Shown here piece by piece: positions 1 through 64,000 of a DNA stretch of 64,000 nt. The notes below the pieces were generated by a model that did no database searches, had not been told where the DNA came from, and worked only from the letters and a program-made list of their open reading frames with translations. The position numbers were made by a program, and so were the translations under genes. Each line of letters begins with the position of its first letter. Positions within the stretch are counted from its first letter, which is position 1. The stretch spans positions 1 through 64,000 of the forward strand of contig CAVNZM010000001.1 in assembly GCA_963693365.1 (NCBI GenBank), written 5' to 3'. The DNA comes from Amoebidium appalachense (lineage: Eukaryota > Protista > Ichthyosporea).

Positions 1-14
1 CGTCGTTGTGTGCT

Positions 15-302
15 ACAAGCTACCTACAAACACATCTTCTGTGTTTAGCATCCACAGCCTTACAGCTATATATTCCTTTTCACCCACCCACCTACACCCA
101 CACTCAACCCCCATTGATCCACACATACGTGCTGTTTTTTCACGGGGCGAAGACTTCCCCCGTTTTTTTGGGCACATGGACCTCACGGATCAATAAATTG
201 ATGACTGGGGGCTTGCCGTGGTTTACAACCATTGCAGGTTCACTTTCGTCCAAGGGGATGTCCCCCTAGAGGCAACACACGTCCCGGAGTAGTTTTCATA
301 GA
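15..302 (+). mobile_element. 3' end of Ngaro-type YR retrotransposon (N0): partial A2 repeat, spacer, B2 repeat
   Basis: Reverse complement of 15347-~15630; ends ...gtagttttcataga, the same terminus as N4. Confidence 0.85.
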
Positions 303-552
303 TTATGTACACACGAACATGTACACGTACCTCCCTGAGTGGGTGGATCCGTGTACACACATATAAATATTCTAATCGATATTACAACACACGATTAAAG
401 CCGATACAACACGATTACAAGTATACAAGCATATCGGAGATCGATGCTACACTTTACATAATAGGAGTGTGGCTTTTACACTAAGCATATGAACTGAAAC
501 ATAACACAAACTGAGAAGATCTTACCATATGTAAATACTACGTATTACAACA
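303..552 (-). mobile_element. Truncated copia B2-type LTR (first 250 bp), interrupted by N0 and inserted in copia C pol
   Basis: Near identical to 56167-56416; TG terminus at 552; no PPT adjacent. Confidence 0.85.
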
Positions 553-1108
553 CCTCCGTGTCGTTCGTTACCTGCTCGGCACCATCAACCTCGGCCTCTA
601 CTACAGGAAGAAGGCCCCCAACAGCAAGGTGCCCATCCTTGAGTGCTACTCGGATTCTGACTTTGCTGGTTGCCCCACCACCCGTCGTTCCACGTCTGGT
701 TACGTCATCCTCCTCGAAGGCACCCCCGTCACCTACCACTCCAAGCTGCAGACGATCACTGCAACTTCCACCTGTGAGGCCGAGCTCCTGGCCCTCAATG
801 CTGCCGTGCAAGATGTTGTCTGGCACCGTGATCTACTAAAGGAGCTGGGCTACCCCATGACCGAGCCCACCCCCGTGTACTGTGACAATCAGTCCACCAT
901 TGCTCTGGACCAGGTCCACTCCAACACCATCAAGCACCGGACCAAGCACATTGCCGTTCGTTACTTCAACACCAAGGACTACATCAACAGTGGGGACGTC
1001 ACTGTCACCTACATCGACACCAAGAAGAACCTGGCCGACATCTTCACCAAGCCTCTGGCTGGTCCGGCCCACGACACACACCGTGCCAACCTCAGTCTCC
1101 GTGACTGA
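553..1108 (+). pseudogene. pol: Copia C pol C-terminal fragment (RT end and RNase H)
   Basis: YSDSDFAG, EAELLA, CDNQS, KHIAVRY and ADIFTKPL motifs. Confidence 0.9.
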
Positions 1109-1216
1109 CCCGTGCACTGGTGTTCATCATCGAGTGGTTTCTGAGTAGGTTGGGGCCCTGGACAGCAGTTGACACACCTACGGTGATCAAGATGCCTCCC
1201 AACGAAAGTCTACTAC

Positions 1217-1923
1217 TGTCATCTTCACTTGATTCTCAGCAAGACTTAGAAGTTGAGTTTTGTATTTATTTATTAGTTGTTGTAGTTTGTTTCCTTTTCC
1301 TTTCTTCATTTCTTTCTTTCTTTTCCGTTTCCGTGTACACGACATCTTAGATCTGTGTACGTATCGACATACTTAGCTCGCGCACACGTATTGTCGTTTG
1401 TGTCAAAATCAATATATGTCATCCAATCATATCTCGTTTGTATTTCCCAAATATAGTAACTTACATTCCTTTCTCATTCCTTTCCCACGACGTAGCATTG
1501 TGCTATGTTCTCCAACTATTAGGAATAATTATATTTAGACGTGTTATGATAAGAACATGTATAAATGTATGTTATGAATTAATAGTTATATAAGTGGTTT
1601 CATTTTGTTAAATGTTTCCGTGCTTTTATTAGAAGTTTCTTTCATTAGAGGATTGAGTTTTATATTCTATGTGTCGACAGACATTTTAATCGATATATTT
1701 TACACTCATAGTTTTCGTTCTTTTGATTGGTTTATCGTTTCACATTCCCAAGTATAAAAGGGACCTCATCTTGAAATAAATAAAAAGCAGTCGTATTCAT
1801 TTCCTATGGTTCCAGAAATCGTTCCACCTCTCCGGTTGTGTTTTTCCCGTGTGTCTCTGTGTTGTGTATATCATAACACCCATCTGTGCTCTCTGCTTCT
1901 CCGTTTACCCACACAAAATAACA
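1217..1923 (+). mobile_element. Solo LTR of copia family A
   Basis: TG...CA termini, TSD ACTAC on both sides, near identical to 39024-39731. Confidence 0.93.
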
Positions 1924-2629
1924 ACTACTCCTCATAGTTTCTCTTCATCAGTGGGGACTCAGTCTTACATCGTCATATGTGTGCATCTTCAGTGGGGATT
2001 ATTCTCCACCATCCGTCGTTTATTTATATTCATATCCCACCATATATATTGGTTTTCTTCTATATTCGACCTTATATATATGTCGAACTGGGATGGCGTC
2101 CCAGTATAAATAATTATCTATAGCCATGGCGTGCTGGTTGACTGCCAGTCTAAACCTAGTCCACGGGATGCCCCTTCCCCGTGTCTTAACTGGTTGACAA
2201 CCAGTCTATAAATCAGTCCACAAGATGTTCGTGCCTTGTGTTTACCTGGGTGGTCCCCAGTATAAACCATTAGCCACCAACACGTCACACATGCACTAGT
2301 GTTTCCTATATATATATATATCGCCAATAACCACCATGATTTCTTATTTCGAGTCTTCAGAGGCAACCGTCGTTGTGTGCCTCTTCAGTTTTGATTCTCT
2401 CCTTCCCACCTCAAGGATCTTCGGTTTGCATCCTCGAGTGGGGAAACTTGAGTGTGACGGCCCCTCCTGTGTTTGGACCTCATCTACCGTCACATCAACA
2501 GACACGAGAACACAAACTTCAACCCCTTGAGTGGGGATGTTGGAATACGTCACCATGTATGACAGCAAGAGCCTTGAAGTATGTATGTGTCTTAGCTTGT
2601 TTGTATTCGTGTCTGCTTTCCTTCTTTGT

Positions 2630-2683
<54 letters not shown>

Positions 2684-3439
2684 CCCCCCCCCCCCCCCCC
2701 CCCCCCGTATCTCTCACTCCCTTGTTTCTGTGAGCACAGATATCTGTAGATCTGTGCACACCTGGCTCTCTTGCCTGATAAGAACTTATTGTGTTTTTAT
2801 TTCTGTTTGCTCTCCTCTGTTTATCTGAGAGGTAGCGTGATTGGCTAGCCTCACTCGTTGTCTTTCCTTTATTTCAAAATGGCTTAGTTTTGTTCTCAAA
2901 AGGATGGCTCGCCAATAGTCGCGAGCGAGTACATCTGTAGATTGTGTTGTGCATTCCAGTCTATTAATATATGTGTGTTGTGATTGGACAATAGATATAT
3001 ATGGAATTCGGTTTATTGCAAAGTGTCTTCACTTTGAGAGTGTCGACTATTAGGAAATATATGTATTTAAATAAGTTTCTTTATAGAGACGAACATAAAT
3101 ATATATGTGAGTTAATAGTGACTAGATGTATAATTACTTAATTTATTTAAGTAAGAGTTTCTAAACTTTAGTTTAATCGAAAGTTGGAATGCGTATGCTC
3201 TGTCGGAATGTGTTTTTCTATCTTCTGATAGAACCGATTGGTTCTCCCTCTTTAGTTGTGATAAGGTGATAAGTCGCAAGTACAAAAGGAACCGAGAGCA
3301 CAATAAAGAATCAGTTGTTGTTTGAAATCTTTCAATGTCTCGAGTGAACAACTCCGATTGCCCTCTCATTAATGTGTTAGTCGTGTTTTACATGACACCT
3401 CTGTGCACTCTGCTCCCTTAGACCCGTACAAAAACAACA

Positions 3440-4000
3440 GATGGGCATGTGCCGGAAGGCAGCCTGCACGTCTGCCACGGCCATGTAGCAGCTGGGGCCT
3501 GCGTCGAGAATGAGCTGGGTGACGTCCCGGGCTCGAATGTACTGAAGTTCGTCGGGGTAGGTGACGCTGTCATTGACGCTGCTGCCCCGGGGCCATGAGA
3601 GGTGGTGAATTCGACGATACTTGGGGGGGTCCCTTTTTTAGTAACGGCGCTGATGGGGGAGGAACGGTTGACTGGAAATTCGGCGAAGAATTGGTCCGGG
3701 GAGAGGGGGCCGCGCAGGTGGCCGAGGGCGAATTCGTTGGCAATAGCTGCCGTGATAGCGGCAGCAGCAGCCGGGGTGGTGGGTAGGTTGGGGCCCACCC
3801 GAGACGTGGAGGGGCCGCGGTAGCCGATGTCGACACCAAATTCGACATCGTGGAGGAGCTGTGCGGCGAATGTTGGTGTGGGTAGGATGCCAGCAGCTCC
3901 CGGAGGCGGGAGGTGTCAATGTGGTGCTGGGGCAGCGGGCGGGCCTCCGGGTCTGAGCCTCGGGGGAAGGTGTGGTTAGCAAGGGTGGGGCACCCTCGGG
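3440..4000 (-). pseudogene. Ngaro RT N-terminal fragment
   Basis: Homologous to 18233-18798 (GPNLP, SSPISAVTKKG, ADVQAAFRH), frameshifted. Confidence 0.85.
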
Positions 4001-5295
4001 GAGGTCCCGGCAGCGGGGGGGGGGGGGGGGGGGCAGCAGGGCCCCGGGGGGTTAGAGTAGGGCAGCTGGGCCCGAGGGAGGGTTTGCAGAGAGGGCAGCG
4101 GGGCCCTGTGCAGGGGAAGCCCGAGCACGCGCGGGTGTGGGCGGACACAGAGGTAGAAGAAGGGGGGGGGAGGGAGTGCTAGGTGAGTGCCAGGGGAGGG
4201 GAAGCTCGTGGGATGGGGGGGGGGGTGTTGTTTTGTGTGGGTAAACGGGGAAGCAGAGTGCACAGATGGGTGTTATGTTATACACAACACAGAGACACAC
4301 GGGAGAAACACAACCGGAGAGGTGGAACGATAACTGGGGCCATAGGAAATGATTCGACTGCTTGATATTTATTTCAAGATGAAGTCCCTTTTATACTTGG
4401 GAATGTGAAATCGATAAACCAATCAAAAGACGAAAACTATGAGTGAAAAATATATCGATCGAAATGTCTGTCGACACATAGAATATAAAATGCAATCCTC
4501 TAATAAAAGAAACTTCTAATAAAAGCACGGAAACATTTAACAAAATGAAACCACTTATGTAACCATTAGTTCACAACATACATTTATACATGTTCTTATC
4601 ATAACACGTCTAAATATAATTATTCCTAATAGTTGGAGAACATAGCACAATGCTACGTCGTGAGAAAGGAATGGGAAAGGAATGTAAGTTACTATATTTG
4701 GGAAAATACAAACGAGATCTGATTGGATGACATATTTAGATATTGACACAAACGACAATACGTGTGCGTGAGCTAAATATCTCGATGTGTACACAGATCT
4801 AAGATATCGGTGTACACGGAAACAGAAAGGAAAGAAAGAAAGGAAGAAAGGAAAAGAAAAAAGGAAACAAACTACAACAAACTAATAAACATATATAAAA
4901 CTCAACTTCTAAGTCTTGCTGAGAATCAGGGAAGATGACATCCCCACTCAAGGGTTGGAAGTTGGGTTCTCGTGAAGTTTGTTGATGTGACTGTTGATGT
5001 CAATACTCTCACACATGTAGAAGCAGGTGCCGTGAAGTCACAGTCAAGTTTCCCCACTCGAGAAGACAATGGAGAAGACTTGAAGGGGCAAGCCGGGGAA
5101 GAAAACCTATATACATGATGGTATATAAATAAACGACGGATGGTGGAGAAAGAAGTCCCCACTGAAGATGCACACACTGAAGATCGATGAAGACAGCAGT
5201 AGACTTTCGTTGGGAGGTGTCTCTACACGGTGATGTGTAGACCACTGGCCGGGGCCCCAACCTACTTGAAGACCACTGTAGATGAACCGGGGGGA

Positions 5296-5348
<53 letters not shown>

Positions 5349-7595
5349 CTCAGTCACGAAGACTGAGTGAAGCACGGTGCTGCTCGTGGGAGGGCCCGGG
5401 CAGGGGCTTGGTGAAGTTGTCGGCCACGTTGTCTTTGGTGGACACGTAGGTGACGACCACATCCCCACTCTTGATGTAGTCCTTCGTGTTGTGGTACCGG
5501 ACGGCAATGTGTTTGGTTCGGTGCTTGATGCTGCTGGTGTGCAGAAGGGCAATGGTGGACTGGTTGTCACAGTAGACGGGGGTGGGGTCGGTCATCGGGT
5601 AGCCGAGTTCACGGAGGAGATCACGGTGCCAGATGACGTTTTGAACAGCAGCATTGATGGCCAGAAGCTCAGCCTCGGTGGTGGATGTTGCCGTGATGGA
5701 CTGCAGCTTCGAATACCATGTGATGGGTATGCCCTTGAAGAAGATGATGTATCCGGTGGTTGAACGACGGGTGTTGGGGCAGTTGGCAAAGTCGGCATCA
5801 GAATAACACTCAAGCAAGGGGGTGTTGTCGTCGGATGCAGACTTGTCGTAGTGAAGGCCGAGGTTGGAAGTGCCGATGAGGTACCGAACTACACGGAGCA
5901 GACATTCCCATGCAAGTTTGGTTGGGTTGGCACTGAATCTACCGAGGTGGTGATGCCTGCTTGAGGCCGTAGAGTGCCTTCTTGAGTTTCCAGACCTTGT
6001 GCTCGTTGCCGGGGGTGATGAAGCTAGGTGGTGGCTCAATGTAGATGTCTTCTTGAAGAGGACTGTTGAGGAAGGCTGTAGAGACGTCGAGTTGATGAAT
6101 CTCATGGTTGCCGTCCACACCGATGGCAAGGAGGGCACGGACGGAGGAGGACATCACCACGGGGGAAGAGGTGTCACCGTAGTCAACACCGTAGACTTGA
6201 GTGAAGCCCTTTGCAACACCACGAGCCTTGATCTTGGTGTCACCGGCTGAGTTGAGGACTTTCTCAGTCACAATCCACTGGAACTTGATGATGTTGGCAT
6301 GAGGGGGGGATCAACGACGGTGAAGACATCCTTGGTGATGAAGGCTTGGTACTCGGAGGTGAGGGCAGCTATGACGGCATCACCGTTGGGACCGTTGCAA
6401 AGCTTTTGTATGCCCTTGGGGAGTTGGTCAATGTTGATGGTCGGTGCTGTGATGCTGACCAGTGCCGTAGGACCTGGTGGCTTGGTGAGACGTGCAGACC
6501 GACGAAGGTTGGTCTTGGGGGGGTCCTTGAGGGGGGTTGAGGCCGGGGAAGTGTTGTAGGCCGGGACAGGGGCATGGAAGCCAGGAATAGGACCGGTGGT
6601 GAGGGGGGAATCGGTGTCCACAGGGCTGCTCGAGGCCGAGTGGAAGGTGGGGGACCCAGGACGAACCGGAGTCATGTAGCCGGGTTGATGCACAGCAACG
6701 GGGGGTGCCGGTAGCAAGGGTTGTTGGCCAGTGGGGGGGGGGGCTCAGGGGAGGTACGGGTTCGACCGGGGCTGGTTGGTTGTGCCAGGACGGTTGGGAG
6801 ATGACTACAGACGGAATTTCATCGTCATCTTCGGAGGGGGGGTCCAATGTCGGCAGATCGGGTTTGGGGGGATCGGGGACCTGATTGGTGCTGCTCGTGA
6901 ATTTTGACTCGTCAAAGATGACGTCACGGCAGATCTTGACTTGGTTGCTGGCACGGTGGAGGATCTTGTGCGCCTTGGAGGGCAGATCCCAGCCGACGTA
7001 GGTGCCGACTCTGACGGTTGATGCAAGCTTGTTCCTCTTGGATCGGGGAACATGCACATAGGCAGGGGAGCCGAACACGTGGAGCTGGGAGACGTCGGGT
7101 TTGAGGCCGTGGAAGGCCTCGAAGGGGGTGTTGCCGTTGGAAGCAGATGACGGTGTGACGTTGATGATGTAGCCAGCATGTTTGAGAGCAGCAACCCGCA
7201 ACTTGGGAGAGAGAGGTTGATCCTTTTCTGCATGGAGGAAGCAACGGACTGTCTCTTGAAGTTCTCTCATCTTCCGTTCAACAACACCGTTGTGCTGTGG
7301 TGTGTCGACGGGGGCAAACTCCATGTTAATGCCTTTCTGCTTGCAGTAGGCCTCGGTGTCCTTGGATGTGAACTCAGAGCCGGAGTCAAACCGAAGATGG
7401 GTGACGATCTCAGGTGTCTGTCGTTCGACAGTTTCAACTAGAGACTGATTGTAGCTGAGGGTTTCAGCACGGTTGTAGAGGGGGAACACGGTGGTGTAAC
7501 CGGTGGCATCACAAACTGTTGGAAGATGGTATCGTTATCCAGTCCGATCGCATGAATCAGATCATGATCGGCTGGTGGCCTGCGAGATCTTAACC

Positions 7596-7668
7596 GATCT
7601 CGTAGCTCAGTTGGTAGAGCACTCGACCGGAGATAGAGGGGTCGCGGGTTCAAATCCCGTCGGGTTCA
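7596..7668 (+). tRNA. tRNA-like sequence in TRIM LTR (probably non-decoding)
   Basis: 73-nt cloverleaf, A box TAGCTCAGTTGG, B box GGTTCAAATCC, T5 run downstream; C33, G-A mismatch in anticodon stem, one acceptor mismatch. Confidence 0.8.
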
Positions 7669-7965
7669 TCTTTTTCTCATCCTCTTCTCGCTGGGGTAAA
7701 AGCCAGCACGCCTTTACTGGCGTCATCACAACCATTGGCAGTGGTTAGGTTGTGATCTCAAGGCTAGCAAGATCGCTAGTCTCTGCACCAGGACAAAATC
7801 CAAAATGGTAGCATGAACAGGGGTTCAGTGGGGACTGAGGGGGCAGTCCACCCTAACCTGATTCTGCGATTCGTCCTGAGTGGGGATGTTGGAAGATGGT
7901 ATCGTTATCCAGTCCGATCGCATGAATCAGATCATGATCGGCTGGTGGCCTGCGAGATCTTAACC

Positions 7966-8038
7966 GATCTCGTAGCTCAGTTGGTAGAGCACTCGACCGG
8001 AGATAGAGGGGTCGCGGGTTCAAATCCCGTCGGGATCA
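7966..8038 (+). tRNA. tRNA-like sequence in TRIM LTR (probably non-decoding)
   Basis: Same cloverleaf with fully paired acceptor stem GATCTCG/CGGGATC. Confidence 0.82.
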
Positions 8039-10897
8039 TCTTTTTCTCATCCTCTTCTCGCTGGGGTAAAAGCCAGCACGCCTTTACTGGCGTCATCACA
8101 ACCATCGGCAGTGGTTAGGTTGTGATCTCAAGGCTAGCAAGATCGCTAGTCTCTGCACCAGGACAAAATCCAAAACAAACACACACCAGAGCAACCTTGT
8201 AGCCTCCGTAGGAAGCACAGGGAGCTTCGAAGAAGTCCAGGTGCCACTTAGCACCGGGGATGGTGAAACGGGAACGGGTGCCGGGAAATGGAGCCTTGGT
8301 GGTCTTGCCAGACATGCAGCCGAAGCAGTCACTGTGGTCGTGTGACTTGAGGGAGGGGGGCATGCCGATGACAAGCTCATTCTTGGCCATTCTGGTGACG
8401 GTGGATAGGGCACGGTGGCCGAGACGGTTGTGCCAAAGGGTAAGGTCGTCGGTTGGTTGAGTCCTTGCTGTGTAGGCTTGGACCCACGGGTGTTGAGGGG
8501 TGTCAATCACGTAGTCAGTGATGTAGTAAAGGCCGTTGAGGGGAGTGAGGTCGGAAATAATGTCACCATTACGGCTGTAGAGGAACGACGGATGAGTGTC
8601 TGCATCGTCACAGTGACCAAGGAGGCCGGCAGTTGAGGCCATGGAGGCAGACACGAGGAAGGACGGTGACTCGGGTACGTAGAGAGCATTGATGCTGCAC
8701 GGGGTTGAGTTGCCGTTGTAGTGCAGGGTCATGTTGATGATGCCACGGTGTGTGGCATTGACGGTGCCAAGGCCGTGAATGGGGGTGGGGGGACACGGGG
8801 TAAGGGAGGAGAAATACTCCTTGATGGGGCAGATGTGTGCATTACAAGCATTGTCCCAGACGGGGTCGTCACGGTCGGGTGTGCCGGTGGAGGAGATGAG
8901 TGCAAATTGCACACTCTTGTTGCCTTTCTCCTGCTTGGCACGACGAGCAACAGCACAGCCAGGCTCTGGGCATGATGTGATGTGGTGGGGTTCATGGCAG
9001 TAGGAACACTCCACTCTCTTTTTGTTGTGCTGTCGGTTACGGTTGTCCCTGTTACCACGGGGGTAAGGGGAAGTTGAACGGGGGCCGGGTGACTTGGAGG
9101 ACGGACAAGGATCACGGGAACGGGACGGGGAACGGTGAGGTGTATGCTCACGTCAGGGATACGGTTACGGAGGTCACCGGGGGGAAGCACTCTGCTCTGG
9201 AGTGCACGAAGAGGACAGTTGTTGACGGTTGCACCAGTCCCTGCGTCTATGAGGCCGGCACGGATTTCAGCTCCTCGGATGTCACTGATGAGCTGGTTGA
9301 AGGACGGGTAGGCCTTGTTGTTCATCCAGTAGTCGGAGCAGAGACGTTCAATGTCGGAGCAGACCAGGGCCGTGTTCTTCCGGAGGTGAAGGAAGAACTT
9401 ACGTACGACATCCTTGTGCTGGACGGGCTCGTCGAGGCAGGCAAGTGTCGTAGCCAGACGTTGGAGACGGGTGAGGTATGCTGTGACGTCACGGTTGGGG
9501 TAGTCTCGGAGTTCAAGCTCCTCGCAGGTGGCTTGAATCTGGTGACTCGGGCCTCCTTCTCTGCCACATACGCCATACGCAGGTTGTGGAAGACTTCTCC
9601 ACCGTGAACACCGTCTTGCATCCGGCCGGAGTCGTAGAGCTCTGTCGGATGGACGGACTGGTTGAGGATCTGGTCGAGGACGTCGGAAGCTTTCTTGTAG
9701 GAGTCCTTGGTGGCGTAGCCTAGCCACTGGTTGGCCTCAGTGCCGTCAACCCACTGTGGCCTCTTGATAGCGTCAACGAATTTCTCGGCAATGGTTGTTC
9801 TAATGAACCGGTGGATAAGTGGCTCCCACTCGAAATAATTGAGACGTTTCTCGTCTCTTTTCTCGGACGGATTCCATATTGCAAGGTTGATGTACGACGG
9901 TTTGTCAGTCATGATTGAAGCGGTAAGACGGAGGAATTTCGCGGTTGTAACGAGATTGTGTGTTAGCGTGCAAAGGGGCCGTAAACCTGTTGTTTTGTGT
10001 GGGTAAACGGGGAAGGAGAGTGCACAGATGAGTGTTATGTTATACACAACACAGAGACACACGGGAGAAACACAACCGGAGAGGTGGAACGATAACTGGG
10101 GCCATAGGAAATGATTCGACTGCTTGATATTTATTTCAAGATGAAGTCCCTTTTATACTTGGGAATGTGAAATCGATAAACCAATCAAAAGACGAAAACT
10201 ATGAGTGTAAAATATATCAATCGAAATGTCTGTCGACACATAGAATATATAATGCAATCCTCTAATAAAAGAAACTTCTAATAAAAGCACGGAAACATTT
10301 AACAAAATGAAACCACTTATGTAACTATTAGTTCACAACATACATTTATACATGTTCTTATCATAACACGTCTAAATATAATTATTCCTAATAGTTGGAG
10401 AACATAGCACAATGCTGAGAAAGGAATGGGAAAGGAATGTAAGTTACTATATTTGGGAAAATACAAACGAGATCTGAATGGATGACATATTTAGATATTG
10501 ACACAAACGACAATACGTGTGCGTGAGCTAAATATCTCGATGTGTACACAGATCTAAGATATTGGTGTACACGGAAACAGAAAGGAAAGTAAGAAAGGAA
10601 GAAAGGAAAAGGGAAAAGGAAACAAACTACAACAAACTAATAAACATATATAAAACCCAACTTCTAAGTCTTGCTGAGAATCAGGGAAGATGACAGGGGG
10701 GGGAGTAAAAATTATGTGCAGTGGGCAGAATAACGTCTTTGTGTAGGGACATTTATTCTTGGCGCGCGCGGGCGCCGTAGTTGGCCTGCGAAATTTTGTA
10801 CTCAGCCCTATTGGCCCGTTTTCCCGAGCTCCGTTTCCTTATACCCGTGTGTCCTAGCTCCTAGCCCCTATGTTCTATCTGTGTTTGTGCACGTAGA

Positions 10898-12793
10898 CTA
10901 GGCATTGTGCTTGCAGTCTTTGCGGGGGTGTGTGCCAGAGCAGAGCGGGCACACGTGGGAGAAGGGGCAGGGCTGCTTAGCGCAGGACCGACCGTTAATG
11001 TGGAAATTGTCATCTTCCCATGATTCACGGCAAGACTTAGAAGTTGAGTTTTATATATGTTTATTAGGTTGTTGTAGTTTGTTTCCTTTTCCCTTTTCCT
11101 TTCTTCCTTTCGTTCTTTCCTTTCTGTTTCCGTGTACACCGATATCTTAGATCTGTGTACACATCGAGATATTTAGCTCACGCACACGTATAATTGTCGT
11201 TTGTGTCAATATCTAAATATGTCGTCCAATCAGATCTCGTTTGTATTTTCCCAAATATAGTAACTTACATTCCTTTCCCTTCTTTTCTCACGACGTAGCA
11301 TTGTGCTATGTTCCCCAACTATTAGGAATACTTATATTTAGACGTGTTATGTTAAAGAACATGTATAAATGTATGATGTGAACTAATAGTTACATAAGTG
11401 GTTTCATTTTGTTAATGTTTCCGTGCTTTTATTAGAAGATTACTTTCATTAGACGATTGCGTTTTATCTTCTATGTGAAGACAGACATTTCGATCGATAT
11501 ATTTTACACTCATAGTTTTCGTCTTTTGATTGGTTTATCGATTTCACATTCCCAAGTATAAAAGGGACTTCATCTTGAAATAAATATCAAGCAGTCGAAT
11601 CATTTCCTATGGCCCCAGTAATCGTTCCACCTCTCCGGTTGTGTTTCTCCCGTGTGTCTCTGTGTTGTGTATAACATAACACCCATCTGTGCACTCTGCT
11701 TCCCCGTTTACCCACACAAAATAACAGAAATTCCTGCAGTGCGTCGCGGGTAGATCCACGGGTCGGGCCGGTTTTGCCGAGCCGGGTTGCGGGCCAGGGC
11801 GGTTGGGGGTTTGGCCCCCGCCGGGCTTGTGGGGCGGCTTGAAGCCGTCAACACCACAGCCGGGCTTGGGGTACATGGGGCAGGCCGCGCTGGGGTGGTC
11901 GGGGAAGCCACAGCGCTGACATGCGTCCGGGATGAGCAGAGTGGGTGGCAGGAGGAGATCCTGGTGGAGTTGGGCGAGCAGGTTGGGACACTCGATCGGA
12001 GCCCGACCCTGCTGGTGGGCAACGGTTCGGGCGTATACGTCATAGTTGTGGATCTGGGCCCACGGGTATCGGGTGCTGAGGCGAGTGATGTGCTGAGTCC
12101 AAAGTACGTCTTTGTCCGTGGGGAGGCCGAGGTGGTGCTTGGCGGCCATGTAATGGGTCCAAGCCTGGATCCAAATGACGAGTGAACGCAGGGGAACGGG
12201 TTTGTCCTGGCGAAAAGTCTCGATGCTGCCGTCGTCGGCCATGCGCAGATGCTGACATTTCTTGGATGGGGCCAAGAGGGCGGCGGGGGTGAACTTATAC
12301 AGGTCGACGAAACGATTGGCGCGCAAATCTGCCAGCACATCCGCGGGGGGAGCGGGAGTGTGCCCGGCTGAATGTCGCCAGTGTTCTCACCTGTGATGGG
12401 GGGCGCGGGCAGGGCAGGTAGGTCTAGGTCAGGGCCGAGATCATGCAGCCCCGGGGAAACCTCCCCGGGTGCGGAGGGCGCGGCGGGGGGCGCGGGAGGG
12501 TCGCGGTTGGTGAGAGCAGCCAGGACGCCAGCCATCTGGGTGCTGATGGCGGTGAGGGCGGCAAGGACGGCGTCTTGAGAAGTCATCTGCGGGGACGGCG
12601 GGGCCTGAGGGGGGACTTCAGGAGGGGAGGGGGGACTAGCCGGCGGGTCCGGGTCCGTGGTGGTATGGGCCGCTGGAGGCGCGTCAGTGTCCGCGGGAGC
12701 GTTGGTCAGCCTGTGGCGGAGGTCGCTGCGGGTCAGGCGCTTGGGTGCCGCGGCAGGGGCGGTGGCTGAGGCCTGGCGCTTTTTCGGCGGCAT
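10898..12793 (-). pseudogene. gag: Ngaro N1 gag (ORF1), interrupted by solo LTR
   Basis: MPPKKRQ start, WAQIHNYD, CQRCGFPDHPSAAC and C-terminal Cys/His fingers. Confidence 0.85.
11008..11726 (+). mobile_element. Solo LTR of copia family A (variant)
   Basis: TG...CA termini, TSD GAAAT. Confidence 0.92.
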
Positions 12794-13161
12794 GCTGACC
12801 GGCGTACGGAAAGATAGGGAGATTTGAAAAGAAAATATAGCTGTAAAGCTGTAGGTGCTAAACACAGAAGATGTGTTATTGCCTGCTGATCTGCTAAAAA
12901 CTGTCGTGCTTATATACCTACGGCTACCGAACTGAGCCAATCAAAACCGATCTAGTGTTATGTGAAATCTTATCCTGAGCCAATCAGACTCGGTCTAGTG
13001 ATCTGTGGAGATCTGATGTTTTGATCGGCTAATAGGTGCCCGTATGCGGGCAGCCGAACGCGAACTGCTAAAACATGAAACGAAGCCTGTTGATATCGGA
13101 CACCCATCCTACGTGTTTACCCAGAAAAATATTTATGTCAATAATTTCCACAAATAAAACC

Positions 13162-14031
13162 TCGACGAAACGATTGGCGCGCAAATGTGCCAGCACATCC
13201 GCGGGGGGAAGCGGCAGTGTGCCCGGCTGAATGTCGCCAGTGTTCTCACCTGTAATGGGGGGCGCGGGCAGGGCAGGTAGGTCCAGGTCAGGGCCGAGAT
13301 GCAGTCCCGGGGAAACCTCCCCGGGTGCAGGGGGTGCGGCAGGGGGCGCGGGAGGGTCGCGGTTGGTGAGAGCGGCCAGGACGCCAGCCATCTGGGTGCT
13401 GATGGCGGTGAGGGCGGCAAGGACGGCGTCTTGAGAAGTCATCGGCGGGGACGGCGGGGCCTGAGGAGGGACTTCAGGAGTAGAGGGGAGAGTAGCCGGA
13501 GGGTCCGTGGTGGTATGGGCCTCCGGAGGCGCGTCAGGGCCCGCGGGAGCGTTGGTCAGCCTGTGGCGGAGGTCGCTGCGGGTCAGGCGCTTAGGTGCCG
13601 CGGCATGGGTGGTAGGCTGAGGCCTGGCTTTTTTTCGGCGGCATGCTGACCGGCGGAGAGAAAGATAGGGAGAATGAAAAAGGAATATATAGCTGTAAGG
13701 CTGTGAGTGCTAAACACAGAAGATGTGTTTGTAGCTTGCTGATCTGCTAAAAACTGTCCGACTCGTGCTTATATACCTAAGCCTACCGAATTGAGCCAAT
13801 GAAAAATCGATCTAGTGATATGTGAAATCTGATCCGAGCCAATCGAAACTCGGTCTAGTGATATGTGGAATCTGATGTTTTGATTGGCTAATAGGTGCCC
13901 GTGTGCGGGCAGCCAACCGCGAACTGCTAAAACACGAAATGAAGCCTACATGGTTATTGTGATACCGAACACCCATCCTACGTGTTTACCCAGAAAAAAT
14001 ATTCATGTCAATAAATTCCACAAATAAAACC
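13162..14031 (-). mobile_element. Ngaro 5' fragment N2 (A repeat and gag N-terminus)
   Basis: A repeat begins ggttttatttg at 14031; gag breaks at ANRFV where the N1 5' end abuts. Confidence 0.85.
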
Positions 14032-14334
14032 TTTTATAGATTCCTTTAAGACATAACAAAGACGGGCTCTAAGATATGCTTCGGGGAGGAAACAGATCGA
14101 ACACGGGATAGGGTTTCGCCGGGTTACAGATATGCTAAAGGTATAATAAGGACGTACTTACAGAGATGTCTTTAATAGCGCCTGCTAATTAAAAGCCGGA
14201 GGGGTTAGGGATAGCTTGGAGTCATCTCTAACTAATAACGGTTATAAAGGGTATAGTTCAGGATGGGTTACGGGGTTTAGGATGTCCCAGAGTGGTTTAA
14301 GACGGGAAAAAGATGCCGGGAGATGTTTGCTGAT

Positions 14335-14757
14335 GGCGGCAGGGGCCGTGGCTGAGGCCTGGCGCTTTTTCGGCGGCATGCTGACCGGCGGAGAGAAAGA
14401 TAGGGAGAATGAAAAGGAATATATAGCTGTAAGGCTGTGGGTGCTAAACACGAAGATGTGTTTGTAGCTTGCTGATCTGCTAAAAACTGTCGTGCTTATA
14501 TACCTAAGCCTACCGATCTGAGCCAATCAAAATCGATCTAGTGATATGTGAAATCTGATCCGAGCCAATCAAAACTCGGTCTAGTGATATGTGGAATCTG
14601 ATGTTTTGATTGGCTAATAGGTGCCCGTGTGCGGGCAGCCAACCGCGAACTGCTAAAACACGAAATGAAGCCTACATGGTTATGTTGATATCGAACACCC
14701 ATCCTACGTGTTTACCCAGAAAAAATATTTATGTCAATAAATTCCACAAACAAAACC
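14335..14757 (-). mobile_element. Ngaro 5' fragment N3 (A repeat and first gag codons)
   Basis: A repeat plus MPPKKRQASATAPAA; abuts the last 9 bp of a copia A LTR. Confidence 0.82.
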
Positions 14758-15346
14758 AAAACAACAGGTTTACGGCCCCTTTGCACGCTAACACACAATC
14801 TCGTTACAACCGCGAAATTCCTCCGTACATACTGCTTCAACCATGACTGACAAACCGTCGTACATCAATCTTCCATAATGGAATCCGTCCGAGAAGAAAG
14901 ACGACAAGCGTCTCAACTATTTCGAATGGGAGCCCCTCATCCACCGCTTCATAAGAACCACCATTGCCGAGAAATTTGTTGACGCCATCAAGGCACCACA
15001 GCGGGTTGACGGCTCCGACGCCAACCAGTGGCAAGGCTACGGCACCAAGGACGCCTACAAGAAAGCTTCCGACGACCTCGACCAAATTCTCAACCAGTCC
15101 GTTCATCCTACAGAGCTCTACGACTCCGGCCGCATGCAGGACGGTGTTCACGGTGGAGAAGTCTTCCATAACCTGCGTATGGCTTATGTGGCAGAGAAGT
15201 GCAAGAAAAATGCTGACTACGGCAAAAAGTTCCTACTATTCTCGCCTGACTAGCAGAGTGTGCACACTACAACTAACACGTACCTGGGCACACATGCATA
15301 TGAATGAGAGTATACGTGGGTGATCAGGCCACTAAACTAACAGACA

Positions 15347-16000
15347 TCTATGAAAACTACTCCGGGACGTGTGTTGCCTCTAGGGGGACATCCCCTTGGA
15401 CGAAAGTGAACCTGCAATGGTTGTAAACCACGGCAAGCCCCCAGTCATCAATTTATTGATCCGTGAGGTCCATGTGCCCAAAAAACGGGGGAAGTCTTCA
15501 CCCCGTGAAAAAACAGCACGTATGTGTGGATCAATGGGGGTTGTGTGTGGGTGTAGGTGGGTGGGTGAAAAAGGAATATATAGCTGTAAGGCTGTGGATG
15601 CTAAACACAGAAGATGTGTTTGTAGCTTGCTGATCTGCTAAAAACTGTCGTGCTTATATACCTAAGCCTACCGATCTGAGCCAAAAAATCGATCTAGTGA
15701 TATGTGAAATCTGATCCGAGCCAATCATAACTCGGTCTAGTGATCTGTGGTATCTGATGTTTTGATTGGCTAATAGGTGCCCGTGTGCGGGCAGCCAACC
15801 GCTAACTGCTAAAACACGAAATGAAGCCTACATGGTTATGTTGGTATCGAACACCCATCCTACGTGTTTACCCAGAAAAATATTTATGTCAATAATTTCC
15901 ACAAATAAAACCTCTATGAAAACTACTCCGGGACGTGTGTTGCCTCTAGGGGGACATCCCCTTGGACGAAAGTGAACCTGCAATGGTTGTAAACCACGGC
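15347..16000 (-). repeat. Split direct repeats of N4: B2 15347-15434, A2 ~15566-15912, B1 15913-16000 (A1 ~27211-27599)
   Basis: Direct comparison of the copies; B1-A2 junction ttcataga|ggtttt equals the joined element ends. Confidence 0.9.
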
Positions 16001-16029
16001 ACGAGAGCAGTATGCTTGCTCCAAAGGTT

Positions 16030-17241
16030 TCACTTAAGAAGAGAGGCGAATACACGTGTGGTGGTGGCAGCAATGGAGGCCGGACGAAGTCGGGTATAGA
16101 TCAGGAAGCAGTCGGAGGACCACCTGCCGAGTTGTTTGATCTGGGAGTCGTCGACCCCGGCCTCAGCCAGTGCTGTGGCCCCCCCGATGCGGAGGCTGTG
16201 TCCGGCAAACCGGGAGGGTGAGAGGCCTGCCCGGGAGAGGAGGGCACGGAAATCGGCAGAGAAAGCACTCTTGGTGTAGGGGATGCCACCGAGACTGAAG
16301 AGGGGGTCGTCGGGTTGACCGGACGTTGTATCCAGGAACTGCCGGAGGACTCGGAGATGGGCTGGGGAGAAGTGGGTGAGGGGCAGGGCAGCTAGGGTGA
16401 CGTTGACACCTCGGGCCTGTACATCCGTCTTAGAGGTTGGCAGGTGGAGGGTGGCATGGGACAAAGTACCGGTGGGGGTGTAGCTGAACTTTAGGTCACG
16501 TCCTTCCGTTTAACGTGACGGGACGGGTCGAAAGAAGTCAGGGTTTTGGAGGTAAATTCCCCTGAACGGAGGAGACCACAGAAACCGACGATGAGGGCCG
16601 TCCATAGCCGGAGATTGGCCGAGGAGGCCGTGGTGGGGCACTGGCCCTGGAGTAGGCGGAGGTGGGAGGGGAGGAGGGGTTCCCTGGTAGATGAGCGGGG
16701 TCGGATGTTGTGAGAAAGCTGCCATCGGCCCACCCCCCGTAGGAACCAGGCCAGAGACTTGTCGTGGGGGTAGGGAGCAGGGAGGCCCTTGTCGAGGTGG
16801 AGCCTGGTGATGGCCGAATTGTAGCCGGTTAAGGAAGAGGCCTGTACCCCTCGTTGGGCACACCAGGCGAGAAAAAGTTGCACGGTGTGTGGGGGAGGCC
16901 GGGAGGGAGGACCCGGAGGAGGATTGCAGCCGAGATGCCACACAGAAATCGATGAACACTTTTTGCACCCGGGAGTAAAAGGCCCGAGAGTCGAGGTTGA
17001 GACTCAGGGCCTGGCATTCCTGCAGGGTAGTGGTGGCTCGAAGCAGCTCGGCCGGAGCAAAGTGGGGGGCCAATCTGCCAGTGTTGCTCCGGAACGGGAG
17101 ATCTGGGGGGGGGGGGGGGGGGGGGTTAGCCCAAGGGAAGGGATAGGTACTCGTGGACCCAGGAGGGGAAGGTGCAAGGCTCCGGTTGCAGGGAAGGTCG
17201 GAGTCGTCGGGCCCGGGGAAGTTGGTTACGAGAAATGGCAT
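16030..17241 (-). pseudogene. Tyrosine recombinase of N4 (two frameshifts, near 16890 and 16492)
   Basis: LLRSGE, SKTD, GHSLRIGGAT, LGRWSS and catalytic Tyr (LIYTR). Confidence 0.92.
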
Positions 17242-18798
17242 CGGCCAGATGGTTGAGGGGTCCTGGTAGGTAGGATGCCTGTAACGTAAATTGGTATTGC
17301 ATTTCCATGCGGGTGATGAACCGAATAAGTTTGGCCATCACGGGGTGGGGGGAAGACCGGGAGTGCAGGTCAGACACAGCACCCGTGTTGTCGCATAAAA
17401 TACGGACATGGTGGGTGGACCAGGAGGGGGCCCAGAGGGCCACGGCGGCTGCGATGGCCAGGAGTTCGATGACGGAAGAACCGAGTTTACCCTCATGAGC
17501 ATAGAGGGCTTGGGTGGAGGGGGACCAGGGCATGAAGAACCATTGGTCGAGCCAGTGGCCTCCTAGACCCACCGATCCGGCAGCATCAGTGGCCAGGGTG
17601 GTGTATGTGGGGGGTGTGATGAGGTGCACCCCATTCCATGATGTGAGGAACTGGTGCCATTCGGCTATGTCGGCCCGGGCGGCAGCAGTCAGTCGTCTGT
17701 GGTGGTGGCCGGCAAGGTGCGGGTGGGTCCGGAGAAGGGCCCATAGGCGCTGGGAGAAGGCCCTCCCGGGGGGAACCAGCTGGGCACACCAGGTGAGTTT
17801 GCCGAGGAGGGACTGGAGGTCCCGAATGGTGATGGTGGGCTTTGGGTGGGAAGTGAGGTCGAGTAGGTCCGAGAGCTTGGAAGCCGGGATTCGTGCCTCC
17901 ATGGCGATGGAGTCGAATTCGATACCGATGAAGACGACACGGGTAGCCGGGCCCTGCATCTTGTCTTCGGAGATGGCAATGTGCAGCTCTCGGCAGAGTT
18001 GCAGGAAGGTGGATAGGTGACGTTGGCACTGCTCTTGTGTGGGGGCGACTATAATCCAGTCGTCTACGTAGTGGCGGATGAGGGTAATACCGTGCTGGTG
18101 TGCCAGCCACTGTAGGGTGGACGCGATCCGTTCCCAGATGGCTGGGCTAGATTTCAGGCCGAAGGGCAGTCTGGTTTCAACGTAAAAATGCCCTTGCCAT
18201 TTGAATGCCAGTAAGTAGTGGTCTTCCGGTCGGATGGGCATGTGCCGGAAGGCAGCCTGTACATCTGCCACGGCCATGTAGCAGCCGGGGCCTGCGTCGA
18301 GAATGAGTTGGGTGACATCCCGGGCGCGAATGTACTGAAGTTCGTCGGGGTAGGTGATGCTGTCATTGACACTGCTACCCCGGGGCCAGGAGAGGTGGTG
18401 GATTCGACGGTATTTGGGGGGGTTCCCTTTCTTGGTAACGGCGCCGATGGGGGAGGAACGGTGGACCGGAAATTCGGCAAAGAATTGGGCCGGGGAGAGG
18501 GGGCCGCGCAGGTGGCCAAGGGCGACTTCTTTGGCAATATCCACCGTGATAGCGGCAGCTGCCTCCGGGGTGGTGGGTAGGTTGGGGCCCACCCGAGAGG
18601 TGGAGGGGCCGCGATAGCCGATGTCGACGCCGTCGACATCGTGGAGGAGTGTGCGACGAAGATTGGTCCGGGTAGGAGGCCAGCAGTTCCCGGAGGCGGG
18701 AGGTGTCAATGTGGTGCTGGGGCAGCGGGCGGGCTTCCGGGTCTGAGCCTCGGGGGAAGGGGTGGTTAGCAAGGGTGGTGTACCCTTGGGGGGATCCC
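17126..18798 (-). CDS. pol: Reverse transcriptase/RNase H of N4 (N-terminus cut by copia B1)
   Basis: ADVQAAFRH, LPFGLKSSP, YVDD; RNase H TDAA, IELLAI, CDN, ADAISR. Confidence 0.92.
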
Positions 18799-21700
18799 TG
18801 TTATAATACGTGGTATTTACATATTGTAAGATCTTCTCAGTTCGTGTTATGTTTTCATTCATTCACTTAGTGAAAGAGATGTGCTCCTTGTACGTAAATT
18901 ATGAGATCGATCTCCAGTGTATTTGAGTACTTGTAATCGTGTTGTGTCGGCTATATTCGTGTGTTTAGATATCGATTACAGCAACTGATTATAGGTACAC
19001 GAGTCTACCCAGTGAGGGAGAAACGTGTACATGTTATGTGTACATGAATATCTTCGGTTATAACTGTGTTTTGCTGTTCGTGTTTTCTGTCCTGCTTTCT
19101 TTTCTTTTTCCTCTTTCTTCTTCTTTCTTTTCTCTTTCTTTCTTCTCTTGTTTCCTTTCACATAATTATATTTCTCTCTCACTAATATACGTTGAGTAGA
19201 TTTATATTACTCGTTATGTTTTGATTGGTAGAAAAACACTTAGGCTACACTTTAGCTTGTCAGGTATGATTCATAGCTTAGTCAAACACTTTTGTTTTGT
19301 GTGTTGCCGTACTATATCCAATCAGTGGACTTAGTCAGAAAATGTCTGAGTCTTTGTAGCCGATGATAGGTTAGAAACATCACCTCTTTCCTCGTTACTC
19401 TTCACCTCTTTTCTTTCTTATAGCTGTGACCTATGGTGTGCGTTCCTGTGCCTCCGGATCTATCCGGGAAATAATCAGTTAATTGTGATTGGTTATTTTA
19501 GACATAGATCTGATTTCCGACTGGTCGGAAATCATGTATGGATTTAACTTAAGGGAATTTCAGGTATTTATTAGCGATCAAAATAAATTGAGTTCAGTCG
19601 TGTCTAAACATTGATGTCTGTTGTGTACACTGCTCCGATCGTTTCGTGCTTTGTCGTTGTGTGTGTTTGTGGTGTTTTCACACTGCACCACTGTGTCTCT
19701 GCTTTCATCCCAAATACTTATACAATTAACAGGTTATGCAGCCCTTTTGCACGCTCCCTACACACATCTAGCACTCGCGCTCGTTTTTCAATCATGGATC
19801 CAAACAAAACTGGCGTAAACAAAATCACCATGTGGAAAGGTGAAGGGAAGACTGGTCCCGATAGCAAAACCACCTATTTTCAATGGGAAATCATTTTTCT
19901 CGGCATGATGACCGGCACTAAAGGTGTCCGACTCGTGGATGTTGTACTTGCTGACAACTACGTCCCCCCTACCACCGTCGCGGTTGACGGTGAACCCCCC
20001 TTCTATGGCTACGGCACTACCGTTGAACTCAAGGAGGCCCGCAATTGCCTCCTGCTCCATATGATACAGAACATCGACCCTTCCGTCCTCACCACAGTTG
20101 CCCAGTACCGTATTGGCATGGACCCTGAACGGGCCATGTGGAAATTCCGTCAACACTACCTCCAAGGCAAACCCGATCAGATCCGCATCCTTCACCGTCA
20201 GTGGGATGCCTGTGCCCTTCAGCCCGGTGAATCATTCACCACCTACCTGAGCCGTCTGCAGACCATCGTAAACCAGCTCCAGTCTCTCCAAGATGAGTCC
20301 ATTCACTTCACTCGTCTAGCTGAGAAGTTCTTCAATGAACTCACCACCAGAGACGACCTCACCCCCGAGTTCAACCGTCTTATCGAAGACTATCACTTCG
20401 GTGATAAGCTATTCCCCGACTTCGAGTCCCTCCACAACCACGTCAAGGGCATCGAGTTACGTCAGGACCTCAAGATGCAACTCCGGAGCAACCGTGCCCA
20501 CCGTGCCTCCAAGTCCAGCATGGCATTAAATGCCAGTGCTATCCCCCGTGATCTTCCTCGCCGTGACTTACGCACCCGACTTGACCGTACCCCTGGTACG
20601 GACCTCCGAACTCGTCTCTCCCGTCAGCACACCCGATCCCGTTCCCCTCACCGGCCTGCCTTCCGGTCCACGTCTCGTTCCCCCAGTCGTTCCCGTTTCT
20701 CGGGTTCCCGTCGTTCTGATTCCCCGGCTCGTTCTAACACCCCGCCCGTGAAAGGATGCTCCTACTGCCACGAGCCTGATCACACGATCATCGATTGCCC
20801 TGAGCCGAAATGCCGTATGTCCAGACACAACCGTTCCCGTCAAGGCAGTGAGAAATCTGTCTCCTTTGCTTTCTCGGCATACAATGCTAGCTCCGTCCCC
20901 GTGTCCTCCGACCCTGCCTGGGATTCCGGGTGCAACATGACTGTCTGCCCCACCCGTGAGTTCTTCCATGACCTCACTCCCCTTCCGACACCGACTCCCG
21001 TTGCTGCCTTCAATGGCACCCCCGTCTTGGCCACTCACACCGGCCATATCGTCATCAACACCACCACCGACCATGGCACTGCCACCCTTACCATTGAAGC
21101 CTACTACACCCCGTCTGGCCAAGCCTTCCTCATTTCAACATCCCAAGCTGCTGCCGAATACATCAAGGGTGATTTGAACGATGCCTCCACTCCGTCATTC
21201 CTCTTCGACCGACTCACCGGCCGTCATCTCGTCAACCTCCGTCTACACAACGGTCTGTATTACTTCAAGGACTACACCATTCAACCACCCACTCGTCCTG
21301 TGGCTCTGGCTGCCACTACCAGTGTTAACCCATCCATCTGGCACCATCGTCTGGGGCACCGTGCTATGACCAGCATCAAGGACATGGTGAAACACGACCT
21401 TGTTATTGGTCTCCCCTCCTCTGTCCTCGACTGTGATGTTCCTGATTGTCATGGCTGCATTATGGGTAAAACCACCAAGGCTCCGTTCAAGGGTGACCGT
21501 CCTCACTCCAACATCCCCGGTCATGAATGGCATTGGGATTTTTTTGAGCCTACCACAACCTCGTACGGAGGTTCCAAGGTTGCTCTCGTCACTGTCTGCC
21601 GTGCCTCTGGACTCGTCAAGATCTACCCGATGGCCGACCGTACCACCACCCTGGACATTCTCACAGCTCACACCAACCTCGTTGCCACCCATGCCCCCTC

Positions 21701-24503
21701 CAAAGTTGGTGTCTACCACTTCGACTCCGGCTCTGAGTTCACCTCCAAGGCTACCCGTGCTTTTTGCCTCTCCCAGGGCATCAAGGCCAGCTATGCTCCG
21801 GTGGACTGCCCTCAACTGAACGGCTATGTTGAACGTCGTATGAGGTTCCTCCAAGAGATTGTCCGTTGCCTCCTCCATCAAGTCCAAGACCAGTCTCTGT
21901 CCCCCAAACTGTGGGCTGAGGCCCTCCAACATGCCGCCTACATCATCAACGTCACCCCGTCCACGACTGCCAATGGTCGTACACCATTCGAGGTTTTCTA
22001 CGGTGTCAAGCCCGACATCTCCGAGCTCAAAGTGTTCGGTTGCTCTGCCTACACTCACGTGCCAGCCTCTAAACGGAACAAGCTGGCCCCCACTGTCAAA
22101 CTCGGCATGTATATCGGCTATGATCTTCAATCACACTGCCACCGGATCTTCAATTCCACCACCCATCGTGTCGGCCTCTTCCGTGACGTGATTTTCGACG
22201 AATCAGCTTATCTCCCGTCCGACATTCCATCAACACTTCCGACCCCCGACACCACTGCTACCTCGACCACCCCATCCACCACAGTTGACACTGAAGATGA
22301 TGTTTGTCTGGTGTACTCTGGCCCCCCCTCCTGCCATCGTCGTTCCCCCGACACCCCCCCCCCACCGGCCCCCCTGCCCCCGTGCCCGTCCAGCCTGCCG
22401 ACCCTCATCCTGCCCCTGGCAACGTCACACCCATCCGACCCGGCTCCCCCGACAACTTCCACTCGGCCCCGTCCAGCCCGGAGGTTGCCCCCCCTGCACT
22501 TCCGAACTTCCAAGTTCCCCCCCCACCGTCTCCACCTCCCCCGGTCCCTGCACCCCGTCGTTCTGCCCGTCTACAGGGCAAGGTTGGACTTCAAGCCACC
22601 ACCACCCTCCCCGTCCCCCCCGGTCCCCCCATCAACATCGACCAACTACCCAAACTTGTCCGTCAACTGTGTTCCGGACCCAATGGTGACCAGGTCAAGT
22701 CAGCCCTGACTGCTGAATATCAAGCCTTCGTCGACAAAGACATCTTTGAACTTGTTGACCCTCCCCCTGGTGCTAACATCGTCGGCTTCAAGTGGATTGT
22801 CTCCGAGAAAACTCTCAACTCGGCTGGTGACACCAAGATCAAGGCACGTGGTGTTGCTCAAGGCTTCAGTCAGCAATACGGTGTTGACTATGAGTTGATT
22901 GAGAGCCCTGTCATCCGTCCGGCTGCTCTTCGTGCCATCCTAGCTCTGGCCGCTGTTGAAGGTCATGACATCCATCAACTCGACGTGTCTACGGCCTTTC
23001 TCAACAGCCCACTCACCGAGACCATCTACATGAAACAACCCCCGGGATTCATCACCATGGCCACACTTGGCAAGGTCTGGAGACTCAAGAAAGCCCTGTA
23101 CGGCCTCAAGCAAGCCTCCAAGGCTTGGTACGACTTCCTCGACGGCATTCTTCTTGCCCATGGCCTGACCCGTACTAAGACCGACCCGTGCATCTACCTC
23201 CGGTTCTTCCCCAACAACGATGTGGTTCGGGCTGGTAACTACGTCGACGACTCCACCATCACCAACACCCGGGGTTCTACTGCTCCCAGTGACCTGGCTG
23301 CCCACATCAGCAAGATGGCCAGCTGTCGTATGAGTCCATTTGACCGTATGCTCGGTGTTGATTTTAATCACTCTGATCCCCATCACCTCCACATGCACCA
23401 GAGGTCTTACATCATGGATATCATCCACGACTTCAACCTCACCGATGCCAAGTCCAAGTCTACCCCCATCCCTGCAGGCACCACCGTCTCCCTGGCTGAC
23501 TGCCCCCCCCCAACCGTTCACCGTGCCCTACCGTGAGTTACTCGGCCGTCTCCTCTGGGTGGCACGGTGCACACGTCCCGACATTGCCTATGCCATCGGC
23601 TTCCTTGGTCGGTTCAGCACCAACCCCGGCAAGACTCACTGGGACCCTCTCCGTCGTGTGGCCCGGTACCTGCTCGGCACCATTGACCTTGGCATTGACT
23701 ACAAGTACTCGGCCACCCAGTCCCCCATACTCGAATGCTACACGGATGCTGACTTTGCTGGTTGTGCCGACAGCAAGAAGTCTACCACCGGCTACATTAT
23801 CGAGTTTGCTGGTATGCCCATCATCTGGTACTCCAAGCTCCAGCCCATCACGGCCACCAGCACCACTGAGCTGATTGCTCTCAATGCTGGCACCCAAGAA
23901 GTTGCTTGGGTCCGTGACCTCTTCAAGGAACTCGGCTGTCCCATGCTTGCTCCGACTCCGGTGTACTGTGACAACCAGTCGACCATTGCCATCGTCAACT
24001 CCACCGGCATCAAGCACCGTACCAAACACATTGCCGTCCGGTATCACAACACCAAGGACTACATTGCCAGTGGGGATGTGGTTGTCCACTACGTTGAGTC
24101 AGCCCACAACGTAGCTGACATCCTCACCAAACCCCTCCCCGGCCCGAGTCATGTCCACCATCGTGCTCGACTTTGTTTACCGGATATTGTGGATTGACCC
24201 GACCTACTTCAAGAGTAATTTTCTCATGTTTACTACTTACTTTATCATCATCATTATTTCATATGTATTGCCTTTGTGGGTATGCCCACTTAGGGTTTAT
24301 ATATAAGGTTTGACCTGTACCATCACTCTCCTCTATCTTTCACTGGTTTAAAACCCAGTTAAACAAACCCCGACTATACACGTTATATATATTTGTTGTT
24401 TTTGCCCCGGTTCCTCCCCCCCCCTCCCCCCCCCCCCCCCCCCCCTTCCCCCCCCCCTTCCCCCCCCCCCCCTCCCCCCCCCCCCCCCCCTTCCCCCCCC
24501 CCT

Positions 24504-24536
<33 letters not shown>

Positions 24537-25575
24537 AAAAGTCCAAACTTTAATTTTGTTTTCCGTTTCTGTTCTCAAGTGGGGAGATTTCACTAGTTCA
24601 GTGGGGATATGATAACACAAACTTCAAAGTCTTAAGTGGGGATGTTATAATACGTGGTATTTACATATTGTAAGATCTTCTCAGTTCGTGTTATGTTTTC
24701 ATTCATTCCCTTAGTGAAAGAGATGTGCTCCTTGTACGTAAATTATGAGATCGATCTCCAGTGTATTTGAGTACTTGTAATCGTGTTGTGTCGGCTATAT
24801 TCGTGTGTTTAGATATCGATTACAGCAACTGATTATAGGTACACGAGTCTACCCAGTGAGGGAGAAACGTGTACATGTTATGTGTACATGAATATCTTCG
24901 GTTATAACTGTGTTTTGCTGTTCGTGTTTTCTGTCCTGCTTTCTTTTCTTTTTCCTCTTTCTTCTTCTTTCTTTTCTCTTTCTTTCTTCTCTTGTTTCCT
25001 TTCACATAATTATATTTCTCTCTCACTAATATACGTTGAGTAGATTTATATTACTCGTTATGTTTTGATTGGTAGAAAAACACTTAGGCTACACTTTAGC
25101 TTGTCAGGTATGATTCATAGCTTAGTCAAACACTTTTGTTTTGTGTGTTGCCGTACTATATCCAATCAGTGGACTTAGTCAGAAAATGTCTGAGTCTTTG
25201 TAGCCGATGATAGGTTAGAAACATCACCTCTTTCCTCGTTACTCTTCACCTCTTTTCTTTCTTATAGCTGTGACCTATGGTGTGCGTTCCTGTGCCTCCG
25301 GATCTATCCGGGAAATAATCAGTTAATTGTGATTGGTTATATTAGACATAGATCTGATTTCCGACTGGTCGGAAATCATGTATGGATTTAACTTAAGGGA
25401 ATTTCAGGTATTTATTAGCGATCAAAATAAATTGAGTTCAGTCGTGTCTAAACATTGATGTCTGTTGTGTACACTGCTCCGATCGTTTCGTGCTTTGTCG
25501 TTGTGTGTGTTTGTGGTGTTTTCACACTGCACCACTGTGTCTCTGCTTTCATCCCAAATACTTATACAATTAACA
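18799..25575 (+). mobile_element. Full-length copia B1 (LTRs 18799-19731 and 24643-25575)
   Basis: 933-bp near-identical LTRs, TSD ATCCC, PBS ggttatgcagccc, PPT aagtgggga. Confidence 0.96.
19794..24197 (+). CDS. gag-pol: Copia B1 gag-pol polyprotein (frame breaks in C homopolymers near 22330 and 23510)
   Basis: Order Gag CCHC, protease WDSGC, integrase HHCC and DDE, RT YVDD, RNase H is the copia order. Confidence 0.92.
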
Positions 25576-25585
25576 ATCCCGGCAG

Positions 25586-25616
<31 letters not shown>

Positions 25617-26005
25617 CGGCAGGGCCCCGGGGGGTTAGAGTAGGGCAGCTGGGCCCAAGTGAGGGTTGGCAGGGAGGGCAGCGGGGCCCTGTGCAGGGAA
25701 TGTGCCCGAGCACGCGGGGGTGTGGGCGGACACAGAGGTAGAAGAAGGGGGGGGGAGGGAGTGCTAGGTGAGTGTAAGGGGGGGGGGGAAGGCTCGTGGG
25801 GGGGGAGTAAAATTATGTGCAGTGGCCAGAATAAACGTCTTTGTGTAGGGACATTTATTCTTGACGCGCGCGGGCGCCGTAGTTGGCCTGCGAAATTTTG
25901 TACTCAGCCCTATTGGCCCGTTCTCCCGAGCTCCGTTTCCCTGTACTCGTGTGTCCTAGCTCCTAACCCCTATGTTCTAGCTGTGTGTGTGGGTGTGCGC
26001 GTAGA

Positions 26006-27180
26006 CTAGGCATTGTGCTTGCAGTCTTTGCGGGGGTGTGTGCCAGAGCAGAGCGGGCACACGTGGGAGAAGGGGCAGGGCTGCTTAGCGCAGGACCGAC
26101 CGTTAATGTGGAAATTCCGGCAGTGCGTCGCGGGTACTACTAGATCCACGGGTCGGGCCGGTTTTGCCGGGCCGGGTTGCGGGCCAGGGCGGCTAGGGGT
26201 TTGACCCCCCGCCGGGCTTGTGGGGCGGCTTAAAGCCGTCAAGACCACAGCCTGGCTTGGGGTACATGGGGCAGGCCGCGCTGGGGTGGTCGGGGAAGCC
26301 ACAGCGCTGACATGCGTCCGGGATGAGTAGAGTGGGTGGCAGGAGGAGATCCTGGTGGAGTTGGGCGAGCAGGTTGGGACACTCGATCGGAGCCCGACCC
26401 TGCTGATGGGCAACGGTGCGGGCGTATACGTCATAGTTGTGGATCTGGGCCCACGGGTATCGGGTGCTGAGGCGAGTGATGTGCTGAGTCCAAAGTACGT
26501 CTTTGTCCGTGGGGAGGCCGAGGTGGTGCTTGGCGGCCATGTAATGGGTCCAAGCTTGGATCCAAATGACGAGTGAACGCAGGGGAACGGGTCTGTCTTG
26601 GCGAAAAGTCTCGATGCTGCCGTCGTCGGCCATGCGCAGATGCTGACCTTTCTTGGATGAGGCCAGGAGGGCGGCGGGGGTGAACTTATACAGGTCAACG
26701 AAACGATTGGCGCGCAAATCTGCCAGCACATCCGCGGGGGGAAGCGGGAGTGTGCCCGGCTGAATGTCGCCAGTGTTCTCACCTGTGATGGGGGGCGCGG
26801 GCAGGGCAGGTAGGTCTAGGTCAGGGCCGAGATGCAGCCCCGGGGAAACCTCCCCGGGTGTGGAGGGCGCGGCGGGGGCCGCGGGAGGGTCGCGGTTGGT
26901 GAGAGCAGCCAGGACGCCAGCCATCTGGGTGCTGATGGCGGTGAGGGCGGCCAGGACGGCGTCTTGAGAAGTCATCTGCGGGGACGGCGGGGCCTGAGGG
27001 GGGACTTCAGGAGTGGAGGGGAGAGTAGCCGGCGGGTCCGGGTCCGTGGTGGTATGGGCCGCTGGAGGCGCGTCAGTGTCCGCGGGAGCGTTGGTCAGCC
27101 TGTGGCGGAGGTCGCTGCGGGTCAGGCGCTTAGGTGCCGGCAGGGGCGGCGGCTGAGGCCTGGCGCTTTTTCGGCGGCAT
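26006..27180 (-). CDS. gag: Ngaro N4 gag (frameshifted)
   Basis: Same protein as 58800-59970; CCHC and CCCH-like fingers. Confidence 0.85.
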
Positions 27181-30100
27181 GCTGACCGGCGTAGGGAAAG
27201 ATAGGGAGAATGAAAAAGGAATATATAGCTGTAAGGCTGTGGATGCTAAACACAGAAGAAAAAGGAATAGCTGTAAGGCTGTGGATGCTAAACACAGAAG
27301 ATGTGTTTGTAGCTTGCTGATCTGCTAAAAACTGTCGTGCTTATATACCTAAGCCTACCGATCTGAGCCAAAAAATCGATCTAGTGATATGTGAAATCTG
27401 ATCCGAGCCAATCATAACTCGGTCTAGTGATCTGTGGTATCTGATGTTTTGATTGGCTAATAGGTGCCCGTGTGCGGGCAGCCAACCGCTAACTGCTAAA
27501 ACACGAAATGAAGCCTACATGGTTATGTTGGTATCGAACACCCATCCTACGTGTTTACCCAGAAAAATATTTATGTTAATAATTTCCACAAATAAAACCT
27601 AAACACGTGCAGAGTGGTGCTGGGCAATGCACGATGCCACAGCACTAACAGAGAGGATAGTGTGGAGAGGTAGAAACACAGTTGCATGTTCTGTCAATCT
27701 ACGTCTAATTTATTATGCTCGATTCTCACCTATTTATCTGCCGCAGGCAGATTCCATGAATACAGATCTATCCAAAGGTATTTGCGCATCTGATTGGCAT
27801 ATACTATGAATACTATAAATCTGACCAATCATATAACGACACGTACATGAACGGAAATCAAACTGCATTCCCCTCATACGGTCCAAACGCAGACAAAACA
27901 CCCAACTACACAGAAACCAAGAAAAGCACTCAGTCTGGCATGCACAACAATCGTCGGATGCGTGCTTTCCTCTCGCTATCGCCAATAGCTAAACAAACTA
28001 TGAATACCACACGTGCCTAATGAATAACAGAGAGCAAACAAGAGCATGCCGGACATGCTTATGAAATAAAGGGAGATAAAGCACAAATAAACGATCGTAC
28101 CTAACTATGTATGCTATGTGCTCGTGCAAGTTGTGTAAACCAAAGATGTGCAACTAATGAAGAATCGTGCTGTGCACATGCGTGCGAAATGCATATGCCA
28201 ACTCGTGCACTATTATTGTATATTCTGACAAGAAGGAGGCTCGTGTCACTCAGATTCAAGTCACCTACGAGGAGCTTGAACTACGAGACTTCCCCAACGT
28301 CACAGCGTAGAACGGTGGATGAGTGGCTCCAATTCGAAATAGTTGAGACGCTTATCATCCTTCTTCTCGGACGGATTCCATTGTGGAAGGTTGATGTACA
28401 ACGGTTTGTCAATCATGGTTGAAGCAGTATGTACGGAGGAATTTCGCGGTTGTAACGAGATTGTGTGTTAGCGTGCAAAGGGGCCGTAATTGAACCTGTT
28501 ATTTTGTGTGGGTAAACGGAGAAGCAGAGAGCACAGATGGGTGTTATGTTATACACAACACAGAGACACACGGGAGAAACACAACCGGAGAGGTGGAACG
28601 ATTTCTGGGACCATAGGAAATGAATTTAACTGGGTGATATTTATTTCAAGATGAAGTTCCTTTTATACTCAGGAATGTGAAATCGATAAGCCAATCAAAA
28701 GAACGAAAACTCTTTTATCCAATCAGAAAGACGAAAACTCTGAGGGTAAAATAAATCGATCGAAATGCCTGTCGACACATAGAAGATAAAACACAATCTC
28801 CTAATGAAAGTAATCTTCTAATGAAAGTACGGAAACATTTAACAAAATGAAACCACTTATGTATCTATTAGTTCACATTTTATACATGTTCTTAACATAA
28901 CACGTCTAATATGAGTATTCCTAATAGTTGGGGAACATAGAGCAATGCTACGTCGTGGGAAAAGAAGGAAAAGGAATGAGGATAGAAAGGAATGGAATGG
29001 GAAAGGAATCGAGTAGAATTAATGAGGAATGTAGGTTACTATATTTGAGAAAATATAACGAGATCTGATTGGACAACTTATTTAGACATTGACGAAAACA
29101 ACAATACGTGTGCGCGGGCCAAATAGCTCGATGTGTACACAGATCTAAGATTGTCATCTTCACTTGATTCTCAGCAAGACTTAGAAGTTGAGTTTTGTAT
29201 TTATTTATTAGTTGTTGTAGTTTGTTTCCTTTTCCTTTCTTCATTTCTTTCTTTCTTTCCCGTTTCCGTGTACACGACATCTTAGATCTGTGTACGTATC
29301 GACATACTTAGCTCGCGCACACGTATTGTCGTTTGCGTCAAAATCTATATATGTCATCCAATCATATCTCGTTTGAATTTTCCCAAATATAGTAACTTAC
29401 ATTCCTTTCTCATTCCTTTCCCACGACGTAGCATTGTGCTATGTTCTTCAACTATTAGGAACAATTATATTTAGACGTGTTATGATAAGAACATGTATAA
29501 ATGTATGTTATGAATTAATAGTTATATAAGTGGTTTCATTTTGTTAAATGTTTCCGTGCTTTTATTAGAAGTTTCTTTCATTAGAGGATTGAGTTTTATA
29601 TTCTATGTGTCGACAGACATTTTAATCGATATATTTTACACTTATAGTTTTCGTTCTTTTGATTGGTTTATCGTTTCACATTCCCAAGTATAAAAGGGAC
29701 CTCATCTTGAAATAAATCGTAAGCAGTCGTATTCATTTCCTATGGTTCCAGAAATCGTTCCACCTCTCCGGTTGTGCTTCTCCCGTGTGTCTCTGTGTTG
29801 TGTATTACATAACACCCATCTGTGCTCTCTGCTTCTCCGTTTACCCACACAAAATAACAGGTTTACGGCCCCTTTGCACGCTAACACTCAATCTCGTTAC
29901 AACCGCGAAATCTCTCAGTCTTACTGCTTCAATCATGACTGATAAACCGTCGTATATCAACCTTCCAATATGGAATCCGTCCGAGAAACGAGACGAGAAA
30001 CGTCTTAATTATTTCGAGTGGGAGCCACTCATTCACCGGTTCATTAGAACAACCATTGCCGAGAAATTCGTTGACGCTATCAAGAGGCCACAGTGGGTTG

Positions 30101-30825
30101 ACGGCGCTGAAGCCAACCAGTGGCTAGGCTACGCCACCAAGGACTCCTACAAGAAAGCTTCCGACGTCCTCGACCAGATCCTCAACCAGTCCGTCCACCC
30201 GACCGAGCTCTACGACTCCGGCCGGATGCAAGACGGTGTCCACGGTGGTGAAGTCTTCCACAACCTACGTATGGCGTATGTAGCAGAGAAGGAGGCCCGA
30301 GTCACCCAGATCCAAGTCACCTTCGAGGAGCTTGAACTACGAGACTACCCCAACGTCACAGCATACCTCACCCGTCTCCAACGTCTGGCTACGACACTTG
30401 CCTGCCTCGACGAGCCCGTCCAGCACAAGGATGTCGTACGTAAGTTCTTCCTTCACCTCAGGAAGAACACGGCCCTGGTCTGCTCCGACATTGACCGTCT
30501 CTGCTCCGACTACTGGATGAACAACAAGGCCTACCCGTCCTTCAACCAGCTCATCAGTGACATCCGAGGAGCTGAAATCCGTGCCGGCCTCATCGACGCA
30601 GGCACAGGTGCAACCGTCAACAACCGTCCCCTCCGTGCACTCCAGAGCAGAGTGCTTCCCCCCGGTGACCTCCGTAACCGTATTCCTCGACGTGAGTTTG
30701 TCCTGGTGCAGAGACTAGCGATCTTGCTAGCCTTGAGATCACAACCTAACCACTGCCGATGGTTGTGATGACGCCAGTAAAGGCGTGCTGGCTTTTACCC
30801 CAGCGAGAAGAGGATGAGAAAAAGA

Positions 30826-30898
30826 TGATCCCGACGGGATTTGAACCCGCGACCCCTCTATCTCCGGTCGAGTGCTCTACCAACTGAGCTACGAGATC
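30826..30898 (-). tRNA. tRNA-like sequence in TRIM LTR
   Basis: Reverse complement of 7966-8038. Confidence 0.82.
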
Positions 30899-31195
30899 GG
30901 TTAAGATCTCGCAGGCCACCAGCCGATCATGATCTGATTCATGCGATCGGACTGGATAACGATACCATCTTCCAACATCCCCACTCAGGACGAATCGCAG
31001 AATCAGGTTAGGGTGGACTGCCCCCTCAGTCCCCACTGAACCTCTGTTCATGCTACCATTTTGGATTTTGTCCTGGTGCAGAGACTAGCGATCTTGCTAG
31101 CCTTGAGATCACAACCTAACCACTGCCGATGGTTGTGATGACGCCAGTAAAGGCGTGCTGGCTTTTACCCCAGCGAGAAGAGGATGAGAAAAAGA

Positions 31196-31268
31196 TGATC
31201 CCGACGGGATTTGAACCCGCGACCCCTCTATCTCCGGTCGAGTGCTCTACCAACTGAGCTACGAGATC
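31196..31268 (-). tRNA. tRNA-like sequence in TRIM LTR
   Basis: Reverse complement of 7966-8038. Confidence 0.82.
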
Positions 31269-32930
31269 GGTTAAGATCTCGCAGGCCACCAGCCGATCAT
31301 GATCTGATTCATGCGATCGGACTGGATAACGATACCATCTTCCAACAGTCCCCTCCGTGCACTCCAGAGCAGAGTGCTTCCCCCCCGGTGACCTCCGTAA
31401 CCGTATTCCTCGACGTGAGCATACACCTCACCGATCCCCGTCCCGTTCCCGTGATCCTCGTCCTTCCTCCAAGTCACCCGGCCCCCGTTCAACTTCCCCT
31501 TACCACCGTGGTAACAGGGACAACCGTAACCGACAGCACAACACCAAGAAGGTGGAGTGTTCCTACTGCCATGAGCCCCACCACATCACAGCATGCCCGG
31601 AGCCTGGCTGTACAGTTGCTCGTCGTGCCAAGCAGGAGAGAGGCGACAAGAGTGTGAAATTTGCACTCATCTCCTCCACCGGCACACCTGACAGCAACGA
31701 CCCCGTCTGGGACAGTGCTTGTAATGCACACATCTGCCCCATCAAGGAGTATTTCTCCTCCCTTACCCCGTGTCCTCCCACCCCCATTCACGGCCTCGGC
31801 ACCGTCAATGCCAAACAACGTGGCATCATCAACATGACACTGCACTACAACGGCAAACCAACACAGTGCAGCATCAATGCTTACTACGTACCCGAGGCAC
31901 CGTCTTTCCTCGTGTCTACCTCCATGGCCTCAGCTGCCGGCCTCCTAGGTCATTGTGACGATACAGACAACCACCCGTCGTTCCTCTACAGCCGTAATGG
32001 TCACATCATTACAGATCTCACCCCCCTCGACGGTCTCTACTACATCACTGACTATGTGATTGAGACTCCTAAACACCCGGGGGTCCAAGCCTACACAGCA
32101 AGGACTCAACCACCCGCCGACCTCACCCTTTGGCACAACCGTCTCGGCCACCGTGCCCTCTCCACCGTCACCAGGATGGCCAAAGATGAGCTTGTCATCG
32201 GCATGCCCCCCTCCCTCAAGTCACCCGACAACAGTGACTGCTTCGGCTGCATGTCTGGCAAGACCACCAAGGCCCCCTTTCCCGGCACCCGTTCCAAGTT
32301 CACCATTCCCGGTGCTAAGTGGCACCTGGACTTCTTCGAATCTCCCTGTACTTCCTACGGAGGCTACAAGGTTGCTCTGGTGTGTGTTTGTGATGCCACC
32401 GGTTACACCACCGTGTTCCCCCTCTACAACCGTGGTGAAACCCTCAGCCACATTCAGTCTCTCGTTGAAACCATTGAACGTCAGACACCTGAGATCGTCA
32501 CCCATCTTCGGTTTGACTCCGGCTCTGAGTTCACCTCCAAGGACACCGAGGCCTACTGCAAGCAGAAAGGCATCATCATGGAGTTTGCCCCCGTCGACAC
32601 ACCACAACACAACGGTGTTGTTGAACGGAAGATGAGAGAACTGCAAGAGACAGTCCGTTGCTTCCTCCATGCCGACAAGGACCAACCTCTCTCTCCCAAG
32701 TTGTGGGTTGCTGCTCTCAAGCATGCAGGCTACATCATCAACGTCACACCGTCATCTGCTGCCAACGGCAACACTCCCTTCGAGGCCTTTCACGGCTTCA
32801 AACCCGACGTCGCCCAGCTCCACGTGTTCGGCTCCCCTGCCTATGTGCATGTTCCCCGGTCAAAAAGGAACAAGCTGGCATCAACCGTCAGAGTCGGCAC
32901 CTACGTCGGCTGGGACCTGCCCTCCAAGGC

Positions 32931-35900
32931 TGTTAAATTATATAAGTATTTGGGATGTAGGCAGAGACACAGTGGTGCAGTATGAAAACACCACAGACAC
33001 ACACAACAACAAAACACAGAACGATCGGAGCAGTGTACACAACAGACATCAATGTTTAGACACGACTGAACTGAATTTATTCTGATCTTCGAATAAATAC
33101 CTGAAATTCCTCTAAGTCCAATCCATACATGATTTCCGACCAGTCGGAAATCAGATCTATGTCTAAAATAACCAATCACAATTAACTGATTATTTCCCGG
33201 ATAGATCCGGAGGCACAGGAACGCACACCATAGGTCACAGCTATAAGAAAGAAAAGAGGTGAAGAGTAACGAGGAAAGAGGTGATGTTTCTAACCTATCA
33301 TCGGCTACAAAGACTCAGACATTTTCTGACTAAGTCCACTGATTGGATATAGTACGGCAACACACAAAACAAAAGTGTTTGACTAAGCTATGAATCATAC
33401 CTGACAAGCTAAAGTGTAGCCTAAGTGTTTTTCTACCAATCAAAACATAACGAGTAATATAAATCTACTCAACGTATATTAGTGAGAGAGAAATATAATT
33501 ATGTGAAAGGAAACAAGAGAAGAAAGAAAGAGAAAAGAAAGAAGAAGAAAGAGGAAAAACAAAAGAAAGCAGGACAGAAAACACGAACAGCAAAACACCG
33601 TTATAACCGAAGATATTCATGTACACATAACATGTACACTTCTCCCTCACTGGGTAGACTCGTGTACCTATAATCAGTTGCTGTAATCGATATCTAAACA
33701 CACGAATATAGCCGACACAACACGATTACAAGTACTCAAATACACTGGAGATCGATCTCATAATTTACGTACAAGGAGCACATCTCTTTCACTAAGTGAA
33801 TGAATGAAAACATAACACGAACTGAGAAGATCTTACAATATATAAATACCACGTATTATAACATCCCCACTTAAGACTTTGAAGTTTGTGTTATCATATC
33901 CCCACTGAACTAGTGAAATCTCCCCACTTGAGAACAGAAACGGAAAAAAAAAAATTAAAGTTTGGACTTTTCCGGGGGGGGGGGGGGGGGGGGGAAGGGG
34001 GGGGGAAGGGGGGGGGGGGAGGGGGGGGGGAAGGGGGGGGAAGGGGGGGGGGAGGGGGGAGGAACCGGGGCAAAAACAAAATATATATAACGTGTATAGG
34101 CGGGGTTTTTTAACTGGGTTTTAAACCAGTGAAAGATAGAGGAGAGTGATGGTACAGGTCAAACCTTATATATAAACCCTAAGTGGGCATACCCACAAAG
34201 GCTCATATGAAATATATGTGATAATAAGTAGTAAACAAGAAACTCAGGACCCACACTCCGAAGGTGGGGGCGGGCGGGGAGGTGGTGAGGATCAGCTGTG
34301 TGGGGACAAGTAGTTGACGACAACACCCCGCTCAGGCTGGGGGGGGGAGGATAGGGGATGGGGGTCGAGGAGCACGGTAGACAGGACACGGGGGTCACGG
34401 CATTTGGATGCGGTGTGAGAGCCAACGTGGTGGGGCGACCGGTGGAGGGGATGACCAAGGAGGAGAGATCGTAGTTTGGCGCTGGAGGGGGCGTGAGGTC
34501 TGCTCTCAGGGTGACTGGGAAAGCCCGAAGGGAGGGGGGTAGGTCTTCACGGTTTTTGGGGGAGGCAGGTTTCGGCGGAGGAGGCGGATGGGGCGGGGGG
34601 AGGCAGCACAGCGCTGGCTGGAAGTGGATGGGAGAGGACCGCAGCGCTGCTGGCCGGGGGGGTGGTAATGGGGGGAAATAGCTGCAGGGGTATTCCCTCA
34701 GAGCGGTGGTAGTTGGGACTGAGAGTTCGGATGGGGGAACCGCCGGGAGCGATGGGTGGGGGAGTGACCCGGTGGGGAGAAGGCCGAAAACAGGGTTGGA
34801 AATCCTGGAAGGAAGCCGGGTTGACACGGTCGGTCTGGAGGGACAGGGTCGGGACCAGGGAGGAGGGAAGAGGCGGGGGGAAAGGTAGGGAACGTGCAGT
34901 GCATGGATGATGTCAGTCGGGAGACGGGTGATTCGTGTTGGAACGCAGACGGGGTGTGAAATTATATTCGAATGCGGGTCGACGGGGTCGAAATCGGATG
35001 GAATGGGATTGATCAGGATCCTCAGGCCTGGGTAGACAGGGCGGCGCGGTTGAGACCACGTCGGTGAAGTGTCAAGGAACTGGAGCGCGATGCAGAACCA
35101 AGGGTGGAGGACGGTGGCGTGACGGAGAGAACCAGGAGGAGGGAAGGAGGCGCGTGGAGGTGTCACGGGTGTAAGGCGTGACAAGCCGTCAAGAACAGAT
35201 CTTCAGAGGACACGTGGGACCGGTTACGGACGGACGCCGGGGAGGCCGAGCCGAGAGGCAGGGAGGTGGGAAGGGGACGGACGGAACTGGAACAGCAGGC
35301 GCCAGAGACGGGGTGTGCAGAAAGGCACAGATGGATGCAGGGGACGCCAGGGATGGATGTACACAGCCTCAGCACCAAGATGCCTGAGGAGCTGACCACA
35401 GCTATGATGTGTACCAGGAATTTAACGATCGCTAGGTCTAGGTGTGTGTAGGGAGCGTGCATCTGGGCCCATAACCTGTTAAATTATATAAGTATTTGGG
35501 ATGTAAGCAGAGACACAGTGGTGCAGTGTGAAAACACCACAGACACACACAACAACAAAACACAGAACGATCGGAGCAGTGTACACAACAGACATCAATG
35601 TTTAGACACGACTGAACTGAATTTATTCTGATCTTCGAATAAATACCTGAAATTCCTCTAAGTCCAATCCATACATGATTTCCGACCAGTCGGAAATCAG
35701 ATCTATGTCTAAAATAACCAATCACAATTAACTGATTATTTCCCGGATAGATCCGGAGGCACAGGAACGCACACCATAGGTCACAGCTATAAGAAAGAAA
35801 AGAGGTGAAGAGTAACGAGGAAAGAGGTGATGTTTCTAACCTATCATCGGCTACAAAGACTCAGACATTTTCTGACTAAGTCCACTGATTGGATATAGTA

Positions 35901-36411
35901 CGGCAACACACAAAACAAAAGTGTTTGACTAAGCTATGAATCATACCTGACAAGCTAAAGTGTAGCCTAAGTGTTTTTCTACCAATCAAAACATAACGAG
36001 TAATATAAATCTACTCAACGTATATTAGTGAGAGAGAAATATAATTATGTGAAAGGAAACAAGAGAAGAAAGAAAGAGAAAAGAAAGAAGAAGAAAGAGG
36101 AAAAACAAAAGAAAGCAGGACAGAAAACACGAACAGCAAAACACAGTTATAACCGAAGATATTCATGTACACATAACATGTACACGTTTCTCCCTCACTG
36201 GGTAGACTCGTGTACCTATAATCAGTTGCTGTAATCGATATCTAAACACACGAATATAGCCGACACAACACGATTACAAGTACTCAAATACACTGGAGAT
36301 CGATCTCATAATTTACGTACAAGGAGCACATCTCTTTCACTAAGTGAATGAATGAAAACATAACACGAACTGAGAAGATCTTACAATATGTAAATACCAC
36401 GTATTATAACA
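32931..36411 (-). mobile_element. Non-autonomous LTR element with family B LTRs (35477-36411 and 32931-33863)
   Basis: TSD AAGGC, PBS ggttatgggcccag, B-type 3' UTR and PPT, 1.6-kb interior without gag-pol motifs. Confidence 0.92.
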
Positions 36412-39400
36412 AAGGCACACAAGATCCTTGCCCGTGCCAGCAACCAAATCAAGATCTGCCGTGATGTGATCTTCGACGAGTTAAAATTCACGAGCAGCAC
36501 CAATCAGGTCCCCGTTCCCCCCAAACCCGATCTGCCGACATTGGACCCCCCCTCCGACGACGACGATGAAACTCCGTCTGTGGTCATCTCCCAACCGTCC
36601 TGGCACAACCAACCAGCCCCGGTTGAACCCGTGTCTCCCCCGAGCCCCCCCCCCCACTGGCCAACAACCCTTGCTGCCGCCCCCCCCGTTGCTGTACATC
36701 AACCCGGCTACATGACTCCGGTTCGTCCTGGGTCCCCCACCTTCCACTCGGCCTCGAGCAGCCCTGTGGACACCGATGCCCCCCTCACCACCGGTCCTAT
36801 TCCTGGCTTCCATGCCCCTATCCCGGCCTCCACCACCTACCCGGCCACCACCCCCCTCAAGGACCCCCCCAAGCCCAACCTTCGTCGGTCTACACGTCTC
36901 ACCAAGACTCCAACGGCACTGGTCAGCATCATGGCACCGACCATCAACATTGACCAGCTCCCCAAGGGCATTCAAAAGCTTTGCAACGGTCCCAACGGTG
37001 ATGCCGTCATAGCTGCCCTCACCTCCGAGTACCAAGCCTTCATCACCAAGGATGTCTTCACCATTGTTGATCCTCCCCCTAATGCCAACATCATCAAGTT
37101 CAAGTGGATTGTGACTGAGAAAGTCCTCAACTCAGCCGGTGACACCAAGATCAAAGCTCGTGGTGTTGCAAAGGGCTTCACTCAAGTCTACGGTGTTGAC
37201 TACGGTGACACCTCTTCCCCCGTGGTGATGTCCTCCTCCGTCCGTGCCCTCCTTGCCATCGGTGTGGACGGCAACCATGAGATTCATCAACTCGACGTCT
37301 CAACTGCCTTCCTCAACAGTCCTCTTCAAGAAGACATCTACATTGAGCCACCACCTGGCTTCATCACCCCCGGCAACGAACACAAGGTCTGGAAACTTAA
37401 GAAGGCACTCTACGGCCTCAAGCAAGCATCACTGGCCTGGTATGAGTACTTCGACAAGGTCCTCCTTGCCCACGGTCTCGAACGTCTCCGTTCAGATCCA
37501 TGTGTCTACATCAAGACCTTCCCCAACGGTGACATCATCCTCACTGGCAACTATGTGGACGACGTCATCATCATCTGCACGGCCAACTCTTCCCACACCA
37601 AGGATCTAGTAGACCACATTATGAAGTCAGCTCTCTGCAAGGTTGACCTTCCCGACATCTTCCTTGGCACCCAGCTCATCCACACCCCCGGTCACCTCAA
37701 GCTGCTTCAACAATCCCACATCAACGACATCGTCAGAGACTTCAACCTCAACGATGCTCACCCCAAGGCTACTCCCATTCCCGTCGGCACCGTCATCACC
37801 ATCAACGAGAACGACTCACCACCCATCAAGGTTCCCTACCGTGAACTACTCGGCCGTCTTTTGTGGGTTGCTCGTTGTTCCCGGCCCGACATCTCCTTTG
37901 CCATCGGCTACCTCGGTAGATTCAGTGCCAACCCCACCAAACTTGCATGGGAATGTCTACTCCGTGTAGTTTGGTACCTAATCGGCACTTCCAACCTCGG
38001 CCTTCACTACGACAAGTCTGCTTCCGATGACAACACCCCCTTGCTGGAGTGTTATTCTGATGCTGACTTTGCCAACTGCCCCAACACCCGTCGTTCAACC
38101 ACCGGATACGTCATCTTCTTCAAGGGCATACCCATCACATGGTATTCGAAGCTACAGTCCATCACGGCAACATCCACCACCGAGGCTGAGCTTCTGGCCA
38201 TCAGTGCTGCTGTTCAAAACGTCATCTGGCACCGTGATCTCCTCCGTGAACTCGGCTACCCGATGACCGACCCCACCCCCGTCTACTGTGACAACCAGTC
38301 CACCATTGCCCTCCTGCACACCAACAGCATCAAGCACCGGACCAAACACATTGCAGTCCGGTACCACAACACGAAGGACTACATCAAGAGTGGGGATGTG
38401 GTCGTCACCTACGTGTCCAGCAAAGACAACGTGGCTGACATCTTCACCAAGCCCCTGCCCGGGCCCTCCCACGAGCATCACCGTGATTCACTCAGTCTTC
38501 ATGACTGAGTGTGCCCCCCCCCCCTCCCCCCCCCCCCCCCGTTTCATCTACAGTGGTCTTCAAGTAGGTTGGGGCACTGGCCAGTGGTCTACACATCACC
38601 GTGTAGAGACACCTCCCAACGAAAGTCTACTGCTGTCTTCATCCATCTTCAGTATGTGCATCTTCAGTGGGGATTTCTTCTCCACCATCCGTCGTTTATT
38701 TATATACCATCATATATATAATGTATAGATCATTAGCCACCAACACGTCACACATACACTAGTTGTTTTCTTCTATATATATTTATATATCGTCATTGGC
38801 TACCGTCATCTTCCGAGTCTTCAGAGGCAACCGTCGTTGTGTGCTTCTTCCGTTTTGGTTTTCTTCCCCGGCTTGCACCTTCAAGTCTTCTCCATTGTCT
38901 TCTCGAGGGGGGAAACTTGACTGTGACTTCACGGCACCTACTTCTACATGTGTGAGAGTCTTAACATCAACAGTCACATCAACAAACTTCACGAGAACCC
39001 AACTTCCAACCCTTGAGTGGGGATGTCATCTTCACTTGATTCTCAGCAAGACTTAGAAGTTGAGTTTTGTATTTATTTATTAGTTGTTGTAGTTTGTTTC
39101 CTTTTCCTTTCTTCATTTCTTTCTTTCTTTCCCGTTTCCGTGTACACGACATCTTAGATCTGTGTACGTATCGACATACTTAGCTCGCGCACACGTATTG
39201 TCGTTTGCGTCAAAATCTATATATGTCATCCAATCATATCTCGTTTGTATTTTTCCAAATATAGTAACTTACATTCCTTTCTCATTCCTTTCCCACGACG
39301 TAGCATTGTGCTATGTTCTTCAACTATTAGGAATAATTATATTTAGACGTGTTATGATAAGAACATGTATAAATGTATGTTATGAATTAATAGTTATATA

Positions 39401-39960
39401 AGTGGTTTCATTTTGTTAAATGTTTCCGTGCTTTTATTAGAAGTTTCTTTCATTAGAGGATTGAGTTTTATATTCTATGTGTCGACAGACATTTTAATCG
39501 ATATATTTTACACTCATAGTTTTCGTTCTTTTGATTGGTTTATCGTTTCACATTCCCAAGTATAAAAGGGACCTCATCTTGAAATAAATCGTAAGCAGTC
39601 GTATTCATTTCCTATGGTTCCAGAAATCGTTCCACCTCTCCGGTTGTGCTTCTCCCGTGTGTCTCTGTGTTGTGTATTACATAACACCCATCTGTGCTCT
39701 CTGCTTCTCCGTTTACCCACACAAAATAACAAAGATATCTGTGCACACGGAAACGGAAAGGAAAGAAAGAAAGGAAAAGGGAAAAGGGAACGAACAACAA
39801 CAAACTAATAAACAAATGTAAAACTCAACTTCTAAGTCTTGCCGTTAATCATGGGTATTCCCCCCCCCCCCCCCCCCCCCCCCCCTCTCTCCCTTCCTCT
39901 CTTTCATGCTCTCGATTGCTTTACAGCCCCTGACCTCCCCGGGCCCCATGTCCCCCCCCC

Positions 39961-39962
<2 letters not shown>

Positions 39963-40016
<54 letters not shown>

Positions 40017-40030
40017 GACACACAAACACA

Positions 40031-40081
<51 letters not shown>

Positions 40082-40123
40082 ACGCACACGCACACGCACA
40101 CGCACACACACCACACATATACA

Positions 40124-40180
<57 letters not shown>
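39963..40180. repeat. Compound (CA)n microsatellite
   Basis: Visible dinucleotide run with CACACG variants. Confidence 0.95.
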
Positions 40181-40182
<2 letters not shown>

Positions 40183-40270
40183 GATCTTGCACCTCTGCCC
40201 GCTGCAGCTCCATCAGTTCTCCTTTTGGTTTGGCCTGATAAAAACAGATCCAAGGACCCGCCCCAAACAC

Positions 40271-40301
<31 letters not shown>

Positions 40302-40630
40302 CGCACGCACCCCCTCCCCACCCCCGCACCCCCCATCCTCGCCCCTTCTAGCCTCACTGTTGTAAACCCCCCATATAAAATAAAGCAATCGTGGCGGGAG
40401 GGTGTCTTGTGTGTTGGGAGATGGGGTGGTGGTGGCTGGTGGGTGGGGAGGGGGGAGGGGGGCGGGGGCGGGGGGGAGGGGGGGGGGGGGGAGTATTTTA
40501 GGTAACGCGTTTTTAAAACGTGTGTCTGCAGGCACCCAAGATCGGCAAGGCCGAGACAGCCAACCCTGACCATGAACACCACGAAGAACACGACGAATGA
40601 TGGGGCGCATAATGCAGACCACTGAAAATA

Positions 40631-40813
<183 letters not shown>

Positions 40814-41190
40814 CTTAGGTAGGGAGGGAAGGGGGAGAGGGGGGGAGGGGGGGGGGGGGAGGGGGGGGGGACATCCACCCCTCCTGCTGCAAGGACTATC
40901 GAGGATCATGCGACAAGAAATTTGTAAACACTCTACATACTCGAACACCGTCTATTGCAACGAACATTGCCGTGGTTTCCTCCAAAATCGGTCTAATGCT
41001 TCCCACGAGGCCTCCTCTCCCCGGGGGCCGTTTAGAAAGAGTTTCCTGCACTATCTAGCTCATTCACCCCTGAAGCTTTCCACTGTAAGTGCACGTAAGG
41101 CGATTGGCTTCTTTATGCTGCCTACTCCTGAAGTACTCTTGGTACCGTACCACAGTAGACCTCACTGGCATCAGCGAGAACACAAAATGC

Positions 41191-41504
<314 letters not shown>

Positions 41505-43061
41505 GTTCTCTGCATGACCGTACCGTACCTACATAAGCATGTATTACCACATGTACACACATTCTCGGTGTACACATGAGTACCTGCACGCGTACCGTAT
41601 CCCAATACAGTCACGCACACCGTGACTCTACTATACATCCGGATCATCCAAGTGTCTGATTCCAAAAGTGACACACTATCTACAGGGATCATTCAGTTAC
41701 GAGTTATTCATAGGTCATGTAGACTGATAATGCGGAAGGTTTTTTAAAACATAAAGGATTACTGAAAGATCTAGGGGATAAAGAGGCTGGGGGGAAATCA
41801 CACGAACCCTGGGGGGGGGGGGGGGGGGGGGAGGGGGGGAGGGGGGATGGCCTATGACTTCCCTGTGCACAACTTGACTCACTTCGTGAAGTCACAGGGA
41901 GATGACAGCTTTTTTGCTCCTCAACGGAATCCACGGAGGGAAGAGTTTGTTCGCTTCCCATATTACACGAGAAGTGAGTTGTGTTTCAAATCGTGTGGCA
42001 CGTGGCAAATAGCAGTAGAGTGAGGGTGCGGGTTTTATTTTAACGAAGTTCGCGACACCCTCCGAAGTTGTTGCTACGTACGTTTGTGTGTGTGTTACGT
42101 TTGTGCATATATTTGAGCCACTGCGGGTGAATCTTGAGTTCATGTGTTCCGGTGTGTGCAAACGTGCCGGTGGTGGTGGTCACGGTTGTGGTAGTTGGGA
42201 GAGGAGGGGGGGGGGGGAGGTCATTAATTTGGGCGTCACAAGGTTTGGCAGCCGAAAAAAATCATATTCGATTTTAGATACATAAGCATCCGCGAGAAAA
42301 ACGCCCCCCGTCGGGTTCCGTGCAGACTGAAGCTTAGACATCCTCGTGGCCAGATGGGGCAATCTAGTCACTCTTGCGGCCTCCTACCAGTTTTTCTGTA
42401 CTTATATAGGCCGAGACTTTTTTCTTTGCCATGCAAATGTCTCCGTTATATGTGCAACCTTATATACCAATCTTTTCAACACTTGTATTTTGGCTTTATT
42501 GAGGCAAGCTCCAAAAAACGGTTTACAGACTTTCTTGGTTTTTCACAGTGTCCTCCAAGTGTTGTAAAGAACATGTTTTCATGCTTGTCTCCTCCGAGTG
42601 ATTGTTTCCTTTTCCCCGGGATATATCTGCGCGCGCGATATCTCACTTTTTTGTATTCTTTCACGAGCACATCAATGTCATTAAAAAAAAAAAAAAAAAA
42701 AAAATACATACGGGCAGGAGCCACCAAAAACCGATTACAACGCCAAGACATAAACATTTTTGCATATTTATACCACATATCATCAGGAATAAATGAATCT
42801 ATGAAGGAACGAAACTCTCCAACCGTATCCGCCATGTATGCCTACCAATGTTAGTAGCTGGAACAATAAGGAACAAAAATATACAGGTGTTATGGGGTAT
42901 ACCGAGAATGATCGCGAATTCGGATCGGACAAACAGTCACAGACACACAGACATACACAAGAGTACACACGCCCGCACGTTCAAGCCTTCTCCCCCACAT
43001 GCACCCCTCATTCTATCTGCAACTCTTTGTGCCAAGTCATCTGCCCCTGTGTTTATCACAA

Positions 43062-43097
<36 letters not shown>

Positions 43098-43433
43098 CCC
43101 CCCCCCCTCGCTCCACCCCCCCCACCCCCTCCCCCCTCCTCCTACTCCTACTCACACAGGCTGCCCACACCCACCCAACCACCGCAACCCCCTTCCCCTG
43201 CCTCCCTCCTTGCGCATACCGCGATCCATGGAAACCACTCCCGCATTGGTCCACATAAAACCAACCATGTTAGAGAATGACGTCATGTCCTTGCAATTTG
43301 CAACCCACCAGGCTGACCGTCTTCCTTGGCGCTCCTCAGCTCGGGTGGCTCCGAGGATACTGTATCAACCCTTCACTTTACCCCACCCACCGCGATGCGA
43401 TATCCCTGCACAGCAAACATAGCCAAACCGGGA

Positions 43434-46400
43434 ATGGCACACGAGCCTGAATATGTTTCGACAGCAGTCCATCTGCGCATTAAAGAAGGGGATGACACAG
43501 ACTACACATCCCCTGCAGCGGCAGGCCCGACTTGTTTAACAAGAGTTCGAAACCAACACAAACGAGATTTCGTTGCATGTGGAAAGAGATCACTGGACAT
43601 GCGCGATTCTTATTTCAGCTCTTTGGTATCGATGATGGCAGCTTTCATTATTTTATGCTTTTCACTTCATTTCTATAGCCAAACAGTTACCAACTGGGAT
43701 TCGGTGCTCGAGCAAGGCGCTTACAGAGACTATGAAAGCCTCTCAGCTAGGGCGAAGGGGAAACCCGTAACCTATCGTCACCCGGAAGTTGCAGCAGCGA
43801 CAGCAAGCACAACAACAGGTTCTGCAGCTCAAGGTATAAATCGCGGAACAGCCACCACAAGTCAAACCACCAAACGTCAACCGCATGCCGGCGGTGACAC
43901 TTCTCCAACAAACTTCGCCACTGTGCTCACCTCCACTACTACTAATACGGAAACACAAGCGAGTAAAACTCTTAATATTCATGGATACCCAACTATGGCA
44001 CCATCACTGTTTCAAGAAGCAGATCACCAAGAAGTGCACAGCGAGATTTCAGACCAGGATGCTGCTCTCCAAAAAGAAGGTAAGCTCTACAATATCTTAG
44101 AGAAAGCCCCACTTACATATCTAACCCGACATCACAGGTGCAGTAGTCCCTAATCATTTCAAAAGCACCTGCATGCATTTAAACGTCGGCTGCTTGGTGC
44201 TGTTGGGGGATATAGTCTTAACGATAAGCGTTGACAGATGGTTTGGTTGCAAACAAAATGAGCAAGGTCGTCACACAAAGTGGTGGTACACCATTTTCAG
44301 TACATGCTCCGGGTTCGGCTACACAAGCCTTGAGAGGGTATAGCAAAGTTTAGCCTTGAACTACCTCACATACATTTACATAGAAGTATTATACTATAAC
44401 TTCAGCAATTGTGCGCTGCAGAATGCCCTGAAGAATGTTAGCCGTAAGAGACAGAGTTCCTATGTTCACTGATTAGATAGATTGGGTTGGTTTAGCAGGG
44501 TTTAAGAGTATACAACAGTATCTACGCTATGGTCCTGTTGTATGTGATGCGTTAGCCATACCTGATTTCAAGATCGTTCCTTTCTTTGTCTGGCCTGGTG
44601 AGTTGGATTAATTGCTTTCGCACACTCCCTCTTATGGAAAACGTTCCTGTGCAGAGGCAGGTGTGATGCCAGGTATGACAGATCCGTTTGTGGACACTTC
44701 ATCGTGCCAAAGATGTGACGTTGTTTTGGCCTACACTGGGTCCGAAGACACCTCCGTTTATAATAGCACGGTCATCAGTCATAATGTTGGAGGGATAGTT
44801 ACCGTTACCCTCATCGCAAAAACCTATGACGGAAAAAACCGTACTTATGGTGGTGACACTTTCCGTTGCCAACTGCGGAATATTGTTCCGGATGTGGTTG
44901 AGGAAACTGAATATCGCTCATTTGCTTACAGTTACGATCACTGCAACGGTACCTACACTTGTCAGTTCGACATGCGTTATGCTCCGCCTGGTGAGTATGC
45001 AGTCCGAATTGCACACTTATTGGATAAATATCTGCACGAGGCCCGCACTCTGATGAGCCCTGCGTGTGGTGCTACAGTGGGGAGCGTGTACTTGCCTCCG
45101 GAAAAATTTATGGCCATCGGTGCCCGGTACGGTGTCGGTGAGGTAAGTAAGCTTTGTGTCGTCTCACTGTGTTACTGCAGCATAACATACTCTTATATGA
45201 CACTAAGAAATGTATTTGGTGTACCTTTGAAAAAGAGGGCCAACTTTCATGTGAAGGAACTAGTTAGGTTGGGAAGGCTCGTACATGAAAAACTAGAACA
45301 GCCATGTGGATGACTTAGTTTTTAAGGGTACCAAACCGAAAGGCCTTGAAGTATTAATATTTCAGAGATTGTGGGTGAACGTGGGTAAGTTAATGTAACT
45401 CAGGGAAGTTACGTTTAGGGAGCTGCTGTACACTCTGCTTGAACAAGCAAAAAGGATGTGGAAAACGCCCAAAAGAGACAAATGCACAAAGGCACAACCA
45501 CTTACCTACCGCAGAAATATGCGGTCCGAGGTACATGTAAAAATATGCATGCACACCGGCGGCCACTTGCACACGCACAAGCATCACGGCCACAAATACA
45601 TGCAAGCACAAACGGCACAAGGACAAGCACAACGAAACATGCACAGAACACACAAATGCACATGCTATACACACGCCTTGCAACAGATGCCCACATGCCC
45701 AGACGAACACACAAATATACGTGCACACGGCTTTGCAGACACATACCAAAAACAGATTCTGGCTTCAATAGTAATCGACGTGGAGAGGAATTGGATACTT
45801 GTTATTATAATAACAAGTTAGCATGGCATGTGGGATTTGCACATGACACTGTGGTTTGCACATATATTACGAAGTTTCCATGCCGAGCGTGTTTCACAAC
45901 GTCACACTGCCGTGCTGTACTGAACCGAAGACACCCCCTGCAGATCGAGTTCAATAACACACCTGCTCGTGTGAGTGTTGGCAACCCAGCTCGGCTTGAC
46001 CTGCAAGCGCTTCCACAGTGCACCCTATCAAGCCCATCTACCGGGCGTTGGATATCCCCCCAGTCGTGCACCACACCAGACAGCACGTGCCGTGTCGGCG
46101 ACCAACGTTACCATGTCAAAGACACAGCTGTATGGGCACCTTTAGAATGCTCACTTCGCTACATCAATCCTGATGACTTTGCAAGGAAGGCCAAAGAGGC
46201 TAACGAGACGAAAATTCTGGTTCTGGGTGACAGCCGATCACGGAATGTGTTCCACTCACTGGTGCAGTTTTTCAGTGGCTACACCCCTGACCCGGCAACC
46301 GGAATAATTGACTCCATTAATGTAGGTGTGCCCTGTGTGCCGCAAAACATGGTTCAGTGCACATTTTTTCAGTAGTTTCCTTGGTGAGGGTGGTGTCGAG

Positions 46401-47892
46401 TAGATGATTGTGAGTCTAGTCCCCGGCAAAGGGTTGTGGCAAGTATGCACATGGGACGAAGCACAAGCCAGATTGAAAAATCACTTGTCAAGTAAATAGA
46501 GGAAAGGGAGCAAGACATGCCATTGCGATTTACATTGCAAGCCATGCTGCCTTTTTTGGTTGCACTTGAGAGAGTATCAAGACACAATCACATTACATTT
46601 GGCCTCCTATCCGGATAAACATACATGTATAGGTCCCAGTAGGCCTTGCTGCTTGTTCTTTGTCGTTGCTCTTTTAAGGGTAACAAGGTGCAATACATGC
46701 GTAAGTCCCAACCGACAGTTGTCAACAACATCTCAGTCTAACAGGTATTATAGATAACTGACGTAAGAACAGCATATGCTAATTACAGGAGGCCCAATTC
46801 AGATAGCCTACATCACGAACAGCATATGCTTGCAATGAAACGGTAATAATAAATTATTCTTCCCACACATTCCTATCAAGCCAGAGACGGCATTCTTTTC
46901 TCTATCGACGGAGGCTATCGTCAAACAATGTAGGCAAAACCGAAAAAGGAGATCACTCAGTTTATACATGCAAAGCTGGTCAGAGCATCTGGTCATGGTC
47001 GTGATGTGTGACGTGAAATACCGGCCTCGATTTCGCTACCAATAACACCACAATTGCAAAATGTCACCTTAGACTGTGCACGCCATAACTATGCTTTTCC
47101 TCCTTTGCTCCTTTGGTTGAAATAGAGCCAAATATCAGCTATTCAAAGGGTGTAAAACTTGGTGCGTTCACTTTATGTTTCTGACATTCTATTCCGCAGC
47201 ACACAGGACTTCCACTGGCGAAGGAGCTACCAATCAACATGACCAAATGGGGGAGAACACAGCATGCATCACGTCCCGAAACATACTCGGCACTTGGTAT
47301 TAATATCACATATTATAATAGCTATGGCACCCAACCTTTTTCAAATCGGTTTCCATGCCCAGAACACCGCTCGTTAGATGAACAAAAATGGTACATCAAT
47401 GCACAAAACCTGGTCAAGGGAACTTGGTTCGAGAACTTCATTCTGTTCTTTTCCCTCCCTCAACAATATCACCCTGACGTACTTATCTTTCAAGATGGTG
47501 GGCTCCATGATATGTTCAATAGTGTTTCCGAATCGCAATACATTCACAATGTAAAGATCATTATAAAACTCATTAGAAATTATTTCAAGGGCAAGCGAGC
47601 CATTTACGTGACCCTCCCAGCGGCCTATGTGCGAAATCAGTTTCAGATGAAAGCGGAGTGTTCGGCATATAACCAATGGAGAAGAGTCCACATCGGCAAG
47701 AGGCTGTTTTCAGTTGCAGGTTTCGATGTGTGGGACATCCATCAGATGACGGCGACTCGTGCAGACCGCTACTTTGATGCCGTTCACTTTCACTTCAACT
47801 TGGATGGGGCTCGACCATGGAATGTCGTTCCTAATTTGCTGGCCCACGAAATCGTGCAGGACTTGGCCAATAGAATGTACATGTGGCCCTGA
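43434..47892 (+). CDS. Host gene, NXPE/PC-esterase-like SGNH acyltransferase or esterase, type II membrane (~734 aa); exons 43434-44079, 44655-45142, 45944-46321, 47200-47892
   Basis: GT-AG introns with consistent phases 1, 0, 0; TM helix SLVSMMAAFIILCFSLHFY; Thr-rich stem; Ig/filamin-like YGGDTF and NGTY; LVLGDSRSR, GLHD and DAVH motifs. Start could be the ATG at 43395; exon 2 acceptor could be 44661. Confidence 0.82.
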
Positions 47893-48229
47893 GCTGCTTG
47901 CCACAGCGCCTCTGTAAAGTGCCGTACAATTTCGCCATGCAATGACGCCCCCCGTTGCTCTCCTGAAGGCCAAAACTATTGCAGGCCGTATACACATCAA
48001 TAAAAGGTGAACAACTTGATACAAATAGTTCATGCGTAGAATATGTCTTTATCTGTGTGTTGTAAAGAATAAAATGGCATGTTCCCACATATCTGCACAT
48101 GTTATGAATAAGTGATTTGGCACACTTTGCCAACCACATCAGAGACCTTCTACAAAACTTATCAAACTTGAATCCCGAGTTCACGCGGAGGGGGGGGGGG
48201 GGGGGGGGGGGGAAAGCACCTGCATGACG

Positions 48230-48626
48230 TGTTACGATATGAAATATCTTCTGTGTGACTTGTGATCATCTCCCGTGCATTGCATCTTAGACTGGCAGAG
48301 TTCGGCCTTAGTCGGACTTTCCCAAATAGATCCGGCCGCATGGAAACATCTAGTATGCCAATAGTTGATCTCCTGTAATCCGATTGGGTCCTGAGCTAGC
48401 CAATCAGATTAGTGTTTCCTGTATGCTAAGGCATATAAACCCGATGGCTGCGCCATTCCGATCACTGTACAGTTCTACGACTATAGAATAACACCAACCC
48501 TCCGACTTCTCTGTCCTGTGGCAACGCCAGCTGGGAGCCTGATCAACTCTTCTGCCGGCGCTTCGTCTGTACTCTGTTTTGCTCTATTTCTTCACTGGTG
48601 ATGGGCCCAGCACGCTTCCACTGCGA
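48230..48626 (+). mobile_element. Probable orphan 5' LTR (48230-48594) with long tRNAiMet-complementary PBS
   Basis: tgtt start, CCAAT and TATAAA, CA end, then ggtgatgggcccagcacgcttccactgcg; no partner LTR seen. Confidence 0.5.
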
Positions 48627-49027
48627 TCCGCCTGTCTTCGAGTCCAGGCCGTTACTCCATTCGAAGTTCTGTCCGTTCCGTCACGGCCCTCTGAAAAAAA
48701 GACGGCCTGGCCGCAGAACGGGGTCAAAAGAGCAGATTGGTATTTCGATCCACCGGATTCGCTAGCAAACTACTATCAGTGCGCAGATTATGAAGGAAAA
48801 CGGAAGGAAAAAAAAAACGACAAAAGTTTATGAAGTGCTTCCTATGTTCTAGGGCGTTTTTTTGTCTTAGAGTAATATGCGCAAGCCCTATAGCACAAAG
48901 TTTTGGCATAGTGTACATAATAGTGTAGCTGAGTCTCAGTATAGTTATGAGTTACAACCAACCCTCAAAAATTCCTGCATACGTGCTTCATGAATTTCAC
49001 ACGCTGTCGCTCTCTCCCCCCCCTCTT

Positions 49028-49127
<100 letters not shown>

Positions 49128-49677
49128 CCCCTCCCCCCCCCCCCCCCCCTCCCCCGTCTCTCTCTCTCCCTCTTAGCCCTACCTCCCTATCTCCGAATCT
49201 CCCTATTTCACTCGGACATGCAAATGCACATACACTGCACAGAAAATGGCATAGACATTTGTCTCCAAAAGCCCGTTTAAGCATCACCATGAACAGGCTA
49301 TGAAAACAGGCTATGGAATAATGCCAGTCGAGATACGTACCCGTCTTTGACATCACGAGCGGTTCGCTTTCTGAATCACTTGACACGTCGTTTTAGAGAC
49401 TGTTGGTGTCACCATCTGATTTGCTGGCCACACTGCCGGGGTTCTTGATGTTGTCGTTGTTGCTATTGCTGTCTGCGCTGTTGATGTCTGCATTGTGAAT
49501 GTCAGTCCGAGTTCAGGGCCAATGCTCAGATAATGATTCGAAATGATTTTGTTGGTGTGGGTGGGGAAGCCTCAGAAGGAGTTTGTAACTTCTTTCAAGT
49601 CGAAAATTTTATCACCATTGTCGTTTTTCTGCCCATACCCATAGGAAATGTGGAGGTGGTGGTGGTTGTGGTGTTTG

Positions 49678-52600
49678 TGTTAATTTCTATGAGTATTTGG
49701 GATGTAAGCAGAGACACAGTGGTGCAGTGTGAAAACACCACAGACACACACAACAACAAAACACGGAACGATCGGAGCAGTGTACACAACAGACATCAAT
49801 GTTTAGACACGACTGAACTGAATTTATTCTGATCTTCGAATAAATACCTGTAATTCCTCTAAGTCCAATCCATACATGATTTCCGACCAGTCGGAAATCA
49901 GATCCATCTCTAATAGAAACCAATCACTAAGAACCAATTGCTTTCAGAGAGATCCGGTACGCGGAGGCGTACACGATAGGACACAGACACTAGTTAGGAT
50001 CAACTCGTGTCATCATCAAGGAAGTTCTAACCTATGACATACTGCAAAGACTCAGACATATCACACTTAACCTTGATGATTGGTTAAAGCCCGGCAACAC
50101 ATGAAAACTAAAGTGAATTAATGAAGTCTAAACACACATGCTATTCTAAGTGTAGCCTAAGTGTGTTACCGTCCAATGAACACGTATTAAGTAACACAAA
50201 TCTACCTAACATATATTAGTAGAAAAGAAATACGATTATACACATGAAGACAAGGAGAGAAAGAAAAGAAAATAAGGAAGGAGAAAGAGGAAGGAAAAGA
50301 GAGCACAGATCAACAAACAAGATAGTAATAGCATAACTATAACCAGAGATATTTATGTACACACGAACATGTACACGTCTCTCCCTGAGTGGGTGGATCC
50401 GTGTACACACATATAAATATTCTAATCGATATTACAATACACGATTAAAGCCGATACAACACGATTACAAGTATACAAGCATATCGGAGATCGATGCTAC
50501 ACTTTACATAATAGGAGTGTGGCATTTACACTAAGCATATGAACTGAAACATAACACAAACTGAGAAGATCTTACCATATGTAAATACTACGTATTACAA
50601 CATCCCCACTTAAGACTTTGAAGTTTGTGTTATCATATCCCCACTGAACTAGTGAAATCTCCCCACTTGAGAACAGAAACGGAAAAAAAAAAAAATTAAA
50701 GTGTGTACTTTTCCCGGGGGGGGGGGGGGGGGGGGAGAAGGGGGGGGGGGAGGGGGGGGGGGAAGGGGGGGGGGAAGGGGGGGGGGAAGGGGGGGGGAGG
50801 GGGGAAGGAACCGGGGCAAAAACAACGAATATATATAACGTGTATAGGCGGTGTTTGATTAACTGGGTTTTAAACCAGTGAAAGATAGAGTAGAGTGATG
50901 GTACAGGTCAAACCTTATATATAAACCCTAAGTGGGCATACCCACAAAGGCAATACATATGATATAATGATGTTGATAAAGTAAGTAGTACACATGAGAA
51001 AATCACTCTTGAAGTAGTTCGGGTCAATCCACAATATCCGGTAAACAAAGTCGAGCACGATGGTGGACATGACTCGGGCCGGGGAGGGGTTTGGTGAGTA
51101 TGTCAGCTAAGTTGTGGGCTGACTCAACGTAGTGGACAACCACGTCCCCACTGGCAATGTAGTCCTTGGTGTTGTGATACCGGACGGCAATGTGTTTGGT
51201 ACGGTGCTTGATGCCGGTGGAGTTGACGATGGCAATGGTCGACTGGTTGTCACAGTACACCGGAGTCGGAGCAAGCATGGGACAGCCGAGTTCCTTGAAG
51301 AGGTCACGGACCCAAGCAACTTCTTGGGTGCCAGCATTGAGAGCAATCAGCTCAGCTTCAGTGGTGCTGGTGGCCGTGATGGGCTGGAGCTTGGAGTACC
51401 AGATGACGGGCATACCAGCAAACACGATAATGTAGCCGGTGGTAGACTTCTTGCTGTCGGCACAACCAGCAAAGTCAGCATCCGTGTAGCATTCGAGTAT
51501 GGGGGACTGGGTGGCCGAGTACTTGTAGTCAATGCCAAGGTCAATGGTGCCGAGCAGGTACCGGGCCACACGACGGAGAAGGTCCCAGTGAGTCTTGCCG
51601 GGGTTGGTGCTGAACCGACCAAGGAAGCCGATGGCATAGGCAATGTCGGGACGTGTGCACCGTGCCACCCAGAGGAGACGGCCGAGTAACTCACGGTAGG
51701 GCACGGTGAACGGTTGGGGGGGGCAATCAGCCAGGGAGACGGTGGTGCCTGCAGGGATGGGGGTAGACTTGGACTTGGCATCGGTGAGGTTGAAGTCGTG
51801 GATGATATCCATGATGTAAGACCTCTGGTGCATGTGGAGGTGATGGGGATCAGAGTGATTAAAATCAACACCGAGCATACGGTCAAATGGACTCATACGA
51901 CAGCTGGCCATCTTGCTGATGTGGACAGCCAGGTCACTGGCAGCAGTAGAACCCCGGGTGTTGGTGATGGTGGAGTCATCGACGTAGTTACCAGCCCGTA
52001 CCACATCGTTGTTGGGGAAGAACCGGAGGTAGATGTACGGGTCGGTCTTAGTACGGGTCAGGCCATGGGCAAGAAGAATGCCGTCGAGGAAGTCGTACCA
52101 AGCCTTGGAGGCTTGCTTGAGGCCGTACAGGGCTTTCTTGAGTCTCCAGACCTTGCCAAGTGTGGCCATGGTGATGAATCCCGGGGGTTGTTTCATGTAG
52201 ATGGTCTCGGTGAGTGGGCTGTTGAGAAAGGCCGTAGACACGTCGAGTTGATGTATGTCATGACCTTCAACAACGGCCAGAGCTAGGATGGCACGGAGAG
52301 CAGCCGGACGGATGACAGGGCTCTCAATCAACTCATAGTCAACACCGTATTGCTGACTGAAGCCTTGAGCAACACCACGTGCCTTGATCTTGGTGTCACC
52401 AGCCGAGTTGAGAGTTTTCTCGGAGACAATCCACTTGAAGCCGACGATGTTAGCACCAGGGGGAGGGTCAACAAGTTCAAAGATGTCTTTGTCGACGAAG
52501 GCTTGATACTCAGCAGTCAGGGCTGACTTGACCTGATCACCATTGGGTCCGGAACAGAGTTGACGGACAAGTTTGGGTAGTTGGTCGATGTTGATGGGGG

Positions 52601-55600
52601 GACCGGGGGGACTGGCAGGGTGGTGGTGGCTTGAAGTCCAACCTTGCCCTGGAGACGGGCAGAACGACGGGGTGCAGGAACCGGGGTAGGTGGAGACGGT
52701 GGGGGGGAACTTGGAAGTTCGGAAGTGCAGGGGGGGCAACCTCCGGGCTGGACGGGGCCGAGTGGAAGTTGTCGGGGGAGCCGGGTCGGATGGGTGTGAC
52801 GTTGCCAGGGCCAGGATGAGGGTCGGCAGGCTGGACGGGCACGGGGGCAGGGGGGCCGGTGGGGGGGGGGTGTCGGGGGAACGACGATGGCAGGAGGGGG
52901 GCCAGAGTACACCAGACAAACATCATCTTCAGTGTCAACTGTGGGGGGTGGGGTGGTCGAGGTAGCAGTGGTGTCGGGGGTCGGAAGGGTTGATGGAATG
53001 TCGGACGGGAGATAAGCTGATTCGTCGAAAATCACATCACGGAAGAGGCCGACACGATGGGTGGTGGCATTGAAGATCCGGTGGCAGTGTGATTGAAGAT
53101 CATAGCCGATATACATGCCGAGTTTGACGGTGGGGGCCAGCTTGTTCCGTTTAGAGGCTGGCACGTGAGTGTAGGCAGGGCAACCGAACACTTTGAGCTC
53201 GGAGATGTCGGGCTTGACACCGTAGAAAACCTCGAATGGTGTACGACCATTGGCAGTCGTGGACGGGGTGACGTTGATGATGTAGGCGGCATGTTGGAGG
53301 GCCTCAGCCCACAGTTTGGGAGACAGAGACTGATCTTGGACTTGATGGAGGAGGCAACGGACAATCTCTTGGAGGAACCGCATACGTCGTTCAACATAGC
53401 CGTTCAGTTGAGGGCAGTCCACCGGAGCATAGCTGGCCTTGATGCCCTGGGAGAGGCAAAAAGCACGGGTATCCTTGGAGGTGAACTCAGAGCCGGAGTC
53501 GAAGTGGTAAACACCAACTTTGGAGGGGGCATGGGTGGCAACGAGGTTGGTGTGAGCTGTGAGAATATCCAGGGTGGTGGTACGGTCGGCCATCGGGTAG
53601 ATCTTGACGAGGCCAGAGGCACGGCAGACAGTGACGAGAGCAACCTTGGAACCTCCGTACGATGTTGTGGTAGGCTCAAAAAAATCCCAATGCCATTCAT
53701 GACTGGGGATGTTGGAGTGAGGACGGTCACCCCTGAACGGAGCCTTGGTGGTCTTACCCATAATGTAGCCATGACAATCAGGAACATCACAGTCGAGGAC
53801 AGAGGAGGGGAGACCAATAACAAGGTCGTGTTTCACCATGTCCTTGATGCTGGTCATAGCTCGGTGCCCCAGACGATGGTGCCAGATGGATGGGTTAACA
53901 CTGGTAGTGGCAGCCAGAGCCACAGGACGAGTGGGTGGTTGAATGGTGTAGTCCTTGAAGTAATACAGACCGTTGTGTAGACGGAGGTTGACGAGATGAC
54001 GGCCGGTGAGTCGGTCGAAGAGGAATGACGGAGTGGAGGCATCGTTCAAATCACCCTTGATGTATTCGGCAGCAGCTTGGGATGTTGAAATGAGGAAGGC
54101 TTGGCCAGACGGGGTGTAGTAGGCTTCAATGGTTAGGGTGGTAGTGCCATGGTCGGTGGTGGTGTTGATGACGATATGGCCGGTGTGAGTGGCCAAGACG
54201 GGGGTGCCATTGAAGGCAGCAACGGGAGTCGGTGTCGGAAGGGGAGTGAGGTCATGGAAGAACTCACGGGTGGGGCAAACAGTCATGTTGCACCCGGAAT
54301 CCCAGGCAGGGTCGGAGGACACGGGGACGGAGCTAGCATTGTATGCCGAGAAAGCAAAGGAGACAGATTTCTCACTGCCTTGACGGGAACGGTTGTGTCT
54401 GGACATACGGCATTTCGGCTCAGGGCAATCGATGATCGTGTGATCAGGCTCGTGGCAGTAGGAGCATTCTTTCACGGACGGGGTGTTAGAACGAGCCGGG
54501 GAATCAGAACGACGGGAACCCGAGAAACGGGAACGACTGGGGGAACGAGACGTGGACCGGAAGGCAGGCCGGTGGGGGGAACGGGATCGGGTGTGCTGAC
54601 GGGAGAGACGAGTTCGGAGGTCCGTGCCAGAGGTACGGTCAAGTCGGGTGCGTAAGTCACGGCGAGGAAGATCACGGGGGGGAGCACTGGCATTTAATGC
54701 CATGCTGGACTTGGAGGCACGGTGGGCACGGTTGTTCCGGAGTTGCATCTTGAGGTCTTGACGTAACTCGATGCCCTTGACGTGGTTATGGAGGGACTCG
54801 AAGTCGGGGAATAGCTTATCACCGAAGTGATAGTCTTCGATAAGACGATTGAACTCAGGGGTGAGGTCGTCTCTGGTGGTGAGTTCATTGAAGAACTTCT
54901 CAGCTAGACGAGTGAAGTGAATGGACTCATCTTGGAGAGACTGGAGCTGGTTCACGATGGTCTGCAGACGGCTCAGGTAGGTGGTGAATGATTCACCGGG
55001 CTGAAGGGCACAGGCATCCCACTGACGGTGAAGGATGCGGATCTGATCGGGTTTGCCTTGGAGATAGTGTTGACGGAATTTCCACATGGCCCGTTCAGGG
55101 TCCATGCCAATACGGTACTGGGCAACGGTGGTGAGGACGGAAGGGTCGATGTTCTGTATCATATGGAGCAGGAGGCAATTGCGGGCCTCTTTGAGTTCCG
55201 CGGTAGTGCCGTAGCCATAGAAGGGGGGTTCACCGTCAACCGCGACGGTGGTAGGGGGGACGTAGTTGTCAGTAAGGACAACATCCACGAGTCGGACACC
55301 TTTAGTGCCGGTCATCATGCCGAGAAAAATGATTTCCCATTGAAAATAGGTAGTTTTGCTATCGGGACCAGTCTTCCCTTCACCTTTCCACATGGTGATT
55401 TTGTTTACGCCAGTTTTGTTTGGATCCATGATTGAAAAACGAGCGCGAGTTCTAGATGTGTGTAGGGAGCGTACAAAAGGGCTGCATAACCTGTTAATTT
55501 CTATAAGTATTTGGGATGTAAGCAGAGACACAGTGGTGCAGTGTGAAAACACCACAGACACACACAACAACAAAACACGGAACGATCGGAGCAGTGTACA

Positions 55601-56416
55601 CAACAGACATCAATGTTTAGACACGACTGAACTGAATTTATTCTGATCTTCGAATAAATACCTGTAATTCCTCTAAGTCCAATCCATACATGATTTCCGA
55701 CCAGTCGGAAATCAGATCCATCTCTAATAGAAACCAATCACTAAGAACCAATTGCTTTCAGAGAGATCCGGTACGCGGAGGCGTACACGATAGGACACAG
55801 ACACTAGTTAGGATCAACTCGTGTCATCATCAAGGAAGTTCTAACCTATGACATACTGCAAAGACTCAGACATATCACACTTAACCTTGATGATTGGTTA
55901 AAGCCCGGCAACACATGAAAACTAAAGTGAATTAATGAAGTCTAAACACACATGCTATTCTAAGTGTAGCCTAAGTGTGTTACCGTCCAATGAACACGTA
56001 TTAAGTAACACAAATCTACCTAACATATATTAGTAGAAAAGAAATACGATTATACACATGAAGACAAGGAGAGAAAGAAAAGAAAATAAGGAAGGAGAAA
56101 GAGGAAGGAAAAGAGAGCACAGATCAACAAACAAGATAGTAATAGCATAACTATAACCAGAGATATTTATGTACACACGAACATGTACACGTCTCTCCCT
56201 GAGTGGGTGGATCCGTGTACACACATATAAATATTCTAATCGATATTACAATACACGATTAAAGCCGATACAACACGATTACAAGTATACAAGCATATCG
56301 GAGATCGATGCTACACTTTACATAATAGGAGTGTGGCATTTACACTAAGCATATGAACTGAAACATAACACAAACTGAGAAGATCTTACCATATGTAAAT
56401 ACTACGTATTACAACA
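49678..56416 (-). mobile_element. Full-length copia B2 (LTRs 55492-56416 and 49678-50602)
   Basis: 925-bp LTRs with one difference noticed, TSD GTTTG, PBS, PPT. Confidence 0.96.
51024..55429 (-). CDS. gag-pol: Copia B2 gag-pol polyprotein (frame breaks in homopolymers at 52.6-52.9 kb)
   Basis: Nearly identical to the B1 protein; integrase zinc finger reads CHGY instead of CHGC. Confidence 0.92.
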
Positions 56417-56533
56417 GTTTGTGGTGGTCTGATGTGTGTGTGTGTGGGGGGGGGGGGGGGGGGGAGGGGGGAGGCCATGTGGGGGGGGGGGGGGGGGGGG
56501 GCACCCGTGCATGTCATTGGCCGTGTGCTGGTT

Positions 56534-56644
<111 letters not shown>

Positions 56645-57501
56645 ATGTGCGTGTTCATGTGCATGTGCATGTGCATGTGTGGACGTCTGTCTCTGTGTAC
56701 ATGTTTAAATTATCTGCTTTAAAGCTCGGAAACGTATTGTTTTGGGTTGATCAAATATGGGTTGTCAGTTCGGGGATGGTATTGGCCTAAGCAAGTTACA
56801 CAAATCCTGTCATTCATTCGTGTTCATTTTACCTTTTTGCAAGATCAAGAAGCAAGAAAGTCAGGAACAGGATTATAGGGTTATGGTTTTCTTTTATTTA
56901 TTTGTTTTGTTTTTGCTTTTGTTCTTTTTATTTTTTATTTTTTATTTTTTATTTTTATTTATTTATTTTTTTTTTTTTTTTTTGGGGGGGGGGGGGGGGG
57001 GGAGGGGTCCTCACCTGAATCGGGTGAGTCTGCACCATCCTGCTCCTCAGGGGATTCGTCTACGGCTGGTGCACCTATACGGTATAGTGTTTTTGCGCAT
57101 GTGCGTGTGTGTGGGGGTGTGTGGGGGTGTGCGTGGTGGAGGGGGTGGGGGTGGGGTGGGGATGGGGGGGGGGGGGGGGGCCCTCTACCTACTGGCAAAA
57201 AAAGAAAAGAAAGAGGGTTAGAAAACACTGACAAAGCCGCTAGAGCTCTGCTTCCTCCAAATACGCCTCTACCATCCAATCGTACTCCGCCTCTGCTGCC
57301 TCCAGTGCAGCCACCAGCTCGTCATCGTTTCCCTCCATCTCCCACTCGACGGTAGGTGGTTCCGCCGTGGTTGTTTTGTTTTCACCTTTCTTTCCCTTCT
57401 TCTTCCCTTCGCCTCCCTTTTCCTCTGTTTTGCTCTCCTTTTTCTTCTTTGCTGGTTTTGTCGACAGCATGCTCCCTGCAACTGTGGCGGGGACGCCTGC
57501 C

Positions 57502-58419
57502 TGTAAACAACTGTACACATGAACTGTCCATGTTTACTAAAGAATGTGATCTACTAGCACACGATTCGTGCTTTGTCATGAATATCACATAAATATTATG
57601 TCCGCACCAATAGGACTCACTCTGACCTAAGAATTGAACCATATATGGTTCTTCCACTGCATACCACATAAACGAAGTGAACCAATAAGAGGTTTGCATA
57701 AATAGGACAAAGGTCTGACTGGCTCGGACCGCACCAGAATCACGAATGGCATGTTGCCACCCGCGCTGGCCGCGGATGAACCAATCCTGGGCCTTGATCC
57801 GAAACCTGGGGGCTATATAAGAAAGCCGTCCCAGTACGGGGATCACATCAGTGAAGTCTGAGACAGACTGAGTCGGCCCATAGTAAAAGCAACCTGGCCG
57901 CGTGTGCCTTTCTACCCGTTCTCTGTCTTTATTTTGATTCAGTTGTACTCTGCCTTATCCTAACTAGTCCAACTGTTTACATTGGCGACCGCGCAGTTCA
58001 AGAATCTCGCATCCTTCGAATCTCACATCTTTCAATCAGTTCAAGAATCTCACATCTTTCAATTACCCCAAGAATCTGCCATGGCCGATCACAATCCTTT
58101 TTACCACGATGATAGGCACATCTTTCTTTGTCAGGCTTAGAATACATACACATCGACAAGTTTGAAGTGGCCAGCCCACCTCTAAGAACACGGAAAGAAT
58201 TGAAAGCATGAAAACCACCTTATACTACGACACATAAAAAACGCGAAGAAAAACGAATACACGAACAAACGATTAAAGAATTACTAACGAAGCAATGAAC
58301 CAACGAAAAACGAACCATCACGAATACACAATGAAATAAAGAATTAACGACCAGCGAATGCATAGAGGAAATACAAAATGAATGCAACACAAAACAAAAC
58401 AAAGTAACGAAGTTATCAA
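57502..58419 (+). mobile_element. LTR family G copy 1: 5' LTR 57502-57981, PBS and leader, interrupted by Ngaro N5
   Basis: 480-bp LTR with tgtaaaca/tgtttaca termini, PBS tggcgacc. Confidence 0.88.
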
Positions 58420-58560
58420 GGTTTTATTTGTGGAAATTATTGACATAAATATTTTTCTGGGTAAACACGTAGGATGGGTGTTCGATACCAACATAACCAT
58501 GTAGGCTACATTTCGTGTTTTAGCAGTTAGCGGTTGGCTGCCCGCACACGGGCACCTATT

Positions 58561-58683
58561 AGCCAATCAAAACATCAGATACCACAGATCACTAGACCGA
58601 GTTATGATTGGCTCGGATCAGATTTCACATATCACTAGATCGATTTTTGATTGGCTCAGATCGGTAGGCTTAGGTATATAAGC
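58561..58683 (+). promoter_or_regulatory. Probable Pol II promoter in Ngaro A repeat
   Basis: One CCAAT and two ATTGG boxes, then TATATAA about 120 bp upstream of the gag ATG; conserved in the other A copies that include this segment. Confidence 0.6.
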
Positions 58684-58799
58684 ACGACAGTTTTTAGCAG
58701 ATCAGCAAGCTACAAACACATCTTCTGTGTTTAGCATCCACAGCCTTACAGCTATATATTCCTTTTTCATTCTCCCTATCTTTCCCTACGCCGGTCAGC

Positions 58800-59970
58800 A
58801 TGCCGCCGAAAAAGCGCCAGGCCTCAGCCGCCGCCCCTGCCGCGGCACCTAAGCGCCTGACCCGCAGCGACCTCCGCCACAGGCTGACCAACGCTCCCGC
58901 GGACACTGACGCGCCTCCAGCGGCCCATACCACCACGGACCCGGACCCGCCGGCTACTCTCCCCTCCACTCCTGAAGTCCCCCCTCAGGCCCCGCCGTCC
59001 CCGCAGATGACTTCTCAAGACGCCGTCCTGGCCGCCCTCACCGCCATCAGCACCCAGATGGCTGGCGTCCTGGCTGCTCTCACCAACCGCGACCCTCCCG
59101 CGGCCCCCGCCGCGCCCTCCACACCCGGGGAGGTTTCCCCGGGGCTGCATCTCGGCCCTGACCTAGACCTACCTGCCCTGCCCGCGCCCCCCAATCACAG
59201 GTGAGAACACTGGCGACATTCAGCCGGGCACACTCCCGCTTCCCCCCGCGGATGTGCTGGCAGATTTGCGCGCCAATCGTTTCGTTGACCTGTATAAGTT
59301 CACCCCCGCCGCCCTCCTGGCCCCATCCAAGAAAGGTCAGCATCTGCGCATGGCCGACGACGGCAGCATCGAGACTTTTCGCCAAGACAGACCCGTTCCC
59401 CTGCGTTCACTCGTCATTTGGATCCAAGCTTGGACCCATTACATGGCCGCCAAGCACCACCTCGGCCTCCCCACGGACAAAGACGTCCTTTGGACTCAGC
59501 ACATCACTCGCCTCAGCACCCGATACCCGTGGGCCCAGATCCACAACTATGACGTATACGCCCGCACCGTTGCCCATCAGCAGGGTCGGGCTCCGATCGA
59601 GTGTCCCAACCTGCTCGCCCAACTCCACCAGGATCTCCTCCTGCCACCCACTCTGCTCATCCCGGACGCATGTCAGCGCTGTGGCTTCCCCGACCACCCC
59701 AGCGCGGCCTGCCCCATGTACCCCAAGCCCGGCTGTGGTCTTGACGGCTTTAAGCCGCCCCACAAGCCCGGCGGGGGTCAAACCCCTAACCGCCCTGGCC
59801 CGCAACCCGGCCCGGCAAAACTGGCCCGACCCGTGGATCTACCCGCGACGCACTGCCGGAATTTCCACATTAACGGTCGGTCCTGCGCTAAGCAGCCCTG
59901 CCCCTTCTCCCACGTGTGCCCGCTCTGCTCTGGCACACACCCCCGCAAAGACTGCAAGCACAATGCCTAG
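58800..59970 (+). CDS. gag: Ngaro N5 gag (one frameshift near 59193)
   Basis: MPPKKRQ...WAQIHNYD...CQRCGFPDH...CPLCSGTHPRKDC. Confidence 0.87.
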
Positions 59971-60592
59971 TCTACGCGCACACCCACACACACAGCTAGA
60001 ACATAGGGGTTAGGAGCTAAGACACACGAGTACAGGGAAACGGAGCTCGGGAGAACGGGCCAATAGGGCTGAGTACAAAATTTCGCAGGCCAACTACGGC
60101 GCCCGCGCGCGTCAAGAATAAATGTCCCTACACAAAGACGTTTATTCTGGCCACTGCACATAATTTTACTCCCCCCCCCCACGAGCCTTCCCCCCCCCCC
60201 CTTACACTCACCTAGCACTCCCTCCCCCCCTTCTTCTACCTCTGTGTCCGCCCACACCCCCGCGTGCTCGGGCACATTCCCTGCACAGGGCCCCGCTGCC
60301 CTCCCTGCCAACCCTCACTTGGCCCAGCTGCCCTACTCAAACCCCCCCCGGGCCCTGCGGCCCCCCCCCCCCCCCCCCCCCCCCCCGCTGCCGGGATCCC
60401 CCCAAGGGTACACCACCCTTGCTAATCACCCCCTTCCCCCGAGGCTCAGACCCGGAAGCCCGCCCGCTGCCCCAGCACCACATTGACACCTCCCGCCTCC
60501 GGGAACTGCTGGCCTCCTACCCGGACCAATCATTCGCCGCACAACTCCTCCACGATGTCGAATTCGGCGTCGACATCGGCTATCGCGGCCCT

Positions 60593-63500
60593 TGTAAACA
60601 ACTGTACACATGAACTGTACATGTTTACTAAAGAATGTGATCTACTAGCACACGATTCGTGCTTTGTCATGAATATCACATAAATATTATGTCCGCACCA
60701 ATAGGACTCACTCTGACCTAAGAATTGAACCATATATGGTTCTTCCGCTGCATACCACATAAACGAAGTGAACCAATAAGAGGTTTGCATAAATAGGACA
60801 AAGGTCTGACTGGCTCGGACCGCACCAGAATCACGAATGGCATGTTGCCACCCGCGCTGGCCGCGGATGAACCAATCCTGGGCCTTGATCCGAAACCTGG
60901 GGGCTATATAAGAAAGCCGTCCCAGTACGGGGATCACATCAGTGAAGTCTGAGACAGACTGAGTCGGCCCATAGTAAAAGCAACCTGGCCGCGTGTGCCT
61001 TTCTACCCGTTCTCTGTCTTTATTTTGATTCAGTTGTACTCTGCCTTATCCTAACTAGTCCAACTGTTTACATTGGCGACCGCGCAGTTCAAGAATCTCG
61101 CATCCTTCGAATCTCACATCTTTCAATCAACTCAAGAATCTCACATCTTTCAATTACCCCAAGAATCTGCCATGGCCGATCACAAATCCTTTTTACCACG
61201 ATGATAGGTACATCTTTCCTTGTCCGACTTAGAATATATACACCGACAAGTTTGAAGTGGCCAGCCCACCTACACGGAAAGAATTGAAAGCATGTAAAAC
61301 TTCTTTTGCTACGACACATCAAAAATGTGAAGAAAAACGAATACACAACGAATTTTCAAACAACGAATACACGAACAATCGAATAAAGAATTGCTAACGA
61401 AGCAATGAACCAACGAAAAACGAACCATCACGAATACGCAATGAAATAAAGAATTAACGACAAACGATTGCATAGAGGAAATACGAAATGAATGCAACAC
61501 GAAAACAAAACGAAGTAACGAATTTATCAAACGACAAAAAACGAAAAACGAAAGCAAAATGAACTGGAAATACGAAAATGCAAGAACGAATGCACAACAC
61601 TGCTTGGGTTGCAATGCACACAGCCCCTTCTATGTTAGGAAGAAAATAAAACCGTTGCCCTTGCGTGCATTGCGCTATTGCACACTGTCATCGTGTCCAT
61701 GCCACCGCATGCACCTCCACACTCGCAAGCCAGATGCACGGCCACTTTCAGCACGAATGCATTTAAAGAAGAAGATAGTCGCTGTTCCTATAGCATTGAG
61801 GACATAAGGTGCTGTGAAAGTAGTTTTGCATGCATGCTTCGAATTTCTTGCTGTTTTCGAATACAGCATGCCCCATAGTTTAGCGCACAGGATGCACAAC
61901 ATGCGCATGAATGTATGCTGGCATGCCTAAACACATTACGAACATATGCCTCATGTATGGCGGCCCTTCCTGGTGCCACGCCCTAACGAATTTGCACTCT
62001 TGGTGCACAAAAGGCATGTAATAAAGTCGATGCAGAACTTTTGTTCATGCATGTGAAAAACAAAGAAGGTGTTGGGTACGAATTTTAAGGTGAATGCCCG
62101 TCTGTGGCAATACTGTGTAACATACCAATTACACTGTCAAGCCTTGCACTAGCTGCCGGCACACCCCCACCAGAACAAAAGAATGTGGTATGGGCACCGT
62201 TCCCTCACAACCCCAGCATACAGTGTCAGTATTTTGGCTGGAAGCCTTTCAGTTTCGAATTACGAATACCCTCCTTCACTACTGAAGAAAGTGACGTGGA
62301 AGACGAATACGAATACGAATGCAAGGTGTTGTTGACTAACACATCGGACCATCATGTGTACCTACTAGGCCCTGGTACGGAGGTGACCATGTTATTCCCT
62401 TGCAATATGATGACACTGTAACAATTTAGCACGTGCATACCCCACCAATGGGCACATGCGGGAGACAACCCCACAAGCTGCCTTATTGGGCACCTCTGCT
62501 AAAACGAATATTCTTCTCACGAAGGAACAGAAGAATGCCACGAACACGAACCACACACCCCCCAGGCAGCTACTTACGTCTGATGTATGAAAGTAGTAGG
62601 TGTGTGAATGGGGTAACTTCATGAACACCAACACGAAAGCAAGCACAGCACAAAGCAGTTCCACGAATACGAATGGTTTTGGTATTCCACACAACGAACA
62701 GAACCTACAGTAGGGCCACCTACAAATGAAGCAGAGGATGGGGCACCATCCAGACCTGCACTGGAGGATATGAAGATACGAAGCGCGCTCACGAAGTTGC
62801 TTACAAAAGAAAGGGCGACTGCGACGACTTTTCTTTTTAGGCCAAGCCTCCAGAAGAATGTATTATGCCTGGAATCCCCCTGCTCAACGAAAATGGCTGG
62901 CAAATGGGATACGAAAACTGCTCACGAATGGAAGCATGTGTTTTCTGAAGGAGGCTTGCTTTGCCTACCCTCTTCTTATGAATTATGAACCGGGCTTTTA
63001 CTGGTTCTGACGGGTGATATATTTCTTTATGTCGCCCAACGAAGAACACTTGGGCATTTTTATTCTGTTTTTCCCAGCTCCGATGATGCAGGGTTAAAGC
63101 TGAAAGGAAAGAAGTGCTCTTTGTTCATGAAAGAAGTGGCTTTTCCGGCCATGGTGACTCGCCTTACAGTCTTAAGGTAGAACCGGGATAAGGAGCAGCG
63201 GCTAAGCCTTGAAGCTATCCACCACTACCTGAGCTACGAAGTGACCTAAGGCTCGAGTTATATTCATTATCGAATGTTTGGTATGATCATTCATCCACAC
63301 AACCAAATTACTCGCAATTGAAAACGAATCTGCGGGAGTATCCTAAAAAGGAAAAATTCCCAAAAAGGAAAATACTACTTCTACAGAAAAGCCAAGCACA
63401 GAGACGAAGGCTTAGCGAATTATTCGCACGCACACTCTGCAACAATCTTCGCCACGAAAATGAAATCACAGAAGAATGCTGCATGAATTTACGTTTTGGC

Positions 63501-64000
63501 AAATGAAGAAGTGCTCATAGACGTGCACAACTCTATTCCACCGTCCTTGCTCTGTTCTGTCCAGCAGCTCGGCACACACAAGAATTCTCGCTGAAGGTTG
63601 TTTATCGCCTCTCAGCCTGGTGGTTTGCTTGTCTAACGACACCACCAGGCTCCCGACAAGGGGGGAGTGTAAACAACTGTACACATGAACTGTACATGTT
63701 TACTAAAGAATGTGATCTACTAGCACACGATTCGTGCTTTGTCATGAATATCACATAAATATTATGTCCGCACCAATAGGACTCACTCTGACCTAAGAAT
63801 TGAACCATATATGGTTCTTCCGCTGCATACCACATAAACGAAGTGAACCAATAAGAGGTTTGCATAAATAGGACAAAGGTCTGACTGGCTCGGACCGCAC
63901 CAGAATCACGAATGGCATGTTGCCACCCGCGCTGGCCGCGGATGAACCAATCCTGGGCCTTGATCCGAAACCTGGGGGCTATATAAGAAAGCCGTCCCAG
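60593..64000 (+). mobile_element. LTR family G copy 2, non-autonomous (5' LTR 60593-61072; 3' LTR starts 63668 and runs off the window)
   Basis: PBS tggcgacc, PPT aagggggg-ag, 2.6-kb interior with no long ORF; gypsy affinity inferred only from PBS/PPT style. Confidence 0.85.

What the first reader, a model, noticed from the sequence alone, without database searches (positions are those of the whole stretch)
7517..8175. Mini LTR retroelement (TRIM) carrying a tRNA-shaped Pol III gene in each LTR
Seen: two near-identical insertions (also 30697-31347) with 289-bp LTRs, a PBS, a PPT and an 81-bp interior. Each LTR holds a 73-nt cloverleaf with consensus A and B boxes and intact acceptor, D and T stems. 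The anticodon arm is defective: C33, a G-A mismatch, and GGA without the long Ser variable arm. Known: Cassandra TRIMs carry 5S sequence, and I recall tRNA-bearing TRIMs described as Helenus, so the architecture has precedent. Inference: this is a young Pol III-driven parasite of the local copia machinery (it shares the gagtgggga PPT) and possibly a new family or host lineage.
Basis: partly seen in the sequence, partly recalled or inferred. Interest (0 to 1): 0.85.

Follow-up and report, generated by a model that had tools for sequence, protein, structure and literature searches.

The report
Transcribed tRNA-bearing mini-retrotransposon in animal relative
A 659-base, gene-less jumping element with a tRNA look-alike in each terminal repeat sits twice in this DNA and turns up whole in an RNA data set; it fits the known Helenus type, likely comes from a single-celled relative of animals where that type was not found in print, is likely copied by RNA polymerase III, and has an unusual AA end that may explain one botched insertion.

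Summary
Real and as described. Two copies, 99.4% alike (7517-8175 +; 30697-31347 -), with 289-bp LTRs, an 81-bp interior, PBS, PPT and a tRNA-like unit in 4 of 4 LTRs. It meets the published definition of Helenus (Kojima 2024), so it is a new family of a known kind; this scan has noted such elements in at least 15 other genomes. Added here: (1) the host is likely Amoebidium or a close ichthyosporean, absent from the published host table; (2) a run shown to be RNA by spliced joints holds the whole 370-nt LTR+interior unit at contig depth 1,632-2,533 while the multi-copy Copia flank has 0-7; (3) the LTRs end TG...AA, not CA, and copy 2 lacks 8 nt at that end and is flanked by a 71/72-bp duplication, the pattern of one-ended integration; (4) the Copia elements in the window share its PPT but not its PBS, so the helper is not shown. 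Pol III drive is inferred from A/B boxes and a T5 run; contigs give no start, end or strand.

The parts
7517..8175 (+). TRIM copy 1, complete, 659 bp, inserted in the integrase region of Copia element A1 (4226-10695, minus)
7517..7805 (+). 5' LTR, 289 bp, TG...AA; two differences from the other LTRs (7665, 7736)
7596..7668 (+). tRNA-like unit, 73 nt; A box 7603-7614, B box 7647-7657; defective anticodon arm
7671..7675 (+). T5 run, the only run of 4 or more T on the sense strand of the 370-nt unit; likely leaky Pol III terminator
   Evidence: leakiness inferred (yeast) and read-through contig
7806..7813 (+). PBS TGGTAGCA, directly abutting the LTR; likely 3' end of initiator tRNA-Met
   Evidence: host tRNA set not available
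7878..7886 (+). PPT GAGTGGGGA, directly abutting the 3' LTR; shared with Copia A and C
7887..8175 (+). 3' LTR, 289 bp, with tRNA-like unit 7966-8038
7512..7516 (+). TSD CAAAC, left copy (right copy 8176-8180)
   Evidence: empty site in Copia A2 and in runs
30697..31347 (-). TRIM copy 2, 651 bp, in the gag region of Copia element A2 (29152-39731, plus); 5' LTR 31059-31347, interior 30978-31058, 3' LTR 30697-30977 lacking its last 8 nt; tRNA-like units 31196-31268 and 30826-30898
30626..30696 (.). 71-bp target duplication, left copy (single in the sister element A1)
31348..31419 (.). 72-bp target duplication, right copy (one extra C in a C run)

Best explanation
This is a gene-less LTR retrotransposon (Helenus-type TRIM) that is present whole in RNA, is likely transcribed by RNA polymerase III from the tRNA-like unit in its LTR, and is likely copied and inserted in trans by a Copia element not seen in this window. 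Shown: the architecture, two recent insertions, many copies in DNA runs, and RNA contigs that run unbroken from the tRNA-like unit through the T5 run, U5, PBS, interior and PPT into U3. Inferred: Pol III would start a few bases before 7596, sometimes read through the T5 in the 5' LTR and stop at the T5 in the 3' LTR, giving a roughly 450-nt RNA whose repeated end (R) is the tRNA-like unit. A host tRNA (likely initiator Met, by its 3' end) would prime at the PBS. PBS and PPT abut the LTRs, so the cDNA would be blunt-ended as in Ty1. Its U5 end reads AA, a predicted poor integrase substrate: copy 1 went in normally (5-bp TSD), and copy 2 likely went in by its good U3 end only, with host repair joining the trimmed U5 end 71 bp away. 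The tRNA-like unit is likely a promoter and not a decoding tRNA or the primer.
For: Architecture and TSD; 5-bp TSDs readable at 6 of 7 local Copia elements or solo LTRs (the seventh lies between G runs). tRNA-like unit. Helenus definition, size range 311-1263 bp, 5-bp TSD and Copia dependence of fungal families: PMC10886601. 7 Helenus interiors begin with the same TGGTAGCA. Runs X19 and X20 are RNA: two GT..AG joints in a host gene, absent from DNA runs X1 and X3. X19 holds the element at depth 1,632-2,533 with Copia flank 0-6.8, while in 3 of 3 DNA runs the flank is as deep as or deeper than the element, so DNA carry-over does not explain it. One 335-nt X19 contig spans 7588-7922. Yeast Pol III releases only partly at T5. 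AA end: the empty site excludes a CA-ended reading; another X3 insertion also runs to 7805; no other letter is listed at 7804 or 8174. Ty1 integrase used AA ends only with millimolar Mn2+ (PMC8487063). One-ended retroviral integrations show a normal end, a truncated end and a large duplication (PMC5041404). No self-priming: only 4 nt of the PBS match the unit's 3' end plus CCA.
Against: Contigs cannot give start, end, strand or level, and the library type is not on record; if it was poly(A)-selected, abundance would fit Pol II as well. Only one RNA run was laid on the element. The lack of other T runs and of a poly(A) signal is not significant (95% of shuffles have at most one T4 run; 7% have the signal). 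An intact acceptor, D and T arm with a near terminator should favour short products and RNase P/Z cutting; a nearby hairpin strengthens weak terminators in yeast. No helper with a matching PBS or AA end was found, and no genome was available. The copy-2 junction was not checked against reads, and it is 1 of 2 insertions. The yeast and HIV papers are analogies from other systems.
Confidence: 0.7

Rival explanations
1. Same TRIM, but the replicating RNA is a Pol II transcript (from U3, a tandem array or a host gene) and the tRNA-like unit is a captured SINE head, enhancer or insulator.
For: 2012 RNA run of unknown library type holds U3 as deeply as the rest; the T5 lies 2 nt after the unit; Cassandra tandem arrays are found in mRNA (PMC7215508); Kojima states Pol III function is unvalidated for Helenus.
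Against: No TATA or poly(A) signal in the LTR while 3 of 3 Copia LTR families have a poly(A)-type hexamer (weak); A and B boxes are intact in 4 of 4 LTRs; 0 of 10 X19 contigs run on into unlike flanking sequence, against 40 of 628, 14 of 463 and 14 of 157 partly laid in DNA runs (weak, few contigs).
Confidence: 0.2
2. The TRIM is mobilised by the local Copia families A, B or C.
For: Shared PPT; an 18-nt exact match across PPT and LTR start with family C (2528-2545); 5-bp TSDs; B elements are as young (LTR differences 0.1-0.4%); B likely uses the same tRNA in halved form. A CA-preferring helper would fit the aberrant copy 2.
Against: PBS class differs in 5 of 5 local elements with a 5' LTR; no other similarity to the TRIM; Copia A is near absent from RNA run X19. 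Family C's 5' end is not in the window, so its PBS is unknown.
Confidence: 0.25
3. The 71/72-bp duplication and 8-nt loss at copy 2 come from later repair or from an assembly error, not from integration.
For: Not checked with reads; the two duplicate copies differ by one C in a run; the window is repeat-rich.
Against: The U3 end is exact and the loss is at the non-CA end; both duplicates carry A2-specific letters and A1 has the segment once.
Confidence: 0.35
4. The unit is a working tRNA-Ser(GGA) spread by the element.
For: ARAGORN call; Rfam 57 bits; three arms paired; MFE fold is a cloverleaf-like form.
Against: C33, G30-A40 mismatch, no long variable arm (Ser identity rules recalled); fold z only -1.6; RNA contigs continue across both ends of the unit; isotype disagreement is typical of Helenus.
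Confidence: 0.03

Closest known systems
Helenus (tRNA-type TRIMp3), Kojima 2024, PMC10886601; main text read whole, supplement parts 1, 9, 10 of 11 read and whole file searched; figures not seen
   Same: Under 1 kb, two LTRs each with a tRNA-like unit and A/B boxes, PBS and PPT, no protein, no self-priming; like the fungal families in 5-bp TSD, TGTT start, interior of about 80 bp, TGGTAGCA PBS and short T run after the unit.
   Different: Likely ichthyosporean host, not in Table 1; 9 of 12 exact motifs absent from the data file and the other 3 generic; TG...AA ends (TA ends seen in some fungal families, AA not seen in the parts read); 137 nt of U5 after the unit, longer than in the fungal LTRs read; RNA evidence, which that paper does not give.
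Cassandra and Ajax (5S-type TRIMp3); PMC10886601 text, PMC7215508 passages; the 2008 Cassandra paper was not held
   Same: Pol III-type promoter inside each LTR; read-through of intervening LTRs reported for Cassandra.
   Different: 5S-derived, not tRNA-derived; Cassandra's R is 18 nt, here a predicted 80 or so.
Non-TGCA Copia elements of plants (10.1101/137141 and PMC9804982, passages)
   Same: Short LTRs with a non-CA end, mostly Copia.
   Different: TGAA occurs 0 times in both main texts; lotus lists C, G or T at that position. Supplementary Table S2 of the preprint was not seen.
One-ended aberrant retroviral integration (PMC5041404, passages) and Ty1 integrase end rules (PMC8487063, passages)
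   Same: Normal end plus truncated end plus long host duplication; AA as a weak end.
   Different: Those are drug- or mutation-induced, or in vitro; here a natural family carries the weak end.

Membership tests
Helenus | TRIM: two LTRs, under 1000 bp | tested here: met
   659 bp, 289+81+289
Helenus | tRNA-derived sequence in the LTRs with box A (TRGCY..YGG) and box B (GGTTC) | tested here: met
   4 of 4 LTRs
Helenus | PBS and PPT in the interior | tested here: met
   the primer tRNA is inferred, host tRNAs not available
Helenus | 4- or 5-bp TSD | tested here: met
   copy 1 CAAAC with empty site; copy 2 aberrant, so 1 of 2
Helenus | No retroelement protein encoded | tested here: met
   longest Met-started frame 101 aa, spanning LTR and interior; not searched against Pfam
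Helenus | tRNA-like unit is not the primer | tested here: met
   4-nt match only
A described Helenus family | Sequence similarity to a listed consensus | tested here: not met
   exact-motif search of the data file only; no alignment; line breaks can hide motifs; Repbase and Dfam not searchable
TRIMp3 | Transcription by Pol III from the LTR | tested here: inconclusive
   RNA present; polymerase, start and strand unknown
Copia-dependent TRIM | Helper sharing PBS or interior sequence | tested here: inconclusive
   PPT shared, PBS not; no genome
Cassandra / Ajax | 5S rRNA-derived LTR sequence | tested here: not met
   Rfam finds only tRNA to E 5
Retrozyme | Hammerhead ribozyme in the LTR | tested here: not met
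   no Rfam match to E 5
Functional tRNA-Ser | U33, paired anticodon stem, long variable arm (recalled rules) | tested here: not met
   alignment

The most novel reading that the evidence does not exclude
A Pol III-driven retroelement that stays highly transcribed in a host that methylates and silences young transposons, that has fixed a non-CA end and so sometimes integrates by one end, and whose genome RNA folds its two end copies into one outer tRNA (first copy's acceptor strand and D arm with the second copy's T arm, as in the predicted fold) so that RNase P, RNase Z and CCA addition would finish and protect it. It would be the first Helenus with direct transcript evidence and a tRNA-processing step in LTR replication.
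Probability: 0.15. Interest if true: 0.72.

Novelty: new member of a known kind. Interest (0 to 1): 0.43.

Why it matters
Helenus was defined from sequence alone and its Pol III promoter is untested. This family is young, present in RNA, and likely lives in an axenically cultured animal relative for which a genome, methylome and demethylation RNA-seq are published (PMC11244446), so the TRIMp3 idea and escape from methylation silencing become testable. It extends Helenus to a lineage between fungi and animals with the fungal (Copia, 5-bp) signature. The AA end offers a natural test of integrase end rules. Practically, such copies inflate tRNA gene counts (ARAGORN called 4 false tRNA-Ser in 64 kb) and are missed by TG...CA LTR finders.

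Tried and rejected
No whole genome held, so no genome-wide copy, TSD or helper count. Exact-pattern scans found 0 loci in metagenome contigs and 0 in viral contigs. No listed holder was on record as RNA; X19 and X20 were shown to be RNA only by laying. Copy number: summed depth at 7821 over single-copy depth gives about 154 (X1) and 91 (X3), but summed contig depth is no copy number; read as tens to low hundreds at most. CA-ended reading (286-bp LTR, 4-bp TSD) rejected by the empty site. Origin of the tRNA-like unit unresolved: best phage tRNA matches are 77-83% to Ile and Asp; a Phe origin is a recalled, untested lead. U5 folds well (z -4.1) but Copia LTR controls do too (z -3.3, -3.0), so not specific. 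Copia A RT search gave only 28-38% identities among the 120 listed and did not place the host. Atlas gave no result. No look-alike among earlier scan findings by sequence or genome. Literature: 'TRIMp3' finds only Kojima as relevant; Ichthyosporea+TRIM+retrotransposon 0 papers; the Amoebidium genome paper has 0 'tRNA' and 0 'Copia' in its main text (supplements not read).
Full report
Observation. The element is as described. Copy 1 has LTRs at 7517-7805 and 7887-8175 that differ at 2 of 289 positions, an 81-bp interior and the 5-bp TSD CAAAC. Copy 2 lies on the minus strand at 30697-31347; its 5' LTR equals copy 1's 3' LTR and the interiors differ at one base. ARAGORN and Rfam mark a 73-nt tRNA-like unit in 4 of 4 LTRs (53-57.4 bits) and nothing else in the window. 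An A-box plus B-box pattern occurs 4 times, against 0 in 100 shuffles of the window. The anticodon arm is defective as stated. A T5 run follows 2 nt after the unit.

Corrections. The LTRs end TG...AA. A reading with a CA end and a 4-bp TSD is excluded because the empty site in sister element A2 has the target once, matching empty-site joints in three DNA runs. A second insertion in run X3 also continues to the last A, and no other letter is listed at that position. Copy 2 lacks the last 8 nt of its 3' LTR and is flanked by a 71/72-bp duplication of its own Copia host; sister element A1 has that segment once.

Surroundings. The window is a nest of Copia elements (Pfam rve, RVT_2, gag_pre-integrase). 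Copy 1 sits in the integrase region of A1 and copy 2 in the gag region of A2. Family A covers 24% of the window, so two hits in it are only mildly unusual. LTR pairs differ by 0.1-1.7%, so all are young. The TRIM's PPT is shared with families A and C, and C matches 18 nt across PPT and LTR start. But 5 of 5 local elements with a 5' LTR have a PBS starting GGTT, and TGGTAGCA occurs only in the two TRIM copies. In Kojima's data many fungal interiors start GGTTATGAGCCC and the text names the anticodon loop of initiator tRNA as the dominant primer, with the 3' end as a minor class; 7 interiors start TGGTAGCA. I infer the two classes from this; Figure 3 was not seen. The local Copia are therefore not shown to be the helper.

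Host. One exon of a host gene (47185-47889) found 1 protein among 470 candidates, P0001, at 47% identity, an EukProt entry labelled Amoebidium parasiticum. It matches three exons of the window gene. The runs that carry the window gene with no differences also carry a paralogous piece, at depth 45 versus 53 in X1 and 116 versus 179 in X3, whose flanking letters translate to the P0001 sequence at that place. The host is therefore likely Amoebidium or a very close ichthyosporean. The published Helenus table lists basidiomycetes, six animal phyla and Selaginella only.

Runs. The element lies in DNA runs under three organism codes (X1, X3, X8). Both alleles at 7821 are about equally deep in X1 and X3, so each is in many copies; the T at 7665 has single-copy depth in X3 (185 versus 179), so it is a real private change. 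X19 and X20 show two GT..AG joints that X1 and X3 lack, so they are RNA. In X19 the element's contigs tile the whole 370-nt LTR+interior unit at depth 1,632-2,533, the Copia flank has 0-6.8, host exons 404-629 and introns 26-36. In 3 of 3 DNA runs the flank is as deep as or deeper than the element, so DNA carry-over cannot give this. The main contig (7588-7922) has the copy-2 sequence and crosses the T5, the PBS and the PPT. Limits: one RNA run, contigs only, no start, end, strand or true level, library unknown, minor alleles may be dropped, and X19 is a different sample from X1.

Mechanism. Shown: structure, recent insertion, many copies, RNA that reads through the T5. Inferred: Pol III starts just before 7596, leaks through the 5' T5 and stops at the 3' T5, so the tRNA-like unit is R. 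Yeast Pol III is released only partly at T5, though a nearby hairpin strengthens weak terminators. The absence of other T runs or a poly(A) signal is within chance. PBS and PPT abut the LTRs, so the cDNA would be blunt, as for Ty1, whose integrase used AA ends only with millimolar Mn2+ (PMC8487063, passages). Retroviruses with one bad end give a normal end, a truncated end and a long duplication (PMC5041404, passages), which is the pattern at copy 2; this rests on one unverified locus. Amoebidium methylates recent transposons most heavily (PMC11244446, section 6 and passages); a Pol III promoter that ignores this would explain RNA from the TRIM beside a quiet Copia, but that is a hypothesis. 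The predicted 451-nt RNA folds with the first unit's acceptor strand paired to the second unit's (z -4.9); identical copies make that swap easy, so it is a lead only.

Comparison. The element meets each structural feature of Helenus (PMC10886601) and resembles the fungal, Copia-type families. No listed family matched: 9 of 12 exact motifs were absent and 3 were generic; this is not an alignment, and Repbase and Dfam could not be searched. It is not Cassandra, Ajax or a retrozyme. TGAA ends appear in neither of two plant surveys' main texts. Searches for an ichthyosporean report found none. This scan holds 56 findings with these words in at least 15 genomes, among them anther-smut fungi, an early-diverging fungus, a yeast and a diatom (unchecked), so new Helenus hosts are common.

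Verdict. A new family of a known kind, with a likely new host lineage, RNA evidence and an odd end. Interest 0.43.

Noticed in passing
window 44653-48100: Expressed host gene with introns at about 45143-45943 and 46322-47199, weak GDSL/SGNH hydrolase match; an upstream exon joins from about 44080. It resembles NXPE/PC-esterase proteins (recalled label).
   Followed up: partly
window 16030-18862 (minus): RT (RVT_1) next to a tyrosine recombinase frame (PF00589, E 1e-8): likely a DIRS/Ngaro-type retrotransposon.
   Followed up: partly
window 554-3431: 3' part of a third Copia family (C), about 73% like A, interrupted by a solo A LTR (1217-1923); its LTR starts TGTTGGAA like the TRIM. Best local helper candidate, 5' end missing; its right end was not fixed.
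   Followed up: partly
window 7553 (run X19): A 5-nt deletion variant in U3 makes up about a fifth of RNA contig depth but is not listed in three DNA runs; RNA shows only the A allele at 7821 while DNA is about half G. Expression may come from few copies.
   Followed up: no
window 28313-29151 and 39732-39855: Inverted, rearranged Copia A LTR fragments abut both ends of element A2.
   Followed up: no
window 11727-13165, 25576-27600, 58416-60397, 57502-58419, 60593-61530, 63668-64000: A further repeat family in several copies with internal repeats and no Pfam match in the frames tested.
   Followed up: no
window 7849-7857: The interior motif CACCCTAAC also occurs in several rust Helenus interiors that start TGGTAGC; seen after the fact and possibly chance.
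   Followed up: no
window 44276 (run X3): A loose end reads into a Copia B LTR start, suggesting a polymorphic or assembly-absent insertion in this host gene's intron.
   Followed up: no

What the first reader, a model, noticed from the sequence alone, without database searches (positions are those of the whole stretch)
30626..31419. TRIM U5 end has AA instead of CA, and one copy integrated aberrantly with a 71-bp duplication
Seen: the LTR starts tgttgga but ends tccaaaa rather than tccaaca in all three intact ends (7805, 8175, 31059). Copy 1 has a 5-bp TSD (6 bp is also possible). Copy 2 lacks 8 bp at that same end and is flanked by 30626-30696 repeated at 31348-31419. Known: retroviral DNA with a mutated terminal CA can be joined by integrase at one end and by host repair at the other, giving long duplications. 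Inference: this is a natural case of one-ended integration.
Basis: partly seen in the sequence, partly recalled or inferred. Interest (0 to 1): 0.7.

Follow-up and report, generated by a model that had tools for sequence, protein, structure and literature searches.

The report
AA-ended mini-retrotransposon, one lopsided insertion
A small jumping element that carries a tRNA look-alike ends in AA instead of the usual CA, and one of its two copies here is clipped by 8 bases and flanked by a 71-base duplication, likely because the cell's own repair finished one end of the insertion; nothing found shows that the AA end caused it.

Summary
The element is a 659-bp TRIM (289-bp LTRs, 81-bp middle) with a tRNA-like unit in each LTR: a Helenus-type element, probably in an ichthyosporean. 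All three intact U5 ends read CCAAAA. Copy 1 has a 5-bp TSD. Copy 2 keeps an exact U3 end, lacks 8 bp at U5 and sits between two copies of a 71-bp target stretch that is single in the other Copia copy. This matches one-ended integration finished by host repair, the likeliest mechanism (about 0.6), but one locus cannot exclude later repair, recombination or misassembly, and public contigs showed neither copy's junctions. The causal link to AA is unsupported: AA is the family norm, 8 of 10 listed U5 junction contigs keep the whole AA end, 10 of 56 published Helenus ends read here are non-CA, and long duplications are already reported for HERV-K (8 among 451 putative TSDs). The window control (0 of 7 CA-ended versus 1 of 2) is not significant (p=0.22). 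What is new is modest: a TG...AA terminus on an abundant family, and a likely new host lineage.

The parts
30697..31347 (-). TRIM copy 2 (651 bp), Helenus-type, inserted in the gag-pol region of a Copia A element, opposite to it
31059..31347 (-). Copy 2 5' LTR, 289 bp, TG...AA; its U3 end at 31347 is exact
30978..31058 (-). Copy 2 internal region, 81 bp: PBS TGGTAGCA directly after the LTR, PPT GAGTGGGGA directly before the 3' LTR
30697..30977 (-). Copy 2 3' LTR, 281 bp, lacks the last 8 bp (ATCCAAAA); identical to the 5' LTR over 281 of 281 bases
30626..30696 (+). Left copy of the duplicated target stretch (71 bp, C6 run), joined bluntly to the truncated U5 end
31348..31419 (+). Right copy of the duplicated target stretch (72 bp, C7 run; C6 is the form in the other copy and in public contigs)
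31196..31268 (-). tRNA-like unit in copy 2 5' LTR (Rfam RF00005 57.4 bits; GGA anticodon, one mispair in the anticodon stem), followed by TCTTTTT
30826..30898 (-). tRNA-like unit in copy 2 3' LTR (57.4 bits)
7517..8175 (+). TRIM copy 1 (659 bp), both LTRs end AA, 5-bp TSD CAAAC (7512-7516 and 8176-8180), in the other Copia A copy
7596..7668 (+). tRNA-like unit in copy 1 5' LTR (53.0 bits; one substitution breaks an acceptor-stem pair)
7966..8038 (+). tRNA-like unit in copy 1 3' LTR (57.4 bits)
29152..39731 (+). Host Copia A element of copy 2: LTRs 29152-29859 and 39024-39731 (4 differences in 708), TG...CA, TSD AAGAT; also carries a second Copia (32931-36411)
4226..10695 (-). Host Copia A element of copy 1; supplies the unduplicated empty site for copy 2 (about 9147-9217)

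Best explanation
Copy 2 of this tRNA-bearing miniature LTR retrotransposon likely went in by one end only: a helper integrase would have joined the exact U3 end, and host repair would have joined the other end 71 bases away with loss of 8 bases, duplicating the stretch between. Shown: the element's anatomy, the AA end, the exact U3 junction, the 8-bp loss, the 71-bp duplication and its absence from the empty site. Inferred: that the integrase is a Copia-type one (5-bp TSD, PBS and PPT abutting the LTRs); that after the U3 strand transfer (or after a failed gap repair at the U5 side) the free target end copied 71 bases from the intact strand or sister and was then joined bluntly to the trimmed U5 end. 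The AA end is probably not the cause: it is the family's ordinary terminus, which its integrase accepts, as TA and GA ends are accepted in other Helenus families.
For: [quoted passage not shown] The duplication starts exactly at the U3 junction and the loss lies exactly at the other junction, so one event explains both. The two duplicates are identical but for a homopolymer base and copy 2's LTRs are identical (281 of 281), so little time separates insertion and duplication. Both outer flanks belong to one host insertion (TSD AAGAT), so a simple crossover between two host copies is excluded. For AA being tolerated: copy 1 has a normal 5-bp TSD; 8 of 10 listed U5 junction contigs keep the whole AA end; no CA variant is listed at 1% in 8 runs; summed contig depth over the LTR is of the same order as over the host Copia in X1-X4 (not a copy number).
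Against: n = 1. No exact microhomology at the U5 joint (2 of 3 bases match past a junction mismatch), whereas host-made joints 'usually, although not always' show a short homology. The supposedly normal U3 joint has an imperfect 4-of-5 match (CAACA against CAACC), found at 226 of 4947 host positions (4.6%), so the roles of the two ends could be reversed. Neither junction of copy 2 appeared in public contigs (U3 joint testable in 4 runs; U5 joint testable in 4 other runs), though copy 1's junctions did not appear either. Copy 2's zero LTR divergence does not prove it is younger than its host (P=0.20).
Confidence: 0.6

Rival explanations
1. The insertion was normal (5-bp TSD GTCCC) and was reworked later: a break at the U5 side was repaired by copying 66 more bases from an empty allele or another Copia A copy and rejoining with an 8-bp loss (filler DNA).
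For: Gives the same sequence. Donors abound: the duplicated stretch is the majority form of a very high-depth family (one minor variant listed inside it). Kahyo et al. warn that long duplications may be pseudo-TSDs from later rearrangement (PMC5488345, passages).
Against: Needs an unrelated break within a few bases of the element end in a copy young enough to have identical LTRs. No contig with the predicted normal junction was listed (weak).
Confidence: 0.17
2. Assembly artefact: filled and empty haplotypes, or two repeat copies, were stitched together or mis-polished.
For: The region is nested young repeats; the extra C in the right duplicate is not the family form and looks like a homopolymer error; no contig confirms the junctions.
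Against: A stitch normally needs shared sequence and the U5 joint has none; the window has no N; 8 of the 9 two-ended insertions examined in the window have matching short TSDs.
Confidence: 0.1
3. Two separate TRIM insertions about 66 bases apart in different Copia A copies were combined by gene conversion or by a template switch while the host Copia was reverse-transcribed, leaving a pseudo-TSD.
For: Both families are abundant; both TRIM copies here, and at least one more flank in public contigs, lie in Copia A; another element starting TGTTGGAA sits inside this same 71-bp stretch in one contig (30669); copy 2 need not be younger than its host.
Against: Needs a second, independent cause for the 8-bp loss; needs two same-orientation insertions within 71 bp; the host's outer TSD is intact.
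Confidence: 0.08
4. Reversed roles: integrase joined the U5 side at a cryptic inner end (the LTR ends CAAAA-TC-CAAAA and the cut falls one base short of the inner CAAAA), and the U3 side was joined by repair through the CAAC match, or both ends were joined by integrase in uncoupled steps.
For: Blunt U5 joint next to an inner repeat of the terminus; 4-of-5 match at U3; Ty1 integrase used an inner CA 6 bp from the end in three events (PMC2939329, passages).
Against: The cut is one base off the inner repeat unless the T run is miscalled; those Ty1 events kept 5-bp TSDs; the U3 end keeps its last base, which is the mismatched one; the 4-of-5 match has a 4.6% chance rate before correcting for several looks.
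Confidence: 0.05

Closest known systems
Helenus TRIMs (TRIMp3), fungal type; Kojima 2024, PMC10886601 (main text parts 1-4 of 6; supplement parts 1 and 4 of 11 and one search seen)
   Same: Short non-coding LTR element, tRNA-like unit with A and B boxes in each LTR followed by a T run, PBS and PPT abutting the LTRs, PBS beginning TGGTAGC as in several fungal families, 5-bp TSD, length 659 bp inside the reported 311-1263 bp, non-CA ends occur (8 TA and 2 GA among 56 ends read).
   Different: Ends in AA (0 of the 56 ends read; parts 2, 3, 5-9 not read). Host is probably an ichthyosporean (one homologue, 47% identity), outside the reported fungi, animals and Selaginella. No sequence relationship to a published family was tested beyond three short motif searches.
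One-ended (aberrant) retroviral integration in HIV-1 and ASLV; Varadarajan et al. 2016, PMC5041404 (passages seen; Oh et al. 2006, 2008 and Varadarajan 2013 not held, known only through this paper's summary and reference titles)
   Same: One normal end, one truncated end, host duplication far longer than the usual TSD.
   Different: There the cause was imposed (mutated end, inhibitor, weak integrase) and the aberrant joint usually has a short homology; here the AA end is the family norm and the joint is blunt. The title of Oh 2008 itself says CA is not required at the U3 end.
Long target duplications at HERV-K (HML-2) sites; Kahyo et al. 2017, PMC5488345 (passages seen)
   Same: Natural LTR insertions flanked by duplications of 13-450 bp (8 listed among 451 putative TSDs), with the same doubt between true and pseudo-TSD.
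   Different: Retrovirus in primates; no link to a non-CA end in the passages seen.
Non-canonical LTR ends in plant Copia (Tos17 TG-GA, AtRE1 TA-TA, TARE1 TA-CA, TGTT, AACA, lotus families); 10.1101/137141, PMC9804982, PMC5659011 (passages seen)
   Same: Whole families amplify with non-CA ends; TGTT and AACA families keep 4-6 bp TSDs; in lotus the third motif base is 'the least constrained'.
   Different: TG...AA is not among the motifs named in the passages (lotus: C, G or T at that base; 'tgaa' 0 occurrences). The bioRxiv supplement table of motifs could not be seen.

Membership tests
TRIM | Under 1 kb, two LTRs, no coding capacity | tested here: met
   659 bp, LTRs 289 bp, 81-bp middle; no ORF of 150 aa lies wholly inside either copy
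TRIM | PBS after the 5' LTR and PPT before the 3' LTR | tested here: met
   TGGTAGCA and GAGTGGGGA; the PPT matches those of the window's Copia elements
TRIM | 4-6 bp TSD | tested here: met
   Copy 1 has 5 bp; copy 2 is the exception under study
TRIM | TG...CA termini (usual, not obligatory) | tested here: not met
   TG...AA in 3 of 3 intact ends; published Helenus include TA and GA ends
Helenus (TRIMp3) | tRNA-derived sequence with boxes A and B inside each LTR | tested here: met
   Rfam RF00005 at 53-57.4 bits against a gathering score of 29 in 4 of 4 LTRs; ARAGORN genes
Helenus (TRIMp3) | PBS complementary to a host tRNA | tested here: inconclusive
   Begins like the fungal Helenus PBS tggtagc, which I take, partly from recall, to be the tRNA-iMet 3'-end type; no host tRNA set was available
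Helenus (TRIMp3) | Transcription by RNA polymerase III | not testable with these tools
   No RNA run held the stretch
Helenus (TRIMp3) | Mobilised by a Copia helper (fungal type) | tested here: inconclusive
   5-bp TSD and shared PPT fit; but the three Copia types in the window have GGTT-type PBSs and share only short stretches with the middle (7, 27 and 89 of 300 shuffles reach the score)
One-ended integration product | One end exact, the other often truncated | tested here: met
   U3 exact, U5 lacks 8 bp
One-ended integration product | Long host duplication, deletion or inversion at the aberrant end | tested here: met
   71-bp duplication absent from the empty site
One-ended integration product | Short homology at the aberrant joint (usual, not obligatory) | tested here: not met
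   No exact overlap at the U5 joint
One-ended integration product | The aberrant end is a poor integrase substrate | tested here: inconclusive
   AA end joined whole in copy 1 and 8 of 10 listed contigs; 0 of 7 versus 1 of 2, p=0.22; no rates can be had without the genome
One-ended integration product | Arose at integration, not afterwards, and is present in reads | tested here: inconclusive
   Contigs of 8 runs showed neither copy's junctions; no raw reads offered

The most novel reading that the evidence does not exclude
This abundant family has fixed a TG...AA terminus that its borrowed integrase handles less well than CA, so it keeps amplifying at the price of a raised rate of host-finished U5 ends: a natural, genome-wide population of one-ended integrations that duplicate tens of bases of target, in a lineage where neither Helenus nor such ends were reported.
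Probability: 0.2. Interest if true: 0.6.

Novelty: new variant of a known kind. Interest (0 to 1): 0.32.

Why it matters
If U5 junctions of this family prove aberrant more often than its U3 junctions or than CA-ended families, the genome offers hundreds of natural trials of a question so far studied with engineered retroviruses: how much the terminal CA matters to a Copia-type integrase and how often host repair rescues a half-integration. If not, the value is small: one more natural long duplication, a terminal motif (TG...AA) that LTR finders keyed to TG...CA would miss, and a likely host-range extension of Helenus whose LTRs also inflate tRNA gene counts (four false-looking tRNA-Ser calls in this window).

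Tried and rejected
Public runs: 22 listed, all as contigs; 8 of 22 were laid. (30480-31120; X1, X3, X8, X9) could have shown the U3 junction of copy 2 as a joint and did not; the one joint listed only reflects the LTR repeat. (31030-31470; X2, X4, X11, X14) could have shown the U5 junction as a joint and listed none. Copy 1's junctions were not among the shown rows either, the loose-end lists were cut (20 of 29 and 18 of 36 rows shown) and contigs drop rare forms, so this is no evidence of absence. A 23-base LTR pattern found nothing in metagenome or viral contigs. An end at TCCA plus a 3-base spacer was rejected: copy 1 and 7 contigs join flank after the fourth A. The 89-bp repeat at 15347/15913 looked like a second long TSD but is a partial tandem copy within another family. 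Homologue searches for the Copia polyprotein and the other RT gave only 23-32% and up to 53% identity hits that did not place the host. The Atlas gave no answer. Three primary retroviral papers were not held. Searches for a published TG...AA LTR or a Copia one-ended integration listed none by title or abstract start; these are word searches of open papers only.

Full report
What is there. The window is a pile of nested young retrotransposons, mostly Copia (integrase before RVT_2). Two copies of a small element lie inside two copies of one Copia family ('Copia A'): 7517-8175 (+) and 30697-31347 (-). Each has two 289-bp LTRs around an 81-bp middle with a primer site (TGGTAGCA) and a purine tract (GAGTGGGGA) abutting the LTRs. 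Three of the four LTRs are identical over their shared length; copy 1's 5' LTR differs at two positions. Each LTR holds a tRNA-like unit (Rfam 53-57.4 bits, gathering score 29) followed by TCTTTTT. This is the anatomy of Helenus (Kojima 2024, PMC10886601), which the finding does not mention. A neighbouring host gene has one homologue, 47% identical, from Amoebidium parasiticum, so the host is probably an ichthyosporean; this rests on one hit.

The observation. All coordinates check. The three intact U5 ends read ATCCAAAA; the terminal inverted repeat matches 6 of 7 with the mismatch at the second-last base. Copy 1 has the TSD CAAAC. Copy 2 has an exact U3 end, lacks 8 bp at U5 and lies between 30626-30696 and 31348-31419, identical but for one extra C; the stretch is single in the other Copia A copy. 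The other 7 two-ended insertions examined (all TG...CA) have 5-bp TSDs, one of them ambiguous in a homopolymer.

Is AA a defect? Probably not. I laid contigs of 8 of 22 listed public runs. No CA variant was listed at the 1% threshold, and contigs across the LTR-primer site junction, which templates the U5 end of progeny, match the window without a difference in X8 and X9. Among the shown loose ends (20 of 29 and 18 of 36 rows), 10 contigs carry a U5-flank junction: 7 join exactly after the fourth A (5 in X8, 1 in X3, 1 in X4), 1 runs three matching bases further, 1 reads TA at the end (or lacks 2 bases) in a diverged copy, and 1 lacks 12 bases. At U3, 5 of 8 flank junctions keep the whole end and 3 are one base short (these may be related families); two further X2 contigs were dropped from this count because their loose letters are the element's own middle. 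So U5 is not visibly worse than U3, on small, cut lists whose two ends cannot be paired to give TSD lengths. Summed depth over the LTR is of the same order as over the host Copia in X1-X4, which the tool warns is no copy number but which marks a very abundant repeat. In Kojima's data set I read 56 LTR 3' ends by eye (supplement parts 1 and 4 of 11): 46 CA, 8 TA, 2 GA, no AA; all keep the last A. Plant Copia families amplify with non-CA ends, and in lotus the third motif base is the least constrained, with C, G or T seen. AA completes that series. Against this, Ty1 integrase lost activity when CA was changed to AC, but that change removes the last A.

How copy 2 arose. An exact end, a truncated end and a long duplication are the commonest aberrant product when a retroviral integrase inserts one end and host enzymes the other (PMC5041404). 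Inferred steps: strand transfer of the U3 end at 31347/31348; a free target end at 30625 copies 71 bases from the intact strand or sister; it is joined to the U5 end trimmed by 8 bases. A failed gap repair after a two-ended insertion would give the same product and is counted with this reading. It explains loss and duplication by one event in a copy with identical LTRs. Results against it: the U5 joint has no exact homology; the U3 joint has a 4-of-5 match (226 of 4947 host positions, 4.6%); the cut lies one base short of an inner CAAAA repeat, so the ends' roles could be reversed; and copy 2 need not be younger than its host (P=0.20). Later repair from an empty copy, recombination between two nearby insertions, and misassembly give the same letters. 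The window's own control, 0 of 7 CA-ended against 1 of 2 AA-ended, has p=0.22.

What is known. Natural long duplications at LTR insertions are in print: 8 of more than 10 bp (13-450 bp) among 451 putative TSDs at HERV-K sites, with the same caveat about pseudo-TSDs (PMC5488345). Word searches for a Copia or TRIM case and for a TG...AA terminus ('tgaa' 0 times in the lotus paper) found none, but cover open papers only; the bioRxiv supplement listing non-canonical motifs and seven parts of the Helenus sequence file were not seen and may hold an AA end. Earlier notes of this scan report Helenus-type elements in several other unreported hosts (unchecked), which lowers the weight of the range extension.

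Verdict. Real feature, correctly described. Most likely an integration-coupled, host-finished end (0.6). The claim that the AA end caused it is unsupported (about 0.2). The element is a new AA-ended variant of a class described in 2024. Interest 0.32; it would rise to about 0.6 if a genome-wide table showed a U5-specific excess.

Noticed in passing
window 7596-7668, 7966-8038, 30826-30898, 31196-31268: The tRNA-like unit is nearly intact (acceptor, D and T stems pair; one mispair in the anticodon stem), has a GGA anticodon with a short variable arm (serine tRNAs usually have a long one; recalled) and is followed at once by TCTTTTT, so a Pol III transcript would have to read through this stop in the 5' LTR.
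   Followed up: partly
window 7517-8175, 30697-31347 and about 38791-38815: Both TRIM copies lie in Copia A internal regions (about 15% of the window), and one U5 flank from run X3 matches Copia A near its 3' end over 25 bases: possible preference for this family, or just its abundance.
   Followed up: partly
window 31021-31102 (records 8 and 16): Contigs of 1109 and 1117 bases in X1 and X3 share only the primer site and U5 end (4 other letters, 1 gap): a longer relative, a candidate for the helper or a sister family.
   Followed up: no
window 30669 (X3): In another Copia A copy, an element starting TGTTGGAATACG is inserted inside the stretch that is duplicated here: a second family with a similar 5' end.
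   Followed up: no
window 30864-30898 and 31268: Contigs in X1 and X4 match the tRNA-like unit and then continue with the same other sequence: possibly the host tRNA gene or a SINE from which the unit derives.
   Followed up: no
window 18799-25575, 32931-36411, 49678-56416: A second Copia group with about 930-bp LTRs; very young (2 and 1 differences between LTRs in two copies), GGTTATG primer sites, long open frames, only 25-31% identical to the best database proteins. One has the same TSD, CAAAC, as TRIM copy 1.
   Followed up: partly
window 11727-16001, 25576-27600, 58419-60397, 17126-18862: A further family with head-to-tail partial repeats of about 350-860 bp (including the 89-bp repeat at 15347/15913) beside an RVT_1 frame; not LTR-like at its ends; perhaps Penelope-like or DIRS-like (untested).
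   Followed up: partly
window 57502-58419, 60593-61530, 63668-64000: Three copies of a 920-940 bp repeat starting TGTAAACAAC at 3.1-kb spacing, one after a purine tract; ends not resolved.
   Followed up: no
window 43317-47892 (+): A probably spliced host gene with a GDSL/SGNH-like last part (Pfam below cut-off); best homologue from Amoebidium parasiticum, 47%.
   Followed up: partly
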